IMG/VR virus record: IMGVR_UViG_3300029911_000001
Location: 124,001-188,000 of that record
DNA: 64,000 nucleotides
Reading direction: 5' to 3' (one strand)
Positions 1 to 64,000 of the stretch are shown one piece after another. A program made the position numbers and the translations under genes. Position 1 is the stretch's first letter, and each line of letters begins with the position of its first letter. Below the pieces are notes generated by a model, which had not been told where the DNA came from, searched no databases, and worked only from the letters and a program-made list of their open reading frames with translations.

Positions 1-696
1 GTTGAATTCCTCCCCCTCAAACCAATACCCATTATTCTCATAAACCTGCAACAATTGCATCAGGTTACGGTAGGATTCAGCGTAGAACTTAAACTCATCC
101 GTGAGACCGAGAGCGAAGTAGGAACCCGCTGTCTGTCCTGATATACGAATAGAGGATACGTCCTCCCCCCACACACCGAACTGCCAGCCTCCTCGTGTAA
201 CCGCCTGAGTATCCACTGTCTGCTTACTCACCTCGATGGTTTTGGGGTTGATAAGGAACGTGAACTCCGCATCCTGAGTAGGATCAAACACCCCTGTGGT
301 GGGTATTACTCCCCGATGTGGGATGCGAATTTTCACGTAATCAGTGAGATTTTTGTTGGCACCAGTCACAAAAAAATCCCTGTTGGTGATTTGATGTGAG
401 GTCATGACGCTGTTGCCCCTCGCATCCGTGGTTGCGGAAGCGTTGATGAACACTGCTTGAATGACGTTTAGGTCTATGCTGCTGGGAATAAACCGCTTCT
501 CAGCACGTATGGGCAGGTTGCCTGTAAGACTGGCGTCACTGAGGTTGTTAACCGCAGGTAACACCGGCGTCGATATCATGGAAGTAGTTGGAGCAGCGTC
601 GATTGTATCAAACGGAGGATCGGGTTGAGCCGTCACAGTCACGTTGGTGGTTTGTGTGTTCGTCGCCGGATTGAAGTTTTCAGATGTAATTGCCAT
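1..696 (-). CDS. Baseplate/tail-tube-initiator-like virion protein, runs off the window edge; not in the ORF track
   Basis: ATG at 696 overlaps the TAA of the upstream gene; open for 232 codons to position 1 (MAITSENFNP...FTFLINPKTIEVSKQTVDTQAVTRGGWQFGVWGED...). Sits in the tail operon. Confidence 0.65.
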   Translation of the reverse strand, partial: MAITSENFNPATNTQTTNVTVTAQPDPPFDTIDAAPTTSMISTPVLPAVNNLSDASLTGNLPIRAEKRFIPSSIDLNVIQAVFINASATTDARGNSVMTSHQITNRDFFVTGANKNLTDYVKIRIPHRGVIPTTGVFDPTQDAEFTFLINPKTIEVSKQTVDTQAVTRGGWQFGVWGEDVSSIRISGQTAGSYFALGLTDEFKFYAESYRNLMQLLQVYENNGYWFEGEEFN

Positions 697-2195
697 TATG
701 GTTGCCCCGGAATGTAGTCTCTACCCACTGTGCGTTCTACTTGGAAGGTGAAGGAGAAATCCCATCTAAAAGGATTACTGGCGTCCATAGTCCATGTCAG
801 AGATTTGAAGTACCCCTCATAAACGAAGTTACGGAATTGCATCACCACCGAGCCTCGCGTCAAGGCATCGTTATTTCTGCCGTTCATCTGCTGAGCACTG
901 AGACCTAAAGCTGGAGACCAAGCGTCAATACCTGTCCAGTCTCGTGTCTCACTGGTATTACCCGGATTCACCACTGTTCCACCAGATGATGATTGGGGTG
1001 AGTATATTTTGTTCCAAAGCCAAACTGAGCCGTTCATCTTGAACAAGGAGAGGAGTTCCTGAAATGCATCTTGAGCCGCAACGCGGAAGGCTGTGCTCTG
1101 GGTGACCTTCAATCCACTGAGACGGGTTTGGAAATTTGAGTCAGAGCCCACCGTCCGGTACTCGCTTACCACCCCACCTGTAATACCCCCCTCACCGAGC
1201 ACCGTGCTGTTGTCAATGGTGGCGGATGGGTTGTTGCTCAACGTGAGTCCGCTGACAACAAGACGCTTCAAGTTCTCATCCACATTGAACGTGCTGAAGT
1301 AGTCCGTGATGCCAAACTGATTCATAAACACACCGGTTGAGCATTGACCCGATATAATGTCAGCCTGACTTCCCCACATCGTTATATGAAATGCTGTGCG
1401 AGTCTTTTGCTGATGGTAGAGATGCTTCATGGCGAGGCTATACTGCTTCATCGAGGCGTTCAACTGCAATATAATCGGTTGCCCCGTCCGCCCTTTGTCT
1501 GACAGGGTAAAGTCCTCAAGATATATTTTGAATGTGACCGGCTGCACTTCTTTGCGAAGACGGGGGTTACCCGTGATAAGACTTGTGTCCTGAAACCATG
1601 GCGTGATACCGGATAACCCTTCACCCTCCACAACATCGGGAAACAGTGCGTTATACGCATCCGTGCTAATGTCATTGTTGGTTAGAGGCTTGGCTACAAC
1701 AGCAGTGCGACCCAAATCTGGGAGATTATCTGTAGGAGAGGATGTCATCCCAACTTGTTGAATTACCGTCTGAACAGCAGAATTAACCGATTCTCTACCG
1801 GAGGCTGACGTTGCTCCCTTATATGCAAATGCGGCATTGGCGATATCCCCGTTACTAGCGGAGAGAGCCTGCTTCCACACCTTAGCCCCCGCTGTTAGAT
1901 TATCCGCGATAAAAGAGGGGGAGTTAGGGTCGGCGGAGGAGGGAAGTCCCAAAGACGCAGCAGTAGTAGGTAACACCTGTGCCGGTCCCTGCGCCCTCTG
2001 CCCACTTGTACCTACTGGCGTCCCCTGTGCCCATCCACTGGATGTAGGGACACCTTCGGTAGATATGAGTGAGTAGTAAGAGTACGGATCAACACCAACG
2101 TTAGTCGCGGTGGTGTACACCGTCGGCCAAATACCAGTGGCTTGAAAGTTTTTACTCCCGTATGCGGGTGCCTGAGGAATATTTGGTGATGCCAT
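696..2195 (-). CDS. Tail/baseplate protein with N-terminal SLT-like lytic transglycosylase domain
   Basis: LISTE...AQGPAQVLPTTAASLG...DNLTAGA...GDIANAAFAY resembles SLT motifs. C-terminal YEGYFKSLTWTMDASNPFRWDFSFTFQV is tube/baseplate-like. Directly follows the tape-measure gene. Confidence 0.6.
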   Translation of the reverse strand: MASPNIPQAPAYGSKNFQATGIWPTVYTTATNVGVDPYSYYSLISTEGVPTSSGWAQGTPVGTSGQRAQGPAQVLPTTAASLGLPSSADPNSPSFIADNLTAGAKVWKQALSASNGDIANAAFAYKGATSASGRESVNSAVQTVIQQVGMTSSPTDNLPDLGRTAVVAKPLTNNDISTDAYNALFPDVVEGEGLSGITPWFQDTSLITGNPRLRKEVQPVTFKIYLEDFTLSDKGRTGQPIILQLNASMKQYSLAMKHLYHQQKTRTAFHITMWGSQADIISGQCSTGVFMNQFGITDYFSTFNVDENLKRLVVSGLTLSNNPSATIDNSTVLGEGGITGGVVSEYRTVGSDSNFQTRLSGLKVTQSTAFRVAAQDAFQELLSLFKMNGSVWLWNKIYSPQSSSGGTVVNPGNTSETRDWTGIDAWSPALGLSAQQMNGRNNDALTRGSVVMQFRNFVYEGYFKSLTWTMDASNPFRWDFSFTFQVERTVGRDYIPGQP

Positions 2196-2197
2196 AA

Positions 2198-5100
2198 TTA
2201 CCTACCTCTACCTGTAGCTCCAGTGTCTGTTAAGGTTGCAGTTGGAGATAGGTTAGGTGACGGCTTGAACGCATTCTCTCCCCCCGTAGTTTGGGTGCTG
2301 TCTGTAGCATTAGGTGCCGACATACTGACGTAACCAACGTTCTGCGTGTTGTGATTTACTACGTTGATAAGACGCTTAAGATCAGCCGCTGGCGGAGACG
2401 GCGCTGAAACCGCTTTCGCATTAGCCTCCGCGACAGGGTTGTGGGTTGTCGGTAAAAACCCTCCTGTCCCTGAGTCATATTTATACCCCCCTGATTGTGA
2501 CTGGAATAAACTGATTTGCTTAGAATCAGACTTGACCCCCCCTGCCATTGAATGCAATGCCCCCTCAAGATACTTCCTTATCGTATCGTCGGTCTTATCC
2601 CCAGTACCAGAGAGAATTCTATCGTTTACGTTATCCCATCGTGTTTTCAACTGCGTAGCTGTTAGCCCGGTTTGGGGGTCTTTCCAGTCCTTGTTCTTCT
2701 CAATAATTTTATCCACCAACTGCTCATCCATCTGAGTTAGGGGGTCGTTCTTAGCTCTTATTGCCGCTGCTTCATCTGCCCCCCCTCCTCCCCATTTTTT
2801 GTTAATGATGTCGAGGATACCCATGATAGGACGACCTAGTTCCGACGTGATAGCACCACGGATGTCCTTCAAGATATCTTCAGTGCTTCGGGTAGCTTCA
2901 GCGATACCGGCGATTTTCTCAGCCTGTGCTGTTGTTGTCTCCAGATGGCGAGATGCAAGAGATTTGTTGACGAGGTTGTTCTTGTCGAGCATGTCGGCAA
3001 GCTTACCAGAGTCCATACTACTGGATATCCCTTTCACCAGTTTGTCAGGGTCTATTCCTTGAATCTGCTTTAAAGCGAACCCTTTGATGGGAGTATAACC
3101 AGCTTGCTTAAGAAAGTCCGAGTAAAACTTATCTATATCCTCTGACTTCATACCAGCGGTGGCCTCTGGGGACAACCCTTTGCGAATCTCGTCAACATAA
3201 GAAGAGGTTATCTCGTTAATTCCCGCCCTAGTATCCATAGGCTTACCGTCGTAACCGTACACTTTAGAAACCTGTGATACCACAGCGGCGTTATCCACAT
3301 TAAGGGACGATGGGTCTTTCAAGAAGGCACCTAATGATGTACCTCCTTTAGAAAGTCCTTGAGACAACGCTTCTATGTTTTGGACAATCTTCTGAATGGG
3401 GTTACTTGTAGTAGCTCCCTGTAAGAACGATGCTCCAATAGGATCACTTGACTTTAGGGCGTCAGCGTTCATTCGAGCAATCTGAGCTTGCTTCAGAGCG
3501 CCACCTAATTGCTCTGTCTTTTGTGTCCCCATATCACCCGTCACGTTACCTCTAAACCGATTCACTGCGGCTTCCATATCCTTCGGTTCATTCAAGTCCA
3601 ACCCGTCTAGAATCTCTTTTCGCTTAGAGGGCATAACCTCTGTGATAGCTTCGTCCAAAGTCTTAGCAAAGTTATCTGATGACTGCTGAGCGAGTTTGTC
3701 CATCGCATCCCCAAAACCACTGCGGCTGGAACCCGACATTCCCATCAGAAGTGCGCTGCGCTGCTCGTCGGTCTTCTCTCCCTTACCAGTGAGGGATTCA
3801 AGATTATCCTTCATCTGTTCCGCTGTATCGGTTCCTGTAGAACCCATGAGACGCAGTACAGTGGTCACTGTGTCAATGGACTTACCCATGTTGTCAAAAT
3901 GACTGGATACATCATCAATGAGTTCGAGGTATTTGGTGGTAGAGAAGCCAGCAGCCCGAATATCCTTACCAATGGTCTGGAAGAACTGCTGAGTACCGGA
4001 TAGAGTCATCTTGTATTGCTGCATCATCTTGATAGTTTGCTTCGTACCCTCCACGTCAGTCAGACCTATTTCACGTGCCTGCTTGAAAGCGATGGTGGCT
4101 ATGTCGCCCACATCACTTGGTAATTGATTCCCCTTAGTTTGGGTTGCAAGGGAGGCTATACTAAGACCAGACTCATTCATTGTCTGAGCCACACTCATCT
4201 GTCGTTCAGTGCTGATACCATACCGATTAAGACCCCATGCACGAAGGTTGTTTTTCACATTACCGAGAGCTTCAAGCCCTGTCTGATCCCCCGTGAAAAT
4301 ACCCCCTTTTCCAAGATTTTTCTCATACTCCTTGTTTTGGTTGGCAACAGCGTCGAATGTATCCTTGAGAGCAATCGCAGCAGCCGCAGCAATCCCTACA
4401 GACCCGCCTAACATTTTAGCCTCCATACCCCCTACCCCACCTTCGGCTGCACCTATGGCACCTTCTACGGCTGAACCCCCGCCAGCCCCCACCATATCCC
4501 ACCCCTTACTGGCAAGTCTACCCGTACCCCCCAACATACGGTTGACGAGGAACTTATCTATACGGGAGCCTTCAGGACCAACAAATTCATCGGTGGCCAT
4601 ATTACGAGCCGCTTTGTGAGCAGAAAGTTTGACAGGGTCAATCTGCCCGTCAGTCCCAATAAGTTCAGGGTATTGCTTAGCAACCTTCCGCGTCACCGCA
4701 TCCACCTTTGCTGCAAAGGTGGCTTTGTTATTTTGGGTTTTCTCTTCTCTAGCTCTCTTGACATCATGGGCAGCTTGAGCGGTTGCGACCACCTTGTTCA
4801 TACGCCCATTCGATTTTCCGAGAGCACCATTCAGTGACAAAATCGCCTTATGTATACCTCCGAGTTTGACGTTACCTACACTTCTCGCAAACTGGTCAAA
4901 GCTACCATTAATCGCGTCCGCCGACTTCTTAATCTCACCAAGAAGTTGGAGGTTGCCTTTGAGAGGCTTATTCATGTCGCCTGTTTTATCGCTGAGCTTG
5001 GTTATGGATTGTTCACACTCGTGGATAGTCCTGCGGAGAAAGACCATCTGGGCGGCGTTAGTTTTGCCGTTCTTAACTATATCCTCACTCACAGTTTTCA

Positions 5101-5404
5101 TTTTCTTGAAGTGTTCCACGGCTTGCCCATACGTCTTACTGCCAAGACTACTATTCAACCCCTTGGCTAAGGAAGCTACCTCCTTCATCGTGGTGGCTAT
5201 ATCATCAATATAGTTGACCGCTCCTCTGAGGTTACCCTCCATGTCCCCTGTGTTCTTCTCCACATCCCCTGATGTCTTGACAAGCTCCTGCATTCCTGCT
5301 GCAAACCCCTGAATCGCGGCTGATAGGATACTTACATCGCCGCGTAGAGCGTCCACCGAGTCTTGAAAACCGGGGGGCACAGCGCCTTGGGGAGGAACCG
5401 CCAT
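2198..5404 (-). CDS. Tape-measure-like protein
   Basis: 1068 aa, helical and Ala/Gly/Lys-rich, between chaperone-like and baseplate-like genes. Confidence 0.65.
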   Translation of the reverse strand: MAVPPQGAVPPGFQDSVDALRGDVSILSAAIQGFAAGMQELVKTSGDVEKNTGDMEGNLRGAVNYIDDIATTMKEVASLAKGLNSSLGSKTYGQAVEHFKKMKTVSEDIVKNGKTNAAQMVFLRRTIHECEQSITKLSDKTGDMNKPLKGNLQLLGEIKKSADAINGSFDQFARSVGNVKLGGIHKAILSLNGALGKSNGRMNKVVATAQAAHDVKRAREEKTQNNKATFAAKVDAVTRKVAKQYPELIGTDGQIDPVKLSAHKAARNMATDEFVGPEGSRIDKFLVNRMLGGTGRLASKGWDMVGAGGGSAVEGAIGAAEGGVGGMEAKMLGGSVGIAAAAAIALKDTFDAVANQNKEYEKNLGKGGIFTGDQTGLEALGNVKNNLRAWGLNRYGISTERQMSVAQTMNESGLSIASLATQTKGNQLPSDVGDIATIAFKQAREIGLTDVEGTKQTIKMMQQYKMTLSGTQQFFQTIGKDIRAAGFSTTKYLELIDDVSSHFDNMGKSIDTVTTVLRLMGSTGTDTAEQMKDNLESLTGKGEKTDEQRSALLMGMSGSSRSGFGDAMDKLAQQSSDNFAKTLDEAITEVMPSKRKEILDGLDLNEPKDMEAAVNRFRGNVTGDMGTQKTEQLGGALKQAQIARMNADALKSSDPIGASFLQGATTSNPIQKIVQNIEALSQGLSKGGTSLGAFLKDPSSLNVDNAAVVSQVSKVYGYDGKPMDTRAGINEITSSYVDEIRKGLSPEATAGMKSEDIDKFYSDFLKQAGYTPIKGFALKQIQGIDPDKLVKGISSSMDSGKLADMLDKNNLVNKSLASRHLETTTAQAEKIAGIAEATRSTEDILKDIRGAITSELGRPIMGILDIINKKWGGGGADEAAAIRAKNDPLTQMDEQLVDKIIEKNKDWKDPQTGLTATQLKTRWDNVNDRILSGTGDKTDDTIRKYLEGALHSMAGGVKSDSKQISLFQSQSGGYKYDSGTGGFLPTTHNPVAEANAKAVSAPSPPAADLKRLINVVNHNTQNVGYVSMSAPNATDSTQTTGGENAFKPSPNLSPTATLTDTGATGRGR

Positions 5405-6087
5405 TAGTTATCTTCCTTTTCAAGATCAAGCATCTGCTGCATAGAATCTACGATGATGTCCTTGTTGGAGTCCTCAATTTCCTTGAGTACATTTTCCATG
5501 AAGCGACGTTCTACATCGGTCATCAAGGTAGAATCAGGAAACTCAGATTGATACCGCTTTTCGATTTTGTCGGAGTGAACCATGGCAATCTTCCATAGGG
5601 TCATAACTAACTCCTGACCCCAACCCATGATAATATTACGAAGCACAATCTGAATGTCACGAAACATCCCATCCGCATCCTTGATGGGAGTTCCCTTGCT
5701 GCGAAGTGTGCGGATGTCTACTCCATCGATCCACGAAATAGAGTGGGATAAAATTTCAACGCGAATGCGTTGAACCCATGCGTAACCCTTATACTCTTCC
5801 GCCGCGATGAGCGCCCTGATTTCCTCGTCAGTGGGCATGTTAGTAATCCGAAGCCGGATAGTCCTGCCATTACTACTTCGGAATGTCAATATCTCCTCGT
5901 TCTCCTCAATGCCGAAACCCCGTAGACCTGCAATAATGTCTTCAATGGTTGCTGGAGCGGACGTCGCTTCAGCCGTGGGTGTAGGTGTTTCAGGTAGATT
6001 CAAGGAGCCCCCATCTGAGGGGACATTAGGAGTATCTGGGGTGTCAATACGTTCTGGAGGGAGTTTATAAATAGTGGTATCTTGCAT
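5404..6087 (-). CDS. Putative tail assembly chaperone
   Basis: 227 aa acidic protein immediately upstream of the tape-measure gene; positional inference. Confidence 0.45.
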   Translation of the reverse strand: MQDTTIYKLPPERIDTPDTPNVPSDGGSLNLPETPTPTAEATSAPATIEDIIAGLRGFGIEENEEILTFRSSNGRTIRLRITNMPTDEEIRALIAAEEYKGYAWVQRIRVEILSHSISWIDGVDIRTLRSKGTPIKDADGMFRDIQIVLRNIIMGWGQELVMTLWKIAMVHSDKIEKRYQSEFPDSTLMTDVERRFMENVLKEIEDSNKDIIVDSMQQMLDLEKEDN

Positions 6088-6160
6088 AAGTCCTTTGTTT
6101 TCCTAAAGGTAGATTTTTATTTCAAACTGTGGTTCAGTTCTATGATGCTATTGGTATACT

Positions 6161-6766
6161 GTGCATATGACTATCGAAGAAAAGGCATTAGAAGGCATAT
6201 CAATCGCGACTGCCCCCCTTCGTTGGGCAATGGATTTGCTGAAACTCATTTTCCTGTTCTGTTTTTTCGCGGTCATTGTCATCAGCTATCCTCTATACCT
6301 CTATTTCAGCGGCGACCCTGTAAGTGCTAATTCCTTGATATATTCAGGGCTAGTAACTCTACTTATTTTCACCATGATTTATACCCCCGGATACATGGTT
6401 TTCTTGGTGATCCTGTCCTTTGTTTTCTATGGCTGGTGTGGCTCCTATAATGAGGGGAATAATGTTGTCTGTGACTTCATGGTACGGGGTTGGAACTTCG
6501 AGATTGTCACCCTCATAAGCTTATTGATAGGTATTGCACAGAGGTTTATTTTTAAAAGCCCTGCTGAACCTAGGGATACTCGTCCTCCTGCGGTACGTTT
6601 AGCTGAATGCATGAACCGGAGAAGAGAAGGTCTGGTTCTTACCGAAATGCTGAACATGGGACCTGAGCAACTCAAAGCGATGAAGACCCTTTACGGAGAA
6701 AACCCCCTTATGTGGCCTCTCGACTCGCTAGGACAGGGTGACTGGCGTCCCTACCGGAAGGGTTAG
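6161..6766 (+). CDS. Membrane protein (about 3-4 TM segments)
   Basis: Long hydrophobic stretches; preceded by a GGTATACT -10-like element; opposite strand to its neighbours. Confidence 0.7.
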   Translation: MHMTIEEKALEGISIATAPLRWAMDLLKLIFLFCFFAVIVISYPLYLYFSGDPVSANSLIYSGLVTLLIFTMIYTPGYMVFLVILSFVFYGWCGSYNEGNNVVCDFMVRGWNFEIVTLISLLIGIAQRFIFKSPAEPRDTRPPAVRLAECMNRRREGLVLTEMLNMGPEQLKAMKTLYGENPLMWPLDSLGQGDWRPYRKG

Positions 6767-6820
6767 TCTTGTCTCATAATAGTCCTCCTAACTTGAAGTT
6801 CCCAGTTGATAAACGTGAAA

Positions 6821-7900
6821 TCACTTGTAGCGTTTCATCATCTCAACAGGGTCTTTCTCCACTTCCAATTTGTTACGGTTAATCGGCTTGGGTCGTACTC
6901 TACCTTTCTTCAGGTCATATTCCCGCCGACGAATTTCTTCTTCTGATTGAATCCAAACAACCTTCTCTTCATTTATACCTAGCTCACGAGCCGGGATGGT
7001 TAGAGCGTGCTTTTGTTTCTCCGCTGCATCTATCTGCTGTTTCTCAAATGCTGCCATAACTTGTTCATGTCGGTCGCCAGCCATCATCCCATGAAGCTCC
7101 TTAAGCATACCTTCGCGGGTTTCCATATTTTCAGGGTGAGCCCAACCGTCGTCTAACTCCCTGCTAGGACGGAACTTTACAACGTTCTCCCATAAATAAA
7201 GGCTGTCAGTTGCCAGTTGCTTACTAAGAACCTTAAGGTCGTTTGCCAGTGGGTCTACACTCTTACCAGCCATAGGGCGGACTTGCAGCACCGCGTTCCA
7301 GTTAGCATCCAAACGCACCTTCGCTTGTTCCCGGTAGACGCAGAGGGTTGCCCACAACCGGGCGTGCTCCGAGGGGGTGATAATCTTCATCACCGCACCA
7401 TCAGGCATCTCTATCTCCCTGTTTTCAAATGAGGTTAGTTGGGTTCCGTGCCCATGCCATAGGTTCTCTGACGCCATGGTGGTGGTGAAGGCACTGAGAT
7501 AGGGGAAGAGGGACACATCGTACTCCGTCATTTTCTGAACCAGATGCACCATGTTGTGCATTTCGAGAGCGGAGAATTCCTCAATCTCCTCTCGTTTCAG
7601 GGAGGTAGCCAACGTGAGCGTAGAGATGAGGAAGTCATTCGGGTTATGAACCCATCGAGATAGACGCTTGCGTTCGGTGTTGTGAAACCCCCTAACCCAT
7701 CCAATCCTTTGCTCATCCACCATTAGAGGTCGAATGCGTGCCCCAATCTCAATTAGCTCATCACAGTTATCCGTGATGATATGCTTGACGGCATCTAGGT
7801 GCTCATTTGGAGCTTTCTGGATAGACCCCTCATTAATTTGGCGCAGAAGGTCTACACCAGATGGGACCTCTCGCTTGGTTGATGCTCTAAGCTTGGTCAT
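6821..7900 (-). CDS. Hypothetical protein (tail module)
   Basis: 359 aa ORF, coupled to 7897..8421. Confidence 0.7.
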   Translation of the reverse strand: MTKLRASTKREVPSGVDLLRQINEGSIQKAPNEHLDAVKHIITDNCDELIEIGARIRPLMVDEQRIGWVRGFHNTERKRLSRWVHNPNDFLISTLTLATSLKREEIEEFSALEMHNMVHLVQKMTEYDVSLFPYLSAFTTTMASENLWHGHGTQLTSFENREIEMPDGAVMKIITPSEHARLWATLCVYREQAKVRLDANWNAVLQVRPMAGKSVDPLANDLKVLSKQLATDSLYLWENVVKFRPSRELDDGWAHPENMETREGMLKELHGMMAGDRHEQVMAAFEKQQIDAAEKQKHALTIPARELGINEEKVVWIQSEEEIRRREYDLKKGRVRPKPINRNKLEVEKDPVEMMKRYK

Positions 7901-8421
7901 ATCCCATCTTCCCCATCGTTGGTTGCAATGATGGCACCACGGTAACCCCCTTCCTTACGCTGGGCTCCTGCGAGAATTTTCTGTTCAAGTTCCCGCGTCT
8001 CCTTCAATTGCTGAGAGCCAAACTTAGACTCCGCCGACCGGATATTCCGGTCATGATCTGACTCGTCCTTCTCCATATCGTCACTCAGCTTCTTGATATA
8101 ACTCAGCGGTTCAGGGGCTACATATAGTTGAGATGAGGTAAAGTACCGGGCCGGGGGAAACGTACCCTTCCAGATACGGAAGACCCGCTCCACAATTGCC
8201 ATAGGTACAGCTTCCATCACCTTAATTGCCTCATCTAAGGTCTTCGGTTGGATTCCTGACACCTCTAAAAGGGCATGAGCCAGTATTATGCGTTGTGGGG
8301 TTGACTTGGGTGGAAACTTTATGGCGAACTCCTGCCGCCACCGCAGTCGCTTGAACTGGAAGGTATACTTCAGAAGCTTGACTTCTACTTGTTCGACCTG
8401 TGTCATACACCCCGTGAGCAA
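7897..8421 (-). CDS. Hypothetical protein, possibly tail-chaperone-like
   Basis: 174 aa ORF at the head of the minus-strand operon. Confidence 0.6.
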   Translation of the reverse strand: MLTGCMTQVEQVEVKLLKYTFQFKRLRWRQEFAIKFPPKSTPQRIILAHALLEVSGIQPKTLDEAIKVMEAVPMAIVERVFRIWKGTFPPARYFTSSQLYVAPEPLSYIKKLSDDMEKDESDHDRNIRSAESKFGSQQLKETRELEQKILAGAQRKEGGYRGAIIATNDGEDGI

Positions 8422-8644
8422 AAGCCCGTTTACTGAGAATCACCGGCAGACAGACCTCCGTACTTATCTAATACGCCGGAAATTACGTGCAGGGGGTATT
8501 AGTCTGCATCTGGGAAACGTACACCCAGCGAAACAACTAATGGTAGGAGGTTACCCCATCACCTCCTACCCCTTTTCTAATGGTGGGGAGAAAGAATGGG
8601 GATGCACATTTTCACCCAAATATCTATTCCATGTATGGTGACCA

Positions 8645-10189
8645 ATGGATGACATCGGTCACTTAGTTAAAGCCCTCATACGTGAAAATCCCTATGACCT
8701 GCTCATGGCGAACCGTAAGTATCTAGCGTTCGCCAACGAAGCACTGGTCGATGACCATCTCACCAAGGCGCTTGAAGCTGTAATCCTCTACTCAACTGAA
8801 TATGGTCGATGCCCTGAGAATATAACCTCAGTCATTGAGTATCTCGTTCGCAACGCGAAGCAGAACTCCGCATACGAGAAGACCGATGGGTATAGGCTCC
8901 AACTCGAAGAGATTCAGGACGACACCGACGAAAAGGAGCTTGGGGCCTCCGGTCTGATTGAGGATGTGTACCAGAAGGCATACACTTCCAAGCTAACAAA
9001 AATATACAGTCAGGCATCGAAGATAACTCTTGGTAGTTTCGCGTGTCCCTACACTAAGGAACGTGGACCTGTGGCCGCGAAGAATTACATTCGTGAGGAA
9101 GAGTCTCGGCTCGTGATAAAGAAGCCACCACAAATGGGGGGGGAACTTCGCGAGAACATGTCCCACATGAAGGAATACGTCAATAGCTTCATGATTGGTG
9201 ATACCCGACGTGTGCTCACTGGCATCAAGGCTATTGACGAGAAGACCCTCATCGGACGAAGACAGGCCAATCGCTGGATTGGCATCCTTGGTTACACTCA
9301 TCATGGCAAGTCACTCCTGCTGAACACACTGTTGTACAACATGGTTTGCAATGGGGCTAACGTATTGCTGTGCCCTCGTGAAAGTAGTGTTGAAAATGCG
9401 TTCATGCAGTTCATCTGGTTGCACCATAACAAGGTGTGCCCGGATGCTCCTATCGTGAGTCGTGCTGACTGGATGCGGAATGGTAACTCCAACACGTTCG
9501 AATCTTTCAACACAATGCAAATCATCATGAAAGACCTTGCAGAAGGGACTACCCTGCCCGGTAAGCTCGTGGTTGAGGGTTGCCGGAGTTGGGAAGAACT
9601 CAAGGATAAGGCGAAGGAGACTAATAAGAAGTTTGACTACGATGTGCTTGCCATCGACTACTTCGGTCACCTTGATACCAGCGGTGGGAATAAAAAGGAA
9701 AGCGACATGGAGAAGTACAAGAAAGACCTCCGTGACGCTCAAATGCTGTCTCTCGATGGACTTGAAGGTGACAAGAGTGGACTCGTCATCATCACCCCGT
9801 TACAAGCGAATAAGAAGGGACACGATGAAGCCGCCAAGCGTGAGGGTGACAACTTTGGCATCTACGAGAGTCTGGGTGCCGTCGAGTGGTTTACTCAAGC
9901 GGCCCAAGACATGGACTGCATTATGTCCGTGTGGATGGAAGGTGACCAATATGAGAATGGTGATAGCAAGAGGATGTTGGTCAACTGCATGAAGGGTCGC
10001 AACGACATGATTTTCAACCGAACGGTACTAACCGTCAACCCGAAGACTGGGCTGCTATATGACGACGTAGGGGGCGTGGCTGTGAAGTTAGACCGCGACC
10101 GCAACATGAATGACAGCCTGTCGCTCGAAGACATTGAGCAGTCGCTCAACACAACGGTGTCAATTGACTCCGAGAATTGGAGTAGGTAA
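8645..10189 (+). CDS. dnaB: DnaB-like replicative helicase
   Basis: Walker A GYTHHGKS, Walker B-like LAIDYF, LQANK motif, QDMDCIMSV, MKGRN arginine-finger region. Confidence 0.8.
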   Translation: MDDIGHLVKALIRENPYDLLMANRKYLAFANEALVDDHLTKALEAVILYSTEYGRCPENITSVIEYLVRNAKQNSAYEKTDGYRLQLEEIQDDTDEKELGASGLIEDVYQKAYTSKLTKIYSQASKITLGSFACPYTKERGPVAAKNYIREEESRLVIKKPPQMGGELRENMSHMKEYVNSFMIGDTRRVLTGIKAIDEKTLIGRRQANRWIGILGYTHHGKSLLLNTLLYNMVCNGANVLLCPRESSVENAFMQFIWLHHNKVCPDAPIVSRADWMRNGNSNTFESFNTMQIIMKDLAEGTTLPGKLVVEGCRSWEELKDKAKETNKKFDYDVLAIDYFGHLDTSGGNKKESDMEKYKKDLRDAQMLSLDGLEGDKSGLVIITPLQANKKGHDEAAKREGDNFGIYESLGAVEWFTQAAQDMDCIMSVWMEGDQYENGDSKRMLVNCMKGRNDMIFNRTVLTVNPKTGLLYDDVGGVAVKLDRDRNMNDSLSLEDIEQSLNTTVSIDSENWSR

Positions 10190-10190
10190 A

Positions 10191-11249
10191 GTGGCAAACG
10201 ATAAGGGCTTCTACCGTCGTCGGAGAGGCATATATGAACACATGGAAGTAGGAGCACTAGGGTGGCTTGACGTTGCCATTCACGACTGGCTGTGTGGTAA
10301 CGCACGAGCCATTATGAATAGTGGAAAATGCCCTGCGGGTGTGTGGATTGGTTCCGTCACCATGATGTGGGACAGGGCCGGTCGCGACCCCGATGTACCC
10401 CTTCGCAAGCTTCAGAGGCATGTTTTGAAGTTGGAAAAACAGGGCTACTTCAAGCGATTTGCTATCAACAAAACCACCCATGCATACGTAATTGACAAGC
10501 TAATTGTGCAGGACTTGACGCGAACTGACTACGTGGTAAACGCAAAAGAAACAACAGATTGGCGTCACCCAAAATATGACGTTGACGTTGAAGTGACGTC
10601 CAATCGACGTACAGATGACGTTGACGTGACGTTCAAGCGACGTACAGATGACGTACAGCCATGCTCCATTAATGAGAAGGAAGAGAAGGAAGATACGTTA
10701 GAGACGAGCGAAACGGACGAAACGGGGGGTAAGCCTAGCTTACCTGTCGCCGTCCCTAAAGCCCCTGTTCAGACCAAACTTAAGACCGTTGGAGACATGC
10801 CTGATTCATACTTTGAGTCGGAGCCCGATATGTCTGGGTGGTCTTCGACTAAGAAGCAAGCGTGGTACACCGAAAAGAACCGTCGTGCGGAGAGAGTTAA
10901 GTTCGTATTAGCGAATTCTTCTGTAGATGAGTCCGACGAGGAAAACGAAGGGGGTTATGCCGGTCTGGATGACATTCGTGATTGGCATGAGACTAAGTTT
11001 GGAGTATCCGGTGAGCGTTTGCGTAACTGCATTATTTATCATTTGGACTACTCCGACCGGGAATATTTCCGTAAGGAACCTATCACCCCCGCTTCTATGA
11101 ACCGTATCAAGTTCGTCAACCTGCTCAACGAGAATACGCCTATCGGCTGGACTCCTGAGAAGCACAGGACCTACAAGCGTAGACCTAAGGTGGAAGTGCC
11201 CTCAGCCCCTGCTGAACCCTCGAAGTACCAGCCTAAGGAAATCATATGA
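10191..11249 (+). CDS. Putative replication initiator (lambda O-like architecture)
   Basis: GTG start with RBS GGAGTAGG; lies between helicase and DnaC-like loader; N-terminal wHTH-like region followed by an internal phased repeat. Confidence 0.6.
   Translation: MANDKGFYRRRRGIYEHMEVGALGWLDVAIHDWLCGNARAIMNSGKCPAGVWIGSVTMMWDRAGRDPDVPLRKLQRHVLKLEKQGYFKRFAINKTTHAYVIDKLIVQDLTRTDYVVNAKETTDWRHPKYDVDVEVTSNRRTDDVDVTFKRRTDDVQPCSINEKEEKEDTLETSETDETGGKPSLPVAVPKAPVQTKLKTVGDMPDSYFESEPDMSGWSSTKKQAWYTEKNRRAERVKFVLANSSVDESDEENEGGYAGLDDIRDWHETKFGVSGERLRNCIIYHLDYSDREYFRKEPITPASMNRIKFVNLLNENTPIGWTPEKHRTYKRRPKVEVPSAPAEPSKYQPKEII
10584..10660 (+). repeat. Seven tandem 11-bp units starting GACGT (iteron-like)
   Basis: GACGT at 10584, 10595, 10606, 10617, 10628, 10639, 10650; CGACGTACAGATGACGT exact at 10605 and 10638. 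Confidence 0.85.
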
Positions 11250-12046
11250 TTGACAAGACCCACTGGAAAGCTCACGTCCACGACGCTGTTATGTTTGGCG
11301 ACCATATCTGCCCTCTCTGTGACGGGGTAGGTATGGTCGCAATCGACAAGGATGACTTCCCCTGCGACTGCATCGAACTGAAGTGGAAGAAGAAGCGGAT
11401 TGAATCAATTCTCCCCCTCCGCTATCAGCGGTGCAATCTCTACACGATACAACCCTCAACCAACAGCAAGCTCCCCCTTGAACGTCAGAGGTCTCTTATC
11501 GAACATCTCTCCAAAGTGGAGAACAGGAATAAGGGTTACTTCCTGTATGGTGAGCCGGGTACCTCGAAGACTACTCTTGCTGCTGCTCTGGTGCGTAATG
11601 CTATCGAGCGTGATTGGGATACATGGTTCTACAAGAACGGAGTTTACCAGAAGTGGGACAGGTCTCTCTGGATTCGCTACGTCAACTGGGATAACCTTAT
11701 CGGTCAATACCTCGCCTACCAGAACGACCGGGAGGCTCCACCACCTACGGTAACCGCCCAGTTGATTCAGGACGCGGCAGCAGAAGGTAGGCGTCCTGTG
11801 CTCTGTATCGAAGAGTTGGACAAGTCCAAGCTGACTCAGTACAAGGCCAACAAGCTGTTCGACCTTGTACAAGCGATGGACGCTGCGATGGGGCAACTCA
11901 TCATCACGACGAACTACCGCACCATGGAAGAGTTCGAAGCGTTCCTGTACAAGACCGACGACGAGACCATTAACCTCACCGGGGAGCCGGTGTGGCGTCG
12001 GATTATGGATAACTGTTCCTTTATCCCGTTCGAAATACCTAAGTGA
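11246..12046 (+). CDS. DnaC/IstB-like AAA+ helicase loader
   Basis: N-terminal CPLC...CDC Zn site; Walker A variant GEPGTSKT; Walker B LCIEE; LIITTN; RRI sensor. Confidence 0.8.
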   Translation: MIDKTHWKAHVHDAVMFGDHICPLCDGVGMVAIDKDDFPCDCIELKWKKKRIESILPLRYQRCNLYTIQPSTNSKLPLERQRSLIEHLSKVENRNKGYFLYGEPGTSKTTLAAALVRNAIERDWDTWFYKNGVYQKWDRSLWIRYVNWDNLIGQYLAYQNDREAPPPTVTAQLIQDAAAEGRRPVLCIEELDKSKLTQYKANKLFDLVQAMDAAMGQLIITTNYRTMEEFEAFLYKTDDETINLTGEPVWRRIMDNCSFIPFEIPK

Positions 12047-12301
12047 AGAAAGGGAATCAATCGCGTATTGAGAAGTATGGCGTCTCACCAGAACACCTAA
12101 GCTATCTAAGTAAATTTAAATCCCAATAACAATGGTAAAACTCATTTTTACAACTCACGATTTACCCAGTCTTACTGTGAGAACTGGAAATTGAGATAAA
12201 TCACCTGTGAAACCAGTCTGCCAATATCTGGTTCCTAGATACCAGCGAGTCACAGAACTCGCGACAACACAAGATACAAATCAAAGGAAAACGCTACGCC
12301 G

Positions 12302-15300
12302 ATGTCAATTAAGGCCCTGCAATCTTACACGTTCCATTCGAAGTATGCCCGTTACAACCCTGAGCTAAAACGACGCGATACATGGTCAGAATCAAATGAT
12401 CGTGTGCTCAACATGCACCTGAGTCGCTATCCACAAATTGCCGAGGAACTGAACTGGGCATTCGAACAATCCAAAGCCAAGCGGGTACTTGGGAGCCAAC
12501 GGGCTCTCCAGTATGCTGGTACACCCGTGCTCCGCAAGCACGCTCGTGTTTACAATTGCACTGTCTCCTACTGCGACCGTCTCCGCTTCTTCCAAGAATC
12601 CCTATGGTTATTGCTGTGTGGCTCTGGTGTAGGGTTCTCCGTTCAGAAGCACCACGTTGCCAAACTGCCTGACTTCCTCGAAGGCCGTCAGTTGGGCGTC
12701 CCACAGCGTGAAGTTGAGTTCTACATCCCCGATGACATCGAGGGATGGGCTGATGCTCTCGGCAACCTGCTTGCCACGTACTTCCCTCACCCGGATTACC
12801 CGGAGTGTGCGGGTGCGAACATCAAGTTCAATTACAGCCTCATCCGTCCGAAGGGCTCCAAGCTTTCGTCCGGTGTAGGTAAGGCACCCGGCCCCGAACC
12901 ACTGGCTAAGTCACTGGAAGCCATCCGTGGACTCCTCGACCGCTGCTTGGCTGATGGACAGGCTCGTCTCCGTTCCATCGACGCCTACGACGTTGTGATG
13001 CACGCCAGCGATGCCGTGCTCTCAGGTGGCGTCCGTCGCTCAGCGACCATCTGCATCTTCTCGCCGGACGATGATTTGATGGCACGTGCCAAAATTGGCG
13101 ACTGGTACTACACCAACCCGCAGCGTGGCCGTTCCAACAACTCCGCGATGCTCGTGCGTAGCGCAACCAGCCGTGAAGACTTTCATGGACTAATGGGGTG
13201 GGTTAAGCAGTTTGGGGAACCGGGCTTTGTGTGGTCGGACTCCACTGAGATGATGTTTAATCCTTGTTTTCATCCTGAGGAAAGAATCTCCACCATAAAT
13301 GGGATGGAACGGCTGATTGATATGTTCCATACAGGTCAACCTAATCAGGTAGCTTATGATTCCCGTGCAGGTAAGTCCGATGAGCTTGACCTCAATCGCA
13401 AGGGGATTCAACTGTCCTCGGCATCAAAGGTCAAACTTACCCAAACTCAGGCCCCCTTGTTTCAGTTGAACACTGAGCATGGCCACACCCTCAGGGTCAC
13501 CGAGAACCACGAATTTCCGACCTTACGGGGGAGGCTGAAGCTAAGCTCTCTGGTACCCGGAGATACACTCCTACTCCCCTCGGCGGAACTCCCCTTTGGT
13601 AAGGACGGCTCGTTCGCCGCAGGTTTGGTACTCGGACTTATCACCGGGGACGGCTTCGTCAGTGGTCATCAAGCCTTCGTGGACGTGTGGAAAGCTGACT
13701 TCGATGTCTTAGACACGGTAAAGGAGTACATTCACTCGCTTATCGAACAGGTTCCTAGCAACGCCAATGGTGTCCGTGAGTATACCCAGTTGGATTGGGT
13801 GAAGCAGGGGGAGGACAAACGCAGGATAGGCGGACTGCGTCTCTATCGGTTCTTGAGGGAGAACTTGAACATCGAAGACCCGGCGACGATCAAGGATAAT
13901 ATTCCTGAGTGTGTATGGCGTGGGTGTCGGGAGATGGTGGTGGGTTACCTACAAGGACTTATGTTTGCAGACGGTGGCTTGAATCTGAGTGACCACAAAA
14001 AAGTACCTACTTTCTCTTGGCGACTTAACCAGAGCAATGAAGCCCTGCTGGTAGAGGTGCAGAGGTTGTTCGCGATGTTCGCGGTGGTTTCGAGGGTAAC
14101 TCCGCGTAGAAAGGCGGGGCGAACCCTTCTTCCCGATGGGCGCGGTGGCTCTAAACTCTATGCTACCAAAGACAACTTCGAACTCATTTTGAATCGACCT
14201 AATAGTATTAGGGCATACGAGGTCGTAGGGTGTTTCGGTCGCAAGAAGGATATCCTTCAGTCTCTGATGGGGTACTGTGGGACAAATTGTCGTAAACCGG
14301 AACGATTCATTACCAAAGTAAAATCCATCACACCTTGTGGTGTGTCCGATGTGTACTGCCTTACTCAATACACTTCCAACACCGTCATAGCAAATGGTTT
14401 GGTTACGGGTCAGTGTGTTGAAATTGGCATGTACCCGGTCGATGTCACCACTGGTCTCAGCGGATGGGCGTTCTGCAATCTCTGCGAAATCAATGGCAAG
14501 AAGTGCAAGACCAAGGAAGACTTCGCTATCGCTGCTAGGGCTGCTGCCATCATCGGCACGGCACAGGCTGGCTACACCGACTTCGAATACCTTGGTCAGA
14601 CTACCAAGAACATCGCCGACCGTGAGGCCCTTCTGGGTGTCAGCATCACCGGCATGATGGACTCGCCGGAGATTCTCTTCGACCCTAAAATTCAGCGTGA
14701 GATGGCACAGCTTGTTGTCGCCACCAACAAGGAAATCGCGGCGAAGATTGGTATCCGTCAGGCAGCACGTTGCACTTGCGTGAAGCCAGCCGGAACCACG
14801 TCCTGCATCCTCGGCACATCGAGCGGTATTCACGCTCACCACTCCAAGCGTTACATCCGCCGCGTTCAAGCCAACATGCTGGAAGCTCCATACCAGTTCT
14901 TGGCTGAGAAGAACCCGCGTGCGGTGGAGAAGAGCGTGTGGTCGAAGAATGGCACCGACTCGGTGATTGCATTTTGTATCGAGACGGCTGAAGGTGCTCG
15001 TACCCGCAAGGATATGACCGCCATCAAGCTGCTTGAGCATGTACGTTTGACGCAGAACAACTGGGTGGAAGCTGGCCGCAATGCTGAGCTTTGCACACAA
15101 CCCTATCTTCGTCACAACGTGTCGAACACCATCAACGTCCGCCCTGATGAATGGGACGAGGTTGAAGCCTACATCTACGAGCACCGTCAGGATTTCGCGG
15201 GTGTGTCCTTGCTTTCTAGCACGGGTGACCTTGATTATCCTCAGGCTCCCTTCAGTGCCATTCACACCCCGGCTGAAATCGTCAAGCTGTATGGCGACGG

Positions 15301-15724
15301 AAGCTTGATGGCTTCGGGTCTTATTGTCGATGGCCTCGCGGCGTTCGATAACAACCTATGGTTGGCTTGCGACTACGTGAACGGTGTCAACAAGCTGGAG
15401 TGCCCGGAACCGGTGGCAGTTGTTGACGATAACGGTAATGAGATTCACCCCACGGAAATCGAGATGGCTGAACGTGAGGAAGTCTTCAAGTGTGCTGTGA
15501 AGCGTGACTGGATTCGTCGTGCTCATCAGTTCTCTGACCGCTACTTCGAGGGCGACCGTAAGCTCATGAGTTACTGCCTGAAGGAAGTTCACAACTGGAA
15601 GTATTGGTGCGACCTTCAGCGTGAGTACGTCGATGTAGACTACAAAGACCTCATCGAAGAAGAAGACAACACCAAGATTCAGGACACGGTAGCTTGCGCT
15701 GGAGGTGTGTGTAGTTTTATGTAG
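12302..15724 (+). CDS. nrdJ: Class II (B12-dependent) ribonucleotide reductase with intein
   Basis: NCT, LLCGSGVGFS, GGVRRSA, NP/CVEI active site split by the intein, CVKPAGT, C-terminal CAGGVC; no class I Tyr-Tyr pair and no adjacent beta subunit. Confidence 0.85.
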   Translation: MSIKALQSYTFHSKYARYNPELKRRDTWSESNDRVLNMHLSRYPQIAEELNWAFEQSKAKRVLGSQRALQYAGTPVLRKHARVYNCTVSYCDRLRFFQESLWLLLCGSGVGFSVQKHHVAKLPDFLEGRQLGVPQREVEFYIPDDIEGWADALGNLLATYFPHPDYPECAGANIKFNYSLIRPKGSKLSSGVGKAPGPEPLAKSLEAIRGLLDRCLADGQARLRSIDAYDVVMHASDAVLSGGVRRSATICIFSPDDDLMARAKIGDWYYTNPQRGRSNNSAMLVRSATSREDFHGLMGWVKQFGEPGFVWSDSTEMMFNPCFHPEERISTINGMERLIDMFHTGQPNQVAYDSRAGKSDELDLNRKGIQLSSASKVKLTQTQAPLFQLNTEHGHTLRVTENHEFPTLRGRLKLSSLVPGDTLLLPSAELPFGKDGSFAAGLVLGLITGDGFVSGHQAFVDVWKADFDVLDTVKEYIHSLIEQVPSNANGVREYTQLDWVKQGEDKRRIGGLRLYRFLRENLNIEDPATIKDNIPECVWRGCREMVVGYLQGLMFADGGLNLSDHKKVPTFSWRLNQSNEALLVEVQRLFAMFAVVSRVTPRRKAGRTLLPDGRGGSKLYATKDNFELILNRPNSIRAYEVVGCFGRKKDILQSLMGYCGTNCRKPERFITKVKSITPCGVSDVYCLTQYTSNTVIANGLVTGQCVEIGMYPVDVTTGLSGWAFCNLCEINGKKCKTKEDFAIAARAAAIIGTAQAGYTDFEYLGQTTKNIADREALLGVSITGMMDSPEILFDPKIQREMAQLVVATNKEIAAKIGIRQAARCTCVKPAGTTSCILGTSSGIHAHHSKRYIRRVQANMLEAPYQFLAEKNPRAVEKSVWSKNGTDSVIAFCIETAEGARTRKDMTAIKLLEHVRLTQNNWVEAGRNAELCTQPYLRHNVSNTINVRPDEWDEVEAYIYEHRQDFAGVSLLSSTGDLDYPQAPFSAIHTPAEIVKLYGDGSLMASGLIVDGLAAFDNNLWLACDYVNGVNKLECPEPVAVVDDNGNEIHPTEIEMAEREEVFKCAVKRDWIRRAHQFSDRYFEGDRKLMSYCLKEVHNWKYWCDLQREYVDVDYKDLIEEEDNTKIQDTVACAGGVCSFM
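13265..14413 (+). mobile_element. 383-aa intein with LAGLIDADG homing endonuclease
   Basis: Starts CFHPEE, block B TENHEF, LGLITGDG and LQGLMFADG motifs, ends ANGLVTGQ|C; removal restores NPCVEI. Confidence 0.92.
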
Positions 15725-15792
15725 AGGGGGGTTCAGTGAACAACTTTGACCTACTAATTATCTGACTATTCAAAGACCCCCGTAGATTTGCT

Positions 15793-16095
15793 TTGGTGCC
15801 ATTTTCTAGCCATCCCGGTGAGACAAATCCTTTCTTTGGAAAGACCCACACTGATGAGGCTAAGAAATCTATCTCCCTAAAGAACAAAGGGAGGGTGGTG
15901 ACAACTATCCTTAGAAAGATTCGAGCAGAAAACGCAAACGGTAGTAATAACTCACAGTATGGTAAACGCTTTAAATTTGTTACAGACGGTAACGTGACCA
16001 AGAAGCTCCCTATAGATGAGGTGGATGCCTTCTTGTCTAGTCATGATGAGTTCAGTCTGGGAAACCCCAAAAGGAAAGGGTTACATGGAAACTAA
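15793..16095 (+). pseudogene. NUMOD3-only homing endonuclease remnant
   Basis: GETNPFFGKTHTDEAKKSIS and GSNNSQYGK repeats with no nuclease domain. Confidence 0.65.
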
Positions 16096-16369
16096 CTTAG
16101 TTTTTTACATCACCAAGGTGGACGGCGGCGTAGTTGAGCAGCAGTTCACTATACCTGAGGATAAGGTGGAGGCTGTTATTCAGCAGCTTCTAGTTCAATA
16201 TGCTCAGGTAGGAGTTATGAAGAAGGACGGTAATAAGGTCACCCTCACTCCCGCCAGTCAGATTAAACTCGTTGAGTGCGATATTCCTTCGTTGGTTATC
16301 GCTGCACCTACTGACACCGCTCGTGCGGCTCAGGCAGCGGACGGCATCAGGAAGCTTACTCTCGTCTAA
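16085..16369 (+). CDS. Hypothetical protein
   Basis: ATG 16085 with RBS GGAAAGGG; followed by a terminator. Confidence 0.7.
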   Translation: METNLVFYITKVDGGVVEQQFTIPEDKVEAVIQQLLVQYAQVGVMKKDGNKVTLTPASQIKLVECDIPSLVIAAPTDTARAAQAADGIRKLTLV

Positions 16370-16388
16370 GTGTAGTTGAACAAAATGG

Positions 16389-16426
16389 AGACCGGCACGT
16401 CGCAACCGTGCCGGTCTTTTTGTTTT
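16389..16426 (+). terminator. Intrinsic terminator
   Basis: AGACCGGCACG/CGTGCCGGTCT stem plus T tract. Confidence 0.85.
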
Positions 16427-16453
16427 CCTGACTCATTAGCAGAGGAATACACC

Positions 16454-16687
16454 ATGGAAGAGAACCTTGAGATTGTCAACCCGCAGGAACTTCGTGAAGA
16501 ACAACTGCTTCGTCTAGTGGCTGTCTTCGTTCAACGCTTCGGTGGTGAGGTCACCCTCTCTGAGCGGGAGTTTGAGATGATGGAAGGTGCGGACATTTTT
16601 GCCAGTCACCCAGCCCCCGGCATCCTCAGGCTCCGCCTCTATGACGAGTGCTACGACATGGAAGAAACCTACTCCGAGACCGAGTAG
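16454..16687 (+). CDS. Small acidic hypothetical protein
   Basis: ATG with RBS AGAGGA. Confidence 0.65.
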   Translation: MEENLEIVNPQELREEQLLRLVAVFVQRFGGEVTLSEREFEMMEGADIFASHPAPGILRLRLYDECYDMEETYSETE

Positions 16688-16772
16688 CCGCCAAAATGGT
16701 TTTCCACATGTCAAGCACTATTTTCAAAGAAAAAATTTACTGAAATCAAAGGACTTGTCGCCGGGAACTTGG

Positions 16773-16803
16773 TGAAACCTCCCTGAAACCTCCCTGAAAC
16801 CTC
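16773..16803 (+). repeat. Tandem 11-bp repeat TGAAACCTCCC (2.8 copies)
   Basis: Read directly; just upstream of a TATAAT element. Confidence 0.85.
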
Positions 16804-16848
16804 ATGGTTTCAGCACTTTGCGCTGTACCCTCCTGTATAATAGAGGGT

Positions 16849-17655
16849 ATGAAGATAACGTTCAACAACAAGACTCATTGGCGGTCAGACCACATCCGGG
16901 CGTTCATTGCACATGAACTGAAGGATGAGCGTCCCGACCTGTGCAAGCGTGGAGCCCCGGCCCTGAAGGTGAAGGTCACCTACACCCGACGTGCTGGTTC
17001 CTCATATAGCTCCGGCTGTGCCTACCTCAACTCAAACTGGATGAACATCCGACTCAGCAAGCATACCCCGGACAAGGTGGAACTTGGTCATGTCATTGCT
17101 CATGAGCTTGCCCACACCCGTGGGATGAACCATGATAAGATGCGTGGGAACTCCCGCTACAGCCGTGTCGGCAGCTATCGTGAAGTCCATGCTTGGGCCA
17201 ACGACCTTCCCCTCGAACGAGTGGAGAAGAAGTCGAGGAAGAAGCCGGTTGACCTGAAGCTTACTCACGCTCAGAAGATGCTCAAGGCTGCACTGACGCG
17301 GGAGAAGCGTGCCATCACCCTCCGCAAGAAATGGGCGGCTAAGGTGAAGTATTACACCAAGAAAGGGGAGACTCCCCGAGTCGTCAACTCTAACCCCTTC
17401 CGTCAAACCCTCGGTGAGTGGGTCGAAGCACGAGGCTTTCGACTGGAGGGTAGTGTAGGCGACTACGAGGTCTCCGCACCGGATGGCTTCAACTTGGGCG
17501 ATGGAACCCACAGCCGGTTATGCACAAACGCTGCTGATGTTCGGACTATGGTAGATTCGTTCTGCCTTCAACTCTGCTCGGAAGGCTGTGACTGCATGGA
17601 AAACAACACTGACCAAACTACGACCGACGACGGTATACTGGAGGTAACATGCTAA
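16849..17655 (+). CDS. HExxH zinc metallopeptidase-like protein (SprT/zincin-like)
   Basis: GHVIAHELAHTRGMNH; ATG 16849 just after TATAAT and GAGGG. Confidence 0.65.
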   Translation: MKITFNNKTHWRSDHIRAFIAHELKDERPDLCKRGAPALKVKVTYTRRAGSSYSSGCAYLNSNWMNIRLSKHTPDKVELGHVIAHELAHTRGMNHDKMRGNSRYSRVGSYREVHAWANDLPLERVEKKSRKKPVDLKLTHAQKMLKAALTREKRAITLRKKWAAKVKYYTKKGETPRVVNSNPFRQTLGEWVEARGFRLEGSVGDYEVSAPDGFNLGDGTHSRLCTNAADVRTMVDSFCLQLCSEGCDCMENNTDQTTTDDGILEVTC

Positions 17656-17948
17656 AACCTCGCTTTGACGAGACCATGAAGGGTCATCTCAAGACCCTCA
17701 GCCGTAGCAAGCCCACCTTGAAGTGCTCCAAGCACACCAAGTACAACCCTGCTCATGGTCGGGGAGCCATCACTGGCTCATGTAAAGGGTGCGAGGCTGC
17801 ACTGGAAGCCTATGAGGCGTTCATCGGGCTACGACAAGCCGTTGCCAAATACCTGACGTTGATTGAACCATACGAGACCGCTAAACCCCGGAGTAAGCAG
17901 TTGGTATCTGCCACTTCGACTACTCTACCTTATTTGCTGAAGATGTAG
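17649..17948 (+). CDS. Small Zn-binding hypothetical protein
   Basis: CSKH...CKGC; RBS GGAGG. Confidence 0.65.
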   Translation: MLKPRFDETMKGHLKTLSRSKPTLKCSKHTKYNPAHGRGAITGSCKGCEAALEAYEAFIGLRQAVAKYLTLIEPYETAKPRSKQLVSATSTTLPYLLKM

Positions 17949-17976
17949 TACACTCACCCGGACAGGAGTCTGACTG

Positions 17977-18579
17977 ATGACATTTGATAGGTACGGACGT
18001 AAACTGAAGAGACGCCGGACGTGGAAGGCTCTACCCCTACTCTGGATTGGTGCAGCAGTGGTAGGAGCCGCCATTGCCGCCCCGACATGCAGCAAGTTCA
18101 TCCCGACCACGACCGTGACCAAGGTGAAGAACCGTGTGAGTAAGACCACGGCAGACGCTTGGGCGAAGTGGCGTATCGCCCACCCCAACTGGAAGCCCAA
18201 TCCCAAGGTCGTTAGACCAAAGTACAAGATGACGACTCAGGAAGCTGTAGCTAAGGTAGAGTTCGCTTGCCAAGCTACTATTCTCGATGTGACCCCGCCA
18301 GAGATTCAACTGGATACGGTCTCGCCGCCCACCATTGAGTTGGCCCTGACCCCGGTCGAGCCTCCGCCTGTCACCCCTGATGTGGTAACCGACACTACGC
18401 CGGACACGCCTCCGGACACGCCCCTGACGCCTGTGCTGTTCACTGCACTGTCCTCACCGCCCACGCTCATCCCCTCGTCGCCCCTTGCCCCCACTCCTGA
18501 GCCGGGAAGCCTGTGGCTGATGGGCACTGGTTTGCTCTTCGTCGCAGCCGGTGTGCAGTATCAGAAAAGAAAAGTGTAG
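17977..18579 (+). CDS. PEP-CTERM sorting-domain protein
   Basis: C-terminus TPEPGSLWLMGTGLLFVAAGVQYQKRKV (PEP, TM helix, basic tail); N-terminal hydrophobic segment; Pro/Thr-rich linker. Confidence 0.8.
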   Translation: MTFDRYGRKLKRRRTWKALPLLWIGAAVVGAAIAAPTCSKFIPTTTVTKVKNRVSKTTADAWAKWRIAHPNWKPNPKVVRPKYKMTTQEAVAKVEFACQATILDVTPPEIQLDTVSPPTIELALTPVEPPPVTPDVVTDTTPDTPPDTPLTPVLFTALSSPPTLIPSSPLAPTPEPGSLWLMGTGLLFVAAGVQYQKRKV

Positions 18580-18619
18580 CGTTTTTCTGACAACCGTGTA
18601 TTATAGGTTCATACCACAT

Positions 18620-18800
18620 TGGCTTAGCAAGCTACAGCTTCGAGGTATCAGACTTACGGGGTCGATGTGGAGTAAGGCCCCGGAAACCCTTTGTGGAAGT
18701 AGAAGCTGGCACTGTCAGGGCACCGGGGACAGCAAACCCCTCAAGCCGACGAAAGACTCAGGGAACGGTAGCAACCCGGACTGACCCACAAAGCTAATTG
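18620..18800 (+). ncRNA. Candidate structured ncRNA, family unknown; strand assumed
   Basis: No ORF; long-range CTTTGTGG(18689)/CCACAAAG(18786) pairing enclosing several hairpins; TATTAT at 18599. Confidence 0.4.
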
Positions 18801-18821
18801 AAGAAATTCGAAAAATAGTTG

Positions 18822-18849
18822 TTGCAGTTTTCCCAATTTGTAGTATCTT
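18822..18849 (+). promoter_or_regulatory. Sigma70-like promoter of tRNA operon 1
   Basis: TTGCAG-16 nt-TATCTT. Confidence 0.55.
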
Positions 18850-18869
18850 ATTCAAGAGGACATTTTCAC

Positions 18870-18998
18870 ATGAACAGCACTCGCTCCAACTCGACCGTAG
18901 CCGTAGCCCCCGCAGTAGCGGTCGGCGTCGTGCGTGTCGCAGCCGCCGCTGAAGATTGCGCGGGAGGCGAGATGCTGGCCTTGGGTGGTGGAAACTAA
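18870..18998 (+). CDS. 42-aa attenuator-like leader peptide (Val/Ala/Gly/Glu/Asp/Cys-rich)
   Basis: RBS AGAGGA; MNSTRSNSTVAVAPAVAVGVVRVAAAAEDCAGGEMLALGGGN*. Confidence 0.75.
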   Translation: MNSTRSNSTVAVAPAVAVGVVRVAAAAEDCAGGEMLALGGGN

Positions 18999-19053
18999 CT
19001 AAGTTAGAATCCAAACCAACCGAGGCCACCCTAACCGGGTGGCTTTCTTATTT
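18977..19053 (+). terminator. Overlapping antiterminator (18977-19027) and intrinsic terminator (19023-19053)
   Basis: Terminator AGGCCACCC-TAACC-GGGTGGCTT plus TCTTATTT; GGCCTTGG(18977) can pair with CCGAGGCC(19020). Confidence 0.8.
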
Positions 19054-19066
19054 GGTGGCAACAAAT

Positions 19067-19142
19067 GCGGGGGTAGATTAGCGGCTAAATCATCGCCCTT
19101 ACAAGACGACTATCGTGGGTTCGAGTCCCACCCTCCGCACCA
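19067..19142 (+). tRNA. tRNA-Val(UAC)
   Basis: Cloverleaf, loop CT-TAC-AA, encoded CCA. Confidence 0.9.
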
Positions 19143-19172
19143 AGATTCGCAGTATTAGATGTTCAGATGTAT

Positions 19173-19247
19173 GCGGGATTAGTTCAGTGGTAGAACGCTT
19201 CCTTGCCAAGGAAGAGGTCGAGGGTTCGAATCCCTCATCCCGCTCCA
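19173..19247 (+). tRNA. tRNA-Gly(GCC)
   Basis: CTTCC-TT-GCC-AA-GGAAG; CCA. Confidence 0.95.
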
Positions 19248-19309
19248 AAAGTTTAGAGTCTCAGTGACTCGATGATGTATAGGTATTTGACAATTTAGGT
19301 TTGAATTTT

Positions 19310-19383
19310 GGGGTCGTCGTTCAGTGGGAGGACAACACGCTTGCACCGTGTCAACAGGGGTTCGAATCCCCTCGGCTCCACCA
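19310..19383 (+). tRNA. tRNA-Ala(UGC)
   Basis: ACACG-CT-TGC-AC-CGTGT; G3.U70; CCA. Confidence 0.9.
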
Positions 19384-19391
19384 AAAACGCT

Positions 19392-19652
19392 CTAAATGTG
19401 GTAACGTCCACGTTGCAACGTCCCAGATTTGCAAATTGGGTGCACAAAGGGGATGAAGCCCGTCTTTGCTTGTAGCAACTCGGTGGAATTGTGGTTTTTG
19501 TTATAATTGTTTGAGGAGTGGTTGGTACATTTTCTACACCATGAATTAAGGGTTATAGTAGTACCATTCTTATTCCTTCTGGTACGAACCCCAAAATACT
19601 CCTTTGAGGCGGGATGGTTGGTGTTACATTTAGAACACAGCTTGGATTCCAT
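19392..19652 (-). pseudogene. Antisense Zn-finger ORF, probable HNH-type endonuclease remnant
   Basis: ATG with RBS GGAG; KLCSKC...WCRKC; no complete nuclease domain. Confidence 0.45.
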
Positions 19653-19701
19653 TGCTTCTCCTAAGTTAGCTAATACAATGGAATCCAATAGTTGAAAAGA
19701 T

Positions 19702-20030
19702 TGCACCAGAGACTTCGGACAATCGCGACGTGAGCGCAATACTCACTTCGAGGAAATTCGGGGCATCATAGAACAACCTAGTGGGTAACGCCCACGCAGT
19801 GGAACATCACTGACGACAAGTGCCACAGAGACGAGCCTCTTCAGTGAGGAGTGAAACGCGGTAAACTTCTAGGTGATGCAACTTCAAATAGGCCGACAGG
19901 TGCTGTTCGTACCGTTATGAATCGGCGGGTTGAGGGCTAGAGCGTTGTGGTAACACAACGTCGAGACGAATGATTGTCGAACCACCGAAAGGTGGGGAAC
20001 AGAACCCCGGTTATAGAAGTCTCTGGTGCA
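19702..20030 (+). ncRNA. rnpB: RNase P RNA (bacterial type A-like)
   Basis: 15-bp P1 TGCACCAGAGACTTC/GAAGTCTCTGGTGCA; GAGGAAATTCGGGC (19750), AAGTGCCACAGA (19818), GTGAAACGCGGTAAAC (19851), ACAGAACCCCGGTTA (19999). Confidence 0.92.
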
Positions 20031-20040
20031 GTAAAGTTTT

Positions 20041-20157
20041 GAGTGCTCGTACCTCAGTGAACGCCGATGCGATGTTTGCCATCGGGGCGGTAGAGGACGG
20101 CCTACCCGAGCAGTTAGCGGATGGAAGAAGTCATGGGTTCGAACCCCATCGGCACTC
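20041..20157 (+). ncRNA. tRNA-like RNA with a hairpin inserted in the D-loop and no clear anticodon arm
   Basis: D-stem CCTC/GAGG, T-arm ATGGG-TTCGAAC-CCCAT, acceptor-like GAGTGC/GCACTC. Confidence 0.5.
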
Positions 20158-20271
20158 AAATAAGATGGACGACACCTGTCCAAGGACGTTCCACATGTGA
20201 GTGTGGTGTAGGCAAGCGGATATGCTCCGAAGCTGAGTCCAGTGGTGTGACGCCGGGGAGAGCACCGGGCT

Positions 20272-20345
20272 GCGGGATTAGTGTAGTGGTAACACGTCAT
20301 CCTTCCAAGTTGAAGTCAGGGGTTCAAGTCCCCTATCCCGCTCCA
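20272..20345 (+). tRNA. tRNA-Gly(UCC)
   Basis: Loop CT-TCC-AA; CCA. Confidence 0.92.
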
Positions 20346-20438
20346 AGTTCAAGCCATCCCAATACTGACGCACAAAGGCGGGTACGGTTCTAGGGTAATG
20401 GTGCGGGAGGATAACCTAAACCGCAAGTTTAGATTCAT

Positions 20439-20515
20439 GCACCGATAGCCAAGACGGTAAGGCGACAGATTGCAACCCTGTTAATGCGGGAGTTCGATTC
20501 TCCCTCGGTGCTCCA
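20439..20515 (+). tRNA. tRNA-Cys(GCA)
   Basis: Loop TT-GCA-AC; U73; CCA. Confidence 0.92.
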
Positions 20516-20524
20516 AGTTTCAAA

Positions 20525-20600
20525 GGGCGATTAGCTCAGTTGGGAGAGCGTTTCCATGGCATGGAAAAGGTCAAGGGTTCGAGCCCCTTATTGTCCACCA
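20525..20600 (+). tRNA. tRNA-Ala(GGC)
   Basis: TTTCC-AT-GGC-AT-GGAAA (A32-U38); G3.U70; CCA. Confidence 0.93.
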
Positions 20601-20879
20601 GTTTAGAAGAGGATGGAAAACTGGAAAGTTCCCGGTAACGGTGACACAATCCGGCTCACTGGCTCTCTAAAAGACACTGCACGTCTCTAAATGGCAGCGT
20701 AAGCGGCACGACACGTCCACCAAGTTTGGGGTAGCACTAGCGCACACCGCATATCAGGCGCGTGTCGGCAATAGGCTTGCAGATAGAAGTAAAGCTGCGG
20801 AACACAGTTTGAACTCGTGGTACGGACACAGTTTCGTCGTCAGCCGGTGAGCTAACACCGCTGGTGCCACGCGAAGTTT

Positions 20880-20954
20880 GGTGCTGTATCATAATGCCAA
20901 TGAACTCCCCTGTCGAGGGAGCTTATGAGGGTTGAACTCCCTTCAGCACCGCCA
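20880..20954 (+). tRNA. tRNA-Asp(GUC), atypical D/T loops
   Basis: CTCCC-CT-GTC-GA-GGGAG; G73; D-loop lacks GG; T-loop TTGAACT. Confidence 0.75.
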
Positions 20955-21014
20955 TTTTTTCAACTACAGAACCCTTATATGTAAGTCACTTCTGATACAT
21001 ATAAGGGTTCGATA

Positions 21015-21635
21015 ATGGCTAAAAAGAAAGAGAAAGAAGAAGCAATCAGGTTACGTGTTGAACACCGTCTCTCATTGGAAGTTATTTCTAAACAGTTAGG
21101 TGTATCTCAGAGTAGTTGCTCCTTATGGTTGAGAGGTTACCCTCTATCGGAGCAAGAAAAGAGCACTCGCAAACCCCCCTCTACGAAAGGTATTGCGCGT
21201 AAGATTCGGGGGGATAGGTCAAAGTTTTCTAATGTAGTTGACGGGCAGGAACTTACAAAATCTCGTAAGGGGAGAATAGCTGAATCTGCAATTCTATTTC
21301 GGTTGGCTCTTCATGGTCTGACCCCCTACGGTTCCCCGTTTGATGGTGATAAGACCGATTGGGTAGTAGAGAATGCACAAGGTAGAACTATGAAGGTACA
21401 AGTGAGGTGGGCGCGTGAGGCTAGAAAAGGGCTACCTTTTATCTCACTTCGAATTTCGGATGGGAGGCACAACACTCGTCGGTACACGGAAAATGAATTT
21501 GACTTTATTGTGGCTTACGACCTGTACACAGATACGGCTTATGTATTTAATCAAGAGGATGTAAGGAACAATACCGCACTTATCGCAGTATCAGAGGAGA
21601 GGGCGGAGAAGTGGCAACAGTTACTGGATTTTTGA
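21015..21635 (+). CDS. Free-standing PD-(D/E)XK endonuclease with N-terminal HTH
   Basis: KGRIAE...TDWVVE...KVQVR...FDFIVAY pattern; inserted in the tRNA array. Confidence 0.75.
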   Translation: MAKKKEKEEAIRLRVEHRLSLEVISKQLGVSQSSCSLWLRGYPLSEQEKSTRKPPSTKGIARKIRGDRSKFSNVVDGQELTKSRKGRIAESAILFRLALHGLTPYGSPFDGDKTDWVVENAQGRTMKVQVRWAREARKGLPFISLRISDGRHNTRRYTENEFDFIVAYDLYTDTAYVFNQEDVRNNTALIAVSEERAEKWQQLLDF

Positions 21636-21648
21636 TGAGGAAACAAGT

Positions 21649-21852
21649 ATGTGTCAAGCGTTTACACCGGACATGCGGAACTTCGATGAGAAGCCGTACA
21701 CACCGGATGAGCAGCGAGTAGTCAAGTACCTAGTTGAACTCACCAATGGAACGATTGGCGGCGGTGACGACCCTATCGGGTTCCTCATCGCGAGTCATGC
21801 AACGCTTTCTGACTTGAATGTGAAGCGTTGTCGAGAGGAAGCACATGGTTGA
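21649..21852 (+). CDS. Small hypothetical protein
   Basis: ATG with RBS GAGGA. Confidence 0.55.
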   Translation: MCQAFTPDMRNFDEKPYTPDEQRVVKYLVELTNGTIGGGDDPIGFLIASHATLSDLNVKRCREEAHG

Positions 21853-22009
21853 CTTTGAAGCAAACGGTTGGCGTAAGTTGACAGCAGAAGAGCAGGAAGG
21901 CATTCGTGAGTTTGAGCGAGTGATGAAGGAAGAGACCATACCTGCCATCGTGAAGACTATCCGTCTCCGTCAGGAATTGGCTAATGAATATCGAGGAATT
22001 TTGTACTAA
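21845..22009 (+). CDS. Small hypothetical protein (54 aa), not in the ORF track
   Basis: MVDFEANGWRKLTAEEQEG...; RBS GAGGA; overlaps the previous stop. Confidence 0.55.
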   Translation: MVDFEANGWRKLTAEEQEGIREFERVMKEETIPAIVKTIRLRQELANEYRGILY

Positions 22010-22014
22010 TGTTT

Positions 22015-22091
22015 GGGGATGTAACTCAGTCGGTCAGAGTATTCGCCTGTCGAGCGAAAAGTCGCGGGTTCGAACCCCGTCATCCCCGCCA
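22015..22091 (+). tRNA. tRNA-Asp(GUC)
   Basis: TTCGC-CT-GTC-GA-GCGAA; canonical; CCA. Confidence 0.95.
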
Positions 22092-22096
22092 AGTGT

Positions 22097-22200
22097 GAGA
22101 TGTAGTGTCAAGGTGTGGCGTTTGTATACGAACGTGAGCATCATTAGAACGGGGCCTTGTTGCGGCTCTGGTGTGGGTGAAAATCCCGCCGTCTCCGCCA
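22097..22200 (+). ncRNA. Degenerate tRNA-like unit
   Basis: GAGATG/CGTCTC acceptor-like, ends GCCA; T-like arm GTGGG-TGAAAAT-CCCGC; no 7-nt anticodon loop. Confidence 0.4.
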
Positions 22201-22271
22201 GTTTCAAATGTTGCAGCACGGTTTCAGTGAGTCCTGAAATGGCTGAAGGTTGGAGTAAGCTGATTGAATCT

Positions 22272-22346
22272 ACACCCGTAGCTCAGAGATAGAGCGTCTC
22301 CTTGACGTGGAGAGGGTCGGGGGTTTAATTCCCTCCGGGTGTACCA
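22272..22346 (+). tRNA. tRNA-Val(GAC)
   Basis: TCTCC-TT-GAC-GT-GGAGA; CCA. Confidence 0.92.
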
Positions 22347-22374
22347 AAGCAGGAGAGTTTGAAGTTACCAGAGT

Positions 22375-22432
22375 CGGGATGTAGCTCAGTGGTAGAGCCT
22401 AAAAGTCGCAGGTTCGATTCCTGCCTTTCCTA
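22375..22432 (+). pseudogene. tRNA-like unit lacking the anticodon arm
   Basis: Canonical D arm GCTC-AGTGGTA-GAGC joined by CTAAAAGTC to canonical T arm GCAGG-TTCGATT-CCTGC; weak acceptor stem. Confidence 0.7.
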
Positions 22433-22644
22433 TACGACGCTCTGGTGGACTGAAAGGCGGGAAGCGTATCGTGCTCGTATTCACATTGCGCGTACCGCCC
22501 AAGTTTATTAATGATGAGTTTCAAGTTCGAGAGTTGGAACCAGCAGCGGAACATATAGCAGCCCTCACAGCTATCGCGTGCTAGGTAAGGGCAAGGACGA
22601 AGAGGCAGCATGGAAAGATGCTGTCCGTCGCAAGAAACAGATTT

Positions 22645-22723
22645 GGGGCAAGGGACTGCCGGGGGTGGTCACCTCATTCGCAATGAGGAATTCAGCGGGG
22701 TTCAAGTCCCCGTTGCTCCACCA
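22645..22723 (+). tRNA. tRNA-Ala(CGC), atypical D arm
   Basis: CCTCA-TT-CGC-AA-TGAGG; GGGGCAA/TTGCTCC with G3.U70; CCA. Confidence 0.85.
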
Positions 22724-22731
22724 AAAGTTTC

Positions 22732-22806
22732 GGGGTTATAGCTCAGAGGGAGAGCACCGCATTTGCAATGCGGGGGTCGAGATTTCAAAATTCTCTAACT
22801 CCACCA
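22732..22806 (+). tRNA. tRNA-Ala(UGC), second copy
   Basis: CCGCA-TT-TGC-AA-TGCGG; G3.U70; CCA. Confidence 0.88.
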
Positions 22807-22826
22807 CTTTATTAGTCAAAAGTTTC

Positions 22827-22904
22827 GGGCGGTCTGGAATAAGAGTTTCAGACAGGCTGCACATAGAGGCAGAAGGGTGAGTTCGAATCCCTTCACGTCC
22901 ACCA
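22827..22904 (+). ncRNA. Degenerate tRNA-like unit with Ala-type acceptor end
   Basis: GGGCG/CGTCC-A-CCA (G3.U70); GTTCGAAT in an enlarged T-loop; anticodon unresolved. Confidence 0.45.
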
Positions 22905-22921
22905 ATTTTGAGGTTGATTGA

Positions 22922-23179
22922 ATGAAGTTCACACGTCGTCAGTTCTTCGCAGGGCTCCCGGTATTCATCATGCCGGGGTGGATGAAGGCGATAGCCTCAT
23001 GGTTCCAGCCTGAGGTCGCCGTAGTAAAGGCTCCTCTAATCAAGGGCTCGACCCAACTAAATGATGTCCTGCCAAAGCGTGTGATGGTACCAACGTTCGA
23101 AATAGTTTCGTGTCCGACAATCTTGCTCAAGGAAATCAAGGAGCGTAGGTTCAGGATACAAAGTGGGCCGGTAGCATAA
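22922..23179 (+). CDS. Small protein with twin-arginine-like N-terminus
   Basis: MKFTRRQFFAG; RBS GAGG. Confidence 0.55.
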   Translation: MKFTRRQFFAGLPVFIMPGWMKAIASWFQPEVAVVKAPLIKGSTQLNDVLPKRVMVPTFEIVSCPTILLKEIKERRFRIQSGPVA

Positions 23180-23243
23180 TGGGAATGCACATTCCTTGCG
23201 GCGAGTAACCGCACCCACCCGGCTCCAGTTTGAAAGGAGCTTC

Positions 23244-23426
23244 ATGGCTAAGTACACAGTACGTAACAAGGAAGGGCACCTTCTCGGAAGGACTGATAGC
23301 CCTGAGGTTTTGGTAGAAGAGATTTGCGAAGTATGTGAGAAGCAAGGAATTATTTACCACGTACACCCCGAGTCGGAAGAGCATAAAGGGTCTCCTAGCT
23401 TTCGACCAATGAAGTTTAGCAGATGA
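23244..23426 (+). CDS. Small hypothetical protein
   Basis: ATG with RBS AAGGAG. Confidence 0.55.
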   Translation: MAKYTVRNKEGHLLGRTDSPEVLVEEICEVCEKQGIIYHVHPESEEHKGSPSFRPMKFSR

Positions 23427-23452
23427 AATGGAAAAGCACGAAGGTTAAGTTT

Positions 23453-23527
23453 GGCCCTGTCCTCCAACGGTCAGGAGAGTGGGTTCTCAACCCGACAACA
23501 AGGGTTCAACTCCCTTCAGGGCCACCA
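23453..23527 (+). tRNA. tRNA-Glu(CUC)
   Basis: Loop TT-CTC-AA; GGCCCTG/CAGGGCC; CCA. Confidence 0.88.
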
Positions 23528-23534
23528 GTTTTAT

Positions 23535-23609
23535 GGCGCATTCGTTCATTGGTTAGGACCGGTGTTTTTCAAGCACCAGAAGAGGTTTCGATTACCTCAT
23601 GCGCTACCA
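23535..23609 (+). tRNA. tRNA-Glu(UUC)
   Basis: GGTGT-TT-TTC-AA-GCACC; CCA. Confidence 0.88.
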
Positions 23610-23992
23610 ATTTCGCTGGGAGGTCGGTGTGGACTCAGGCGACTCGCTGCAACCGAGTAGGCGTTGCGGGAGATATGCGAGGGAAAGATTGATCTTCCTG
23701 TCAGAACATCGGCAGTTGAAGTGGGCACCGGGGCTGAAGGGTCATCGCTAGAACAGGGTGGCCCTTCAGCAAAGTCTGCCGACCATTTGATACAATAGCT
23801 GGATGAGACGAGGCTACCAATGAACTGTACTAAGTGTGGTGAATCAGCCCTCGGAGTAGCTCTTGATGGACTACCTTACTGTCATCGCACAGAGTGTATT
23901 TTATGGAAGGTGGAATTGCAACGGTATCGGGATTTGCAAGCTCTCCCTTTTCCAGCACCGCAGCGACCGTTTGCAAAAAGTTTGGTGTTTAA

Positions 23993-24068
23993 GCGGGATT
24001 AGCTCAGTTGGTAGAGCGTTTCCTTCCCAAGGAAAATGTCGCGGGTTCGAGTCCCGCATCCCGCTCCA
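23993..24068 (+). tRNA. tRNA-Gly(CCC)
   Basis: TTTCC-TT-CCC-AA-GGAAA; canonical; CCA. Confidence 0.95.
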
Positions 24069-24086
24069 GTTGTAGTATTATGAGGT

Positions 24087-24794
24087 ATGAGCTTAGCATT
24101 GTACCCCACCGGCCAGCTTAGATTCTGGACGGAACAAGAAATCTCTCTTCGCGATGGTCTCATCCATCGTCTCTTCCATGTTGTGAAAGCTCCGCTTCAG
24201 ACTCTGAACAAGGCGTGGCGTTTCGAACGTGTTGAAGGCCCCCTACTCACTCCTGCCGACTACATCAGCCCAGCCTACACCGAGGATGACCTATGGGTAA
24301 CCAAGGGTCTAATCGCGGCTCAGGGTGTCGCCATGAGAGCGGAGACCACCGCATCCAGTTACATCTACGCCAAGCATCTGATGTCTCAGGAAGGCGGTAG
24401 CAATAAGCTACCTCTCTGCGTGTGGCAGTCAGGCAAGAGCTTCCGCAAGGAAGAGAGCGATGGTGCATCCGCATCCCGGCTCCGCTTCTTCGAGTTCTAT
24501 CAGCTTGAGTTCCAGTGCATCTACAGCAAGACCACCGGAGCCGATTACGTCGCCCCGGTCACATCTCGCGTGATGAAGGAACTTGAACTCATCACGGGGC
24601 ACAAAGCCCGTCTCGTTCGCTCCGACCGTCTCCCCTCTTATAGTGAAGCCACCTTCGATGTTGAAGTAGACTTCAACGGGCACTGGCGTGAGATGTGCAG
24701 CATTTCACAACGCACCGATTTCGAGGGTGCCAAGGTGTTGGAAGTCGCCATCGGTCTCGACCGGCTGGTAGCAGTCATCGGGGGTGGTGTCTAG
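24087..24794 (+). CDS. Minimal class II aaRS catalytic core, alpha2-type GlyRS-like, no anticodon-binding domain
   Basis: MRAETT, QSGKSFRKE, RFFEFYQLEFQ, LPSYS, EMCSISQRTDF, LEVAIGLDRL. Confidence 0.78.
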   Translation: MSLALYPTGQLRFWTEQEISLRDGLIHRLFHVVKAPLQTLNKAWRFERVEGPLLTPADYISPAYTEDDLWVTKGLIAAQGVAMRAETTASSYIYAKHLMSQEGGSNKLPLCVWQSGKSFRKEESDGASASRLRFFEFYQLEFQCIYSKTTGADYVAPVTSRVMKELELITGHKARLVRSDRLPSYSEATFDVEVDFNGHWREMCSISQRTDFEGAKVLEVAIGLDRLVAVIGGGV

Positions 24795-25183
24795 TGCCAA
24801 CCATCGTAGAGATGTTGAAGTACATCGCTGAGGCTCAGCTTATCCATATAGGCAAGGGCCAGCTATCGCGACCGGCCACATACGAAGAGTTGCTTGCGGA
24901 CTACGAGGAGAGTAGTAGCAAGGGTGCCATGAGTAGCTCCCTCACCATCGGCAACGTCATGGGTCTGTACCTGAAGGCCAAGGACAGAGTGGACGGCGGC
25001 GTCAAGACGGTGGTCGGTAAGGTTGACCAGCCCGAAGGCAAGGGTACGCCGTTCCTTGTAGAGGATGAGTTGAAGCTCCGGCCCCGGTCGGTGGCTTCAA
25101 GGCTTACCACTCTCCGTGTTTTCGAGGGCTTGCTCACCGGCAAGGGGACTCCGAGTAACTCTATGCTTGGTGGTGATGATTGA
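24794..25183 (+). CDS. Hypothetical protein
   Basis: GTG overlapping the previous TAG. Confidence 0.6.
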   Translation: MPTIVEMLKYIAEAQLIHIGKGQLSRPATYEELLADYEESSSKGAMSSSLTIGNVMGLYLKAKDRVDGGVKTVVGKVDQPEGKGTPFLVEDELKLRPRSVASRLTTLRVFEGLLTGKGTPSNSMLGGDD

Positions 25184-25346
25184 TATGACGGACGAACAGT
25201 GGGACAGAGCCTATGCTTTATGTGACATGCTTCAAAAAGAGGTCAAAGCCGCCGTCAACGATAAGCTGAAAAGTGAGGATGCGGACGTTGAAGAGTTTGT
25301 GAGACAGAAGCTGACTGAGGACATCCGGTTTTGGAAGGGTTGGTAA
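25176..25346 (+). CDS. Small hypothetical protein
   Basis: Coupled overlap chain. Confidence 0.5.
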   Translation: MIDMTDEQWDRAYALCDMLQKEVKAAVNDKLKSEDADVEEFVRQKLTEDIRFWKGW

Positions 25347-25549
25347 TGAAACACTTGAAAGCTAACTGGAGTCTGAGGACAGATGGTCGTACTGTGTCCG
25401 ATGACCTAGAAGACTTCCGCAACTCGGAAGCGGGAAAGAAATTTAAGGAACAGCTTCGGCTAGAAATCTTGGGTATTACAGACCATGGCGACGAAAACTT
25501 TTACACTAAGGGACATGCTGGACATCCGGGACATCAACCTCCCGATTAA
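25346..25549 (+). CDS. Small hypothetical protein
   Basis: TAATG coupling. Confidence 0.45.
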   Translation: MKHLKANWSLRTDGRTVSDDLEDFRNSEAGKKFKEQLRLEILGITDHGDENFYTKGHAGHPGHQPPD

Positions 25550-25880
25550 GAAGTCCTACACGCTTGAGGAGATGCTGAAGGCCCTCAAGTTCCGCCACCC
25601 CATCAAAGACTCGTACACGTTGCCGGAGCTAGTCTCCTCCAAGCCTAACCTCAGTGCAGGGGGTAGCTTTGGCTCCGCGTGCATGATTTATGACCCCGGC
25701 TTCTACGCCAAGGACATACGGAGAGTCAACCGTCTCCTCGCCAAGAAGAACATGTGTCTGGTGGTTCCTAAGTCTGGCTGGGCTAAGGTCGTCCGTATTG
25801 ATGACACCAAGGAACTGCCCGACGACTACTTCGAGTATGCAGAGAATCTTATCGGGGAGTGTTTCTGTAAGTCACGATGA
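25485..25880 (+). CDS. Hypothetical protein with three short N-terminal repeats
   Basis: KTFTLRDML / KSYTLEEML / DSYTLPELV. Confidence 0.65.
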   Translation: MATKTFTLRDMLDIRDINLPIKKSYTLEEMLKALKFRHPIKDSYTLPELVSSKPNLSAGGSFGSACMIYDPGFYAKDIRRVNRLLAKKNMCLVVPKSGWAKVVRIDDTKELPDDYFEYAENLIGECFCKSR

Positions 25881-26638
25881 AGGCACAACTACTCAGCGAC
25901 CTCCACACGGAGTTCCATAAATTCTTCGGCCCCTTGGAATTCCTTCGGTGGATTCCCTACGAGCCTGACTTGGACTTTCTGTTCCTGCTCGGGGACATCG
26001 TTGTGCCCGGAGTGCAGGACGTAGATGAGTGCCGTCAGGTGTTCGAGTATCTTGGCACCAAGGCCAAGCACGTTCTCTACGTTGTCGGCAACCACGAATA
26101 CTACGGCTCTCTCGGTAAGGATAGAACCGATGACATCCTACGTTACATCATGCCAAGCAATATGGTCTGGCTCGACAACAACGATGTGACCCTCGACGGA
26201 GTTCACTTCTACGGTGGAGCGATGTGGTTCCCCGACCAGCCATTCAACCGGCTGCACGAGCATGAGATAAACGACTTCAGCCTCATCCCGGACATCCACG
26301 ATTGGGTGTACCAGAGCAACGCACGCTTCCGTGAGAACGGTGCTGACTTGATTCGGACAGACACCATCGTCCTGACTCATCACCTTCCATCGCGAAAGAG
26401 CACGCCGCCGATGTACCGGGAGAGCACCACCAACTGCTTCTTCGTCTCAGACGAGGAGAGACTCATCGAAGCATCGAAGCCTAGCCTGTGGCTCCACGGT
26501 CACACCCATCATCCGTGCGAGTACACGCTGTGTCAGACGCAGGTCGTATGCAACCCGTACGGCTACCCTGCGGAGAGAAAGAGAATGGGGCCGTTCAAAC
26601 CAACTGTGTTTGAATTTGAACCTAAGAAATTTCTATGA
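25877..26638 (+). CDS. Calcineurin-like metallophosphoesterase
   Basis: SDLH, GD, GNHE, THH, HGHTH. Confidence 0.9.
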   Translation: MKAQLLSDLHTEFHKFFGPLEFLRWIPYEPDLDFLFLLGDIVVPGVQDVDECRQVFEYLGTKAKHVLYVVGNHEYYGSLGKDRTDDILRYIMPSNMVWLDNNDVTLDGVHFYGGAMWFPDQPFNRLHEHEINDFSLIPDIHDWVYQSNARFRENGADLIRTDTIVLTHHLPSRKSTPPMYRESTTNCFFVSDEERLIEASKPSLWLHGHTHHPCEYTLCQTQVVCNPYGYPAERKRMGPFKPTVFEFEPKKFL

Positions 26639-26934
26639 ACCCTAACGAACTAAGGATGTTGGCCGCTATCTGCCGGACGTACGGCAAGCGTGTGTTGGAG
26701 GGTTCACCCGGCGAGTGTGGTTGGGAGATTACTATCCCTCAGGGTATTATCGCCAACCTACCCCCCGGAAATATCGTTCAGCCGAACACCCCGCCCAACA
26801 GTGGCTTTAAGCTTCGCTTCGACCCTATTCTCATTGTGGATGGGGGTAAGGCTACCTTCATCGTCAAGGAAGAACCTGTTGAATCACCTAAACTGGAGCC
26901 CCAAAAGGAAGAGTCGGGAAGCTTAGATAGCTAA
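26635..26934 (+). CDS. Hypothetical protein
   Basis: ATGA coupling. Confidence 0.55.
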   Translation: MNPNELRMLAAICRTYGKRVLEGSPGECGWEITIPQGIIANLPPGNIVQPNTPPNSGFKLRFDPILIVDGGKATFIVKEEPVESPKLEPQKEESGSLDS

Positions 26935-27082
26935 TCCCGACCCCCGCCTCCAACCTGTGGAGGTAGTCCCTGCACTAGCAGGGACAATCACTTGCTACAG
27001 TCAGCTACTCGATAAACACGCCCATAGGCAGCAGCCTCTTACAAGAGGTATTGAAATTCAGTCTTTTCAGTTCTTATTGTAG

Positions 27083-27742
27083 ATGAGACCGAATATTCCA
27101 AAACTAGCCGCCTCCCCTATCCTCACCCTGAAGACGAAGCCGAAGTTCCGCAACGAACTGCTTCAGTCGCAGACTTGGCCTCAAGATGTGAATTATCTGC
27201 GAGATACCTATTTAGACCTCATCATGATTTGGGAAGAACTAAAGGAGCCCTCGACGGATAAGCTCCTCTTCGAGAGGACTCAGCCCCGGCTACAGGAGCT
27301 TGTGGACGGGCTCACTGACGTTTCCACCAAGGTTCCGTACCTTTCAGCTATCAAACGCCTCATGGTCAACGCACGTCATGACATGAACATCGCCAACAGC
27401 TATGGACGGGCTGGTGACTTTGCTTCAGCCACTATGTACCAACATTACTCTCTGACTAGGGTTCACGATGTGCTGGAGTCGATGACTCGCTTTGGTAGCG
27501 TCCCCTCCCGCCAGCGTCTGGCCTACGGTTACGACATCAGCGGAGAGGTGTTTGATGGTTCAGGGGAACTCGCCAACCGTGAGAACGAAAAGAATCTCAA
27601 CGACACGGCTGAACCGAAAGATCACCACGAGACTCCACCTAACCCAGCCAACCTGATGCGGGATACGGACGCCGACAAGGAGTTTCCTGAGTTGAGCGAG
27701 AAGAAAAATGACAAGGTCATTTGGCCTCCGAGGAGACGATGA
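27083..27742 (+). CDS. Hypothetical protein
   Basis: 219 aa ORF. Confidence 0.7.
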   Translation: MRPNIPKLAASPILTLKTKPKFRNELLQSQTWPQDVNYLRDTYLDLIMIWEELKEPSTDKLLFERTQPRLQELVDGLTDVSTKVPYLSAIKRLMVNARHDMNIANSYGRAGDFASATMYQHYSLTRVHDVLESMTRFGSVPSRQRLAYGYDISGEVFDGSGELANRENEKNLNDTAEPKDHHETPPNPANLMRDTDADKEFPELSEKKNDKVIWPPRRR

Positions 27743-27743
27743 G

Positions 27744-28730
27744 CTATCGCAGGTATACTGCAAACACAATATCGTCGTCTCCTGTGGAGACTTCCATTGT
27801 CACTGTGTTTGTTGAGAGGGTGTAGTATCCTATTTCCCCCACCCCCACTCCACCAATTACGGGAATCTGAAACACACCATTCAAGTAGAGACCTATCATA
27901 AGGGTAGGGCTATAGGTCAAAGTGAACACGGTACCCGGACTAGACCCTGATGGGGGCTCAACTACAAGCTTCGCGGCGATTGCGGCGCTCAGGTTAGATT
28001 CCGTAACAAGGGAGCCTATATCACTTAGGTCAGTTGAGGCTAGTTGTCCTACGGTAATAGCCCCACCCACCGTTGACTGTTTTAGAACTTGGTGAGGACC
28101 TCCCGTCCCTGCCAAGTTGGAACTCGTCCCCCCTTGGTCTACGGCACAGGTTCCGCTTAGATCACTGAAAGACGATGCTTCACCTCCTGCGGTATAGAAC
28201 GAGGGGGTGAAGGGGAACGTGAGATACCCGTCCAAGGAACCTACTACTTGAGAGATAAAGCCCAGCGTCTGGACGAAATTAGGGGATGTTGGTTTTACCT
28301 TAGTCACACTTCCGGCTGTAGTTGGACTAAGGTAGACGGGTGACCCTATATCACTCGGGGAGAACCCAGATACAAACTCCATCGTCGTAAGCCCCTGTGT
28401 ACAAACGACAATAAAATCCCCAGCTTCTGCTGGAGCAGTAACAAACCCCAACGCGGGAAGGTTACTCAGGCTTGAGGCACTAGCTAATTGAGCGTATACC
28501 CCGCTAATAGAGTCGATGGTAGTGTAGTAGAGGTTTACTAGGCTCCCAGAAGGGAGGTCAGTGGCGGCGATAGCTGACACTGGTGCTCCAGTAAAACTAG
28601 AGTCAATTTCACCATTGACATTCAGTACAACCGGTGACCCCTCACCCCCTGCTCCTGTGTACGACGACACACCGGGGGTTATATCAATGAGCCCCGTAAC
28701 TTGATTAAAAACGCAAATTTGTGTAGCCAT
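27744..28730 (-). CDS. Probable virion decoration/fibre-associated protein
   Basis: Gly/Ser/Thr-rich beta-type sequence; ALGFV...G.PVYLS...G.VTK motif of cement/fibre-like proteins. Confidence 0.5.
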   Translation of the reverse strand: MATQICVFNQVTGLIDITPGVSSYTGAGGEGSPVVLNVNGEIDSSFTGAPVSAIAATDLPSGSLVNLYYTTIDSISGVYAQLASASSLSNLPALGFVTAPAEAGDFIVVCTQGLTTMEFVSGFSPSDIGSPVYLSPTTAGSVTKVKPTSPNFVQTLGFISQVVGSLDGYLTFPFTPSFYTAGGEASSFSDLSGTCAVDQGGTSSNLAGTGGPHQVLKQSTVGGAITVGQLASTDLSDIGSLVTESNLSAAIAAKLVVEPPSGSSPGTVFTLTYSPTLMIGLYLNGVFQIPVIGGVGVGEIGYYTLSTNTVTMEVSTGDDDIVFAVYLR

Positions 28731-28854
28731 CGGTCGTATCCTCGTCTCAGGTATCCCAAATAAGGGGTCTATCCATGAGCTTGATAGCCAAAATTATTTT
28801 GTGACTACCGACGCCTATAAGTATAGGGGCATCTCGCCTCGTTATGGGAGTCAC

Positions 28855-31800
28855 ATGTTTAAGTTGTTTCAAAAATTCGGGATTCTTGTTACCTTGGTTT
28901 TCGCCTTTGGTTGCTCTATAGGACAGGCACAAATAAATCCAGAACAAATTCGGTGGCCTCTGCTCACAGGGACAGGTGTTCCTACCCTCTCCTGCTCGTC
29001 CGTTAACTATGGGCAACCTTACCAGAACACAGCAGTTACACCGAATACTTACTACACATGCGGCACAGATGGTTGGCAGATACGTATATCCCTCGGGCCT
29101 AAAGTGAATGCGACGAGCGTAGCCTTTGGCGCGGCATCATCCTGCGCAAACACTGCTGATCCAACAATGACACTGGATTCAACCTGCGCTATTAGGGCGG
29201 CGATTGCTTACGTTTATGCCCACGGTGCCAATGGAGTCTACCCAGCATTATATCTACCCGTTGGCAACTACAAGACTACCGCTGAGATACGAATACCCTG
29301 CGACGTATGGCTGGAGGGTGACGGGGTAACGGCAACCGTTATTTCCTTGACCAACAATGCAGCAAACGGAATTACCGTGTACGGCGATAACTCCGGCTCC
29401 GGTGATGCGTGGCAGTGCGTCGGCGGAATGCATGGTCTTGGTATTACCGCCATTGGCGCTCATCTTTACACCGCCGACCAATTGGAGATTGTCGGGTCTA
29501 CTGCATACACATTGAGGGATGTACTGGTACAGGGCGGCGGTGGCAGAGGTATCAATGTCACTGGCGGCTCAGAACGCTTGGACGCTGAAAATATCTTCAT
29601 CAACACAGTTCGCTGGCCTATGCTGTGGAAAGGTAACGAGAACCATCTCCGAAAATTGAACATTGCAGACCCCGGAAACTCCTCGGACAACTGGTGCTTT
29701 GCACAGGGAAATTGCGTTACCACACACACTTTCCCCAACTTTAATTGGAGCCTTCAGCAGACTCTAGTTTCAGCGGTTGGCTCAGGAACCCGCGCCTCCT
29801 ATGTTGTCACTGACACGGGGGGTGCCGGTTCTACTTTGGGTGTCTCCCCCATCGGCATTGGGCAATGGTTCACTGTTTCTGGAGTCACTGGAACGACCGG
29901 ACTGAATGGTGTGTTTCAGGTCGCATCGGCGACGAATGGCACCGTGACAGGTGGCTGCGCCGCGAACAGGTGCTACACCATTACTGCGGTAAATTCGACA
30001 AGTGGAACCGGCACCGGACTTGGCTCCGCAACGTTCCAACCGACTATTGTTGCAGATAGAAACGCCGCCGTTTATGCCTCCGGCTCAACATTCAAGATTG
30101 ATGGAGGATCGATCAAATCGCTAGAGTCATCTGGATGCTTTGATATTGGTAGCACGTTCGGAAGCACAATCGCTAACATTTACTGCGAGGGCTATCCGGT
30201 GAACGGCCAGCCCCACGTAAACTCATCAGTTACTGAGGGTAACCTCCCTGCTGAAACAACTACAACTGCCAGTCTTGGAGCTTCTGCGACAACCGTCACC
30301 GTGGTGGATACCTCGTGGTTCCCTAACTATGTGCAGACGGCATCTGACGCTAATAGTGCAGATATAATACAAGGAAAAATTGCCCCTTGCGACTACATCG
30401 AGCCACCAAACACCGGCTACAATGTGCAATCTGCCTGCGCTCCAACTGGCGTGTTGAAAGGCATGTGGGAAGCAGTCCAGATAACGATGACATCGACAGG
30501 TGCCCTGCTACAGCGGTGCCAGTCTGGGTCTACGGTAACGTGTACTGCCTATACGAGCGGACCTGTATGGCCTTCTGGCTCTCTGATTGCCAACGGACCT
30601 CCGGGAAACTATTCCTACCTCAAACTGGACACCGACCATTTTAATGCAATTGATGAGCCGGGGGCTAACTGGGCTGCGTATTGCAACGATCAATCATCTT
30701 TTATATGCGGAGAAATCATTGGTGGTGGTATTGAGAATGGTCTCACAACCGGGAGTTCTGGGTCTACGCTGGGAAGGCTTCAGCAAGCCCAAATCTTGTT
30801 CGACAATGATGAGTGGTGGGGCGGTATAAATTCGGCATCGCCGGGAAGTTCCTACTATGGCGACGGAACAATCAAAGCTGTAGGGCTTGGCATCGTCGCG
30901 CAAGCTACGGGAAGCACGTTCGGAAATGGGTATGCGGCGGATTCAAATGCTGTCAATGGGAAATTCACCGATGGCACAGCCAATAACGTCAATGACTCAG
31001 CACCCGGATTCGTCAATGTTCAATCGGCTGATACCTATTACCCTTCCTCTGAGTACAACAATCTCAGCAATGGCATGATCTTCAGCGCTTCGAGCGGTCT
31101 CTTCCGTAAAAACTTGAATGCCTACGGAGACCCCATTACTGGAAACAATCCGGGCGCGGGGTCGAATGGCTACAACAATGGAGCAGAGGTCGCAAACTCG
31201 ACTTGCACTTACGATACTCCGCTGACTTCAGGTACGCACTCGCTGAATCGCTGGTGTTTCGTGGGGGGACCAGGCAATAGTGGCACAGCAGCCGGTGTTG
31301 AATATGACACCTACAATACCGGGTCGTCAATATGGGTGACTCAGTTCAAAATAGACGGCACAGGAGCCATCACATTTGGGGGAGTTCCGACCTTTACAGA
31401 TGCAATTTTCCAAGCCCTACACATGGCTGCACCGGGGGATAAGGTTTATTTGGGCGATCCCGGCAACTGGCTTGAACGCGACAACACACTAAGCGGGGCA
31501 ACTCATTTTGCCGCACCGGGGTTTGACTTTGACAATAATGGTTCAGGTTCTCCACTAAACATCATGGACGGGGCTGGTGGCACATATCACGGGTACCTCT
31601 GCCTCAACTTGGATTCGTGTATCTCTAGAAATGGAAGCTCTAATCAGTTTCACTTTGGAAGCGGAGCCTATGGAGCCAGTGACGGAGCACTCTTTGCAGC
31701 CAACGCCACCTTCGGCGGCACGCTAACCGCGTTGAACGGGAGTATAAACTCCGTGATGAATGGAGCTACAGCAGAGTTTGGGATGAGTTCGTATCTCACA

Positions 31801-34800
31801 GCACCGTGTACTGCGACCGTAGCCAACACATCGCACGTTGTCACTATTCTCAGCGGATGCACGTTCCCTAGCCCGATGACAGGGTACGTGTTTCATTTGG
31901 GCGACAGTGTGTCAGGTTCCTTGGATGGCACACTGACCTATCTGTCGCCCACGACCGCCACGATGAATGTCGCGTCTACTTGGACTTCCAGCAGCGGGAT
32001 CAGCGCGACCGTGAACGCCGGAGGTACTGGCTATGCGGTCGGTGATACCGGGACAGTCAATGGCGGAAACAGCAACGCACGGTATTGGGTGCAATCCGTT
32101 TCGGGAGGTGTAGTCACTGGAATTTACATGAACAGCGGTGGGTCTGGATATACAAGTGCAACGGGAGTTGCGACTGCAACGGGAGGCATTCAGCCCGGAA
32201 GCGGCACGGGCCTTACACTCAATACCACCGCAGCATTGACACCGGAAACGCTCTATTTTGGCCCTGATAATTGCACATCGGCAAATGCTTGGTTCGCCGC
32301 CGCAAGTGGAGGAAGAGGTACTCTATCTCCGGGTGTTTATATGTCGTCCTGTCCACTTCTCCAAGGCAGTGCAAATTCATTTTTCATCGAGGGTACAACC
32401 AAGACAAATACCATCCTTGTCGATGCAGACTCTTCATCGCACCCTGATTTTATCGGAGTCGGGAATAACGGCTCCAACTCTGTTTCACACATCGCTAATA
32501 TAAGCGCGGTCGGAAACAAGAATACCACCCGTGGCTGCATCTCGATCTTTGGCCCAACGGATCACACATCGCAAGACTTCTCCTGCTATGATTCGGGCGC
32601 AGCATCCCTATACCTGAACAATGCCGTTTCAGCCAATATAAATCAGTTCTCTTCCGCCCCCTCGAATACTTCGATTGTGCAGCCGGTGAATTGCGTCAAC
32701 TACGTAGCCAGTGGCCCGTCTGAGTTTCACAGTTTGACGTGCGAAGGTGCGTCTGGGTACTCGATCAACAATACTGGACAAATGACGATCACCGCCAGCC
32801 AGATTGATTATGGGTTGCAAGGCCAACTTTACAACAGCAGTACTGGTTACGTGTACATCAACGGCGGGACTCTACTTGGATGTGAGCTGACCACATGCGC
32901 TAATGGAGTGACCAATTATGGCGTAGTAAATGTTGAGGATGGAGGGGTGTCAGTCTCCTATCACGGATATTCTGGCTCGATCTTCTATGGCTCGAATGTT
33001 GCGCTCGATGGTCTAAACTCTACCTTTGTGTTTGATTCTGGGTCGCTATGCACAATCGCCGGGTTAAGACTTGGACTAAATGGGATCACAGACAATGCAG
33101 GATGCGCCATCGCCGGACCAACTGTAAATGAGAGCACCGGAGTTGGGACTGTAGACTATCCAACGTCGCAATCGTTGCAAACGGGAATTTACGGCAATCA
33201 ACTAATAATGGCTTCCGGTCCTCTCGCCTTTAGATATGGCTGCGCTACTTATGGTAATTCTTCATGCAACGTGACTCCAATGGCACAGGTGCCGCTTGCC
33301 GCATCGACCACATGGGCGATTCAATTTCAAGGGCAGTGGAACACTGACACTACAGTTCCATTCATCAAGACCGTGACTTATGCCAGTCCTACATTCACGG
33401 TTGCAGGACAGACGGTAACATGCAAGCAGGCTACCACGAATTTCAATACCACTCGCTCCGGTCAGTTTGTCTGCTATATTGCTCCTTCATCCATCGGTCA
33501 GGTTGGATTTACGGGGTCGTGGATTATCTATCCGAACGGAATGAATACGCCGACAGGACTCGGTGCCCCTTATTGTGCTGCCGGGATATGCAACTCTACT
33601 GGCACAGCGTGGGGTTCCAGTTATGGAATCGTGGGCTCAGGGTCAAATGTAGTTCTGGCAACGTCTCCAACCCTCCAAAATAGTTTGACGGTCACTAATG
33701 CAGGTAACGTGTCTTTGACACTGACAGATACAGCCACTGGCACCATCAGCAACACCGAGTTGCTAGGAGATGGTTCGGTAAATCACTACGACGACACAGC
33801 AGTTGTCAATTACTTTGATTATGCTAGTGGCGTTTCCAACCTCTATCTATCCACTAATCAAACTACCACGACGTTTCCAAATACGTTCAATGCATTCCCG
33901 CATGGGCTTTATGCGGGAAGCACTAACCAGTTCCAGATTGATGCCAGTGGCAACGTGACAGCACCCTCTGTCAATGTGTCAGCCACAAACTACCCATTAT
34001 TTGGTAACATCCCCGGAGTCGGGAATGTGTGGTCCGCTGTGAATAGTAACTGCAAACTTTCGCAGTTGTCTGGCGGGTCGGGTGGTTACACTGATGGAGG
34101 GTACTGCTCCACACAACAATTCCTTAGCACTGTTCCCGGGTGGAACGATCTTGGAACTATTGGTGCTTATCTTCCAGCCGCGCAGAGTATTACGATGAAC
34201 AACTACTCAACTGGAATTGAGTCAGTGTTGGCTATTCAAGTAAACTCCCCGGCGGGAGGAGACCAGAATGGCATCGACTTCCAAGATCACGTTCGCAACG
34301 CTCTGAATCATGGAGGAGATCAAGGCCAGTCTGACCTTCAAATTCAGTCCTACGAGGGAGGAGAACCCACAGGGACAGTAACATCAGTCACACCTGTAGC
34401 TTCTGGAGTTCAAGTTGCACTAACATGCTCTGCGAACTGTGACCAGATGGGAATCATGTCTGGCCCACTGGTCGATATGACAGAGGCAATTCCTGCCACG
34501 GTTACTTACGTCAGCACATCGGGCGGTTTGGCTACGGTAACGTCCAGCAATACTGTTCCCGTTTCGACATCGGGTACGCTCGCCAGTGCTGCCAATGCTC
34601 AATGGTCAAACGCGACAACTTATCCTTCGGGCATCATCGTTCTATACATAGGAGCGGCGTACTACCAAAGTTTGCAAAACACAAACGTTGGGCATGAGCC
34701 GGATACCTCTCCTAGTTGGTGGACACTAGTATCTCCGCCTAGCGGGAGGCTATCCTCGAACATTGTAACGTGGAACATGAACACCGGCACTACTCTGACA

Positions 34801-37275
34801 GCCGGGGAGCTATGCGGTATCGGTGCAGGAGATGCGTCCGCTCTATATGAGATAACGCAGCTGACCTCAGTAGGCACGCCCTCCGGTGGAGTGCAGAGTG
34901 TGACCGCAAATCTCTACAATTCGCACGCCATTGGAGAACCTTTCTCCTGCGGAGGCATGGTTGGTTGGCTGGCGATCTACAAGAATTATGAACCCAACGG
35001 CCAGATGTACGCTGACAACATATACGCTTCGACTGGAGTGAACACACTCATTATCGGGCATCGGGCGGCTAACTTCTACACCAACTCTCTCCCCTCGACC
35101 TTTGCGGAGCCGGTAGCAATAGTTCCCGGTGCAGACATTGTTGGCGTGACCAATCCATCCACTGGAAATCCAGATGGAGGCTTTGCATATACTGAACCAG
35201 CACCATCGGGGACGTACACCGTTGGTCACAGCATCGTGAACCTGAACAACATTTCGGCTACGTATACAAACAGTTTTATGGACACAAATATCAATAACCC
35301 ATTTGCGGAGCGTAATACTCATGCCAATATCTTCCAAGGCAATTTTCTTGGCGGAGGTGCAAATGTGAACACTGGGTTCAACTACAACTTTACCGGCAAT
35401 GGCCAGCCTTCCTACGATCTAAATTATCTGGGCAACGGTGCTAATATCACCGCGTGGTCTATCAGCGGGGCTAACGTCGCCACATTCACCGGAAACAACA
35501 ACTTTTTGGCTGGTCAGAAATTCCGTCTCGGAGGCTTCGGTACATCCACTTTCTTCAACGGCCAAGTGGTGACTATTCTTTCCTCTGGTCTTTCGAGCAC
35601 ACAGTTCGAGGCTAACTTCACACATTCTAGCGGCTCTGGTACGGAGGCAGGAAATGCGCAAGGACTGTATCTGCCTCCATACTTTGACTATGTGGAAGGC
35701 CCGATTTCGGCTGGGCTTGTTCTTTCCGGCTGGCCGACTGGCCCTGCTTATGGACAGATCGGTGTAGCTGGAAACAGTTGCGGAACGTTCGTACTTTGTA
35801 TCGGACCTAGTGGATTTGGTCCTGATTCGCTTGCTGGAGGGATCGGGCATCTATTCCATGCATACACCGGCGAAGAGTTGGATGTGAACACCAATACACA
35901 CACCTTCAATTTTGTTGGAAATATCAACCTAACCGGAGCACTGACCTACTCAGGTCCAATTGTCAATACTTACAGGCAGACCCAAAATGGAGGAGCTTAC
36001 CTTGCTGGGTGGGCGGGTGATAACGGATGCCCGGCTGGTCCGTACAACGTCATGGGTCTGGAGTTCGGAGTTCCTCCGACATTCGCCACTGTGGGTAAGG
36101 ATAAGTGCGGTGCGCTCAACATTGTGAATGGCGAGGCTCCTACTGAGTTCCGAATGGGCGACGAGTACGGTTATGGTGCTGGTGTAATGGGGCACGTAAG
36201 TTTCAACTCTTCAGACCACGGGCCAAACTATTTTTCTAGCTGGCTGCAATCATGGATTTCCAGCGGGTCTTACGGGACTGATTACAGTCCCAACACGGTT
36301 CCTTATCAGTTTTTCCAGCAAGCAGTAGGCACGAGCACTCCGGTCAACTATGCATGGGCGGATGAGTGGCACGTCTTCAACACACTCAAAGGATTCAAGA
36401 CCCAACAGGTACAGCCTTTGCAGGCTATTCCAGTAGCGACAGGTAGCACAACAGGTGGAACTCTTGCGGCTAACCAGTACTCCTTCGTCATAACTGGCAC
36501 GACCACAACAGGAGAAACTACAGCCAGCCAGACTGCCAACTGCGTAACCACAACTGGCAGCACGAGCAGCATCAGCCTGACGTGGACAGCGATGACTGGG
36601 GCGACAGGATACAAGGTCTACCCTGCCGTTGGAAACTGTGCTGGAGGGCAGGCTGGTACCGCTAATGCTGCTTTCACCGTCTCCGGCACGAGCTACACAT
36701 TCACAGCCTTCACCTCTGGCTCAGTCGTCCCGCCGACTGAGAATACGACGGGGTATGGGATCGATGCCAGTGGCAACGCAACGGTGGCGAGTCTATCTGC
36801 TACCAGCAATATCACAGACTCCGCCCTTACCCCCGGCAACTGTGTGCAGGCGGGTACGGGTGGGCTGCTGATTGATACTGGGGGTCCTTGCTATCCATCT
36901 ACGTATAAAGTAGCTAGGTACTGGAGTATCCCCAGTGCAACATTCTCGACTGGAACATTCCTTGGACCAATCTATTTCTACGAATTTCCGATTGGTTCAA
37001 ATACACCTGTGACAACTCCTCTAATGGCGTCACTAACAGGCACAATTAGCTGCTCAGTGGCTCCTACTATTGGGTTATACGACCTAGGAACCTCCGCAAC
37101 CACAGCATTGGGTTCTTCCGCGCTAGTCACCACTTTAGCAACTGGAACAAGTGATGGAGCATACACGGCTAGTGCGAGTTTTCTAGGGTTCCACGGTCAG
37201 CACTACTATCGCGTGGCATTCACGGCTGGCTCCTGTACGACTGCCCCGCAGATTGATTTTACCGTAGACTGGTAG
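28855..37275 (+). CDS. Giant (about 2806 aa) signal-peptide-bearing multidomain beta-helix/glycan-interacting protein
   Basis: ATG 28855 with RBS GGGAG; MFKLFQKFGILVTLVFAFGCSIGQA-Q; two pectate-lyase-3-like starts (DSTCAIRAAI...LYLPVGNY; DNCTSANAW...GTLSPGVY); CBM5/12-like module (WSNATTY...YYQSL...EPDTSPSWW); Fn3-like module near the C-terminus. Confidence 0.75.
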   Translation: MFKLFQKFGILVTLVFAFGCSIGQAQINPEQIRWPLLTGTGVPTLSCSSVNYGQPYQNTAVTPNTYYTCGTDGWQIRISLGPKVNATSVAFGAASSCANTADPTMTLDSTCAIRAAIAYVYAHGANGVYPALYLPVGNYKTTAEIRIPCDVWLEGDGVTATVISLTNNAANGITVYGDNSGSGDAWQCVGGMHGLGITAIGAHLYTADQLEIVGSTAYTLRDVLVQGGGGRGINVTGGSERLDAENIFINTVRWPMLWKGNENHLRKLNIADPGNSSDNWCFAQGNCVTTHTFPNFNWSLQQTLVSAVGSGTRASYVVTDTGGAGSTLGVSPIGIGQWFTVSGVTGTTGLNGVFQVASATNGTVTGGCAANRCYTITAVNSTSGTGTGLGSATFQPTIVADRNAAVYASGSTFKIDGGSIKSLESSGCFDIGSTFGSTIANIYCEGYPVNGQPHVNSSVTEGNLPAETTTTASLGASATTVTVVDTSWFPNYVQTASDANSADIIQGKIAPCDYIEPPNTGYNVQSACAPTGVLKGMWEAVQITMTSTGALLQRCQSGSTVTCTAYTSGPVWPSGSLIANGPPGNYSYLKLDTDHFNAIDEPGANWAAYCNDQSSFICGEIIGGGIENGLTTGSSGSTLGRLQQAQILFDNDEWWGGINSASPGSSYYGDGTIKAVGLGIVAQATGSTFGNGYAADSNAVNGKFTDGTANNVNDSAPGFVNVQSADTYYPSSEYNNLSNGMIFSASSGLFRKNLNAYGDPITGNNPGAGSNGYNNGAEVANSTCTYDTPLTSGTHSLNRWCFVGGPGNSGTAAGVEYDTYNTGSSIWVTQFKIDGTGAITFGGVPTFTDAIFQALHMAAPGDKVYLGDPGNWLERDNTLSGATHFAAPGFDFDNNGSGSPLNIMDGAGGTYHGYLCLNLDSCISRNGSSNQFHFGSGAYGASDGALFAANATFGGTLTALNGSINSVMNGATAEFGMSSYLTAPCTATVANTSHVVTILSGCTFPSPMTGYVFHLGDSVSGSLDGTLTYLSPTTATMNVASTWTSSSGISATVNAGGTGYAVGDTGTVNGGNSNARYWVQSVSGGVVTGIYMNSGGSGYTSATGVATATGGIQPGSGTGLTLNTTAALTPETLYFGPDNCTSANAWFAAASGGRGTLSPGVYMSSCPLLQGSANSFFIEGTTKTNTILVDADSSSHPDFIGVGNNGSNSVSHIANISAVGNKNTTRGCISIFGPTDHTSQDFSCYDSGAASLYLNNAVSANINQFSSAPSNTSIVQPVNCVNYVASGPSEFHSLTCEGASGYSINNTGQMTITASQIDYGLQGQLYNSSTGYVYINGGTLLGCELTTCANGVTNYGVVNVEDGGVSVSYHGYSGSIFYGSNVALDGLNSTFVFDSGSLCTIAGLRLGLNGITDNAGCAIAGPTVNESTGVGTVDYPTSQSLQTGIYGNQLIMASGPLAFRYGCATYGNSSCNVTPMAQVPLAASTTWAIQFQGQWNTDTTVPFIKTVTYASPTFTVAGQTVTCKQATTNFNTTRSGQFVCYIAPSSIGQVGFTGSWIIYPNGMNTPTGLGAPYCAAGICNSTGTAWGSSYGIVGSGSNVVLATSPTLQNSLTVTNAGNVSLTLTDTATGTISNTELLGDGSVNHYDDTAVVNYFDYASGVSNLYLSTNQTTTTFPNTFNAFPHGLYAGSTNQFQIDASGNVTAPSVNVSATNYPLFGNIPGVGNVWSAVNSNCKLSQLSGGSGGYTDGGYCSTQQFLSTVPGWNDLGTIGAYLPAAQSITMNNYSTGIESVLAIQVNSPAGGDQNGIDFQDHVRNALNHGGDQGQSDLQIQSYEGGEPTGTVTSVTPVASGVQVALTCSANCDQMGIMSGPLVDMTEAIPATVTYVSTSGGLATVTSSNTVPVSTSGTLASAANAQWSNATTYPSGIIVLYIGAAYYQSLQNTNVGHEPDTSPSWWTLVSPPSGRLSSNIVTWNMNTGTTLTAGELCGIGAGDASALYEITQLTSVGTPSGGVQSVTANLYNSHAIGEPFSCGGMVGWLAIYKNYEPNGQMYADNIYASTGVNTLIIGHRAANFYTNSLPSTFAEPVAIVPGADIVGVTNPSTGNPDGGFAYTEPAPSGTYTVGHSIVNLNNISATYTNSFMDTNINNPFAERNTHANIFQGNFLGGGANVNTGFNYNFTGNGQPSYDLNYLGNGANITAWSISGANVATFTGNNNFLAGQKFRLGGFGTSTFFNGQVVTILSSGLSSTQFEANFTHSSGSGTEAGNAQGLYLPPYFDYVEGPISAGLVLSGWPTGPAYGQIGVAGNSCGTFVLCIGPSGFGPDSLAGGIGHLFHAYTGEELDVNTNTHTFNFVGNINLTGALTYSGPIVNTYRQTQNGGAYLAGWAGDNGCPAGPYNVMGLEFGVPPTFATVGKDKCGALNIVNGEAPTEFRMGDEYGYGAGVMGHVSFNSSDHGPNYFSSWLQSWISSGSYGTDYSPNTVPYQFFQQAVGTSTPVNYAWADEWHVFNTLKGFKTQQVQPLQAIPVATGSTTGGTLAANQYSFVITGTTTTGETTASQTANCVTTTGSTSSISLTWTAMTGATGYKVYPAVGNCAGGQAGTANAAFTVSGTSYTFTAFTSGSVVPPTENTTGYGIDASGNATVASLSATSNITDSALTPGNCVQAGTGGLLIDTGGPCYPSTYKVARYWSIPSATFSTGTFLGPIYFYEFPIGSNTPVTTPLMASLTGTISCSVAPTIGLYDLGTSATTALGSSALVTTLATGTSDGAYTASASFLGFHGQHYYRVAFTAGSCTTAPQIDFTVDW

Positions 37276-37323
37276 GAGTTTTATAGGGGATAAATTCCAC
37301 TAAATGTGGGGTATTATAACTAG

Positions 37324-38004
37324 GTGACTCCTTCCCTGAACATTGAAGTCGAAGCCCTAGACACGCCTCTGCGAGACTTCGCGGAGTTGCGTCGTGAGTT
37401 GATTGAACAGGGACTGACCTTTGATGAGATTAGTATCCGGGCTATCCCCTACTCTCAACTCCATCTGTGTTGCATCGGCAATGCGGGAGCCGCCGCGTGT
37501 ACTCCTGAGTTAGTTCAAAGCGAGAAGGCTACACGTCGCGAGAGATTTCTGAACATGGAGACCGACGACTTCAAGGAAGCGGAGACTTTCTTGAAGATAG
37601 AGCAGATGTATGATGATGTGTTGTTTGCAATTTCGAACCGCATGACCCTTCCCTACTCGACCCTCACCGACTGTCAGAAGCTGTGGGTTCGGCTAACCTG
37701 CCTATATAATCACGTTGACAATCCCATCCAACGGATGCAGGATGTTATAGCCCTGTTTCAGCAGTGTGCGGCGAACCCCCATGGCAAGCTCCCCACGGAC
37801 GTATGCTCGGTCTACGCCGGTAAGTTCAAAGGGCTTGCCACCGTTTACCCCGGACGCATATCGGACAAGATATTCCGGGAGAAGGTTGGGGAGATGGCTG
37901 AAACCGTGCTTCAGTTCATGTCGGACGGCGAACGCCAATTCGTTGAAAAAGAGCAGCTTCAGGACTTCTCCTGCACGTCCGATTGTTTTCGAATACTTAT
38001 TTGA
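37324..38004 (+). CDS. Hypothetical protein
   Basis: GTG after a TATTAT element. Confidence 0.65.
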   Translation: MTPSLNIEVEALDTPLRDFAELRRELIEQGLTFDEISIRAIPYSQLHLCCIGNAGAAACTPELVQSEKATRRERFLNMETDDFKEAETFLKIEQMYDDVLFAISNRMTLPYSTLTDCQKLWVRLTCLYNHVDNPIQRMQDVIALFQQCAANPHGKLPTDVCSVYAGKFKGLATVYPGRISDKIFREKVGEMAETVLQFMSDGERQFVEKEQLQDFSCTSDCFRILI

Positions 38005-38105
38005 TCCGGCTCACTAGCTTGAAAATGCAACAGGCTGGAAATTAAGTTTCAAAATACCTGTGCGAAACCCCGGTTTCTTCGGTATACTGTTTGTGGAGAG
38101 AAGAA

Positions 38106-39950
38106 ATGACTGAGCTTCTACAGATTGCGACCCCGACCACCAAGAGCTTGAACGACAACTGGTCGCAGAACATCCGAGACCACTTCCCCTTTGACCTGAT
38201 GCGTGATGCTCAGGATAAGGGTGCGGAAGCCATCCTCCGCGCCTACCGCGAGAACAAAAAGTTCATCATCATCGAAGGCCCTCCGGGAGCCGGTAAGTCT
38301 GGTATCGGCGTCATGGCTGCTTCGTATGCCAAAACCCAGCCCTCCCCCTCCGGCAAGGAAGCGGGAGCCTACATCCTGTCCCCTCAGAAGAGCCTCACCG
38401 CCCAGTACATGAACGACTTCGGTAAGATGGGTCTGGTCGAACTCAAGGGTCGCTCGAACTACGAATGCACCGAGTTTGTGGACGAAGACAACAAGCCTGT
38501 TGATTGCGAAATCGGCGGGATGCTCTGCAAGGAAAAGGGGGAGGATGGCGAGGGCGGCGGTTGCTCCTTCTGCCCCTACAAGGAAGCCAAGCTGGCTTTC
38601 ACCCGCTCTGCCGCCAGCGTCACCAACTTCGCCTACTACCTCAACGAGACCTACCACGCTGGTCAGCTTCTCCCCCGCCGTATGCTCGTCCTTGACGAGG
38701 GTCACAACCTAGAACAGCAGATTCTGTCGCTGGCCGACATCGTTGTTACTCGCTTCCGCTGCGACGAAGTGGGCGTCAACTTCTTCACCATGGCCGAACT
38801 GAAGGTCAAGCCCGGTCAGACCGAAAAGGGTGCGACGTGGGTACGTGATACGTACAAGGCCGCTGCCTCCGCTCTCATCATGAAGTGGGAAGCCGACCTC
38901 CGCGAGTTCAAGGAAGACCATGACACCGCCTCCGCTGCCAAGCTGGGCAAGAAGCTGAACGGCATCAAGCGGTTCGTCGGGATGATTGACCTGTTCCTCA
39001 ACTCGGTCGTCAACAACCCGAAAGACTGGATTGTCTACACCGACGACACCAAGGGCTCTGACACCTACGGGTGCCTCATCATCAAGCCGCTGACGGCCAC
39101 TCTGTTCGCCAACGACATCCTCTTCTCGAAGGCCGACAAGATTGTCATCATGTCCGCTACCATCGGTGGCACCGACGACCGTGGCAACGACTTCACCTTC
39201 TTCATGCGTAACCTTGGCATCGACCCCAAGGATGCGGTCACCCTCCGCCTCCCCTGCGACTTCCCGGTTGAGAATCGCCCGGTGTTCATCAAGCCGATTG
39301 CCAACATGTCTTCCTCTAAGGTTGGTTGCCCCAACTGCTCGACGGAAGAGAACAAGGGTGCATCTAACCGCAAGGGCTCCGGCTGCGACCGTTGCTACGG
39401 CACGGGTCAGGTTCCTTCGATTGATTACGCGATGCCTCTGGTCGCCGCCTTCCTCAGCAAGATTATGGAGCACAAGAACTACGCTGGCAAGAAAGGACTC
39501 GTCCACACCCACAGCTACAAGGTCAACAAGTACATGTCGGAGAATCTCTCTCCTGAAAACATCGCCCGTGTGGTCACCCACACGAACGCGAAGGGAAGCC
39601 GTGACAGTGCCATCGTCAATCACTGCGAGGCCACCAACCCTACCGTCCTCTTCTCTCCAAGTATGACGGAAGGGCTCGACCTCAAGGACGACCTGTCACG
39701 CTTCTCTGTTATCGTCAAAGTACCCTTCCCCTTCCTCGACCCGTACGTCAAGGCTCGTATGGAACGTGACTCCGAGTGGTATGCATGGCTCGTAGCTCTC
39801 GCTATCATTCAGGGTCTCGGTCGCTCCAACCGCCACAAGGAAGACAAGGCGCACCACTACATCCTTGACTCCGCCATCCTCGCATTCCTCGCCCGTTACG
39901 AGCACTTGTTCCCCAAGTGGTTCATGGACGCGGTAGTGCGGCCTCGCTAG
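38106..39950 (+). CDS. DinG/XPD-family SF2 helicase
   Basis: EGPPGAGKS, DEGH, MSAT, EGLD, VKVPFP, QGLGR; Fe-S-type Cys cluster; extra CPNC...CDRC insert. Confidence 0.85.
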   Translation: MTELLQIATPTTKSLNDNWSQNIRDHFPFDLMRDAQDKGAEAILRAYRENKKFIIIEGPPGAGKSGIGVMAASYAKTQPSPSGKEAGAYILSPQKSLTAQYMNDFGKMGLVELKGRSNYECTEFVDEDNKPVDCEIGGMLCKEKGEDGEGGGCSFCPYKEAKLAFTRSAASVTNFAYYLNETYHAGQLLPRRMLVLDEGHNLEQQILSLADIVVTRFRCDEVGVNFFTMAELKVKPGQTEKGATWVRDTYKAAASALIMKWEADLREFKEDHDTASAAKLGKKLNGIKRFVGMIDLFLNSVVNNPKDWIVYTDDTKGSDTYGCLIIKPLTATLFANDILFSKADKIVIMSATIGGTDDRGNDFTFFMRNLGIDPKDAVTLRLPCDFPVENRPVFIKPIANMSSSKVGCPNCSTEENKGASNRKGSGCDRCYGTGQVPSIDYAMPLVAAFLSKIMEHKNYAGKKGLVHTHSYKVNKYMSENLSPENIARVVTHTNAKGSRDSAIVNHCEATNPTVLFSPSMTEGLDLKDDLSRFSVIVKVPFPFLDPYVKARMERDSEWYAWLVALAIIQGLGRSNRHKEDKAHHYILDSAILAFLARYEHLFPKWFMDAVVRPR

Positions 39951-39960
39951 GAGAATCACC

Positions 39961-40797
39961 ATGGGTTGTCTGAATTCTGATGAGAGCTTCGAACACTGGT
40001 TTGGCAACATCCACCTGAGCGGTCTGTGCAATCGCTCGTGCTACTTCTGCATCGGCCAGCACATGATGGACTTGGACAGCTACGACGTGCTGAAGACGTG
40101 GCCGCTGCCCAACCTCGATGAGTTCTCCACCCAGTTGGCGAAGAGACCGGTGAAGGAAATCTGCCTGACCGGCACCAACACCGACCCGCTGCTCTATGCT
40201 CACCACCCGGAGTTGACGACCTACCTGCGTGCGAAGTTCCCCGGTGTGCCTCTGGCTATCCGCACGAACGCAGCGGCCTACACGCCTGAGCTACTGTCGC
40301 TCTACGACCGTGCCAGCTTTTCTATCAGCAGCTTCAACCCGGACATCTATGTGAAGATGATGGGACAGGGCAAGCCGCCCAACATCGAACGCATCATGGC
40401 GAACCACCCGGACATGAGCCTAAAGGTCAACGTCGTGTTGGGGCCGGAGAACCTTGGCGACGACCTTACGAAGACGCTGAACTATCTCTCTTCACTCGGC
40501 ATGAAGCGTGTGAACCTGCGTGAGCCCTACGGCCAGCCTCACATCGGCGACCCGCTGGTACACTCGCCGCTGCACAAGGTAGTCTTTGGTATGCCCTGCC
40601 ACCTTGTTGGCGACATGGAAGTTACATACTGGGACGTACACTACGTTGAAGTAGAGAGCGTCAACCTCTATGCCAGCGGACGTGTCAGCGAGACCTACCC
40701 AGTGACACTGGGTCACTCTCCCAAGGGTGAAGTACATGACCAAGGCTTCTACCCGACCTCCGGGCGTATACGTGAACAATGGGTGATTCTTAAGTAA
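39961..40797 (+). CDS. Radical SAM protein
   Basis: CNRSCYFC (CxxxCxxC). Confidence 0.85.
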   Translation: MGCLNSDESFEHWFGNIHLSGLCNRSCYFCIGQHMMDLDSYDVLKTWPLPNLDEFSTQLAKRPVKEICLTGTNTDPLLYAHHPELTTYLRAKFPGVPLAIRTNAAAYTPELLSLYDRASFSISSFNPDIYVKMMGQGKPPNIERIMANHPDMSLKVNVVLGPENLGDDLTKTLNYLSSLGMKRVNLREPYGQPHIGDPLVHSPLHKVVFGMPCHLVGDMEVTYWDVHYVEVESVNLYASGRVSETYPVTLGHSPKGEVHDQGFYPTSGRIREQWVILK

Positions 40798-41093
40798 TGC
40801 GTAAGACTTCCACGCCTCGATACCCTCAACCCCGCGACGTTGCCCCGGTGAAGAGGGCTCTTGAACAGTACATCCCCATGGAGGCACCGCTGCAATACTG
40901 TATGCGGTTCTCCATCAAGAACACGCCCAACTTTCGGCTGCAATCACAGACGAATGAAATTGTGTGGTACGTAGATGTGTATAAGGGTCACTACTACCAT
41001 GTAACCATAAACAGTTCGACGGAAGTATGCCGGACTATCCCCGCGTTGGTGACCTATATGTGGCGACGGCTAGGGGTTACACCTAAACGATGA
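40797..41093 (+). CDS. Hypothetical protein
   Basis: TAATG coupling. Confidence 0.55.
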   Translation: MRKTSTPRYPQPRDVAPVKRALEQYIPMEAPLQYCMRFSIKNTPNFRLQSQTNEIVWYVDVYKGHYYHVTINSSTEVCRTIPALVTYMWRRLGVTPKR

Positions 41094-41112
41094 AAGCGTC
41101 GTATTACACATC

Positions 41113-41811
41113 ATGGAGCCAATAGTACAACTGAAGACCCTCGATGACTTGAAGAAGGTGCTCTACCTTCAAAAGACCATCACCGCACAAGCCAAGAATG
41201 AACTACTTTCCGTTGTTAACGAGAAGGTCCTCGACCCGGAGGCCATCGGCGACGATGCTGTCAAACAGATACGTGAGTTCATGGAGGAAGAGAGAAAGGT
41301 ACTCACGAAGTATGCCAAGTATCCTACCCTTACCGAGTATCAGTTGATGCCCAGTTCCTATGACGGCTACAAGTGGGGAGCCACCTTTGGCGTAACCCTG
41401 CTCATCGGAGAACTCATTTTCGAACAGTTGAATAAAGCATATCCTCACTTCACTCACGTCTCTCGTCACCTCTTCCTCATCCTTCTCAGTGAACTCGACA
41501 GTCCTCAGCATGAGTACCTCATTGAACCTTTGGAAAAGGCTCTGCGTATTAAGGTCACCAGCGAGGGACAGGAAATCACCCCGGAGCAACGCAAGGAGTA
41601 CATCCGAGGCATGGTCAATCAGTTCGTGGAGACCACGGTCGCCCTGTGCGAAGGCTATGGTTTGATGAAGGTGAAGAAGGGCGGAGTGGTTATCACCCCG
41701 GTAGGCAAGAGGGTTCTGCTGCATCTAGCAGACGCGGCTAGGTTTGTGGAGGATATGACTAAGGCCCACAACAAGTTCCAGATTTCAAAGCCTAAACTAT
41801 CCATGGGATGA
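41113..41811 (+). CDS. Hypothetical protein, possible C-terminal winged helix
   Basis: YGLMKVKKGGVVITPVGKRVL. Confidence 0.6.
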   Translation: MEPIVQLKTLDDLKKVLYLQKTITAQAKNELLSVVNEKVLDPEAIGDDAVKQIREFMEEERKVLTKYAKYPTLTEYQLMPSSYDGYKWGATFGVTLLIGELIFEQLNKAYPHFTHVSRHLFLILLSELDSPQHEYLIEPLEKALRIKVTSEGQEITPEQRKEYIRGMVNQFVETTVALCEGYGLMKVKKGGVVITPVGKRVLLHLADAARFVEDMTKAHNKFQISKPKLSMG

Positions 41812-41823
41812 GCGGGAGTACCT

Positions 41824-42630
41824 TTGCCAGACATCAAGAAAAAGAAGGACAACAAATTCAGACCGGGCCGACTGGTGTCAGAATTTAACCCTGTCCCGGT
41901 TCTGTTGTCTCAAAAGACTTACAATCGTTACAATATTCTTGTAGGCGAAGACAGACCACAGGAGCGTCTTGCTGAGCAGGTACTCGGAGTCTACTGTCAA
42001 CAGGCTGATACCCTCAGCGATTCCGACATGCTGGTGGATGACCAGCCCAAGTTGTTCCGGGTGTTTTCCGCCAAACACGTCACTCTCTCGCCTCAGGTTA
42101 AGGATATGACATCGTTCTGGTCACTCGACCCTATCGAGAAGGGCTCAGCCGGGGCGAACGCTATTGTACGGTACGCCGCTACTCTCCTCGACGTGGACAA
42201 GCCGTCCAAGGACGTTGTAGAGAGGCTGGCAGACCACTTGGCTACGTCAGGTACCATCGAGGACATCCGCGTAGCTCTGTGGACGGCTGTGTGGCATCTA
42301 ACCGGACCTCCAATACCTGAAGGTAAGCGGTGGCCGCAGCCATGGGAAGACCGAGTACTGTGGTTCCAGATTCCCGGAGTACAGCCGGAGTATCGTCTGA
42401 ACAGCCTGTACCTAGACCTTACAGCGTACACCCTGTCAATTGCTGATGAAGAATCTACCCTCAAGAAGGCTGGGTTGCGTATTTCCCCATCTAAGCTCAA
42501 GTTCTTCAAAAAACTGAAGTTAGACTACACTAAAGTGCATGACACCATCGAGCTACTTGACCTCTGGCGCACAAAGCGGACTGACCCTTTTATTTGTGCT
42601 TTTCGTATCTCTAACCTATGGAAACCGTAG
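41824..42630 (+). CDS. Hypothetical protein
   Basis: 268 aa ORF. Confidence 0.6.
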   Translation: MPDIKKKKDNKFRPGRLVSEFNPVPVLLSQKTYNRYNILVGEDRPQERLAEQVLGVYCQQADTLSDSDMLVDDQPKLFRVFSAKHVTLSPQVKDMTSFWSLDPIEKGSAGANAIVRYAATLLDVDKPSKDVVERLADHLATSGTIEDIRVALWTAVWHLTGPPIPEGKRWPQPWEDRVLWFQIPGVQPEYRLNSLYLDLTAYTLSIADEESTLKKAGLRISPSKLKFFKKLKLDYTKVHDTIELLDLWRTKRTDPFICAFRISNLWKP

Positions 42631-42668
42631 TATTATAGAGGATGGGTCAACTGACCTTTGGAGATGTT

Positions 42669-43292
42669 ATGAAGCGTATCGCTTTGATGTTTGCAGCAGT
42701 TCTTACCCTTGCAGCAATGACCGTAGGCTCCGCCTCAGCACAGAATGGTGTGTTCGCACCGTATGCAACCGCTGGCGTTAGTGTTCAGAGTGGTGCTGTC
42801 GTAAACAAGACCAACCCGAACTTCGCAGTAGGTGGTGGTATCGAGTCCAGCAGCAAGTATCTCTTGCTCGACGCCAATACGACCTACAATACCGCCAACA
42901 ACGTCGTGACCAGCAACGGCTATACTGTCAACACTCAGGCAAGCGCATACCTCAAGTTGACCAAGGTTCTGGTCGGTGTCGGAGTGGACTCATCCATCAC
43001 CAACCTTACCCCCACCACGGCAGAGAAGGCGTTAAAGTCAGTATCCACTCAGAGCTTCCACCCGTTCATCGGCGTCGGCTACCAAACCTCGAAGCTGCGT
43101 GTTGAGGGAGCCTACCTGCTCCCGGCGAAGGATGCGGTCAACAACGAGCGTATCGCAAACGGCATCGCAGAGGTCTTCCTCGCCAAGCATGTTCGGGCGA
43201 CTGGATCATTGGTTCTCGACAGCGCGGTATCTACCGGTAACCCCCGTCAGTTGTCGGTCGGTGCCGGTGTTGGGCTGAAGTTTGTTCTGTAA
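42669..43292 (+). CDS. Outer-membrane beta-barrel-like protein
   Basis: Signal peptide MKRIALMFAAVLTLAAMTVGSASA-Q; alternating beta strands; C-terminal GAGVGLKFVL. Confidence 0.65.
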   Translation: MKRIALMFAAVLTLAAMTVGSASAQNGVFAPYATAGVSVQSGAVVNKTNPNFAVGGGIESSSKYLLLDANTTYNTANNVVTSNGYTVNTQASAYLKLTKVLVGVGVDSSITNLTPTTAEKALKSVSTQSFHPFIGVGYQTSKLRVEGAYLLPAKDAVNNERIANGIAEVFLAKHVRATGSLVLDSAVSTGNPRQLSVGAGVGLKFVL

Positions 43293-43322
43293 CTAGAAGA
43301 CCAGAAATACATATCGTGGTTG

Positions 43323-43356
43323 AAACGCTCACCCTTCGGGGTGAGCGTTTTGTTTT
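43323..43356 (+). terminator. Intrinsic terminator
   Basis: AAACGCTCACCC-TTCG-GGGTGAGCGTTT plus T tract. Confidence 0.9.
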
Positions 43357-43422
43357 GCCATAAATACTGATGAAATCTCACTATCAAACTAATGGTATAA
43401 GCAGTCTTTTTGAGGGATTAGA

Positions 43423-43755
43423 ATGGCAAATTCGCGTGTAGGTCGGGAACTATTGGTAGCTCGGGTGCAAAAGACCCTTAACTTATCAACCAAGAAAGAA
43501 GCGGAGGAGTTACTTAAGAAGATCATCGTCTGCATTGAAGAGACCTTGATTGACAACCTCGACAACGATAAGTTCTCCATGAAACTAAATAGCTTCGGCA
43601 AGTTTAGCATTCATCATAAACCCGGCATTCTGAGAAATATCCCCTTTACGGGGGAGACAAAGATGACCGAGGACAAACGTAAGGTACGATTTGTGGCACT
43701 GGGGAACCTTCGTAGATTAGAGAGGAAAGAGGGTGCCCGGAGTACCTCAGCATAG
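43423..43755 (+). CDS. HU/IHF-family DNA-binding protein
   Basis: LNSFGKFSI...RNIPFTGE...VRFVA. Confidence 0.85.
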   Translation: MANSRVGRELLVARVQKTLNLSTKKEAEELLKKIIVCIEETLIDNLDNDKFSMKLNSFGKFSIHHKPGILRNIPFTGETKMTEDKRKVRFVALGNLRRLERKEGARSTSA

Positions 43756-43888
43756 GTTGGGCTATACAAAGAAATGTTTTAAGTATGCGGTTCAAACTGT
43801 GCTTTACGACAGTATTAAAACCGTAGAGCAGTAAAGACACTCGCAAATAATAAACTAATCCACTCGAAACGAAAGGTATCACAGTCAT

Positions 43889-44716
43889 ATGGCAAAGTTT
43901 GATGATGAACTGGATGTACTTCCTACGTCGAAGCCCACTTCGACCGCCTCCACCGCAGCAGCAACCACCGCCGTCGAAGTTGAAGACGATGGTGAGATTG
44001 CAACTCCTACACCGGCAGCAAAGGCTCAGCACGTTGTGACTGAAACCGATGATGTCGTACAGAGCGTCAAGTTCGGCGACTCGAAGATTATGGCGAAGGG
44101 CGACGGGCTCAATCGCATTCGTGCAGAGAAGGGCAAGGTTGTTCGCTTCGCTCTCCTCAACTTCATCGACCCGTATTCGGCGAAGTCTCACTTCGTTGAC
44201 ACCAAGGATAAGAAGGGTACGTTCCTCTGCCTCCCGGCGAAGAAGGATGAGATTCCCTACTGCTGCACCAAGATGGAAGAAGAGGGTATGCTCCACGTTG
44301 TCGCCCTCGCTGTCTTGTACACCAACGCAGACCAGAAGACTGGCAAGTACACCATCGCCGGTCAGCCGATTGAATGGGAAGTCGGTTACGTTGACCTCTC
44401 CCGTTCGAACTACCGCTCCGTGTCCAATCTCGCACCCGAGGATTCTTCGGTGTTCGACATTGACCTTGTGATGAGCAAGAAGGACAACGGCATCGGCTAC
44501 GAGTTCGTGCTCTGCGCGACCAAGGCGAAGTGGAAGCTGAACCCCGCTCTCGCTGAGGAAGTGGAAGAAGCGGCCAAGAAGTACGTCAATGACGGCGGCA
44601 AGAAGCTGAAGAACAAGCTCGGTCGTAGCATCACTCTGAACGAGTGGAAGCTGATGCTTGCTGGTCAGGCCAAGTCCGGCGCGGAAGCCTCTTTGGATGA
44701 CATCGAGGACCTGTAG
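43889..44716 (+). CDS. Probable phage ssDNA-binding protein
   Basis: Highly biased codons, acidic tail LDDIEDL, in the recombination block. Confidence 0.6.
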   Translation: MAKFDDELDVLPTSKPTSTASTAAATTAVEVEDDGEIATPTPAAKAQHVVTETDDVVQSVKFGDSKIMAKGDGLNRIRAEKGKVVRFALLNFIDPYSAKSHFVDTKDKKGTFLCLPAKKDEIPYCCTKMEEEGMLHVVALAVLYTNADQKTGKYTIAGQPIEWEVGYVDLSRSNYRSVSNLAPEDSSVFDIDLVMSKKDNGIGYEFVLCATKAKWKLNPALAEEVEEAAKKYVNDGGKKLKNKLGRSITLNEWKLMLAGQAKSGAEASLDDIEDL

Positions 44717-44743
44717 TCCCTAAACCTTTTCAACTAACACAGA

Positions 44744-44768
44744 GGGGGAGCCGTTTGGCTCCCCTTTT
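44744..44768 (+). terminator. Intrinsic terminator
   Basis: GGGGAGCC-GTTT-GGCTCCCC-TTTT. Confidence 0.8.
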
Positions 44769-44795
44769 GCTATACTCTGTAACTGGAGGCTTCAA

Positions 44796-45323
44796 ATGGA
44801 ATGGCCTAAGAATCTACCAGAGTGGGACAAGGCGAACCCCGAGTACGCTCCCAAGCAATACTCCCCATCATCCCGGCCTATGGCGTACCCCGGTGTAGCC
44901 ATCGGGGTTATCGTACTCAGTGAAGAGGGATTGGTGCTGCTCGGCAAGCGTAAGGGTGAGCTTGGAACAGGCATGTACTCTCTACCCGGTGGCAAGGTAG
45001 ACTACGGCGAGACGCCCATTGCAGCCGCCCTTCGTGAAGTCAGGGAAGAGACCCATCTTGAATTGAAGGACGTACGCTTCACGGGCTTTGTCACCAATGA
45101 CTACTTCCCGGAGCAGGGTAAACAATACCTCTGCATGTACTACATGGCGACCGTTGTTGATGAGGGCGACTTGGAGGTTCTGGAGCCCACCAAGGTTGAG
45201 TCGTGGGACTGGTACTACCCTGATGGACTGCCCCGTCCGATGTGGGCAAACACGGGCAACTTGATTGCGACACTGTGTCGCGGGGACAGGTTTGAAAACC
45301 CCGATATTGGTGAAACTATTTAG
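44796..45323 (+). CDS. Nudix hydrolase
   Basis: Nudix box GGKVDYGETPIAAALREVREETHL. Confidence 0.92.
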   Translation: MEWPKNLPEWDKANPEYAPKQYSPSSRPMAYPGVAIGVIVLSEEGLVLLGKRKGELGTGMYSLPGGKVDYGETPIAAALREVREETHLELKDVRFTGFVTNDYFPEQGKQYLCMYYMATVVDEGDLEVLEPTKVESWDWYYPDGLPRPMWANTGNLIATLCRGDRFENPDIGETI

Positions 45324-45396
45324 TAGAGTAGAACGACAACCGACATTGAATAACTATGAGCCCCCTATGTAATAGGGGGTTTAAAGGAGGACGACC

Positions 45397-46146
45397 TTGA
45401 TAATTTGTGGGCTGGATTTTGAGACTACTGGGATTCAACCCACTGCCTCCGTTACAGAGGTGGGGCTCGTACTATGGGATACTTCAATATTGGCCCCTGT
45501 GAGGATGGCAGGGTACCTTGTTGACCCCGGTGAAGGGGCTGTATGGGAGCCAGAAACTCAAGAAATTAACAAAATCAACCCCAGCCTTTGTGCGGAGTAT
45601 GGGACTGAAAGTCTACGTGCGCTTAAACAGACACTCCTTTGGATTCAACAGGCTGATGTAGTTTGTGCTCACAATGGACGCAACTTTGACAGACTGGTGC
45701 TTAAACGGTGGGCGGAGAAGTATGGACTTGATTGGTTTCCAGACAAGCTGTGGATAGATACCACACAGGATTTGGAAGTCACAGCCCATAGCAGTAAGCG
45801 GCTCAACTACATGGCAGCGGATAATGGACTTTTGAACCCATTTCCTCACCGCGCCTTATTCGACGTGATGACCATGCTCAAAATTCTTGGGTTCTATCCT
45901 CTGGATAAAGTTATCGAGGCCGCGAGGACTCCCAACATCGCGGTGAAGATTGTCCACGTCCCCTTTGAGAAGAAGGACTGGCCTAAGGCCCACGGGTTTC
46001 ATGCTTACTACGACAAGAAGAAGGACAAGTTCCAGTTTTGGGTGAAGGTGTTCAAGGAGAATAAGTTCGAGGAAGAGTTTGAAGAGGTAAAGGAAGCAGG
46101 TTTCGTGCTGGAGAAGCTACCGGCGATACCTGAAGGCGTCTACTAG
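45397..46146 (+). CDS. DEDDh 3'-5' exonuclease (DnaQ-like)
   Basis: DFETTG, AHNGRNFD, HRALFD. Confidence 0.9.
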   Translation: MIICGLDFETTGIQPTASVTEVGLVLWDTSILAPVRMAGYLVDPGEGAVWEPETQEINKINPSLCAEYGTESLRALKQTLLWIQQADVVCAHNGRNFDRLVLKRWAEKYGLDWFPDKLWIDTTQDLEVTAHSSKRLNYMAADNGLLNPFPHRALFDVMTMLKILGFYPLDKVIEAARTPNIAVKIVHVPFEKKDWPKAHGFHAYYDKKKDKFQFWVKVFKENKFEEEFEEVKEAGFVLEKLPAIPEGVY

Positions 46147-46401
46147 ATGACCCTCTTGTTCTTACTCTACTTTGCCCTCTCCTACCCTAACTCCCCACCT
46201 ACAATTGCGGTGGACTCCATCGGCATTGATGGCATGACTGCCAAGGTTTCAATTCTAGGTGGTTGCTACGACATGCCCGAAGACCGCAAGGTGTTTATGG
46301 GGGATAACGGACTGGCCGCTGTGGGAAGTGACTGCTCCGAGGCTTTCACTCTATGGGAGAGTTTACCTGTTCCCAAGCTGTCTCCAATGTACAAAATCTG
46401 A
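46147..46401 (+). CDS. Small hypothetical protein
   Basis: ATG directly after the upstream stop; hydrophobic N-terminus. Confidence 0.4.
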   Translation: MTLLFLLYFALSYPNSPPTIAVDSIGIDGMTAKVSILGGCYDMPEDRKVFMGDNGLAAVGSDCSEAFTLWESLPVPKLSPMYKI

Positions 46402-46415
46402 GTATTACACTGTAG

Positions 46416-47303
46416 ATGGCAAAGAACAAAAAAGCAGTAGTTCTCAAAGTACCCGCCCCACTTCCAGAAGTGAAGCAGTGGCTTATCCTTGGCCTCGACC
46501 CTTCTATGAGTCGAACCGGATACGCTCTCATGCGGGTTCGCCGCAAGTTAGAAGATGACGACCCCGGCACCCGAGCTACTTGGCTGTCAGCCGGTTCTGT
46601 GAAGCCTGAAGTAGCCTCCGAGCCCATCTGGCTCCGGGGTAAGATGATGGCCCTCCACCTACGCAACATAGTGGAAGATGCCTCCGCTCAAATCCTGAGC
46701 ACCGACCCCACAGCTTGGAACCTGACCCTACGCCCGGAGGCGTTCTGGACAGATGAGAAGAAGGAACCGTCCTTGGGCCTCATCATCAGCATGGAATACC
46801 CGACGCCGATGAACGACTTCCTCGTGGCGTTGAACCGGATTATCCATCTAGTTTTCTTCGAAACCGATTTGTGGCAGAGGTTTGCCACAGTTCGGGTACT
46901 AACTACCAATGCGGCTACGCTCAGGTCGTTGATGGGTCTTACTAAAACAGGAGCGAAAAACAAGGGCGAGAACATTGCACGCGCCTACGATTTCATTGAC
47001 AAAACTGCATACCCCAAACTAGATACCGATGCTTGCGATGCTGTGTTGTTAGGTATGATGGCTCGGCACACGGCTTCTATCTTAATGGGGCACGTTGATG
47101 AAGTCCCAGATAAGCATCTTTTGTCCTTATGCAACGCTGCTCAGGAAGTGAAGGGTAAAGGAACCCGTTCCAGAATCATCACTAAGGGGTTACTACATCG
47201 TAAGGAGTATTTTTACGATTATGTAAAAAACAACTACGTACTCTTAGTTAGAGACGCCAGTAAGGCGTCACAAAGGTGTACGAAGCATGAGTATCAGTTG
47301 TAA
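46416..47303 (+). CDS. RuvC-like Holliday junction resolvase
   Basis: ILGLDPSMSRTGYA, ISME, DACDAV. Confidence 0.8.
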   Translation: MAKNKKAVVLKVPAPLPEVKQWLILGLDPSMSRTGYALMRVRRKLEDDDPGTRATWLSAGSVKPEVASEPIWLRGKMMALHLRNIVEDASAQILSTDPTAWNLTLRPEAFWTDEKKEPSLGLIISMEYPTPMNDFLVALNRIIHLVFFETDLWQRFATVRVLTTNAATLRSLMGLTKTGAKNKGENIARAYDFIDKTAYPKLDTDACDAVLLGMMARHTASILMGHVDEVPDKHLLSLCNAAQEVKGKGTRSRIITKGLLHRKEYFYDYVKNNYVLLVRDASKASQRCTKHEYQL

Positions 47304-47880
47304 CCCGCGTTCGGATTTAGTGTCCCTTGTTGGTAAACGTTATGGGTATCTGGTAGTTGAATCCTATGCTGGAAGTAAGCGGTGGTATTGTGTCTGCGAT
47401 TGCGGCAATAAGAAAACGGTAAGCTCCGGGAACCTTAGACTCAGTGAACGGTTGAATCGAAAATCGTCCTGCGGATGTTTGTGGGGGTATAAGAACCCAG
47501 CTAATCGAAACCGTAGAGTCGTATCTAATGACGAAGCTGCTATTCATTCTATTTGGCTAGAACATCGTCGTAGAGCCCATAAGATAAATGAGGCGTCGGC
47601 TCCTTGGAATATACCTGAACCTCTATTTACCTCACTTATCACATCCCCTTGTAGGTACTGTGGCGAGATAGGCAGTAACACGCACATTCACACATATAGA
47701 AAGGTTGGAGACACAGGGGAGTTTAGGTATAACGGCCTAGATCGCAGTAACCCCCAAAAAGGGTACACATTGGATAATGTCATCCCGTGTTGTTGGCAGT
47801 GCAATAAGACTAAAGGCAAGTTGTCTCATGATGATTTCATCAGATACATATGTCGAGTAACTCAACATCTTGGTATTTAG
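47287..47880 (+). CDS. HNH homing endonuclease
   Basis: GKRYGYLVV...WYCVCDCG; CRYC...GLDR...GYTLDNVIPCCWQCNKTK. Confidence 0.88.
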   Translation: MSISCNPRSDLVSLVGKRYGYLVVESYAGSKRWYCVCDCGNKKTVSSGNLRLSERLNRKSSCGCLWGYKNPANRNRRVVSNDEAAIHSIWLEHRRRAHKINEASAPWNIPEPLFTSLITSPCRYCGEIGSNTHIHTYRKVGDTGEFRYNGLDRSNPQKGYTLDNVIPCCWQCNKTKGKLSHDDFIRYICRVTQHLGI

Positions 47881-47947
47881 TGTGTAGTACCCCTACACTC
47901 CATGACAATAGGTCGAAGAGAGTGAAACAGGGTTGGAGGAAAACGCT

Positions 47948-49216
47948 ATGGCTCCCAAGAAGACGGCCACCAAGGCCGCTGCTTCATCCGTACCGTCAGG
48001 TCACCCACGCAACTGGACACCTGAACAACGCCGGAATGCTTTCAATGCTTCGCGCAAAGAACAGACCGCCAACTACCAAATCCTTGAGTCGGATTTCAAA
48101 GAGACTCTCATCCCCTACAACCACATCGTCCTTGACCATGTTCTCGGTCTCAAGGGTATCGCTCGTCACGGTTCCGTTACTCAGTTCCACGGTGATGAAG
48201 GTGCGGGTAAGACCTCAACCGCTCTGTGCTCTGCTGGTGCCTATCAGAAGAACACAGGTGAGCCGGTAGCCGTGTTCGATTACGAAGGTTCCTCAAGCCC
48301 CGCGTTCTGCGAGTCTTGCGGCATCGACCCCAAGCTCCTCTTCTTCATGCAGCCAGCGTCCATTCAGGATGCCATCATTGAGCACGTTCGCTTGATGGAT
48401 GAAGTCGGCGTGCGTCTCTTCGTCAACGACTCGATTCCGTTCATGGACTCGAAGATTGAAAAGAAGCTCATCTACAACAAGAAGGCGTTCAAGGGCAACT
48501 ACGGCTCCCATGCCAAGACCATCAGCACCTTCTACAAGATGCTCCGCCCCTACACGCAGGAATTCGATGCATCTCTCATCATGATTAACCAGACCCGCGA
48601 CCGTATTGACGACAGCACGGAAGCAAGCTGGGCTAACAAGTACAGCTACACCAACCGCATCTACACGCTGCCGGGTGGACGTATGGCACGCTTCGCTCCG
48701 TCCGTCATGGTGGAGTTGACGCTGGAGAAGGCTCTCGCTCCCAAGGCCATCGCTGACATGGAGACGGATGAAATCTTCATCCTCGACGTGTGTGAACCGG
48801 GACAGAAGCTCGACCCGACGATGAACCTTGTGCGTGCTCGTACGCTCAAGAACAAGCCCACGGGTGCTGGCTTCCGCAAGGCAGACATCTACATCCGTCC
48901 GGGACATGGCTGGGATGACACGGTTAGCGTGCTGGCTCTTGCTCGTACGTTGAAGTTCATCACCAACTCTGGTGCCAAGTGGTCTATTGGTGCTCCGGGT
49001 GAGGCATTCGCTACCTACGCCAACAAGGCGGAGGCCATCGAGAACCTCGTCATCAAGCGTGATATGGAAGTTATCGATAAGCTCCGCTCTCTGGTCGTCT
49101 CTTCTCTGGCCGGTAACGAGTCGCTGTTCGCCGCTGAGGTCAGCAAGGAAGAAGTTGATTTCCTTGACGAGTCCAAGGCAGCAACCACCAGCGTTGACTT
49201 CGAAGACGAGGACTAA
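47948..49216 (+). CDS. recA: RecA/UvsX-like recombinase
   Basis: HGDEGAGKT, FDYE, NDSI, MINQTR, PGG, TLKNK. Confidence 0.88.
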   Translation: MAPKKTATKAAASSVPSGHPRNWTPEQRRNAFNASRKEQTANYQILESDFKETLIPYNHIVLDHVLGLKGIARHGSVTQFHGDEGAGKTSTALCSAGAYQKNTGEPVAVFDYEGSSSPAFCESCGIDPKLLFFMQPASIQDAIIEHVRLMDEVGVRLFVNDSIPFMDSKIEKKLIYNKKAFKGNYGSHAKTISTFYKMLRPYTQEFDASLIMINQTRDRIDDSTEASWANKYSYTNRIYTLPGGRMARFAPSVMVELTLEKALAPKAIADMETDEIFILDVCEPGQKLDPTMNLVRARTLKNKPTGAGFRKADIYIRPGHGWDDTVSVLALARTLKFITNSGAKWSIGAPGEAFATYANKAEAIENLVIKRDMEVIDKLRSLVVSSLAGNESLFAAEVSKEEVDFLDESKAATTSVDFEDED

Positions 49217-49243
49217 CTGAGCTAAAAACATCCAAGGGGTTGT

Positions 49244-50566
49244 ATGCGTCTTAGTTGTAAAAACTTTCAATGTTGGTCAGATGTTTCCTTAGACATTGAG
49301 GGGTTGGCCGTACTGGTCGGCCCCTCAAACCATGGCAAGTCCTCACTGTTCCGTTCTCTCAAGGGGGTGTTGCGAAATGACATCCCTGATGAGTATGTGC
49401 GTAATGGACAGGAGGAGCCGCTCAAGGTCGAACTGGAACTCGATGGTCTCAACATCAAGGCCACTCGCAAACGCAAGGGCTCGACCAAATATGTTCTAAC
49501 TCCCCTCCCACACAAGTTCCACATTGGAGACGACACTAAGGTTCTCTACGACAGCGAAGCTGAAGCCACCGCTGCGGCTGAACTGCTCACACCCAAAGGG
49601 AAGGTCAACCTATACCAGAATAAGTACAGTAGTCTCGGAGGTAAAGTCCCTGACGAGGTAGCCAAGCTGGGCTTTGGCGAAGTGAAGATTGGAGAGTACC
49701 TTATTGACCCTATCTTCTCCGGCCAGAACAAAGCACAGTTCCTCATCGACCCCGACCGGTGGAAGCCTAGCGAGATAAATGCGGTTCTTGGGGCCTTCAG
49801 TAGCACTGAGAAGTTGGACACCGGAAAGAAGGAAGCCAACCTCCGCATCACTCAGAGGAAGAGTGAGGCAAGTACACTCGCAACTGAGATTCGTTCCGCA
49901 GAGGAACGCAGCGCGAAGCTGTTGGGGATTACCGGTGAGGTTACGCTCATTGCAGAGGTCGTGAACCAGCTAGAGATGGCTATACGTCGGGACGAGGGGT
50001 TGGTAGGTCAGTTAGGTGCCACTCTCAGGCATCAAGCCCGTCTGGAGCCCCTACAGGGCTTCCTAGATGCCTTGTCGTTACCAAACCTAACCGAGATTGA
50101 GGCTATGACTCAGTTGGTGGTTAATCTGGGGAACGCCGGGGACGCCTTGTCTACCTCCCGGTTCATCACTCGACTGGTAAATAGTTTGGATAGCATCTCC
50201 GACATATGGGCAGAGATTGGACTAAATCTCAAGCAGAGCAACGGGCTGGCTGAGATTACTGTGGAGAAGAAGTACAGTCCTGAAGCCCTCGACGTGGCGG
50301 TGCTGGGAGTTCTCAACAAAGTTGAGGAACAATTCAATGAAGTGAAATCCCTCGCCAGCAGTATTCAATACATGAAGGTCGCTATAGTTGCAGCCAAATC
50401 CTACGAGAACCTTACTGTGGGGTTACCTGAGTATGAAGCGCACATAGGGATAGCCGATAGCGAGGTTGAAACCATCCGACAGGAACTCGCTGAAGAAGCA
50501 GCAGCCGAAGCAGCCAAAGGCTTGTGCCCAAAGTGTGGGCACGGATTGGAACACGTATGTCAGTAG
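49244..50566 (+). CDS. SbcC/Rad50-like ATPase, N-terminal half only
   Basis: NFQ, GPSNHGKSS, Q-loop-like GQNKAQFL, coiled coil, ends at CPKC. Confidence 0.75.
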   Translation: MRLSCKNFQCWSDVSLDIEGLAVLVGPSNHGKSSLFRSLKGVLRNDIPDEYVRNGQEEPLKVELELDGLNIKATRKRKGSTKYVLTPLPHKFHIGDDTKVLYDSEAEATAAAELLTPKGKVNLYQNKYSSLGGKVPDEVAKLGFGEVKIGEYLIDPIFSGQNKAQFLIDPDRWKPSEINAVLGAFSSTEKLDTGKKEANLRITQRKSEASTLATEIRSAEERSAKLLGITGEVTLIAEVVNQLEMAIRRDEGLVGQLGATLRHQARLEPLQGFLDALSLPNLTEIEAMTQLVVNLGNAGDALSTSRFITRLVNSLDSISDIWAEIGLNLKQSNGLAEITVEKKYSPEALDVAVLGVLNKVEEQFNEVKSLASSIQYMKVAIVAAKSYENLTVGLPEYEAHIGIADSEVETIRQELAEEAAAEAAKGLCPKCGHGLEHVCQ

Positions 50567-50751
50567 AACTTTTCGTTCAAACTCGTGATGGGGACTATAA
50601 CTTCCACCTTGAGTTGGAAGACAAGATGGCTGCGTACAAGGTCATCGAGTTGATTAGGGAAACTCAAGGCTATTGGTACGGTGGAATGGTGGAATTCAAG
50701 GCCAGCCCTCAACTTATCGTGCCCGGTGGAAGTCCACACCCGAATGTGTAA
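50557..50751 (+). CDS. Small hypothetical protein
   Basis: ATG overlapping the previous gene. Confidence 0.5.
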   Translation: MSVELFVQTRDGDYNFHLELEDKMAAYKVIELIRETQGYWYGGMVEFKASPQLIVPGGSPHPNV

Positions 50752-50794
50752 TTTTTATTCCCTATCACAGAATTAACCGCATGGAGATTCGGTA

Positions 50795-51094
50795 ATGGCA
50801 GAACTAACCACACAGGAACGGCTCAAGCAAGCACAGGCAAAGGTGCGGTCACTAACCTCAGCCCGAGAGAAGATTATCGGGGACGCTCGTGTTGAAGAGC
50901 AGAAGTTGAAGCAAGCCTACGCCGCCCTCAAGGAACTCGGCATCGATAATCCTGAGGATATGAGTATCAAAGAGCTAAGAGCCTTAGAGGAAGCATCAAG
51001 GGCAAAGCTTGAAGAGTTGCTCGTTGCCATCGAAGAACAGTTGGTAGCGGGTGAAGATTTGATGAAGAAATACAACGCCGTACAGGAGAACTAA
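50795..51094 (+). CDS. Coiled-coil protein
   Basis: RBS GGAG; heptad-rich. Confidence 0.7.
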   Translation: MAELTTQERLKQAQAKVRSLTSAREKIIGDARVEEQKLKQAYAALKELGIDNPEDMSIKELRALEEASRAKLEELLVAIEEQLVAGEDLMKKYNAVQEN

Positions 51095-51098
51095 CCCT

Positions 51099-51686
51099 AT
51101 GGAATTCGCGCAGATTACTTACACCAAGACTGTCGAAGGTAACTTCGAAGTCTCGCTCATCAACAAGAACACCGTCATCGCCAAAATCCCATTCCCGACC
51201 GAGACCCTCGCCAAGGAATACGTTGACTTGAAGACCAAGCTCAAGGCCAGCACGGACGCCCTCATCGCTGAAGTCACTGCCAACCTCAAGAAGGCTGAAG
51301 CAGCCAAGGTTGAAGCAGCCAAGGTTGAAGCAGCCAAGGTTGACCCGGCTGTGGAAGAGGCTGCTTTTAAGGCTAAGGCCGACGTTGCCGCCGCTAGGGC
51401 CAAGGCTGAAGCTGTCGCCAAGGTTGAAGCAGAGGCCAAGAAGGTCGCAACCGCTGTTGAGGACGAAGCCAAGGTAATCGGCGGCGATGTCAAGGCCGAC
51501 TTCAAGGCAGAGGAAGACAAGGTTGAGTCCTTCGTCGCCAACATCAAGGCCAAGGTTGAGAAGCAGCCGACCATCGACACGTCCGCCAAGGTGGCTAAGG
51601 AAGGCACCCCGTGGCAGGAGACTGCCAAGGCTCAGGTTGGTAAGGATACCAACATCGACACGTCCGCCAAGGTTGTGGTCGAGTAA
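51099..51686 (+). CDS. Ala/Lys/Glu-rich repeat protein
   Basis: (VEAAK)n; IDTSAKV twice. Confidence 0.7.
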   Translation: MEFAQITYTKTVEGNFEVSLINKNTVIAKIPFPTETLAKEYVDLKTKLKASTDALIAEVTANLKKAEAAKVEAAKVEAAKVDPAVEEAAFKAKADVAAARAKAEAVAKVEAEAKKVATAVEDEAKVIGGDVKADFKAEEDKVESFVANIKAKVEKQPTIDTSAKVAKEGTPWQETAKAQVGKDTNIDTSAKVVVE

Positions 51687-51688
51687 GC

Positions 51689-51886
51689 ATGGACGACCAA
51701 CTCTATCAACACTACAAGGGGGGAAAGTACCGTCTCATCGGTGTGGCGACACATACTGAGAACGGTGAGCCCCTTGTAGTGTATGAGTCAATTGAGCACA
51801 AATCACTATGGGCTCGACCCGCTGCCATCTTCGAAGAATCTGTTGAAGTCGATGGTGTCAGAGTTCCAAGGTTCAGACGCATATGA
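51689..51886 (+). CDS. DUF1653-like protein
   Basis: YQHYKGGKY...HTENGEPLVVY...LWARP. Confidence 0.8.
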   Translation: MDDQLYQHYKGGKYRLIGVATHTENGEPLVVYESIEHKSLWARPAAIFEESVEVDGVRVPRFRRI

Positions 51887-52260
51887 CAATCAAGCTGAGA
51901 AAGAAGCCGGGGACGGAGCTGGGGAAGTTCTGGGCCTCGCTCGAACGTGCCTCTCGTGATGTTCGCAAATGGCCCGTCCGCACTTGTGAAGAGTGTGGTG
52001 GTCGTAAGGTGCAGACCTACGAAGTGGACAACGGCGGAGGCTGGGACAGGATGTATGAAGAGCAGACCTGTCGCTCGTGCAGCGGTAAGGGCACGTACGG
52101 CGGAGGCCAGCCCGGTCTCAGCCTATGGTTCCAGTCTGAAGAAGCTTGCGAAGAATTCAAAGCCAAGGTTTCCCGGATGAAGGGTATTACTTGGATAGCG
52201 GACAGCGAGAATAGCCGTACTCTCGAACAAGAGTCCGACAAGGTGTGGAAGGATGCGTAG
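51883..52260 (+). CDS. Zn-finger hypothetical protein
   Basis: CEECGG...CRSCSGKG. Confidence 0.6.
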   Translation: MTIKLRKKPGTELGKFWASLERASRDVRKWPVRTCEECGGRKVQTYEVDNGGGWDRMYEEQTCRSCSGKGTYGGGQPGLSLWFQSEEACEEFKAKVSRMKGITWIADSENSRTLEQESDKVWKDA

Positions 52261-52548
52261 ATGAAATGTCCCGCATGTGTTGAAGAAGGAAAGACCAGTA
52301 AGCTCCCGTCGCCCAGCTATTTCAGCAGCACCAGCATGGGCTTCGATGACTACTGGGATGAGGAGGGTAAGCGGCATCACCATGACCCTAACTCCTCATG
52401 GACGAACATGACCTGCACTCAGGGTCACACCCTCTTCTATCACTTGGAGAGCCACTGCCCCAACTGCGATTTCAACAGCCACAACAAGACACGACTCAGC
52501 CTGTACACACCAGACAAGAAGACCCTCATCGCCACTTACAATGAGTAA
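52261..52548 (+). CDS. Zn-finger hypothetical protein
   Basis: CPAC...CPNC. Confidence 0.6.
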   Translation: MKCPACVEEGKTSKLPSPSYFSSTSMGFDDYWDEEGKRHHHDPNSSWTNMTCTQGHTLFYHLESHCPNCDFNSHNKTRLSLYTPDKKTLIATYNE

Positions 52549-52573
52549 GGCGATGAATGGGTGAGGGTAGCAA

Positions 52574-52960
52574 ATGCAGAGAGGTAGGCTCGTTTACGTC
52601 GCCAGTCCTTACTCCCATCCCGATAAGATGGTGGAGGAAATGCGTAACATCGGTGTCGCTGTTGCCACCGGTTATTTGATGAACAAGTATTTGGACAAGT
52701 CCTTCTACTCCCCCATCTGCCACACCCACCCGATTGCAACCGTCTGCAAGCTCCCCGGTCACTGGGAGTTCTGGAAGCAGTTCGATGAGACGATGCTCTC
52801 TCGCTGCAATGAGTGCTGGGTTCTCATGCTCGATGGCTGGCAGCAGTCCAAGGGTGTCACTGCGGAGATTGGTATCGCCGTAGAACTCGGCTTGCCGGTG
52901 AAGTATGTCAAGCCGCTGGGTGATGGTGATTACGTGGTCACGGACATACTTGCGGGGTGA
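52574..52960 (+). CDS. DUF1937-like (NDT-fold) protein
   Basis: YVASPYSHP, YSPICHTH, GWQQSKGVTAEI. Confidence 0.75.
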   Translation: MQRGRLVYVASPYSHPDKMVEEMRNIGVAVATGYLMNKYLDKSFYSPICHTHPIATVCKLPGHWEFWKQFDETMLSRCNECWVLMLDGWQQSKGVTAEIGIAVELGLPVKYVKPLGDGDYVVTDILAG

Positions 52961-52963
52961 GCG

Positions 52964-53194
52964 ATGCGTCATCATGGTCACATGCGGGTTCCAACTTCCA
53001 CCCAACTCGAACTGATTGAAGCAGCCCTCAAGGTTGACCTTGAGTTGGCCGCTCATCTGAAGAAGTGTACCGAATGTTCTGAGGATGTAGAAATTGGCAC
53101 GTGCCCGGTGGCCGACGAGATGTACTCGCGGGTTAGAACCGCTGCCATCAATCTGAAACGGATTGGATGGCAATCAGGAGTCGAACTGTTATGA
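52964..53194 (+). CDS. Small hypothetical protein
   Basis: HxxxCxxC...C motif. Confidence 0.5.
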   Translation: MRHHGHMRVPTSTQLELIEAALKVDLELAAHLKKCTECSEDVEIGTCPVADEMYSRVRTAAINLKRIGWQSGVELL

Positions 53195-53610
53195 GCTACA
53201 CCGGAGAATTCACGGACAACTGCCCTTACTGCGACTCAGTGTGTGATGCTGATTTCTGTGATGTAGGCGTGGGCATGGTACAGTGTGGCCCATTCCACTG
53301 TATGCAGTGCGGAGCCAGCCAGATAGGCCCCTACGATGATACGTTTGACCCGTACCGTACGTTCTGGGCAGAACCTCAGAAGCCGAAAGACCGGGTGCTC
53401 ACCAAGCGAGAGAGTGAGACTCACTGGTATGAGCCAAACACCCCTCCCGGTTCCTCTGCCAACGTCATCGGTGGTCATATTGTGAGCCATCAGGTGATGA
53501 AGAAGATTTACGATTTGAAGTTCACCAACAATCCTCAGTATGAGGATAAAGAGTACGTGAACGAATGGTGGAAAAACATACGTGAAGATAGTCAAGCTAC
53601 AACACGATAG
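53191..53610 (+). CDS. Cys-rich hypothetical protein
   Basis: CPYC...C.ADFCDVGVGMVQCGPFHC..CGA. Confidence 0.65.
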   Translation: MSYTGEFTDNCPYCDSVCDADFCDVGVGMVQCGPFHCMQCGASQIGPYDDTFDPYRTFWAEPQKPKDRVLTKRESETHWYEPNTPPGSSANVIGGHIVSHQVMKKIYDLKFTNNPQYEDKEYVNEWWKNIREDSQATTR

Positions 53611-54574
53611 AGTAAATTTCGTCTACAGCACTGACTGGCATCTCTCCACGAAGCCGCCCGGTCGTAGGCAGGACGATTACCAGTCCTCCATCCTCGCCAA
53701 GATAGCATTCATCCGCGACCTTACCTTGAAGCTCAAGGGTGTGGCTCTTTGCGGGGGTGACATATTCCACGTCAAGAACCCTAAGTCCCCCGCCAATGGG
53801 TTCAGCCTTCTTTTCCCTCTGTTGCATTTGTTGAGAGAGTTTCCGGTTTACACTGCCATTGGAAATCACGACCTTTCATTCGACAGAATGGATACGATTC
53901 CCACCCAACCCATCGGTTTGCTATTTGCAGCTAAAGCTTGCCACAATCTGAACGATGAGCCTGTCCTATTCGTCAACGAGGCAGAGACAGTCAACGTGCT
54001 GGTGGAGACGTTCCCCTATGAGCATGGTGCCGAGACTCTTCAGCGGCTCCTCGCCACAGGGCCTCGGCCAGATGGCGTTCAGCATCGCATCGCGATTGTC
54101 CACTCGTATGGTGAGCCGGGGAATGGTGGTGGTATGTTTGGTGAAGCGATTGGCTACAACCAGATTGAGCACCTAGACTATGACTTCATGCTGTGGGGAC
54201 ACGACCACTCTCGTCACGAGACGGTTGAAGTCGGAGGAATAACACACGTTAACCTTGGCTCACTCGCTCGTGCTGCATATGATTACGATGAAGTGACGCG
54301 ACCTGTCGTGGCGACCATTCTGTCTTTCGCTGAAGACGGTATTAGATATAAGGAAAAGGAAATCCCGGTCAGCCCTCTGAACATTGCGTTCAAGACGGCG
54401 GACAAGGAAGTCGTTGACGTGGTGAAGTCGGACGAACTGAAAGAGTTCTTCATCGCCATGGACGAGCAGGTTGGGGACATCGAGTCAACCGACCCACGAG
54501 AAGTCATCAACGCTCTCTGCCCAGCCGATGAACCGAAGCTGCGTTCCTTGATTACTGAACTATGTGAACTATAA
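53582..54574 (+). CDS. SbcD/Mre11-like nuclease
   Basis: TDWH, GGD, GNHD, VHS, GHDH, GSLAR. Confidence 0.82.
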   Translation: MKIVKLQHDRVNFVYSTDWHLSTKPPGRRQDDYQSSILAKIAFIRDLTLKLKGVALCGGDIFHVKNPKSPANGFSLLFPLLHLLREFPVYTAIGNHDLSFDRMDTIPTQPIGLLFAAKACHNLNDEPVLFVNEAETVNVLVETFPYEHGAETLQRLLATGPRPDGVQHRIAIVHSYGEPGNGGGMFGEAIGYNQIEHLDYDFMLWGHDHSRHETVEVGGITHVNLGSLARAAYDYDEVTRPVVATILSFAEDGIRYKEKEIPVSPLNIAFKTADKEVVDVVKSDELKEFFIAMDEQVGDIESTDPREVINALCPADEPKLRSLITELCEL

Positions 54575-54589
54575 TAGAGGTCTTTATTC

Positions 54590-55321
54590 ATGATAGTTTA
54601 CATGGTTTACAACAGAGTCAACGGGAAGCAGTATGTAGGAAAGACCGTAAAATATGTAGCACGTAGGTGGTCGGAGCATCTAGCTGCGGCTAAACGGGGG
54701 AGTAAATACTACCTTCATGCAGCAATACGTAAGTACGGTGTAGGGGCTTTTTTGGTTGTACCCTTATCCCATGGGGCATCCTCTGAAGAAGAGTTAGCCG
54801 AACAAGAGAGGTACTTTATCCAAAGGTATCATACTAACGATACAACCCTTGGCTATAATCTCACAGATGGGGGTGAGGGTACCACTGGATTTAGGCATTC
54901 AGCAGAAACCAAAGATAAATTGCGTAAGTCCAAACTAGGCGTCCCCTCGTGGAACAAAGGTGTATCTCCTAGTGACGCCACTCGAAAGAAGATAGGGGCT
55001 GCACATAAAGGCAACAAATACTGTGTGGGCAGAACGCTGTCAGATGCGACTAAACAAAAAATTTCCATGAAGGCTAGGGGGAGACCCACATCAGACACGT
55101 TACGTCAAGTTCGGTCTCAAAATGCTCAGGGGTCAAATAATCCAATGTATGGTCGGAGCCAGAAAGAAACTACCCGTAATTTTATTAGTCAGAAACGTTT
55201 AGAACGAGAAAAGACAGACCACACGTCATCTCGCAATATTATTAGGGTCAATCATGTTCGATGGCATACTAATCGGGGTATTGTAAGTAACGACTGTAGC
55301 TATTGCGAAGGCGCGGCATGA
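54590..55321 (+). CDS. GIY-YIG homing endonuclease with NUMOD3 repeats
   Basis: IVYMVYNRVNGKQYVGKT, E...I, GYNLTDGGEG, GFRHSAETK. Confidence 0.9.
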   Translation: MIVYMVYNRVNGKQYVGKTVKYVARRWSEHLAAAKRGSKYYLHAAIRKYGVGAFLVVPLSHGASSEEELAEQERYFIQRYHTNDTTLGYNLTDGGEGTTGFRHSAETKDKLRKSKLGVPSWNKGVSPSDATRKKIGAAHKGNKYCVGRTLSDATKQKISMKARGRPTSDTLRQVRSQNAQGSNNPMYGRSQKETTRNFISQKRLEREKTDHTSSRNIIRVNHVRWHTNRGIVSNDCSYCEGAA

Positions 55322-55693
55322 TTCTAGTCAAGACACAACTTGGGCCAAGCACAGTCCATGGGCTGGGGTTGTTCGCTGCTGAATTCATTCCCAAGGGCAC
55401 GGTCATATGGGAGTTCCGAGAAGGAGTAGACCACCGCATCCCCAAGGAATTGGTGGACGAATTGCCGGAACCGGCACGTTCGACCGTTCGCCACTATTCG
55501 GCTTTATGGGGTGGGGGGTTACGTCGTATCGGCGGATGACGCAAGGTACTTCAACCATTCGGATACGCCTAACCTGATGACCCTTGCGGAGCCGGATGTA
55601 GACATAGCGGTTCGTGACATCCACCCCGGAGAAGAGTTGTTCGAAAACTATTTTGAATTCGATGAAGACGCAGCAGAAAAATTAGGAGTGTAA
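55318..55693 (+). pseudogene. SET-domain protein split by a frameshift at a G6 run
   Basis: GPSTVHGLGLFAAEFIPKG in one frame; YFNHSDTPN...RDIHPGEELFENY in the +1 frame; G6 at 55513-55518. Confidence 0.85.
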
Positions 55694-55837
55694 CGATGAT
55701 TGTTAGCTGTGATAAATGTGGCGACGTGTTCAACGACGAGTTTGTATCGACAGTGTGCCCTCACAAGGGGATTGGGTACTGTAGGCGATGCGATTGCATC
55801 ATCTGCGTATGCTACGTAGAGAAAGAGGAAGTGACTA

Positions 55838-56281
55838 ATGATTCTCGCACATAACGTAAAAATCATATACTTGGCAGGTCCTATCAACAGTTGCACCGAT
55901 GAAGAGTGTAAGGACTGGCGTGCAGCGGCCAAGAAGTATTTCAACCACAACAGTGAAGAGATTGGCCCCATTCGCGTCCTCGACCCTATGCGTCGTGACT
56001 ATCGTGGGCAGGAGATGAGCCCCCACATCCGCCACCTGATTGTGAAGGGCGACAAGACCGACTACCGTTCCGCCGACATCCTATTGGTCTACTCACCCAA
56101 GCCCAGCTACGGCACGGCCATGGAGATGTTCGACGCCTACGAGAATCTGGACAAGTGGGTGGTCGTGGTCAACGCCGACGAATTCCCCTCCCCTTGGCTT
56201 GCTGAGCACTGCGATTACCGCGTACCTACGTTCGAGCTTGCGTTTGAGACCATCAAGGGAATCATCAAGGAAATGCAGTGA
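55838..56281 (+). CDS. Nucleoside 2-deoxyribosyltransferase-like protein
   Basis: IYLAGPI, VLDPM, DILLV, YGTAME. Confidence 0.8.
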   Translation: MILAHNVKIIYLAGPINSCTDEECKDWRAAAKKYFNHNSEEIGPIRVLDPMRRDYRGQEMSPHIRHLIVKGDKTDYRSADILLVYSPKPSYGTAMEMFDAYENLDKWVVVVNADEFPSPWLAEHCDYRVPTFELAFETIKGIIKEMQ

Positions 56282-56499
56282 GCGAACTAGAATACCTCGC
56301 GCTCACCCCGGTTTACGAGCTAGTTACGGTTGAAGGGGTCACCTACTATACCACACCGAATGGCAAGAACGATTTCAGTGAGGAGAAGAACGCCCTCATT
56401 CGCCTTCATACGCCCCCCAAGGCTGTGGTTGTGAAGCCGAAGGCTCTCCCGGCTCCGGTGGCTGAACCTAATAATAAGAGGAAGAAATCCGCCTCGTAA
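56278..56499 (+). CDS. Small hypothetical protein
   Basis: GTGA coupling. Confidence 0.55.
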   Translation: MSELEYLALTPVYELVTVEGVTYYTTPNGKNDFSEEKNALIRLHTPPKAVVVKPKALPAPVAEPNNKRKKSAS

Positions 56500-56585
56500 G
56501 AGCAAAACAGATCAGTGCGACGCCGCACATAGGGGTATAACCAGAGGTGTGCAAAGTGCATGTACGCAAATGAAGGGAGAATCAC

Positions 56586-56765
56586 ATGCCCCAGCCTATC
56601 CACGTCGTCCCTGCCCCTCGTGCTTCCAACGTCATCTATTTTGTTCATACTTCCGGCTTCGCAGCATGGAAGAACCAGCGCAAGGCGGCTATGGACGCCG
56701 AAGCTGACAAGGCTCTGATTGAAGAGACCGCCGATGCTCCGCCCCCATTTGAGTTGCCATACTAA
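56586..56765 (+). CDS. Small hypothetical protein (59 aa), not in the ORF track
   Basis: RBS GGGAG; MPQPIHVVPAPRASNVIYF... Confidence 0.55.
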   Translation: MPQPIHVVPAPRASNVIYFVHTSGFAAWKNQRKAAMDAEADKALIEETADAPPPFELPY

Positions 56766-56797
56766 AGGGTTGACTCTGGAGTTTCCATACATGTAAC

Positions 56798-57460
56798 ATG
56801 TTGAGTATGGAAATTTTAAAGGGCTACCCTAACATCTTCTTCACATCAGATTTGCACTTTGACCACCAGTTCATGGTGAAGGGTAAGGTCGATGAGAATG
56901 GTGTGCTCCTCCCCGGAGCCACCATTCCCCGACCTATGTTCTCTACTGTGGATGAGATGAATGAAACCATCATTGCTCGGAACAACGAGCGGGTAAGACC
57001 CGGTGACCTTGTGTACGACCTTGGTGACTTCGCGGTTAAGACCACTGAAGAGAGAGCGATGGCTTATCGCAAGCGGCTTATTGGTCAGCGGTATCAGTTT
57101 GAGGGTAATCACGACCAGATTGCAACTAAGCTTGCCAAGAAGGGGGCGTTCATCTGGTACAGGCAGCTTGAAGAACTCAGCCTCGGGAGCCCTTACTTTG
57201 AAGGGGATAAGCGTCAGCTTATTGTTCTTTGCCACTACGCCATGAAAGTGTGGCACAATAGTTTCAGAGGGGCATTCATGCTCTATGGACATTCACATGG
57301 AATGCTCCCTGAAGACCACACTCTTTCTTTTGATGTTGGAGTGGATGTTTGGGATTTCTACCCGGTTAGTATCGAAGAAGTCAAGGCAAAGATGGTACGG
57401 AAATTGCCAGCGTGGTTGGAGTACCAAGAGACCCTTAAGGGTTTGGGGAGGGTGGAATAG
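56798..57460 (+). CDS. Calcineurin-like phosphoesterase
   Basis: FTSDLHFDH, LGDF, GNHD, LCHY, LYGHSH, DVGVD. Confidence 0.9.
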   Translation: MLSMEILKGYPNIFFTSDLHFDHQFMVKGKVDENGVLLPGATIPRPMFSTVDEMNETIIARNNERVRPGDLVYDLGDFAVKTTEERAMAYRKRLIGQRYQFEGNHDQIATKLAKKGAFIWYRQLEELSLGSPYFEGDKRQLIVLCHYAMKVWHNSFRGAFMLYGHSHGMLPEDHTLSFDVGVDVWDFYPVSIEEVKAKMVRKLPAWLEYQETLKGLGRVE

Positions 57461-57914
57461 GCTTTCCCGCCCGAACCCACCGTTGAAGTTTGGGACGGGT
57501 CATGTTTAGGGCTTGTGCTGCGAGAGAAAGGGAGCCGTATTCCACCCCGTTAATGGTGATAGGGGTGGCACGTGGGTGTTCGTTTCCCGCTTTGAATGAG
57601 GTAGTAGTGGGCTTCCCATAAAAGTGATGGCTGTCTCCCTTGGCGTAGGGTCGCTTGGCTATTTTCTTCTTTGCTTTATCCGTGTGAGTTTTACCATAGA
57701 AAGGATTTCCGCTTCCTAAGATGCGGGGTCTAGGTCCGCATAGATTAGCCCGATGTTCAGCCGTCTTGGGCTTCCCTTTTAGCGCATCACTTATGTGTTT
57801 ATTCCACTCCAGCGTTCTACTGGTTGATGTGTTCCCACCGTCCCCACCACAGGTAATGTTGTATCCAAGGGTTTGAGTTTGCTGTTTGGCGATAAGTTCC
57901 TTATTTGGGCATTG
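57435..57914 (-). pseudogene. N-terminally truncated GIY-YIG/NUMOD3 endonuclease, not in the ORF track
   Basis: Open 160 codons: KELIAKQQTQTLGYNITCGGDG...GNPFYGKTHTDKAKKKI...INGVEYGSLSLAAQALN; TGA immediately upstream and no usable start. Confidence 0.85.
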
Positions 57915-57934
57915 TCATGGAATGGGAGAGAGTA

Positions 57935-58138
57935 ATGGCTATCATGGCTGACGAAAAAGAGGAAGCACGTATCGCCAAGCTGGAAGCTTTCTACAAAGCT
58001 GTAATCGACTTAACCCTTAACCATGACACCCTTAATTCACCGATATGGGGTGGAGAGGAAGAGCACGCTGTAGTATTCCCAAGTAAGCTGGGTGCTGCAC
58101 TCGAAAAGGTTGACCCGGAGTGGTATCGTAACACCTAA
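57935..58138 (+). CDS. Small hypothetical protein
   Basis: RBS GGGAG. Confidence 0.55.
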   Translation: MAIMADEKEEARIAKLEAFYKAVIDLTLNHDTLNSPIWGGEEEHAVVFPSKLGAALEKVDPEWYRNT

Positions 58139-58165
58139 AATCGCTGGTATTAGTGTCTGGAGGAT

Positions 58166-58627
58166 TTGATGTCCCTAGACCAACCTAAACCAGATAACTA
58201 TTCTATCGCTGTTCAATCCAATGTTGCCACGCAGATTCAACCCCTTCCCATATCAGGTGATATAGATGTTGCCCATGCTGTCACTGCTAACCTGCGTCAG
58301 ATGGGGTTTAACTCTATCTGCGAGGACATCGAAGCTCGTGTGGCCTTAGGTGAGCAGAAGTATGGAAGCCGCCTGAAAGCGTTCAATGGCCGTGATGTCC
58401 TTACCGATTTAGGACAAGAGGTTCTGGACGCAATTAACTATGCCAAACAAGCTGAGATTGAAGGGCGAGATGATGGCTCCCTTTTTCAGTTGGTAGTGGC
58501 GGTCGCTGTTTTGGTTGAGGGTAAGTGGAAATTCAAACTGGATGGGTATCAAGAAAATGAACTATGGGACTCTTTATTGAGGTCTATAGATGAGATTATC
58601 CAAAGAAAAGCAAGCCGCAGTCGTTGA
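58166..58627 (+). CDS. Hypothetical protein
   Basis: RBS GGAGG; RVALGEQKYG...QEVLDAINY motif. Confidence 0.65.
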   Translation: MMSLDQPKPDNYSIAVQSNVATQIQPLPISGDIDVAHAVTANLRQMGFNSICEDIEARVALGEQKYGSRLKAFNGRDVLTDLGQEVLDAINYAKQAEIEGRDDGSLFQLVVAVAVLVEGKWKFKLDGYQENELWDSLLRSIDEIIQRKASRSR

Positions 58628-59400
58628 AGCCTACAGCCAAGGGGCTTCATGTAAGCAGGTAGGTCGGGACTTTAGCATAAGTCCTCAGACAGTATCCAAT
58701 TTGCTTAAGCGAACCGGCTTATCAGCTAGAGCCGACTTTCGGCTACCAATTCATAATGAAACCGCTTTTAGTTGCATCACCCCCACCTCTGCGTATTGGG
58801 CGGGATTTCTTCTTGCAGATGGGTGTATCCACTTCCATTTGGGACGTTACCCAAAGGTGATTCTCGAACTCGGACTTCCATTTGGGACGTTACCCAAAGG
58901 TGATTCTCGAACTCGGGATTGAGGACAGGGAACACGTTGAAAAATTTAGAGAATTTCTTCAAGCAGAGGCGGGGGTAAAGGTTAGTCATAAAGGGGCTGC
59001 GGCGAGATTTGAAGTTACCAGTCAACGGTTGGTGTCTGACCTGCTATCGTTAGGAATAACTGAACGTAAGAGTCTGACAGCGACTGTCAGCCCCTCACTA
59101 GAAAATAATCGGGATTTCTGGCGGGGGGTGATAGACGGTGATGGGTGGCTGGGATACAACTCGGGGAATGGACGACCCCACATTGGTTTGATTGGGACTA
59201 GAGCCACAATAGAGTCTTTTCAAGACTTTTGTGGTATAGAGGGTACTGTGGGTACCCAATATAAGATGTCCACAGCAGTCTACTATTCACGCAAAGCAGC
59301 TAAAGTAGCTAGGGTACTTTACGCTGAAACCAAATTGTATTTGGATAGAAAGAAAATTTTGGCAGACAGTATTATGGAATATAGGAAGGAACAACTATGA
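58590..59400 (+). pseudogene. Two-motif LAGLIDADG homing endonuclease frameshifted by a 43-bp duplication
   Basis: YWAGFLLADG in the first frame, FWRGVIDGDG in the second; removing one copy gives 768 nt in a single frame. Confidence 0.9.
58831..58916 (+). repeat. Perfect 43-bp tandem duplication
   Basis: ACTTCCATTTGGGACGTTACCCAAAGGTGATTCTCGAACTCGG at 58831 and 58874. Confidence 0.95.
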
Positions 59401-59855
59401 CTATGAAAATAGCTGGAAGCTCCACGGTGAACGACCCCTTGTTCGAACCTTGCAACAAGGTTACCTTCGTGCCCAACGCAGACGGCCCGACGCGGGATGA
59501 GTTTATCAAGCAGCGGTATGGAGTAGACCCGGACGATGTTATCGCCGTCCCCTTCTCTGAGCTTGAAGGAACTGTACTCACTCAAGTAGACTCCAACTTC
59601 ACTTATCAAGGCTCCCCCGTGTCCATGGACGTTACTGGCGACGTGCAGACTCTTCGCGTTGAGCCGGAGCCTGTCACCAAACTGGGTGAGCAGTTGGCAA
59701 CCGAGTTGGACTCCTTCGACTCTCCTACAGCCGCTGACATTTCCACCCCTAGCTCTACCTACATTGTAGGTGCCTACGAGAGTGGAGAACCGGCCAAGAT
59801 GGTCATCGACTCCGAAGAGAAGATGGAGCAGCTTGAGAAGAAGGCCACTGCATGA
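59397..59855 (+). CDS. Acidic hypothetical protein
   Basis: 152 aa, coupled. Confidence 0.65.
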   Translation: MTMKIAGSSTVNDPLFEPCNKVTFVPNADGPTRDEFIKQRYGVDPDDVIAVPFSELEGTVLTQVDSNFTYQGSPVSMDVTGDVQTLRVEPEPVTKLGEQLATELDSFDSPTAADISTPSSTYIVGAYESGEPAKMVIDSEEKMEQLEKKATA

Positions 59856-60085
59856 TTGAACATGGCATCCCCATTCCAGAATCGACTGAAGCGGAACTCC
59901 ACATCCGCATCCCTGACCTTCTGCAAATGAAGGTCGGGGACTCTACTCTCATTGACGAGAACGAGATAGGTAGAGTTGGTCATATTGAACTGGCCGTATG
60001 GGGTATGAAGCGTAACCAGCAGCACAAGCTGGTTCACATGGACAAGGTACTTGACGGTAAGGCACGTATCTGGAGAACGCGGTAA
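59852..60085 (+). CDS. Small hypothetical protein
   Basis: MKVGDS...RIWRT motif. Confidence 0.6.
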   Translation: MIEHGIPIPESTEAELHIRIPDLLQMKVGDSTLIDENEIGRVGHIELAVWGMKRNQQHKLVHMDKVLDGKARIWRTR

Positions 60086-60088
60086 CTC

Positions 60089-60880
60089 ATGGGCAATAAC
60101 TACAGCAAGAAAATCAAAGCTGCTAAGACTACCAAGACACGTGCAACGAAAGAGTCGGCGACGATTCCATGGAAGAGAGAGATGGAGCCCGAGGCTCCTT
60201 ATCATCCGAGTGCAAAGCTGGCGACTCTAAAGGTCATTCCACGCTCAGTGAACCAGAAGGCATACCTCGATGCCATCGACAAGCATGATATGGTGTTTGG
60301 TATTGGACCTGCGGGGACAGGAAAGACGTTCCTCGCCGTCGCCAAGGCGGTGCAGTGGCTGGCGAAGAAGAACAACCGCCTCGTGCTCATCCGCCCTGCG
60401 GTTGAAGCGGGTGAGAGTCTCGGCTTCCTCCCCGGCTCCATGCAGGAGAAGGTTGACCCGTATCTCCGCCCCATCTACGATGCTCTTTATGCTCTGATGC
60501 CTTCCCCACTGGTGAACAAGTATCTAGAAGATGGCGTCATTGAAGTGGCTGCGGTGGCGTTTCTGCGAGGTCGTACATTGAACAACTGCTTCGTGATTGT
60601 AGATGAAGCTCAGAACACCACTCGTGAGCAGATGAAGATGATTTTAACTCGTATGGGTGAGGGCTCCAAGTTTGTCATCAATGGTGACGACACGCAGATT
60701 GACATCAGGCCCAAGTTCGACAGCGGCATCATTCATGCCGAGAAGGTACTCGAACGGGTACTCAAGATTCACTTCCAGTATTTCGAGGACGAAGACATTG
60801 TTCGTCACCCGCTGGTGAAGGAGATTGTTGAAGCCTACCGGGAGGAAGAGTACGCGGAGGAAGAGAATGACCCCGCGTGA
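60089..60880 (+). CDS. phoH: PhoH-family ATPase
   Basis: [39 protein letters not shown]. Confidence 0.95.
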
Positions 60881-61295
60881 AGAGTACGAAGCAGTATTGA
60901 AAGAGTACGACCTTCGACAGGCACGGGAAGAGGCTGAGGTCGAAGCTGAATACTACCGGATGGTCAAGCCGATGCTGGAGCAGTACGTCGGTGCTAAGGT
61001 ATGTGACGCCACTATCTCTGCCATCACGTCCGATTGCATGAACCTTGCTCGTCACTTGTCGATGAGGTTCAGGGATGAGTACGAAATCCTTCTCGGCTAC
61101 AACGAGGAAGACCGGTCTATCAATATCGGCTACAGGATCAAGCCTCGCATCTTCGAACCTAATCTTATCCGGGAGCCTTCTGGATTCACTCGGCTGCTTC
61201 CTAAGTATGACGACATCACACTCCCGTCATCTTACGACGACCTATATCTAAAGTCACCGGAGCATGAGGAAGAGGAAGAGAGCGAAGAGGAATGA
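60867..61295 (+). CDS. Hypothetical protein
   Basis: ATG 60867 with RBS GGAAGAG. Confidence 0.6.
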
Positions 61296-61783
61296 CGATG
61301 GGGACGGGTAGACCTAAAAAAGAGAGCACAGAACTCACCTTCTCCTTAGAGAAGGAACAGGAGTTGATGCGTGCTCGGATGGCTGAAAAGTTTCCTTCTC
61401 CAAATACCGTCTCGTTGAGTGCTCAGTTGAACCATCTTGACGAGGTTCCTAGTAGAATCCCGACACCTGAGCCACTTAAAACTAAGGCGGTGCTCTACGC
61501 AAGAGTGTCTACTAAAACACAGAGTCTGGAGAACCAATTACTGGCTCTACGTAAATATGCTGCCCACAAAGGGTTATTGGTGGTAGGAGAATACTCAGAC
61601 TCTATCCACGGCTCTAATTCCATACGAGAGGGGCTAAACACCCTACTATTAGCTGGTAAATGTGGGGAGTTCGGTAAGGTTTTAGTTACAGCCTACGACC
61701 GAGTGGCACGGGATACTAAACTGTTCCTTCACATCGTAGACATCCTCGGGGGGTGGGGAGTGAAACACCATGGAGTCAAATGA
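61292..61783 (+). CDS. Serine recombinase catalytic domain, short C-terminus
   Basis: AVLYARVSTKTQSLENQL, YSD, R.GL..LL, DRVAR. Confidence 0.8.
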   Translation: MTMGTGRPKKESTELTFSLEKEQELMRARMAEKFPSPNTVSLSAQLNHLDEVPSRIPTPEPLKTKAVLYARVSTKTQSLENQLLALRKYAAHKGLLVVGEYSDSIHGSNSIREGLNTLLLAGKCGEFGKVLVTAYDRVARDTKLFLHIVDILGGWGVKHHGVK

Positions 61784-62717
61784 AATGAATGTAACATATC
61801 AAAGGGTAGCAGACACCTTTTCAGGTGAAATCCACCGGCTCTTCTTATCTGAAGACAGTATGAAGGCGGAGTTCTCCAAACAGTTTTCTCATGTAGAGTT
61901 TGACAGAACCATGCACGGTTCTACCCTTCTCTATAAACTCTTTCGTGACTGCTGGTATGCGACCGGCCCTGAGGTCAAGTGTGAGCCTACAGGCTACGAC
62001 CGGTTGTTCGTCTGTCGCAAGCTCTACCATCTTCTCGATTACAATCTGTTCACTCAGGTTCTCCTCAACCTTCAGTCGTACGCTGGCATGTCTTACTACA
62101 CTGAGGGTGCCATGAAGGAGATGGACGCTCTCAAGGAGTCGTGGCCGAAGGATGCGAAGCTGAACCCCTTCGAGCCCAAAGTCAAGATGGTGAAGAACGC
62201 TACGACCGATGAGGAGAAGCGTTACAACAACCTGCTGAGCACGCTCAAGGGTCTGAAGATTATCTCGCAGTTCACTCCGCAGGTAAGCTTCCGCATCAGC
62301 CCCATGGGTTCGACGCCAGCGTTCGCCGACTCTCGCAACATCTCCATGATTGGAATCGGTGGCGACAAGTATCTCAAGACCTTGCCCAACCTCAGCCCCT
62401 TCTACATCCACTGGGCACCGGGCACGACGCCGGAGATGGCTAGGTTCAGCCTCACTGGGTTTACAGTGGAGGGTATCGCATACCCATTCATTTCGAAATC
62501 GGGGGGTGAGATTCTGCAAGAGGTTCTGTTCGCCCGGAAGATTATGGCGGAGGTCTTCGCTCATCATGACATCACTGCTGAAATGTGTGTGATGGTACCC
62601 CGCATGAACTCCGTATTGATTGTTACGGACAAGGAAGGTATTCACTTGAAGGCTGCGTTCGACAAGCTGAAGGTACAGTACCCGATGCTTGAACTCGCAG
62701 AGGGAGGTCGTGTATGA
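61770..62717 (+). CDS. Hypothetical protein
   Basis: 315 aa, host-like codons. Confidence 0.7.
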   Translation: MESNEMNVTYQRVADTFSGEIHRLFLSEDSMKAEFSKQFSHVEFDRTMHGSTLLYKLFRDCWYATGPEVKCEPTGYDRLFVCRKLYHLLDYNLFTQVLLNLQSYAGMSYYTEGAMKEMDALKESWPKDAKLNPFEPKVKMVKNATTDEEKRYNNLLSTLKGLKIISQFTPQVSFRISPMGSTPAFADSRNISMIGIGGDKYLKTLPNLSPFYIHWAPGTTPEMARFSLTGFTVEGIAYPFISKSGGEILQEVLFARKIMAEVFAHHDITAEMCVMVPRMNSVLIVTDKEGIHLKAAFDKLKVQYPMLELAEGGRV

Positions 62718-62825
62718 TAAAGAAACTGAAGTTCTGCATCGGTTATGCGTGGGCTGCTTGCCGTATGACTTGGGACATGTTGAAGACCCTCGGCAAAGGC
62801 TAACGAAAGAAATTCAAAATAAGTG

Positions 62826-62853
62826 TTTACTTTCTCGAACTTCGTAGTATTAT
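62826..62853 (+). promoter_or_regulatory. Sigma70-like promoter of tRNA operon 2
   Basis: TTTACT-16 nt-TATTAT. Confidence 0.6.
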
Positions 62854-62923
62854 GTATAAGAAGTCGCTGCCGGAGCCATCTCTGCACACGCACATGGCCG
62901 GGGCAAGACAAAAGGAATTGAAA

Positions 62924-63013
62924 ATGAACCGTCTCTCACACAACACGACCCTCGGACTAAGCTTGTATTACCTGCTTAGCAGCGGCCTCGTGCTGTCCGA
63001 CAGACCCTCCTAA
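62924..63013 (+). CDS. 29-aa attenuator-like leader peptide (Leu/Ser/Tyr-rich)
   Basis: RBS AAGGA; MNRLSHNTTLGLSLYYLLSSGLVLSDRPS*. Confidence 0.75.
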   Translation: MNRLSHNTTLGLSLYYLLSSGLVLSDRPS

Positions 63014-63068
63014 CAAGAGCAAGGTTCAAGGATACACGAAGCCGCCCGAAAGGGTGGCTTTTAGTTTT
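62982..63068 (+). terminator. Overlapping antiterminator (62982-63045) and intrinsic terminator (63039-63068)
   Basis: Terminator AAGCCGCCC-GAAA-GGGTGGCTT plus TTAGTTTT; GCGGCCTCGTG(C)TGTCC can pair with GGATACACGAAGCCGC. Confidence 0.82.
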
Positions 63069-63155
63069 GGGCAGATGCGTGAGTGGCTAAAACGGGCTGG
63101 CTGTAACCCAGCTTCCCTAGTGGATTCGGAGGTTCAAATCCTCCTCTGCCCACCA
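63069..63155 (+). tRNA. tRNA-Tyr(GUA)
   Basis: GCTGG-CT-GTA-AC-CCAGC; long variable arm; CCA. Confidence 0.93.
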
Positions 63156-63166
63156 AAATTGAATAC

Positions 63167-63254
63167 GCAAGTAAGGCGACTATCGGTTGGTCGCACCGGG
63201 CTGTAAACTCGTTGCCCTAAAAAGCCGCTGGGGGTTCGACTCCCTCTACTTGCA
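63167..63254 (+). tRNA. tRNA-Tyr(GUA), second divergent copy, CCA not encoded
   Basis: GCAAGTA/TACTTGC-A; loop CT-GTA-AA; long variable arm. Confidence 0.8.
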
Positions 63255-63310
63255 CTTTCGTGACTACCGACCTCTTTAAGTAGAGGTATCTCTTGGAGGT
63301 CGGTAGGTTC

Positions 63311-63925
63311 ATGACATTTTTCACAGTGTATCGAACACAGAATCTGGTGAACGGGAGGTACTACTTCGGCGTCCATAAGACCAAAGACCCCTACGATGGG
63401 TACCTTGGGTCGGGTAAGATTTTGAAACGCGCAATAATAAAGTACGGTGAGCCAGCGTTCATCAAGAATCTCTGCTTCATCTTTGACAATCCAGAGGAGG
63501 CTTTCGCTAAGGAGTTTGAACTAATTGAAACGTACCGGCAAGATTCGCTTTGCTACAACCTGAGACAAGGTGGAAGTGGGGGGTTTGATTGGATAAACCG
63601 GGAAGGCAAAGCAGATTATTCAAGGGCAGCGAAAATGTCTCACGGAAGTAAAAGTAAAAGAGACCCCAACCACTATATGAAGATGGTTGAAGGTAGAAGG
63701 AAAAAGGGGTACGGAGTTGCCCCCCAGTTCATAGGCATCTGGTCAGGACGTAAGCATACATCTGAAACCAAAGCCAAGATGGCGTTGGCAGCAAGCTTGA
63801 GAGTTGGTGAAAAGAACTCGCAACATGGGACTTGTTGGGTAACAGACGGTGTTACAAATATGAAGGTGAAGCAATCAGACCTGTCCACGTACCTTGTGGG
63901 TAGTTGGAAACGAGGAAGAGTATAA
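63311..63925 (+). CDS. GIY-YIG (Seg-like) homing endonuclease
   Basis: TVYRTQNLVNGRYYFGVH, YLGSG, AKEFELI, YNLRQGG, NUMOD3 GRKHTSETK. Confidence 0.9.
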   Translation: MTFFTVYRTQNLVNGRYYFGVHKTKDPYDGYLGSGKILKRAIIKYGEPAFIKNLCFIFDNPEEAFAKEFELIETYRQDSLCYNLRQGGSGGFDWINREGKADYSRAAKMSHGSKSKRDPNHYMKMVEGRRKKGYGVAPQFIGIWSGRKHTSETKAKMALAASLRVGEKNSQHGTCWVTDGVTNMKVKQSDLSTYLVGSWKRGRV

Positions 63926-64000
63926 TGCAAGTCGTTCAAACGCTGTTGGTACAAGGGAACGCGCAACAGGTAGCTTGGCTCAACGTAGACCCGCGAGTGA
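63925..64000 (+). CDS. Start of a hypothetical protein, truncated by the window edge
   Basis: TAATG coupling; MQVVQTLLVQGNAQQVAWL... Confidence 0.5.
   Translation, partial: MQVVQTLLVQGNAQQVAWLNVDPRV

What the first reader, a model, noticed from the sequence alone, without database searches (positions are those of the whole stretch)
17977..18579. Phage-encoded PEP-CTERM protein
Seen: a canonical PEP-TM-basic tail. Established: PEP-CTERM proteins are exosortase substrates linked to exopolysaccharide/surface layers in diderm bacteria. Inference: the phage uses the host exosortase to display a protein on the infected cell (receptor masking or EPS modulation). The LxGTGL-type tail hints at an Acidobacteriota-like host.
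Basis: partly seen in the sequence, partly recalled or inferred. Interest (0 to 1): 0.6.

Follow-up and report, generated by a model that had tools for sequence, protein, structure and literature searches.

The report
Jumbo-phage copy of host PEP-CTERM protein
An uncultured peat-bog phage of about 430 kb, related to the Acidobacteria phage Tunturi 5, carries a conserved gene for a small secreted protein ending in the tag that the likely host's exosortase uses to send proteins to the cell surface, so the phage probably plants its own protein in the infected cell's envelope.

Summary
ORF 17977-18579 (+, 200 aa) ends in PEP, a hydrophobic helix and a basic cluster. It reaches the curated cut-offs of PF07589 (22.1 vs 20.7 bits) and TIGR02595 (16 vs 16).

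It is a real phage gene, not a misassembly. The identical protein sits in the same context in many independent peat assemblies, including a 431,749-bp contig. Diverged syntenic copies (43-72% identity) occur in related phages under purifying selection (dN/dS about 0.2; 0.10-0.16 in the head).

It belongs to a small undescribed family: signal peptide, a basic ~65-aa two-cysteine head, an acidic proline-rich stalk and a PEP-CTERM tail. Apart from unattributed metagenome proteins, this family was found only in these phages and in a subset of Acidobacteriaceae.

The phage shares 72 ORFs with Tunturiibacter phage Tunturi_5. Tunturi_5 also carries two unannotated PEP-CTERM ORFs and no exosortase. 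All five candidate-host genomes tested have an exosortase; the one locus examined is an XrtA-like EPS locus.

Use of the host exosortase is a well-founded inference. The biological role (surface or EPS remodelling, exclusion) is untested.

The parts
17961..17965 (+). Shine-Dalgarno-like AGGAG, 8 nt before the ATG
   Evidence: Read directly from the sequence.
17977..18579 (+). Complete CDS, 200 aa plus stop: phage-borne PEP-CTERM protein
   Evidence: ORF list. PF07589 22.1 bits and TIGR02595 16 bits. 40 homologues. dN/dS 0.19-0.24 against phage orthologues.
17977..18084 (+). Residues 1-36: basic N-terminus plus hydrophobic core. Probably a Sec signal peptide (A-I-A then A-P-T-C), or else an uncleaved signal anchor. 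The basic N-terminal motif is conserved in phage copies only.
   Evidence: Alignment A1. AlphaFold helix 14-34. dN/dS 0.15-0.17. Cleavage is inferred, not tested.
18085..18276 (+). Residues 37-100: conserved basic 'head' with two invariant cysteines (C38, C98) and a W/K/P/N-rich core. No named family matches it.
   Evidence: 14 invariant columns. Net charge +10 here and +4 to +13 across the family. dN/dS 0.10-0.16. Two helices, pLDDT 74-85. No Pfam, NCBIfam, PHROG, PDB-sequence or Foldseek match.
18277..18489 (+). Residues 101-171: acidic, proline-rich, disordered stalk
   Evidence: 27% Pro, net charge -9, and the same pattern in all 35 relatives. pLDDT mostly below 60. Least constrained part of the gene, dN/dS 0.26-0.46.
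18490..18576 (+). Residues 172-200: PEP-CTERM sorting signal (PEP at 174-176, transmembrane helix, K-R-K cluster)
   Evidence: HMM matches at residues 172-190. AlphaFold helix 178-199, pLDDT above 90. E175 and P176 are invariant.
17649..17948 (+). 99-aa cysteine-rich ORF immediately upstream. It is the conserved neighbour of the PEP-CTERM gene in all four phage lineages examined; function unknown.
   Evidence: tblastn 52-78% identity at the same position in L004, L023 and L025. No family hit.
16804..17655 (+). 283-aa YgjP-like (HExxH) metallopeptidase ORF. Its end overlaps the start of the 99-aa ORF. Present in the closer relatives, absent in L004.
   Evidence: PF01863 28 bits against cut-off 26. 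70% identity in L023 and L025, no match in L004.
16387..16419 (+). Terminator-like hairpin (13-bp stem plus T run), possibly the upstream boundary of the transcription unit
   Evidence: Consensus scan only; 5 sites found against 3.6 expected from shuffles, so weak evidence.
19022..19046 (+). Terminator-like hairpin (10-bp stem plus T run) between the PEP-CTERM gene and the tRNA array that starts at 19067
   Evidence: Consensus scan. tRNA positions.

Best explanation
The ORF is a functional gene of a phage of about 430 kb that infects Acidobacteriaceae in acidic peat. It is the phage branch of a small, undescribed protein family that was otherwise placed only in a subset of one GTDB genus-level group of Acidobacteriaceae. 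In those bacteria the gene occupies a fixed chromosomal site between dsbD and mgsA. The gene was exchanged once between host and phage lineages, long ago, most simply from host to phage.

Proposed mechanism (inferred). The protein is made in the infected cell and exported through Sec by its N-terminal signal. It is held in the inner membrane by its C-terminal helix, with the basic cluster on the cytoplasmic side. The host's XrtA-like exosortase then recognises the P-E-P motif. As proposed for PEP-CTERM proteins in general, it cleaves the tail and passes the mature protein of about 138 residues outward, to the outer envelope or exopolysaccharide layer. The mature protein is a basic, disulphide-locked head on an acidic proline-rich stalk. 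The phage encodes no exosortase, so it would depend on the host enzyme.

The phage head keeps every invariant residue of the bacterial proteins, so it most likely binds the same partner. That partner may be acidic exopolysaccharide. The protein would thereby supplement, replace or perturb the host protein at the surface of the infected cell. The benefit to the phage (exclusion of further phages, or altered EPS or aggregation) is the least certain step.
For: Shown: the PEP-CTERM signal reaches curated cut-offs.

The gene is phage-borne. The identical product occurs in 47 index blocks. All 8 places shown, including the 431,749-bp contig, have the same neighbours, and 22 peat-metagenome runs hold the stretch. 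Syntenic orthologues at 43-72% identity follow the helicase, loader and class II RNR genes in L004, L023 (405-kb contig) and L025.

Selection: dN/dS is 0.19-0.24 overall and 0.10-0.16 in the head, with dS about 1. In the 41%-GC relative L004 the gene has GC3 0.29, which argues for long residence in phages.

Family and host: all 16 genome hits are Acidobacteriaceae or Granulicella MAGs. The flanking dsbD-like and mgsA-like genes each recur in 14 of 17 bacterial loci. The family has 60 cluster representatives among 1.84 billion. It was found in 14 of 101 genomes of the genus, 3 of 201 of the family and 2 of 301 of the phylum. The phage copies form one split with 100/99 support.

Phage kinship: the UvsX-like protein is 41.5% identical to that of Tunturi_5, the next-best phage being 27.8%. 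72 of 238 ORFs match Tunturi_5 in collinear blocks.

Exosortase: none in G000 or in the complete Tunturi_5 genome. It is present in 5 of 5 candidate-host genomes. In the one locus examined it lies with EpsI, PrsT, an EPS exporter and a chain-length determinant. Those genomes have 2-15 PEP-CTERM hits each. The phage tail fits their tail pattern.

Model of PEP-CTERM processing: PMC1569441. Experimental roles of exosortase and PEP-CTERM proteins in floc, biofilm and motility: PMC9850573, PMC12188702.
Against: There are no expression data: none of the holding runs is RNA. Export, cleavage and localisation are untested.

The host is inferred, not demonstrated. No CRISPR-spacer evidence was obtained, and G000 is only 74% complete, so an exosortase in the missing part cannot be excluded.

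TIGR02595 is met only at its cut-off. The complex prediction of tail with exosortase gave no verdict.

The phage-specific conserved basic N-terminus, constrained as strongly as the head, is unusual for a cleaved signal peptide. It could mean the N-terminal helix stays in the membrane.

The tree is unrooted, so phage-to-bacterium transfer is not excluded. The function of the bacterial family is itself unknown.
Confidence: 0.6

Rival explanations
1. Exosortase decoy or blocker. The phage protein is recognised by the host exosortase, but its purpose is to occupy or jam the enzyme. Host PEP-CTERM proteins, and the EPS layer that depends on them, would then fail to assemble, easing lysis and virion escape from the capsule or floc.
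For: The phage tail is a good match to the host tail pattern. Phage-copy tails score 18.8-26.2 bits against 18.0-24.7 for six sampled bacterial copies. The host exosortase lies inside an EPS export locus. Two related phages each carry two different PEP-CTERM ORFs.
Against: A decoy needs only the tail, yet the head is the most constrained part (dN/dS 0.10-0.16) and keeps all 14 family invariants. The difference in tail scores is small and the sample is tiny.
Confidence: 0.12
2. Two-anchor inner-membrane protein. The N-terminal helix is not cleaved and the C-terminal helix merely anchors the protein, with no exosortase processing. The head and stalk then loop into the periplasm and act there, for example in lysis timing, as a spanin-like link, or on periplasmic redox or envelope proteins.
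For: The basic N-terminal motif is conserved in phage copies only, with dN/dS 0.15-0.17, which is unusual for a cleaved signal. AlphaFold gives confident helices at both ends. The bacterial homologues sit next to dsbD and have two invariant cysteines.
Against: E-P of the P-E-P motif is invariant in 35 of 35 sequences; a plain anchor would not need it. There is no lipobox: T, V or L precedes the cysteine, so it is not like a unimolecular spanin. The neighbours are replication genes and tRNAs, not a lysis cassette. The bacterial homologues are chromosomal genes outside prophages.
Confidence: 0.13
3. Neutral passenger. The gene was picked up from a host and has no role for the phage.
For: Gene GC is 58.9% against 51.2% for the window, closer to the bacterial copies at 59-66%. 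A second PEP-CTERM gene in the same genome is frameshifted, which shows that such cargo can decay.
Against: The position is retained in at least four phage lineages whose synonymous sites are at or near saturation, and dN/dS is about 0.2. Composition is fully adapted in the 41%-GC relative. Much of the excess GC comes from Pro and Ala codons.
Confidence: 0.08
4. Assembly artefact. A piece of host DNA was joined into a viral contig.
For: The homologues are bacterial, and the record is a metagenome assembly.
Against: The same junctions appear in many independent assemblies from JGI, ENA and Logan. Both flanks are phage genes shared with relatives. The protein is only about 40-45% identical to any bacterial copy, and the phage copies form their own clade.
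Confidence: 0.02

Closest known systems
PEP-CTERM / exosortase (EpsH, XrtA) protein-sorting system of diderm bacteria (PMC1569441); characterised substrates such as the floc protein PepA (PMC9850573)
   Same: C-terminal P-E-P, transmembrane helix and basic cluster. N-terminal export signal. No internal transmembrane segment. A cargo domain without known homology. Association with an exosortase and EPS locus in the presumed host.
   Different: The gene is in a virus genome that has no exosortase or EPS genes of its own. There is no match to PepA or any named PEP-CTERM subfamily beyond the tail; all such hits cover only the last ~20 residues and lie far below their cut-offs.
Unnamed Acidobacteriaceae family at the dsbD-mgsA locus (P0006-P0040, L006-L021)
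   Same: Full-length homology at 30-47% identity. All 14 invariant head residues, the same stalk composition and the same tail.
   Different: The phage copies form a separate long branch. They have a different, conserved basic N-terminus and sit in a replication and tRNA region rather than the dsbD-mgsA site. The function of the bacterial family is unknown as well.
Tunturiibacter phage Tunturi_5 gp97 and gp179 (PP885688.1), annotated as hypothetical proteins
   Same: The phage is related: 72 shared ORFs. Both proteins are about 200 aa, with a signal peptide and a tail reading A-P-T-P-E-P...L-G-T-G-L. They score 18.4 and 19.2 bits for TIGR02595 against a cut-off of 16. Tunturi_5 has no exosortase. 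gp97 also has a two-cysteine head and lies among helicase genes.
   Different: Head homology is not established. BLASTP gives E 0.09. Head-only HMMs give no hit at E up to 10 or E 0.57. The hhalign probability of 95% is driven largely by the tail. The genes are at non-syntenic positions. The Tunturi paper does not mention PEP-CTERM.
Phage-encoded surface-sorted exclusion proteins that use a host sorting pathway: T5 Llp (PMC9586334), Cor (PMC13673623)
   Same: The concept is the same: a small phage protein carries a host sorting signal, is delivered to the envelope by host machinery, and acts at the cell surface during infection.
   Different: Those are lipoproteins, with a lipobox, sorted by Lgt, Lsp and Lol, and they have a proven receptor-blocking function. 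Here there is no lipobox and no sequence similarity (no PHROG hit), the sorting signal is different, and no function has been shown.
PEP-CTERM-domain protein HOG10 of the virus-like IME1 elements of Dehalococcoides (bioRxiv 10.64898/2026.09.15.751708)
   Same: It is the only report found in the searchable literature of a PEP-CTERM domain on a virus-like mobile element.
   Different: It is a small integrative element, not a tailed jumbo phage, in a different host phylum. It is mentioned in one sentence as a domain annotation, and no link to an exosortase is discussed.

Membership tests
PEP-CTERM sorting-domain proteins (PF07589 / TIGR02595) | The HMM match reaches the curated cut-off | tested here: met
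   PF07589 22.1 bits against 20.7. TIGR02595 16 against 16, exactly at the cut-off, and 20.6 bits in the six-frame genome scan.
PEP-CTERM sorting-domain proteins (PF07589 / TIGR02595) | The motif lies at the extreme C-terminus: P-E-P, then a transmembrane helix, then a basic cluster | tested here: met
   PEP at residues 174-176, helix at 178-199, K-R-K at 197-199 of 200. E-P is invariant in 35 relatives.
PEP-CTERM sorting-domain proteins (PF07589 / TIGR02595) | N-terminal signal peptide and no internal transmembrane segment (PMC1569441) | tested here: inconclusive
   A basic N-region, a 17-residue hydrophobic core and an A-I-A site are present, and there is no other helix long enough to span a membrane. 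No signal-peptide predictor was available, and the conserved phage-specific N-terminus leaves an uncleaved anchor possible.
PEP-CTERM sorting-domain proteins (PF07589 / TIGR02595) | Co-occurrence with an exosortase (EpsH family) and EPS genes in the same organism | tested here: inconclusive
   Not met in the phage genome itself (fragment 74% complete), nor in the complete relative Tunturi_5. Met in 5 of 5 candidate-host genomes; the XrtA-like EPS locus was confirmed in one of them. The host assignment is inferred.
PEP-CTERM sorting-domain proteins (PF07589 / TIGR02595) | Exosortase-dependent C-terminal processing and export | not testable with these tools
   This needs expression in wild-type and exosortase-mutant cells. 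The complex prediction gave no verdict.
Acidobacteriaceae dsbD-adjacent PEP-CTERM family (unnamed; alignments A1 and A2) | Head domain with 14 invariant residues, including two cysteines and the H-P-x-W-K-P-N core | tested here: met
   All invariants are present. The head-only HMM scores the window ORF at 121.7 bits.
Acidobacteriaceae dsbD-adjacent PEP-CTERM family (unnamed; alignments A1 and A2) | Basic head, acidic proline-rich stalk and PEP-CTERM tail in a protein of about 200 aa | tested here: met
   Head charge +10, stalk charge -9 with 27% Pro, within the family ranges.
Acidobacteriaceae dsbD-adjacent PEP-CTERM family (unnamed; alignments A1 and A2) | Chromosomal position between dsbD and mgsA | tested here: not met
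   The phage copy lies after the RNR gene and small ORFs and before a tRNA array. It is a separate, phage-resident branch of the family.
Phage exclusion lipoproteins (Llp, Cor) and unimolecular spanins | Lipobox with the invariant cysteine preceded by G, A or S | tested here: not met
   The residue before C38 is T; it is V or L in the other phage copies and T, A or I in the bacterial copies of A1.
Phage exclusion lipoproteins (Llp, Cor) and unimolecular spanins | Sequence similarity to known phage families, or position in a lysis cassette | tested here: not met
   No PHROG hit. No tblastn hit in 50,697 phage records. The neighbours are replication genes and tRNAs.

The most novel reading that the evidence does not exclude
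Jumbo phages of Acidobacteriaceae routinely exploit the host exosortase pathway. They carry several unrelated cargo proteins fitted with the host's PEP-CTERM tag. Two phage genomes hold four such ORFs, three intact and one decayed, and neither genome has an exosortase. The phages would use these proteins to rebuild the exopolysaccharide or outer-envelope layer of the infected cell, for example to exclude other phages or to change aggregation. That would be the first described case of a virus feeding its own substrates into exosortase sorting. It would be testable in the culturable pair Tunturi_5 and Tunturiibacter psychrotolerans.
Probability: 0.35. Interest if true: 0.7.

Novelty: new variant of a known kind. 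Interest (0 to 1): 0.5.

Why it matters
Exosortase sorting is widespread in environmental diderm bacteria, but it is poorly understood. The acceptor and final destination of most PEP-CTERM proteins are unknown, and few substrates have a phenotype.

A small substrate that a virus has kept under selection, and that has a matching host counterpart, would be a compact natural probe of this pathway. The related PEP-CTERM ORFs in the culturable phage Tunturi_5 (gp97, gp179) could be studied at the bench.

It would also add a new route to the list of host envelope-sorting pathways that phages borrow; the known examples use lipoprotein sorting. It concerns Acidobacteriaceae, abundant EPS-producing bacteria of peat and tundra soils, whose phage biology has barely been studied (PMC11924767).

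In addition, the family's narrow distribution gives a specific host prediction for a phage of about 430 kb that recurs across many peat metagenomes.

If the protein turns out not to be processed, the finding reduces to an ordinary host-derived membrane protein gene.

Tried and rejected
- **Naming the head domain.** There was no hit beyond the tail in Pfam, NCBIfam or PHROGs. A PDB sequence-profile search gave nothing (best E 0.75). The AlphaFold model is weak (mean pLDDT 64.9, two short helices), and Foldseek against PDB found nothing at E 0.001 or better. The ESM Atlas returned only PEP-CTERM clusters, the top one mostly Acidobacteriota.
- **Homology of Tunturi_5 gp97 to this family.** It looked convincing by eye and scored 95% in hhalign. 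A tail-only protein, gp179, already gets 89%. BLASTP gives E 0.09. Head-only HMMs give no hit at E up to 10 or E 0.57. I do not claim homology.
- **Docking of tail and exosortase.** The complex-prediction job scored 0.26 and 0.20 against a mark of 0.34 and gave no verdict. It counts neither for nor against binding.
- **Expression.** None of the 22 holding runs is RNA. Read laying was therefore not used, because contigs of DNA runs would add nothing beyond.
- **Cultured phages.** tblastn of the protein against 50,697 phage records gave no match.
- **Lipoprotein or unimolecular-spanin reading.** Rejected, because there is no lipobox.
- **Programmed frameshift in the second PEP-CTERM gene.** I saw no slippery heptamer at the -1 junction, so I treat it as a fixed frameshift.
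- **Stronger tail in phage than in bacterial copies.** The difference is too small, and six bacterial copies are too few, to claim it.
- **Lysogeny.** No tyrosine integrase was found in the 231-kb fragment, but the fragment is incomplete.

Full report
**1. The observation**

The finding's coordinates are exactly one ORF: ATG at 17977, stop at 18577-18579, 200 aa. An AGGAG lies 8 nt upstream of the start. The last 27 residues are P-E-P, a hydrophobic stretch containing G-T-G-L, and then K-R-K-V.

- Pfam PF07589 scores 22.1 bits against a gathering score of 20.7.
- TIGR02595 scores 16 bits, exactly at its cut-off.
- A six-frame scan of the whole virus record gives 20.6 bits, E 3.2e-4 per genome, with no hit in 14 control genomes.
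- All named PEP-CTERM subfamilies match only the tail and lie far below their cut-offs.

So this is a PEP-CTERM protein with an unnamed cargo domain.

**2. It is a phage gene, not host DNA**

The window is bases 124001-188000 of a 231,108-bp IMG/VR record that CheckV rates 74% complete. Around the gene lie a DnaB-like helicase, a DnaC-like loader and an intein-containing class II ribonucleotide reductase. Also present are a UvsX-like recombinase, SbcC-like and SbcD-like ORFs, and 16 tRNA genes.

The identical 200-aa product is indexed in 47 blocks of public assemblies. All 8 places shown have the same neighbours, including a 431,749-bp contig. Twenty-two peat-metagenome runs hold the stretch.

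Diverged orthologues (72, 69, 65 and 43% identity) were found. The three whose contigs I fetched sit in the same place in related phages: after helicase, loader, RNR and small ORFs, always preceded by the same 99-aa ORF.

Between these copies synonymous sites are near or beyond saturation. dS is about 1 among the closer copies and cannot be computed for L004. dN/dS is 0.19-0.24 overall, 0.10-0.16 in the head domain and 0.26-0.46 in the linker.

In the relative with 41% GC the gene has GC3 0.29, so it has taken on that phage's composition. In the window it is 58.9% GC against 51.2% for the window, partly because of Pro and Ala codons. Misassembly and recent passenger DNA are therefore excluded for practical purposes.

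**3. The protein family**

A word-based search found 40 relatives of about 200 aa. Their alignment shows one architecture:

- a signal peptide;
- a head of about 65 residues with 14 invariant positions, including two cysteines and a W/K/P/N-rich core;
- a variable proline-rich linker;
- the PEP-CTERM tail, with E-P invariant.

The head is basic in every member (+4 to +13). The linker is acidic (-5 to -14) with 16-32% Pro.

A head-only profile search of 1.84 billion cluster representatives found only 60 proteins at E 0.001 or better. Almost all have the same layout, apart from fragments. No Pfam, NCBIfam, PHROG, PDB-sequence or Foldseek match names the head. AlphaFold gives two short helices of moderate confidence between two confident terminal helices.

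**4. Where the family lives**

All 16 hits in species-representative genomes are Acidobacteriaceae or Granulicella MAGs, many from bogs and peat. There the gene lies downstream of a full-length dsbD (DsbD_N, DsbD_TM and thioredoxin domains) and next to mgsA on the opposite strand. Each of these two neighbours recurs in 14 of 17 loci.

Sampling with the head profile found the family in 14 of 101 genomes of the same GTDB genus. It was in 3 of 201 genomes of the family and 2 of 301 of the phylum. It is therefore a narrow, patchy lineage gene.

In a maximum-likelihood tree the five phage copies form one split (100/99) on a long branch away from all bacterial rows. That means one ancient exchange. 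The fixed chromosomal site suggests host to phage, but the tree is unrooted and the reverse direction is not excluded.

**5. Host and phage kinship**

The UvsX-like protein's best match among 50,697 phage records is Tunturiibacter phage Tunturi_5, at 41.5% identity over 91% of the query. The next-best phage is 27.8%. Tunturi_5 is a cultured 309-kb myovirus-like jumbo phage of an Acidobacteriaceae strain (PMC11924767).

Across the genome, 72 of 238 crude ORFs of the record match Tunturi_5 at a mean 42% identity, in collinear blocks. Together with the family's distribution, this makes an Acidobacteriaceae host very likely.

The motif itself fits. In five candidate-host genomes, 18 of the 20 best-scoring PEP-CTERM tails read L-G-T-G, and 10 read G-T-G-L. 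I did not test whether this distinguishes the phylum from others.

**6. Exosortase**

No PF09721 match exists in the 231-kb record or in the complete Tunturi_5 genome.

All five Acidobacteriaceae genomes that carry the bacterial homologue have an exosortase at about 250 bits. They also have 2-15 PEP-CTERM hits each.

One such locus was examined:

- an XrtA-like exosortase: 203.8 bits against the XrtA cut-off of 208, and 200.9 against 105.6 for the general exosortase model;
- EpsI;
- the TPR protein PrsT (340.7 against 312.2);
- matches below their cut-offs to an EPS exporter and a chain-length determinant;
- a PEP-CTERM protein.

The phage protein, if processed, must use the host enzyme. This is inference: a complex prediction of tail with exosortase gave no verdict, and no RNA data exist.

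**7. Likely mechanism**

*Shown:* the sequence anatomy, conservation, selection and genomic context.

*Inferred from the published model of PEP-CTERM processing (PMC1569441):*

- Sec export;
- signal cleavage near A-I-A, two residues before the first cysteine;
- tethering by the C-terminal helix, with K-R-K inside the cell;
- recognition of P-E-P by the exosortase, removal of the tail and transfer outward.

The mature product would be about 138 residues: a basic, probably disulphide-locked head on an acidic proline-rich stalk.

The phage head keeps all family invariants, so it probably engages the same partner as the host protein. An acidic polysaccharide is a reasonable guess from the charge pattern, and no more than that. 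The gene is co-oriented with replication genes and lies before a tRNA array, between two terminator-like hairpins. That suits expression in the infected cell rather than a virion role.

Benefits such as exclusion of other phages or altered EPS or aggregation are plausible by analogy with phage lipoproteins such as T5 Llp (PMC9586334). They are untested.

**8. A recurring theme**

The same phage genome has a second PEP-CTERM tail (25.7 bits) at G000:C1:49556-49627. Its reading frame is separated by a -1 shift from an upstream 135-aa ORF that has a canonical signal peptide. The 135-aa product is identical on 22 contigs, so the frameshift is real and fixed. It is probably a decayed gene.

Tunturi_5 carries two intact PEP-CTERM ORFs, gp97 and gp179. 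Both are annotated as hypothetical, score 18.4 and 19.2 bits, and have tails very like those of the window phage. The Tunturi paper contains no mention of PEP-CTERM or exosortase.

gp97 resembles the window protein in layout. However, homology of the heads is not supported statistically.

**9. Rivals**

- Exosortase decoy: disfavoured, because the head is the most constrained part.
- Uncleaved two-anchor membrane protein: kept alive by the phage-specific, conserved basic N-terminus, but it does not explain the invariant E-P.
- Neutral passenger: disfavoured by synteny and selection.
- Misassembly: refuted.

**10. Novelty**

Full-text searches found no report of a PEP-CTERM gene encoded by a tailed phage. 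The nearest is a one-line domain annotation on a virus-like element of Dehalococcoides.

The protein is a member of the PEP-CTERM class by sequence features. What is new is its residence in a virus that lacks the sorting enzyme, its descent from a specific host surface-protein family, and its recurrence in this phage group.

I rate it a new variant of a known kind, of moderate interest. Interest is raised by the availability of a culturable related phage-host pair. It is limited by the absence of any functional evidence.

**Procedural points**

- No alternative genetic code was needed.

Noticed in passing
G000:C1:49538-50136 (-), which is L001 1483-2081 (-); outside the window: A second PEP-CTERM gene in the same phage (tail 25.7 bits) is split by a -1 frameshift from its signal-peptide-bearing 135-aa N-terminal ORF. 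The 135-aa product is identical on 22 contigs, so the break is real. Together with a 311-aa ORF, it forms an insertion between genes that are adjacent in Tunturi_5.
   Followed up: partly
L036 15741-16379 (Tunturi_5 gp179) and L038 1489-2085 (-) (Tunturi_5 gp97): The cultured Acidobacteriaceae jumbo phage Tunturi_5 has two intact ORFs with signal peptide and PEP-CTERM tail. Both are annotated as hypothetical and are not discussed in its paper. The complete genome has no exosortase.
   Followed up: yes
window 12302-15724: The class II ribonucleotide reductase is interrupted by an intein with a LAGLIDADG homing endonuclease (1140 aa). Relatives L023 and L025 have intein-free versions of 760 and 763 aa, while L004 has the intein. 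A small NUMOD3 ORF follows at 15793-16095.
   Followed up: partly
window 19067-24068 and 63069-63255: There are sixteen tRNA genes. Fourteen form an array starting 21 nt after the terminator-like hairpin behind the PEP-CTERM gene, interspersed with small ORFs; one of these (21015-21635) matches PDDEXK_5 and phrog_5018. Two tRNA-Tyr genes lie near the window's end. ORF 24087-24794 has a weak class II aminoacyl-tRNA synthetase core match, below the cut-off.
   Followed up: no
window 28801-37275: A giant ORF of 2824 aa has no Pfam match at E 1e-4.
   Followed up: partly
window 17977-18030 (residues 1-18) and the same region in P0002-P0005 and P0066: Phage copies share a conserved, strongly basic N-terminal motif (D-x-[YF]-G-R-[KR]-L-[KR]-R) that the bacterial copies lack. 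It is as constrained as the head (dN/dS about 0.16), which is odd for a signal-peptide n-region.
   Followed up: partly
L006-L020 (Acidobacteriaceae loci), about 0.3-0.4 kb upstream of the homologue: The bacterial homologues, which have two invariant cysteines, lie directly downstream of a full-length dsbD in the same orientation. The dsbD-like neighbour recurs in 14 of 17 loci. This could be a functional link or mere synteny among close relatives.
   Followed up: partly
L004 (contig Ga0480578_0000610, 78 kb): The most diverged phage relative has only 41% GC, against 51-54% in the others and 60-64% in the candidate-host loci, yet it keeps the gene. This hints at a different host or a long separate history.
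   Followed up: no
window 16804-17655: A YgjP-like HExxH metallopeptidase ORF sits two genes upstream, and its end overlaps the start of the 99-aa ORF. It is conserved in L023 and L025 but missing in L004. Any link to the PEP-CTERM protein is unknown.
   Followed up: partly

Follow-up and report, generated by a model that had tools for sequence, protein, structure and literature searches.

What controls the tRNA genes carried by a giant phage, and why should a short open reading frame, written largely in codons for the very amino acids that these tRNAs serve, be placed (together with a transcription stop signal) directly in front of them? We addressed these questions in a 64,000-nucleotide stretch of IMG/VR virus record IMGVR_UViG_3300029911_000001 (positions 124,001 to 188,000; hereafter the window). 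The same design was found to recur in at least four unrelated phage lineages, which suggests (on sequence and folding predictions alone, in the absence of expression, ribosome-profiling or termination data for any of these phages) that phages gauge the supply of charged tRNAs and turn on their own tRNA genes when it runs short.

A sequence-only reading of the locus had proposed a ribosome-mediated attenuator, composed of a promoter, a ribosome binding site, a 42-codon uORF, an anti-terminator pairing and a strong terminator, and all these features were confirmed in the sequence (Table 1). One small correction is needed: while 15 tRNAs had been counted, ARAGORN and Rfam recovered 14 intact ones plus a fragment that lacks the anticodon arm. 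The promoter (sigma-70-like) is a consensus match only, although the same type (A-rich stretch, TGTTGCA-like -35, N16, TATTAT-like -10) stands before three other tRNA units of this phage. As no second promoter of this type lies inside the array, we infer that it forms one transcription unit; the control of the RNase P RNA and of the GlyRS-like gene, also suggested by the sequence-only reading, is inferred only from the absence of a recognisable internal promoter.

Table 1. Positions of the features discussed (window coordinates, unless locus L010 is given).
Feature	Position	Strand	Remarks
Conserved non-coding stretch (240-nt) upstream	18612-18805		No significant fold (z +0.5), hence no support for an additional RNA element
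Promoter, module 1	18801-18849	+	A-rich upstream stretch; -35 TTGCAG (18822-18827), 16-nt spacer, -10 TATCTT (18844-18849)
Shine-Dalgarno-like site	18855-18860	+	AGAGGA, 9 nt before the ATG
Leader ORF 1	18870-18998	+	42 codons, MNSTRSNSTVAVAPAVAVGVVRVAAAAEDCAGGEMLALGGGN; stop codon 18996-18998
Stretch of sensing codons (codons 10-34)	18897-18971	+	22 of 25 are Val/Ala/Gly/Glu/Asp/Cys
Predicted anti-terminator hairpin, module 1	18977-19027	+	51 nt; 18977-18992 pairs with 19010-19027; encloses the stop codon; its last six bases (GAGGCC, 19022-19027) are the first six of the terminator stem; dG -25.9 kcal/mol, z -5.8
Intrinsic terminator, module 1	19022-19053	+	19022-19046 plus TTTCTTATTT; 10-pair stem GAGGCCACCC/GGGUGGCUUU, 5-nt loop, tail UUUCUUAUUU; dG -16.9 kcal/mol, z -4.2; 13 nt before tRNA-Val
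tRNA array 1	19067-24068	+	14 tRNAs: Val UAC (first, starts at 19067) and GAC; Gly GCC, UCC and CCC; Ala UGC x2, GGC and CGC; Cys GCA; Asp GUC x2; Glu CUC and UUC; also endonuclease-like ORFs
RNase P RNA (bacterial class A)	19707-20029	+	Inside array 1; Rfam RF00010, 179.6 bits, E 2e-56
tRNA fragment	22375-22432		Inside array 1; no anticodon arm
Class II aminoacyl-tRNA synthetase core fragment, weakly GlyRS-like	24087-24794	+	235 aa, 19 nt after the last tRNA, possibly co-transcribed; Pfam tRNA-synt_2b, 25 bits (below cut-off); PDB GlyRS 8t5n, E 1.4e-5; homologues at 46-53% identity in Caulobacter and Brevundimonas jumbo phages
Promoter, module 2	62826-62853	+	TTTACT, 16 nt, TATTAT; same A-rich upstream stretch
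Leader ORF 2	62924-63013	+	29 codons, MNRLSHNTTLGLSLYYLLSSGLVLSDRPS (Leu 8, Tyr 2, Ser 6)
Predicted anti-terminator hairpin, module 2	62981-63045	+	Encloses the stop codon; overlaps the terminator stem by 8 nt; dG -27.8 kcal/mol, z -5.0
Intrinsic terminator, module 2	63038-63068	+	Directly followed by tRNA-Tyr; dG -17.8, z -4.7
First two tRNAs of array 2	63069-63255	+	Tyr GUA x2; five tRNA-Leu follow beyond the window's end; locus L010, 10888-12719
Small uORF before the lone tRNA-Phe	L010 18380-18430		One Phe codon; stop codon inside the terminator loop

Could the resemblance between leader and array be fortuitous? Codons 10-42 of the first leader hold Val 7, Ala 10, Gly 6, Glu 2, Asp 1 and Cys 1 (27 of 33), and make use of all four Ala codons, both Glu codons and three GTA codons. 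Over the whole leader 27/41 residues fall in the array's set, against 0.36 expected from the phage's long ORFs (P 9e-5), and all 27 such codons are readable by the array's anticodons. The uORF is the single most extreme of 609 small ATG ORFs in 83 kb of this phage. The first nine codons of leaders 1 and 2 (Asn, Ser, Thr, Arg, His), however, match no tRNA found.

We also searched for related loci. The identical peptide is indexed in 43 blocks of the contig collection (in many samples), and an 82% identical version, likewise followed by a terminator and by tRNA-Val, Gly and Ala, was found in a divergent relative (L041), in which the promoter is nearly identical and the Shine-Dalgarno site is conserved. 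L041 keeps a hairpin of the same shape (dG -27.2, z -6.3), whose inner helix has different bases on both strands, while the C-terminus of the peptide changes. Since only two distinct sequences of leader 1 exist, the covariation rests on one comparison. Other routes yielded little: searches of IMG/VR through flanking proteins returned only identical copies, plus one 60% relative of the GlyRS-like gene without tRNAs nearby; walking the genome by exact protein look-up gave only contigs under 2 kb; and blastn of the leader region against GenBank phages matched only tRNA-Gly. The possibility that the region is an untranslated structured RNA (a small RNA or a processing signal for the tRNA precursor), with an incidental reading frame, is in line with the leader folding more stably than shuffles (z -2.5 to -2.8) and with the need of tRNA precursors for 5' leaders for RNase P. 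We consider it very unlikely, as no Rfam leader, riboswitch or small-RNA family matched at gathering score (the best hit below threshold being Phe_leader, 18.8 bits against 55, E 1.9, over the terminator only), a three-base periodicity with start codon, Shine-Dalgarno site and in-frame stop is kept in L041 despite 18% amino-acid change, and the codon-to-tRNA match has no meaning for an untranslated RNA.

The same phage carries two further modules. The second is built in the same way before tRNA-Tyr x2 and Leu x5: 10/28 residues of its leader are Leu or Tyr, against 0.12 expected (P 9e-4), and it uses five Leu codons, all readable by the array's four Leu anticodons, and not UUA (for which there is no tRNA). 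Its six Ser codons remain unmatched, as no tRNA-Ser was found in 20 kb downstream, even at relaxed ARAGORN settings (which yield about one false call per kb). In the third, a Pro-rich uORF (6 Pro in 20 residues after the start Met, P 2e-4) precedes two tRNA-Pro, while tRNA-Met has the same promoter without a leader. A fourth small uORF, before the lone tRNA-Phe, does not fit the scheme, given its one Phe codon and the placement of its stop.

Outside this phage, codon-matched leader, terminator and array were found in Tunturiibacter phage Tunturi_5 (three modules, in one of which LCLSSYCLSSSLSLS precedes Leu, Cys, Tyr and Ser tRNAs), in the Caulobacter phages RB23, CcrSC, CcrColossus and phiCbK (two modules each), and in an unrelated AT-rich IMG/VR contig (L103). 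In the Caulobacter phages YRQFVRQIQFVRVNR precedes Tyr-like, Val, Ile, Gln, Asn, Arg and Phe, and gp135 (33/38 in set) precedes Pro, Thr, Lys, Leu, His, Ala, Ser and Trp; between RB23 and CcrSC the sensing run is invariant while its flanks vary. The leaders pointed to tRNA-like genes for Tyr, Thr, His, Ser, Asn and Arg that are not annotated in the Caulobacter phage records, although in phiCbK those corresponding to the Thr, His and Arg codons are found in the array gaps only at a relaxed threshold (with the false-call rate noted above). In L103, IHNIHINFSQWCQPYI precedes an array of exactly those amino acids plus Arg. This contig came from a promoter-motif scan of IMG/VR that otherwise returned unrelated AT-rich loci (about 80 in total); an earlier scan had returned the phage's two modules and chance hits without tRNAs.

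Taken over eight modules, 30-87% of leader residues belong to the own array's amino-acid set (each P 2e-8 to 9e-4; Fisher P 6e-25), every array amino acid is present in its leader, and the own-array match exceeds the other-array match in every genome; leader composition follows array content both within one genome and between genomes. An unbiased scan of 160 candidate uORFs placed most of the modules among its top-ranked hits, with none in two control phages (Atu_ph07 and RsoM2USA), whose tRNAs are scattered and which have no matching uORFs, so the design is not universal. These data bear on a second alternative, namely that the uORF is an ordinary small-protein gene (for an Ala/Val/Gly-rich peptide) with its own promoter and terminator, that the tRNAs are made by leaky read-through, and that the resemblance is coincidence or shared base composition. 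Indeed, GNN-rich reading frames are common in coding DNA, the peptide is called as a gene in public data, and homologues are annotated as hypothetical proteins in Tunturi_5 (gp308), RB23 (gp135) and phiCbK (gp083). Nonetheless, this reading appears highly improbable: the match recurs for arrays with quite different amino-acid sets (including Leu/Cys/Ser/Tyr and Ile/His/Asn/Phe/Trp/Cys/Gln/Pro/Tyr) that no base-composition bias explains, each of five leaders checked is the most extreme small ORF of its locus and lies exactly in front of its array, and between relatives the peptide ends vary while the RNA hairpin or the sensing run is kept.

How might the leader act on the array? The pairing proposed by the sequence-only reading is the minimum-free-energy fold (0 of 200 shuffles were as stable as the hairpin) and belongs to the minimum-energy fold of the whole leader. 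When a ribosome is placed on the stop codon the predicted fold switches to the full terminator. A ribosome held with its A site at codons up to about 32 leaves the hairpin's sequence free, whereas from codon 33 on the predicted probability of the full terminator rises to 0.83-0.93. The equilibrium stall scans were informative for the window's leader 1 and for Tunturi_5 leader B, and weak for the others; in the three Tunturi_5 modules the predicted terminator is kept at most stall positions. A pairing test between each terminator's 5' arm and its uORF was not significant for the GC-rich modules (P 0.03-0.5), and we do not use it as evidence except for L103, whose anti-terminator was matched by 0 of 2000 shuffles. 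The direction of the switch, which rests on folding predictions, is therefore well grounded only for the window's two modules, L041 and L103. It remains possible, albeit unlikely, that the same parts work with a different coupling or the opposite sign: a ribosome close behind polymerase could suppress termination (or Rho action) and a stalled one allow it, so that the array is made only when the matching tRNAs are already sufficient, or stalling could trigger cleavage or processing of the leader transcript. The persistence of the Tunturi_5 terminators, the uORF before tRNA-Phe (where a translating ribosome would block the terminator) and the steady gap from stop codon to terminator in five modules (20-29 nt, which could reflect a geometric coupling) speak for such a scheme. 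Against it, in the window's two modules, L041 and L103 a strong alternative helix that the ribosome would disrupt overlaps the terminator's 5' arm, which gives the classical sign, and positive feedback on tRNA supply has no evident use.

We reason that the element is most likely a ribosome-mediated transcription attenuator that puts the phage's tRNA array under feedback control by the supply of the matching charged tRNAs, and hold this interpretation with good confidence, although translation of the leader, the direction of the switch, the extent of the transcription unit and the cause of tRNA depletion during infection are inferred. In this view, a ribosome loads on the leader while RNA polymerase moves on. 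If aminoacyl-tRNAs for Val, Ala, Gly, Glu, Asp and Cys are plentiful, it reaches the stop codon (in the top of the hairpin) and melts or blocks the hairpin's 5' strand, so GAGGCC is free to complete the terminator and the transcript ends at about 19053. If any of them is scarce, the ribosome lags at one of the 24 matching codons that lie at or before codon 32, the hairpin forms first and holds GAGGCC, the terminator is reduced to 4-5 pairs, and polymerase reads on into the 14 tRNA genes, the RNase P RNA and perhaps the GlyRS-like gene. As phage tRNAs accumulate, the leader is read faster and transcription is shut off again. The trigger put forward by the sequence-only reading (host anticodon nucleases) is speculation.

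The closest known systems are the leader-peptide attenuators of amino-acid operons in Proteobacteria (trpL, hisL, leuL, thrL, ilvL/ivbL, pheL), with which the element shares a short leader rich in the relevant codons, an intrinsic terminator before the first controlled gene and a (predicted) mutually exclusive anti-terminator dependent on ribosome position; thrL and ilvL also sense more than one amino acid, and L103 even shows the full 1:2, 2:3, 3:4 arrangement. Here, however, the element is phage-borne, the controlled genes are tRNA genes (plus an RNase P RNA) and not the biosynthetic enzymes or aminoacyl-tRNA synthetases that described members seem to control (only the last ORF is synthetase-like, and weakly so), the sensed molecule is thus closely tied to the product, and up to ten or eleven amino acids are sensed at once, with the leader listing every amino acid of the array. 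In the window's modules there is no 1:2 helix and the anti-terminator is the default fold; without translation the predicted default is read-through, unlike trp. The pheST attenuator of E. coli applies leader-peptide attenuation to a component of the translation apparatus and senses charged tRNA, but it is chromosomal and controls a synthetase for one amino acid. T-box riboswitches also regulate by terminator read-through in response to the charging state of a specific tRNA, yet they bind uncharged tRNA directly (through a specifier codon and the T-box sequence, without translation) and control synthetase, transporter and biosynthesis genes, not tRNA arrays; no RF00230 match was found in the window at gathering score, or in 18400-19100 at E up to 10. 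Polycysteine leaderless short ORFs acting as Cys-responsive attenuators in mycobacteria (bioRxiv 10.1101/834739) lie at the very 5' end of the transcript and carry runs of one codon type, and several modules here (the Pro leader, RB23 leader 2, Tunturi_5 leader A) also have almost no 5' untranslated region; they differ in sensing one amino acid and in attenuating cellular protein-coding operons. In agreement with the sequence-only reading, which knew of no attenuator controlling a phage tRNA array in this way, literature searches (in an incomplete library) found no prior description.

Why phages carry tRNAs, and how they use them, is an open question, for which codon-usage compensation, replacement of a degraded host pool and escape from tRNA-targeting defence have been proposed; all these discussions treat the arrays as simply expressed. 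A sensor that reads the charged-tRNA pool and feeds back on the array would change that view, and would be, to our knowledge, the first case of leader-peptide attenuation controlling RNA genes and of sensing up to about ten amino acids at once. It would also make the depletion hypotheses directly testable, as two of the carrier phages have culturable hosts (Caulobacter vibrioides CB15 with phiCbK, CcrSC or RB23, and Tunturiibacter with Tunturi 5), and it offers compact, modular sensors of tRNA supply for synthetic biology. In a broader reading, which we hold to be somewhat more probable than not, codon-matched leader peptides are a widespread, so far unrecognised class of phage regulatory element, in which each tRNA array carries in front of it a short 'shopping list' ORF naming every amino acid the array serves. 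The phage would thereby sense, codon family by codon family, the state of the cell's aminoacyl-tRNA pool and switch on just the array that is needed, with depletion arising perhaps from host shut-off, from a mismatch between phage codon demand and host supply, or from tRNA-cleaving defence systems. On this reading the leader can be used to predict or find tRNA genes that annotation misses, and phage tRNA arrays are inducible and self-limiting, not constitutive cargo.

The analyzed window is part of a very large phage genome; it is identical to the IMG/VR contig 3300029911_000001 (231 kb) and to a 431,749-bp JGI contig, and encodes a ribonucleotide reductase (interrupted by an intein with a LAGLIDADG endonuclease domain), a DnaB-like helicase and other phage replication proteins. 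Its nearest cultured relative, Tunturiibacter phage Tunturi_5, is distant (37% identity in a helicase). A 200-aa phage protein that ends in a PEP-CTERM sorting signal (Pfam 22 bits) points to a Gram-negative host with an exosortase system. The region in front of the first tRNA array reads as an A-rich stretch, the motif TTGCAG, 16 nt, TATCTT, the sequence AGAGGA, and (nine bases later) an ATG that opens a 42-codon frame, followed by a terminator with the tail UUUCUUAUUU and, 13 nt later, by tRNA-Val(UAC). The fourteen tRNAs that follow decode all GNN codons, plus Cys. The codon counts of the sequence-only reading (27 of codons 10-42 matching the amino acids of the array) are exact, and the only correction concerns the size of the array, which holds 14 intact tRNAs plus one fragment, rather than 15 tRNAs. 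The fragment (Rfam 42 bits; not called by ARAGORN) retains the acceptor, D and T arms but no anticodon arm, and is probably a decayed tRNA gene. Noteworthy, a complete bacterial class A RNase P RNA (Rfam 179.6 bits) lies inside the array, between tRNA-Ala and tRNA-Gly; a phage that brings its own tRNA 5'-processing ribozyme is unusual. Directly after tRNA-Gly(CCC) lies a fragment of a class II aminoacyl-tRNA synthetase core (235 aa, weakly GlyRS-like), with homologues at 46-53% identity in Caulobacter and Brevundimonas jumbo phages, which also carry codon-matched leaders. Endonuclease-like ORFs (PD-(D/E)XK with HTH, GIY-YIG-like, HNH-like) are interspersed between the tRNA genes of both this array and a second one, as if the arrays were landing sites for homing endonucleases.

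Coordinates of the features in the window and in the other sequences examined (L010, sequence of the same phage continuing beyond the window's end; L057, RB23; L058, CcrSC; L145, CcrColossus; L146, phiCbK)
Sequence	Position	Feature
Window	12302-15724	Ribonucleotide reductase gene with intein
Window	17977-18579	Phage protein with PEP-CTERM sorting signal
Window	18801-19066	Region from the A-rich stretch to the first tRNA
Window	18870	ATG of the 42-codon leader frame
Window	18870-18896	First nine codons of leader 1 (MNSTRSNST)
Window	18977-19027	Anti-terminator hairpin (predicted)
Window	18996-18998	Stop codon (TAA) of the leader frame
Window	19022-19046	Terminator stem
Window	19707-20029	Class A RNase P RNA
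Window	21015-21635 and 63293-63925	Endonuclease-like ORFs
Window	22375-22432	tRNA fragment
Window	24068	End of the first tRNA array
Window	24087-24794	Class II aminoacyl-tRNA synthetase core fragment
Window	28801-37275	Single ORF of 2824 codons
Window	62924-62950	First nine codons of leader 2 (MNRLSHNTT)
Window	63069	Two tRNA-Tyr of the second array
L010	11429-12082 and 12128-12454	Endonuclease-like ORFs
L010	17723-17818 (about 7 kb beyond the window's end)	wcaG RNA motif match
L057	29869-29958	tRNA-Tyr(GUA)-like gene
L058	about 19735-19815	tRNA-Tyr(GUA)-like gene
L146	about 9765-9848	tRNA-Tyr(GUA)-like gene
L146	6303-6365	20-codon uORF before tRNA-Glu/tRNA-Asp
L145	6928-6993	20-codon uORF before tRNA-Glu/tRNA-Asp

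The minimum-energy fold of the leader contains the pairing proposed in the sequence-only reading (between the 3' end of the uORF and the stretch running into the terminator's 5' arm). The resulting 51-nt hairpin has a dG of -25.9 kcal/mol (z -5.8), holds the stop codon in its apical part, and its last six bases are the first six of the terminator stem. When a ribosome footprint was placed on the stop codon, the prediction changed to the complete terminator. A scan over all A-site positions puts this change at codon 33, and therefore 24 of the 27 matching codons lie where a stalled ribosome would leave the hairpin free. In the prediction made without any ribosome the anti-terminator is the default, and in this the element differs from trp.

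A paralogous unit was found upstream of the two tRNA-Tyr, with the same promoter motif, an SD, a 29-codon uORF beginning MN (like the first), and a 65-nt hairpin (z -5.0) that encloses the stop codon and overlaps a terminator abutting the tRNA. Beyond the window's end this array continues with five tRNA-Leu. The leader has 8 Leu and 2 Tyr in the 28 residues after the start Met (P 9e-4) and uses exactly the five Leu codons that the four Leu anticodons can read, although it also has 6 Ser codons for which we found no tRNA, a mismatch that is unresolved. Both leaders start with a similar nine-codon stretch made of Asn, Ser, Thr, Arg and His, and no tRNAs for these amino acids were found in the 83 kb examined; it is either a spacer or relates to arrays elsewhere in the 431-kb genome. 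A third promoter of the same type is followed at once by MKFTSPNPSFPPCPTLHGPDL, which has 6 Pro in the 20 residues after the start Met (P 2e-4), and then by two tRNA-Pro. By contrast, tRNA-Met has the promoter but no leader, and a small uORF before the lone tRNA-Phe does not fit the scheme (between tRNA-Met and tRNA-Phe we also registered a match to the wcaG RNA motif, at 42.2 bits just at the Rfam gathering score).

The design was also recovered from unrelated phages. Tunturi_5, which shares almost no proteins with this phage in the regions compared, has 41 tRNAs in three arrays, each preceded by a uORF and a terminator. MKTLCLSSYCLSSSLSLS... precedes Leu, Cys, Leu, Leu, Tyr, Leu, Ser, Ser, Ser, while a leader rich in Ala, Gly, Thr, Gln, Pro, Phe, His and Asn precedes Asn, Gln, Gly, Thr, Pro, His, Ala and Phe tRNAs. 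The third leader, gp308 (rich in Arg, Asp, Val, Lys, Ile, Gly, Trp, Glu and Met, and without a single Ala), precedes Trp, Asp, Met, Lys, Val, Arg, Glu, Ile and Gly tRNAs. Metagenomic relatives of gp308 (at 94% and 75% identity) stand before the same array, and in the more distant one several non-matching residues are replaced by matching ones.

In Caulobacter phage RB23, gp135 has 33 of 38 residues in the set of the array behind it (Pro, Thr, Lys, Leu, His, Ala, Ser, Trp), and a second uORF, containing YRQFVRQIQFVRVNR, precedes a strong terminator, an unannotated tRNA-Tyr-like gene, and Val, Ile, Val, Gln, Asn, Arg, Phe. Homologous leaders are present in CcrSC, CcrColossus and phiCbK, where the sensing run is kept while its flanks vary. 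A conserved tRNA-Tyr(GUA)-like gene with a long variable arm heads the Val/Ile/Gln array in three of the Caulobacter phages (RB23, CcrSC and phiCbK) but is not annotated in any record, and it was the Tyr codon in the leaders that drew attention to it. In phiCbK, the leaders' Thr, His, Arg and Asn codons correspond to tRNA-like genes that sit in the gaps of the array. Most of these are detected only at a relaxed ARAGORN threshold or by Rfam below its cut-off; that threshold gives about one false call per kb, so this point is suggestive rather than proven. In phiCbK and CcrColossus a conserved 20-codon uORF (MTHLLTRYEREATGLDTTTA) overlaps an annotated terminator just before the tRNA-Glu/tRNA-Asp pair, but its Glu/Asp enrichment is weak and we did not count it as a module. 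A textbook case was encountered by chance in L103 (an AT-rich IMG/VR contig), which carries a TTGACT-N17-TATAAT promoter, the leader MKIHNIHINFSQWCQPYIGG..., a segment GGAUUGGGGU complementary to the terminator's 5' arm (matched by 0 of 2000 codon shuffles), and an array of Ile, Asn, Tyr, Trp, Phe, Pro, Gln, His, Ser, Arg and Cys tRNAs.

For eight modules (three in this phage, three in Tunturi_5 and two in RB23) the share of leader residues belonging to the set of their own array is 0.30-0.87, against 0.04-0.49 expected (P between 2e-8 and 9e-4 for each module; Fisher's combined P 6e-25). Every amino acid of every array occurs in its leader (including Trp, Cys and His), and within each genome the own-array match is the highest. 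Each of the five leaders tested is the most extreme small ORF of its locus for the set of its array. An automatic scan of all 160 ATG ORFs of 12-70 codons upstream of array starts in six loci puts most of these modules among its top-ranked hits, and returns nothing in the phages Atu_ph07 and RsoM2USA.

The leader DNA of the window's element is identical in many strain variants. A diverged relative (L041, with an 82% identical peptide) keeps the promoter, SD, frame, terminator and tRNA order, while its anti-terminator hairpin has the same outline (z -6.3) but a different inner helix, and the C-terminus of the peptide differs. This pattern points to selection on the RNA structure and on the codon content, rather than on a peptide product.

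As inferred from its structure, the element works like the trp, his, thr, ilv and pheST attenuators and satisfies the structural criteria of that class, although it lacks a 1:2 helix and, in this reading, controls RNA genes rather than enzymes. No Rfam leader or T-box model matches it. In the full-text literature searched we found no description of leader peptides or attenuators before phage tRNA arrays. The Tunturi paper (PMC11924767) lists the tRNAs only, while the phiCbK and CcrColossus records annotate the terminators and, in phiCbK, the small ORF gp083 as hypothetical. The direction of the switch is well supported by structure prediction for the window's two modules, L041 and L103, but only weakly supported for the Tunturi_5 modules. 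Translation, termination, the extent of the transcription unit and the physiological trigger are all inferred (and not measured); the best reading is classical ribosome-mediated attenuation applied to tRNA genes, giving negative feedback on tRNA supply.

What the first reader, a model, noticed from the sequence alone, without database searches (positions are those of the whole stretch)
19067..24068. tRNA array sorted by codon class: only GNN-decoding tRNAs plus Cys
Seen: Val(UAC,GAC), Ala(UGC x2,GGC,CGC), Gly(GCC,UCC,CCC), Asp(GUC x2), Glu(CUC,UUC), Cys(GCA). Together these can read every GNN codon under standard wobble rules, and no other amino acid except Cys is represented. Inference: the functional sorting fits one co-regulated unit read out by leader 1, rather than random accretion.
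Basis: seen in the sequence. Interest (0 to 1): 0.65.

Follow-up and report, generated by a model that had tools for sequence, protein, structure and literature searches.

The report
Leader-gated sorted tRNA array in phage
A huge peat-soil phage keeps all its tRNAs for GNN codons (plus Cys) and its own RNase P ribozyme in one operon behind a short leader peptide made of those same amino acids and a terminator, which looks like a previously undescribed way for a virus to switch on a set of tRNAs only when decoding of their codons runs short.

Summary
They read all 16 GNN codons plus UGY. The genome is an IMG/VR phage record of 231 kb, about 74% complete, and all 13 of its GNN tRNAs lie in this array.

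Upstream lie a sigma-70-type promoter and a 42-codon leader ORF (18870-18998) in which 27 of 41 codons are read by the array, including one Cys codon. An intrinsic terminator (19022-19046) follows, and a covarying antiterminator competes with it.

The lineage has at least four more such modules: Tyr/Leu, Pro/Phe, Thr/Ile/Gln and Ser. Each leader matches its own array.

Four related huge phages carry the same GNN+Cys array with RNase P RNA and a homologous leader holding exactly one Cys. The cultured jumbo phage Tunturi 5 partitions its tRNAs differently, and its leaders follow that partition.

"Codon class" is therefore not the general rule. The rule is amino-acid sets matched to leaders.

Function is inferred from sequence. 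No RNA data exist, and eight literature searches found no description of this.

The parts
18803..18849 (+). Sigma-70-type promoter. It has an A-rich upstream element (GAAATTCGAAAAATAG), a -35-like TTGTTG/TTGCAG and a -10-like TAGTAT/TATCTT.
   Evidence: The same motif heads the other tRNA modules of the genome, at genome 186809, 193708 and 65689 (minus strand), and the Ser module in L006. This is a sequence match only; no start site has been mapped.
18870..18998 (+). Leader ORF 1, 42 codons: MNSTRSNSTVAVAPAVAVGVVRVAAAAEDCAGGEMLALGGGN. An AGAGGA Shine-Dalgarno-like sequence lies 8-13 nt upstream.
   Evidence: 27 of 41 sense codons are read by the array's tRNAs, against a background of 0.352 (P=6e-5). 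Homologous leaders stand in four relatives, each with exactly one Cys.
18975..19027 (+). Antiterminator. Its 5' strand (18975-18989) lies in the last codons of the leader. It pairs with 19011-19027, which overlaps the terminator's 5' strand.
   Evidence: It appears in the MFE fold. The duplex energy is -28.2 kcal/mol, against -19.5 for a shuffled ORF (2 of 200 shuffles as good). RNAalifold on the five homologues predicts this helix with 6 compensatory pairs. 86.7% of cells are paired against 74.8% in shuffles (0 of 500), and slid controls give 33-60%.
19022..19055 (+). Intrinsic terminator: GAGGCCACCC-TAACC-GGGTGGCTTT followed by CTTATTT. It ends 12 nt before the first tRNA.
   Evidence: The terminator scan finds 10 pairs. 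The fold energy is -21.1 kcal/mol. Only three sense-strand copies of this hairpin motif exist in the genome, and all three are leader modules.
19067..19142 (+). tRNA-Val (TAC)
19173..19247 (+). tRNA-Gly (GCC)
19310..19383 (+). tRNA-Ala (TGC)
19707..20029 (+). Bacterial type A RNase P RNA, a shortened form. The conserved core and P4 are kept. The P12 region is shortened, and a further region of 43 model positions is reduced to 1 nt.
   Evidence: RF00010 scores 179.6 bits against a gathering score of 100, over model positions 1-367. In four relatives it sits in the same place, always followed by Gly-TCC.
20038..20160 (+). tRNA-like element with a long closing stem and a T-arm but no CCA. It starts 9 nt after the RNase P RNA.
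   Evidence: T-arm scan and fold. It is not called by ARAGORN or Rfam.
20272..20345 (+). tRNA-Gly (TCC)
20439..20515 (+). tRNA-Cys (GCA), the one non-GNN member
   Evidence: tRNA-Cys is also present in the complete GNN arrays of G003, G004 and G005. The G007 array is cut by the contig end.
20525..20600 (+). tRNA-Ala (GGC)
20880..20954 (+). tRNA-Asp (GTC), atypical. The T-loop reads TTGAACT and the D-loop lacks GG.
   Evidence: 52 bits; sequence.
21015..21635 (+). ORF of 206 aa with an HTH domain and a PD-(D/E)XK endonuclease domain. It is probably a mobile, homing-type insertion in the array.
   Evidence: Pfam PF11645 at 5e-8 plus HTH_23; phrog_5018.
22015..22091 (+). tRNA-Asp (GTC)
22094..22202 (+). 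Degenerate tRNA-like element ending in CGCCA
   Evidence: 25.1 bits, below the cut-off; fold.
22272..22346 (+). tRNA-Val (GAC)
22375..22432 (+). tRNA-like element with acceptor, D and T arms but no anticodon arm and no CCA
   Evidence: RF00005 at 42.3 bits; fold.
22645..22723 (+). tRNA-Ala (CGC)
   Evidence: 33.9 bits.
22732..22806 (+). tRNA-Ala (TGC), second copy
22822..22906 (+). tRNA-like element ending in ACCA
   Evidence: Fold z-score -2.3. It is not called by ARAGORN.
23453..23527 (+). tRNA-Glu (CTC)
23535..23609 (+). tRNA-Glu (TTC)
23993..24068 (+). tRNA-Gly (CCC). This is the only anticodon whose sole codon (GGG) is absent from the leader.
62809..63061 (+). Second module in the window: a promoter, leader ORF 2 (62924-63013, MNRLSHNTTLGLSLYYLLSSGLVLSDRPS) and a terminator (63038-63061). 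It heads the Tyr/Leu array.
   Evidence: 10 of 28 codons are read by its own array (P=0.003). The antiterminator duplex is -30.5 kcal/mol, with 0 of 200 shuffles as good.
63069..63255 (+). Two tRNA-Tyr (GTA) genes, the first genes of the Tyr/Leu array. The array continues beyond the window.

Best explanation
The stretch is one transcription unit of a huge phage from peat. It runs: strong sigma-70-type promoter, 42-codon leader ORF, intrinsic terminator, 14 tRNA genes for Val/Ala/Gly/Asp/Glu/Cys with an embedded RNase P RNA.

It most likely works as a ribosome-mediated transcription attenuator of the classical trp/his/ilv type, but its output is tRNA rather than biosynthetic enzymes.

- If the leader's GNN and Cys codons are decoded quickly, the ribosome runs to the stop codon. 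There it unwinds or covers the 5' strand of the antiterminator, which lies in the last codons of the ORF. The terminator then forms, and transcription stops 12 nt before the first tRNA.
- If decoding of these codons is slow because the matching charged tRNAs are scarce, the ribosome stalls upstream. Scarcity could come from codon-usage mismatch, host shut-off or tRNA-cleaving defence systems. The antiterminator then pairs with the terminator's 5' strand, and RNA polymerase reads into the array.

The tRNAs are sorted because one leader can report only on the codons it contains. Each array is therefore a regulon whose members are the tRNAs sampled by its leader. The whole tRNA complement is divided among about six such regulons.

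The RNase P RNA is released from the same precursor by the flanking tRNAs and would help mature the array.

Shown here: the gene content, the sorting, the leader/array codon match, the terminator, the covarying alternative helix, and conservation in relatives. Inferred: translation of the leader, regulated read-through, and the physiological signal.
For: Content and sorting.

Leader 1 codon match: 27 of 41, P=6e-5.

Repeated design: three homologous promoter/leader/terminator modules lie in the genome, and they hold the only three sense-strand copies of the terminator motif. Further modules are:
- a Pro/Phe leader, MKFTSPNPSFPPCPTLHGPDL, before tRNA-Pro;
- a Ser leader, MKNTLSISSSSTSSSSW.., which uses all six Ser codons and stands before tRNA-Ser in a near-identical phage contig that extends past this record's end.

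Permutation test: in this lineage and in two complete relatives (455 and 463 kb), the true leader-to-array assignment is the single best of 120, 720 and 720 permutations.

Conservation: GNN+Cys-only arrays with an embedded RNase P RNA and a homologous leader holding exactly one Cys occur in four relatives. Gene order inside those arrays is rearranged.

A different partition: the cultured phage Tunturi 5 divides its tRNAs differently, and its leaders track that division.
- MKTLCLSSYCLSSSLSLS.. precedes Leu/Cys/Tyr/Ser.
- ..QHVSTFRFAVPATAGNPAGQQGT.. precedes Gln/Gly/Thr/Pro/His/Ala/Phe.
- ..DFDIRGKRGVVVDTWDITIRGERKW.. precedes Trp/Asp/Met/Lys/Val/Arg/Glu.
Diagonal fractions are 0.45, 0.49 and 0.60, with P=8e-4 to 8e-3.

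Terminators: -17 to -25 kcal/mol in all modules.

Antiterminator: duplexes between the ORF's 3' third and the spacer plus terminator 5' strand give -23 to -36 kcal/mol. In 9 of 11 modules at most 3 of 200 shuffles do as well. The helix covaries.

Co-transcription of the ribozyme: RNase P RNA lies 5-6 nt from its flanking tRNAs in two relatives, which leaves no room for a separate promoter.

Against recent local duplication: tRNAs for different amino acids in one array are not significantly more alike than tRNAs in different arrays (0.518 against 0.492; 132 of 2000 permutations reach this).
Against: There is no RNA evidence. All 24 public runs that hold the stretch are recorded as DNA or unlabelled.

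An equilibrium simulation with a ribosome masked at each codon shows only shallow, narrow dips in terminator probability, because the terminator is very stable. The model therefore depends on co-transcriptional kinetics, which I could not simulate.

Without a ribosome, the MFE of leader 1 is already the antiterminated form. No clear 1:2 protector hairpin of the trp type was identified.

A possible extended -10 (TGTTATAAT, about 19493-19501) and about 2 kb of inserted ORFs could break the array into sub-units.

The match is partial. 14 of 41 leader codons are not read by the array, GGG (Gly-CCC) is not sampled, and the Tyr/Leu leaders are also Ser-rich although the Ser tRNAs lie elsewhere.

The modules in the relatives are orthologous, so the genomes are not independent replicates.

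The Pro-type leaders lack a canonical T-tract terminator.
Confidence: 0.72

Rival explanations
1. The sorting is only a record of history. The array grew by local duplication and anticodon switching, or was inherited as a block. The upstream small ORFs are incidental, and the hairpin is the terminator of the upstream gene.
For: Isoacceptor duplicates exist: Gly-GCC and Gly-CCC are 88% identical. Partial synteny is shared among relatives, for example Val, Gly-GCC, Ala-TGC ... RNase P, Gly-TCC, so conserved membership could be inheritance. Isoacceptors also sit next to each other in phages with mixed arrays.
Against: tRNAs for different amino acids in one array are no more alike than tRNAs across arrays. 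History does not explain why each leader is rich in its own array's amino acids in five or six paralogous modules per genome. It does not explain why the Cys codons move with tRNA-Cys in Tunturi 5. It also does not explain why the terminator lies after a promoter and an ORF rather than directly after the upstream gene. The hairpin has a covarying competitor helix.
Confidence: 0.1
2. The promoter-leader-terminator module does regulate the array, but it does not sense the cognate tRNAs. It could be a general gauge of translation or of transcription-translation coupling. The peptides could have their own function. The terminator could simply set a fixed low level of read-through.
For: Without a ribosome the antiterminator is favoured in leader 1, so any translation would lower read-through. 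Equilibrium modelling shows little dependence on codon position. One leader in Tunturi 5 is annotated as an ordinary protein, gp308.
Against: A general sensor needs no amino-acid bias. Yet the composition differs sharply between the paralogous leaders of one genome and follows the downstream tRNAs. The biased codons sit upstream of the antiterminator strand, as in classical attenuators.
Confidence: 0.13
3. The pattern is chance or an artefact: a mis-assembled contig, mis-called tRNAs, or a post-hoc pattern.
For: The GNN pattern was noticed after the fact. Two tRNAs score low (33.9 and 52 bits). Several tRNA-like remnants show decay.
Against: P is 4e-8 at the tRNA level and 0.002 at the family level. 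The pattern recurs in four other genomes. Independent metagenome contigs tile the locus. ARAGORN and Infernal agree.
Confidence: 0.01

Closest known systems
Leader-peptide transcription attenuators of amino-acid biosynthetic operons in Enterobacteria (trp, his, leu, thr, ilvGMEDA, ilvBN, pheA). The multivalent thr (Thr+Ile) and ilvGMEDA (Ile/Leu/Val) leaders are the nearest. This comparison rests on established knowledge.
   Same: A short ORF stands just after the promoter with a run of codons for the relevant amino acids. An intrinsic terminator lies before the first structural gene. A mutually exclusive antiterminator is controlled by ribosome position. Some of these leaders report on several amino acids at once.
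   Different: The regulated genes here are tRNAs and a ribozyme, so the sensor and the product are the same molecule class (direct feedback on decoding capacity). The system is phage-encoded. Up to six amino acids share one leader. Five or six paralogous modules together cover the whole tRNA set. No clear 1:2 protector hairpin was found.
The pheST attenuator (pheM leader) of E. coli and the Pro-codon leader mgtP of Salmonella mgtCBR (PMC3641672, seen)
   Same: Leader-peptide attenuation is applied to genes outside amino-acid biosynthesis. pheM controls a translation component, an aminoacyl-tRNA synthetase. mgtP reads Pro codons, as the Pro leaders here do.
   Different: Their outputs are proteins, each senses a single amino acid, and they are chromosomal.
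T-box riboswitches (established knowledge)
   Same: They measure tRNA charging and control translation-related genes by a choice between terminator and antiterminator.
   Different: T-boxes bind uncharged tRNA directly and have no leader ORF. No T-box or other riboswitch model matched the window.
tRNA gene arrays of large phages, for example Tunturiibacter phage Tunturi 5 (PMC11924767), and the view of phage tRNAs as a counter to tRNA-targeting defences (PMC10264068, PMC11555353, PMC11464382)
   Same: Dozens of clustered tRNA genes lie together with tRNA repair and maturation enzymes. Isoacceptors are adjacent. A role in keeping translation going during infection is plausible.
   Different: Those descriptions do not report leader peptides, attenuators, sorting into amino-acid sets or a phage RNase P RNA. 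The Tunturi paper lists the tRNAs only, although I find three matched leaders in that genome.
Bacterial type A RNase P RNA (Rfam RF00010)
   Same: The match covers the full model, the conserved core is present, and P4 keeps its bulged U through compensatory changes.
   Different: It is encoded by a phage inside a tRNA operon and is shortened to 323 nt. No RnpA protein gene is found in the phage genomes. No similar sequence occurs in 50,697 deposited phage records by blastn.

Membership tests
Ribosome-mediated (leader-peptide) transcription attenuator | A short ORF with a start codon and ribosome-binding site between the promoter and the first structural gene | tested here: met
   The ORF is at 18870-18998, with AGAGGA 8-13 nt upstream and promoter-like elements at 18803-18849. 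ORFs of 40-46 codons are kept in four relatives.
Ribosome-mediated (leader-peptide) transcription attenuator | The leader is enriched in codons whose decoding reports on the regulated pathway | tested here: met
   27 of 41 codons, P=6e-5. The true assignment is the best of all permutations in three genomes. The same holds in Tunturi 5 with a different partition.
Ribosome-mediated (leader-peptide) transcription attenuator | An intrinsic terminator between the leader and the structural genes | tested here: met
   At 19022-19046: 10 pairs followed by a T-rich tail. Energies are -17 to -25 kcal/mol across modules.
Ribosome-mediated (leader-peptide) transcription attenuator | An alternative antiterminator helix that shares a strand with the terminator and is occluded by a ribosome at the end of the leader | tested here: met
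   Duplexes overlap 7-12 nt of the terminator's 5' strand. The consensus helix has 6 compensatory pairs. Shuffle and slide controls support it. Its 5' strand ends about 7-11 nt before the stop codon.
Ribosome-mediated (leader-peptide) transcription attenuator | A protector or pause hairpin (1:2) that gives termination when there is no translation | tested here: inconclusive
   The coding part of the leader folds on itself, but region 2 pairs with region 3 in the ribosome-free MFE. The ribosome-masking simulation is ambiguous.
Ribosome-mediated (leader-peptide) transcription attenuator | Read-through rises when the cognate charged tRNA is limiting | not testable with these tools
   No RNA runs hold the locus. 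This needs experiments.
Bacterial RNase P RNA, type A (RF00010) | The covariance-model score is above the curated threshold over the whole model | tested here: met
   179.6 bits against 100, over positions 1-367. Relatives score 165-208 bits.
Bacterial RNase P RNA, type A (RF00010) | Conserved catalytic core: the GAGGAAA..UC.GGG and ACAGAACCC.G.UUA strands forming P4, plus the ACAGA and GUGAAA motifs | tested here: met
   The alignment shows these blocks with high posterior probability. P4 is kept with compensatory changes (my reading of that alignment).
Bacterial RNase P RNA, type A (RF00010) | It cleaves pre-tRNA 5' leaders, with the RnpA protein as partner | not testable with these tools
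   No PF00825 match in G000, G003 or G004. A host protein would have to serve, or the RNA would act alone.
T-box riboswitch | A match to the T-box leader model (specifier loop and T-box sequence) | tested here: not met
   No match at gathering score in the window.
Phage tRNA array | Many tRNA genes clustered on one strand of a phage genome | tested here: met
   14 tRNAs lie in 5 kb, and 32 in the record. The record is an IMG/VR virus with UvsX-like recombinase, helicases, ribonucleotide reductase and a virion protein with an endolysin domain.

The most novel reading that the evidence does not exclude
A clade of huge phages, probably infecting Acidobacteriota, runs a modular homeostat for decoding capacity. 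Essentially every elongator tRNA family is assigned to one of about six regulons. Each regulon is gated by a leader peptide that samples that regulon's codons. The phage can therefore detect which tRNAs are short, for example after host shut-off or an attack by an anticodon nuclease. It then transcribes only that sub-array, and one sub-array also carries the phage's own RNase P ribozyme. This would be the first case of leader-peptide attenuation controlling tRNA genes, and the first phage-encoded RNase P RNA.
Probability: 0.55. Interest if true: 0.92.

Novelty: new variant of a known kind. Interest (0 to 1): 0.86.

Why it matters
Why phages carry tRNAs, and how they control them, is an old open question. 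If this reading is right, these genomes state the answer in their own sequence: tRNA supply is set by feedback from the ribosome, one codon set at a time.

That gives a testable link between phage tRNA arrays and two proposed pressures, host tRNA depletion and tRNA-cleaving defence systems.

It extends classical attenuation to non-coding RNA genes. It explains an otherwise puzzling gene order, in which the arrays are sorted because each leader can report only on what it contains.

It also provides natural, compact sensors of decoding capacity for defined codon sets, which could be reused as reporters.

The embedded RNase P RNA suggests that some phages also bring their own tRNA-maturation ribozyme.

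A cultured phage-host pair, Tunturi 5 and Tunturiibacter psychrotolerans, carries the same design, so experiments are possible now.

Tried and rejected
1. I scanned IMG/VR with the promoter pattern AAAATANNTGTT-N18-20-GTATTAT. It returned 111 mostly AT-rich chance hits, and none had a matching tRNA context. I abandoned this route.

2. I used the aaRS-like neighbour gene (24087-24794) to find relatives. It gave only a near-identical fragment and a distant 84-kb phage with 4 scattered tRNAs and no leaders. The RNA ligase gene inside the Thr/Ile/Gln array worked far better.

3. I ran an equilibrium partition-function simulation with a ribosome footprint masked at each codon. The terminators are too stable for an equilibrium model to discriminate, so I treat the result as inconclusive and not as evidence against the model.

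4. I tested the local-duplication origin of the sorting by tRNA sequence similarity. It is not supported.

5. I looked for an internal promoter. No + strand consensus site was found apart from a weak match that overlaps tRNA-Asp. A possible extended -10 at about 19493 is not conserved in the closest relative. This remains a caveat.

6. I looked for RNA evidence. No RNA run holds the stretch. Reads were laid on confirming the DNA (5401 letters, within the operators' limit).

7. I searched deposited phage genomes for the RNase P RNA by blastn and found no match. It is also absent from Tunturi 5 and from the relatives with mixed arrays.

8. I checked for recoding of TAG, since suppressor tRNAs with anticodon CTA are present. 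TAG ends 27 of 113 long ORFs and no genome-wide recoding is evident. No alternative genetic code was used anywhere.

9. I asked whether the leaderless-promoter tRNA-Met is an initiator. It lacks the C1-A72 mismatch and has only 2 of the 3 G-C pairs, so I make no claim.

Full report
**1. What is in the stretch**

ARAGORN finds 14 tRNA genes on the + strand between 19067 and 24068. Rfam's tRNA model supports 12 of them at gathering score in the window scan and the other two in a genome scan (52 and 33.9 bits). All 14 carry an encoded CCA. Together they read all 16 GNN codons plus UGY.

- a full-length bacterial type A RNase P RNA at 19707-20029 (179.6 bits against a threshold of 100);
- several degenerate tRNA-like elements at 20038-20160, 22094-22202, 22375-22432 and 22822-22906;
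- six ORFs, one of them an HTH + PD-(D/E)XK endonuclease that looks like a mobile insertion.

**2. Where it comes from**

The window is part of a single 231,108-bp IMG/VR virus record estimated to be 74% complete. The window encodes a UvsX-like recombinase, helicases, a ribonucleotide reductase and a virion protein with an endolysin domain. The stretch occurs in at least 24 peat metagenome runs. Contigs from four non-source runs tile it with 0-1 differences, so it is real and not chimeric.

The nearest deposited phage by blastn is Tunturiibacter phage Tunturi 5, a 309-kb jumbo phage of an acidobacterium. The host of the present phage is not established.

**3. Is the sorting more than chance?**

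The record holds 32 tRNAs and a tmRNA, in three arrays:
- minus strand, 61.5-67.4 kb: suppressor-CTA, Ile x2, Thr x3, Gln;
- this array;
- plus strand, 187-196 kb: Tyr x2, Leu x5, Pro x2, Met, Phe.

All 13 GNN decoders lie in this 14-gene array. P is 4e-8 at the tRNA level and 0.002 when amino-acid families are the units. No such run arose in 200,000 shuffles.

**4. The leader**

The region upstream of the first tRNA contains four elements.
- A promoter-like region (18803-18849) has an A-rich upstream element.
- A 42-codon ORF (18870-18998) encodes MNSTRSNSTVAVAPAVAVGVVRVAAAAEDCAGGEMLALGGGN.
- An intrinsic terminator follows at 19022-19046, with a T-rich tail.
- 27 of the 41 sense codons are read by the array, against 14.4 expected from the phage's own codon usage (P=6e-5). 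In codons 10-34, 23 of 25 are Val/Ala/Gly/Glu/Asp/Cys. These include a single Cys codon, which mirrors the odd Cys tRNA.

Eleven of the twelve distinct anticodons have a cognate codon in the leader. Only GGG (Gly-CCC) is missing.

**5. The design recurs, each time with a matching leader**

The terminator motif occurs only three times on a sense strand in the genome. Each copy follows a small ORF and a promoter of the same type.
- Leader 2 (window 62924-63013), MNRLSHNTTLGLSLYYLLSSGLVLSDRPS, precedes Tyr x2 and Leu x5. Its Leu codons are those read by the Leu anticodons present.
- Leader 3 (minus strand, genome 65464), MRLSAQTRITTTTTQTSVCGFVCGGIED, precedes Ile x2, Thr x3 and Gln.
- A Pro/Phe-rich leader, MKFTSPNPSFPPCPTLHGPDL, precedes the Pro tRNAs.
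- A near-identical phage contig runs about 54 kb past the end of this record. It carries a further module: the same promoter, the leader MKNTLSISSSSTSSSSWTGGGVVNV with all six Ser codons, the same terminator, then tRNA-Ser.

I found this last module by looking where the model said one should be.

**6. Relatives**

I used the RNA ligase gene that sits inside the Thr/Ile/Gln array as a probe and recovered 19 related loci.

One group has sorted arrays like this phage, with Ile/Thr/Gln, Tyr/Leu/Pro/Met/Phe and Trp/His/Arg sets. Another group has mixed arrays.

Four relatives encode an RNase P RNA. They include two genomes estimated complete, of 455 and 463 kb. In all four the RNase P RNA lies inside an array that contains only Val, Ala, Gly, Asp, Glu and Cys tRNAs (15, 16, 4 and 15 genes; the 4-gene array is cut by the contig end). 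It is always followed by Gly-TCC. In two of them the ribozyme is 5-6 nt from the flanking tRNAs, so it must be part of the same precursor. Gene order within these arrays is rearranged, but membership is kept.

Each array is headed by a homologous leader rich in V/A/G/E/D with exactly one Cys:
- MTIQTNISTSTVAAVAVVGVVAAAEAGCAGEDTMPLEVQG
- MNFNLTNATAVATTGGVVCAGEAGTVAAGAAVEDTMSSENDFD
- MSFLNANSTAADTIFGRNVVACAGTVAAEAAAVNEGDTMSLGGFGE
- MNFNFTNAGWQTGAVGAVAAVCEAEGIVAAGAADSVPSEGWDD

A census of the two complete genomes shows six leader-headed regulons each. They are Thr/Ile/Gln, GNN+Cys, Tyr/Leu, Pro/Met/Phe, Ser (+Leu-UAA) and Arg/His/Lys/Asn/Gln/Trp. A cluster of amber-suppressor tRNAs has no leader.

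In this lineage and in both complete genomes, the true leader-to-array assignment scores higher than every other permutation: 1 of 120, 1 of 720 and 1 of 720. A few tRNAs sit outside their set. An Ala lies just upstream of the leader in one genome, a Cys lies in the basic-residue array of another, and a Val lies beside the suppressor in a third.

**7. A natural control with a different partition**

Tunturi 5 groups its tRNAs differently, and its three leaders follow.
- MKTLCLSSYCLSSSLSLSDGW... precedes Leu, Cys, Leu, Leu, Tyr, Leu, Ser x3.
- ...MQHVSTFRFAVPATAGNPAGQQGTNACDTGGG... precedes Gln x2, Gly, Thr x3, Pro, His, Ala x3, Phe, Pro x3.
- MKQILKQLGHDFDIRGKRGVVVDTWDITIRGERKWSDVRDMRVLRERPV, annotated gp308, precedes Trp, Asp, Met x2, Lys, Val, Lys, Arg x2, Glu x2, Arg x2, Val.

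Own-array fractions are 0.45, 0.49 and 0.60, each well above the off-diagonal values (P=8e-4 to 8e-3). In Tunturi 5 the Cys tRNA sits with Leu/Tyr/Ser, and that leader carries two Cys codons. In the present clade it sits with the GNN tRNAs, and the GNN leader carries the Cys.

This covariation between leader composition and array membership, across lineages with different partitions, is the strongest argument that the link is functional. It also shows that "codon class" is not the organising principle. GNN purity is a property of one set in one clade.

**8. Mechanism**

All modules have a stable terminator directly before the first tRNA (-17 to -25 kcal/mol).

In each, the last 8-14 codons of the ORF can pair with the spacer and the 5' strand of the terminator. 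Energies are -23 to -36 kcal/mol, the overlap is 7-12 nt, and in 9 of 11 modules at most 3 of 200 shuffled ORFs do as well. This explains why the C-terminal parts of the leaders do not follow the array's composition: they are constrained by RNA pairing.

For the five GNN leaders, RNAalifold predicts this helix on its own, with six compensatory pairs. Counting gives 86.7% paired cells against 74.8% in shuffles (0 of 500) and 33-60% when the partner strand is slid.

The layout is that of a classical attenuator. Biased codons come first, then the antiterminator strand up to the stop codon, then the terminator. A ribosome that reaches the stop removes the antiterminator. A ribosome stalled on the biased codons leaves it free.

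The weak points are these:
- The ribosome-free MFE of leader 1 is already antiterminated.
- An equilibrium simulation with a masked ribosome shows only shallow dips.
- The Pro-type leaders use a different downstream structure, without a T-tract.
- Nothing is known about transcription in vivo.

**9. Rivals**

Recent local duplication does not explain the grouping. tRNAs for different amino acids in the same array are not significantly more similar than those in different arrays (0.518 against 0.492; 132 of 2000 permutations).

Inheritance of a block can explain conserved membership among relatives, but not the leader match or the Tunturi 5 covariation.

A general translation gauge would not need set-specific composition.

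Internal promoters cannot be excluded. No + strand consensus site or phage-type promoter lies inside the array. However, TGTTATAAT at about 19493 is a possible extended -10, and it is not conserved in the nearest relative.

**10. Comparison with what is known**

The logic is that of the trp/his/thr/ilv leaders, and of pheM-pheST for a translation component (established knowledge). The output differs, because it is tRNA genes plus a ribozyme. The scale differs too, because a set of paralogous leaders divides a whole tRNA complement. No T-box or other riboswitch model matches.

Eight full-text literature searches found no description of leader-controlled tRNA genes or of a phage RNase P RNA. "tRNA array" together with "leader peptide" gave zero papers. 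The Tunturi paper lists the tRNAs only. The library does not cover subscription journals, so prior description cannot be ruled out.

Recent work shows that phage tRNAs can defeat tRNA-cleaving defences (PMC10264068, PMC11555353, PMC11464382). That gives a plausible selective reason for set-specific induction, but it is my inference.

**11. Verdict**

Physiological function remains untested. I rate it a new variant of a known regulatory kind, with high interest.

No alternative genetic code was used, and no broken toxin or virus gene was involved.

Noticed in passing
window 19707-20029; L139 7812-8132; L140 7610-7960; L141 9315-9643; L142 8129-8503: This phage and four related huge phages encode a shortened type A RNase P RNA. 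It always lies inside the GNN+Cys array and is followed by tRNA-Gly(TCC). No RnpA protein gene is found in the phages. It is absent from Tunturi 5 and from relatives with mixed arrays. There is no blastn match in 50,697 phage records.
   Followed up: partly
window 19249, 20034, 20425, 20515, 20722, 20874, 21222, 22501, 22725, 22820, 23412, 23447, 23978 (+): The hexamer AAGTTT occurs 13 times on the sense strand of the array, against 1.6 expected (P=2e-8). It mostly sits just after a CCA end, just before a tRNA 5' end, or directly after the RNase P RNA. It may be a processing or punctuation signal.
   Followed up: partly
window 20038-20160, 22094-22202, 22375-22432, 22822-22906, 23160-23228: These are degenerate tRNA-like elements: one lacks the anticodon arm, some have long insertions, and some end in CCA. 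They lie between the bona fide tRNAs. They could be decayed genes or processing handles for the embedded ORFs and the ribozyme.
   Followed up: partly
genome 67323-67396 (minus strand, outside the window; L004); L121, L127, L144, L149: Amber-suppressor tRNAs (anticodon CTA) are present, one here and two or three in relatives. They form their own cluster with no leader. TAG is still used as a stop in 27 of 113 long ORFs.
   Followed up: partly
genome 71374-71774 (minus strand, outside the window): The phage encodes a tmRNA with tag peptide ANSNVALPIAA.
   Followed up: no
genome 193708-193835 (outside the window; L005 about 7009-7136): tRNA-Met has its own promoter of the same strong type but no leader or terminator. 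It is the only tRNA in this record with that arrangement. It does not show clear initiator features.
   Followed up: partly
window 17977-18579 (+): The gene just upstream of the promoter encodes a 200-aa protein ending in a PEP-CTERM sorting motif (PF07589). This is unusual for a phage and hints at a host with an exosortase system.
   Followed up: no
window 24087-24794 (+): The first gene after the array is a 235-aa protein with a weak match to the class II aminoacyl-tRNA synthetase core (PF00587, 25 bits, below the cut-off). It is too short to be a full synthetase. A 60% identical homologue exists in a distant phage.
   Followed up: partly
L004 1450-2049 (minus strand; genome about 62749-63348): An RNA ligase-like gene lies inside the Thr/Ile/Gln array (a KxDG motif, by eye). 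In some relatives its homologues sit instead inside the Tyr/Leu/Pro/Met/Phe array. No family search was run on it.
   Followed up: partly
L001 23658-23807 (PP885688 251573-251722): The annotated protein gp308 of Tunturi 5 is probably a leader peptide of an attenuator and not a conventional protein. Two further unannotated leaders lie at L001 3241-3339 and 11256-11420.
   Followed up: yes
L129 2880-3032: A relative with a mixed 37-tRNA array has a longer leader of 50 codons with mixed composition, followed by a terminator. The spacer resembles that of leader 1. This fits the rule but does not discriminate.
   Followed up: partly
window 28801-37275 (+) and 12302-15724 (+): There is a 2824-aa ORF of unknown function. 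There is also an 1140-aa ribonucleotide reductase whose match comes in two stretches, so it may carry an intein or another insertion.
   Followed up: no
window 18600-18790 (+): About 190 nt of non-coding, G+C-rich sequence lies between the PEP-CTERM gene and the promoter. A similar structured stretch lies between the promoter and leader 3 (genome 65640-65470). Neither was analysed.
   Followed up: no
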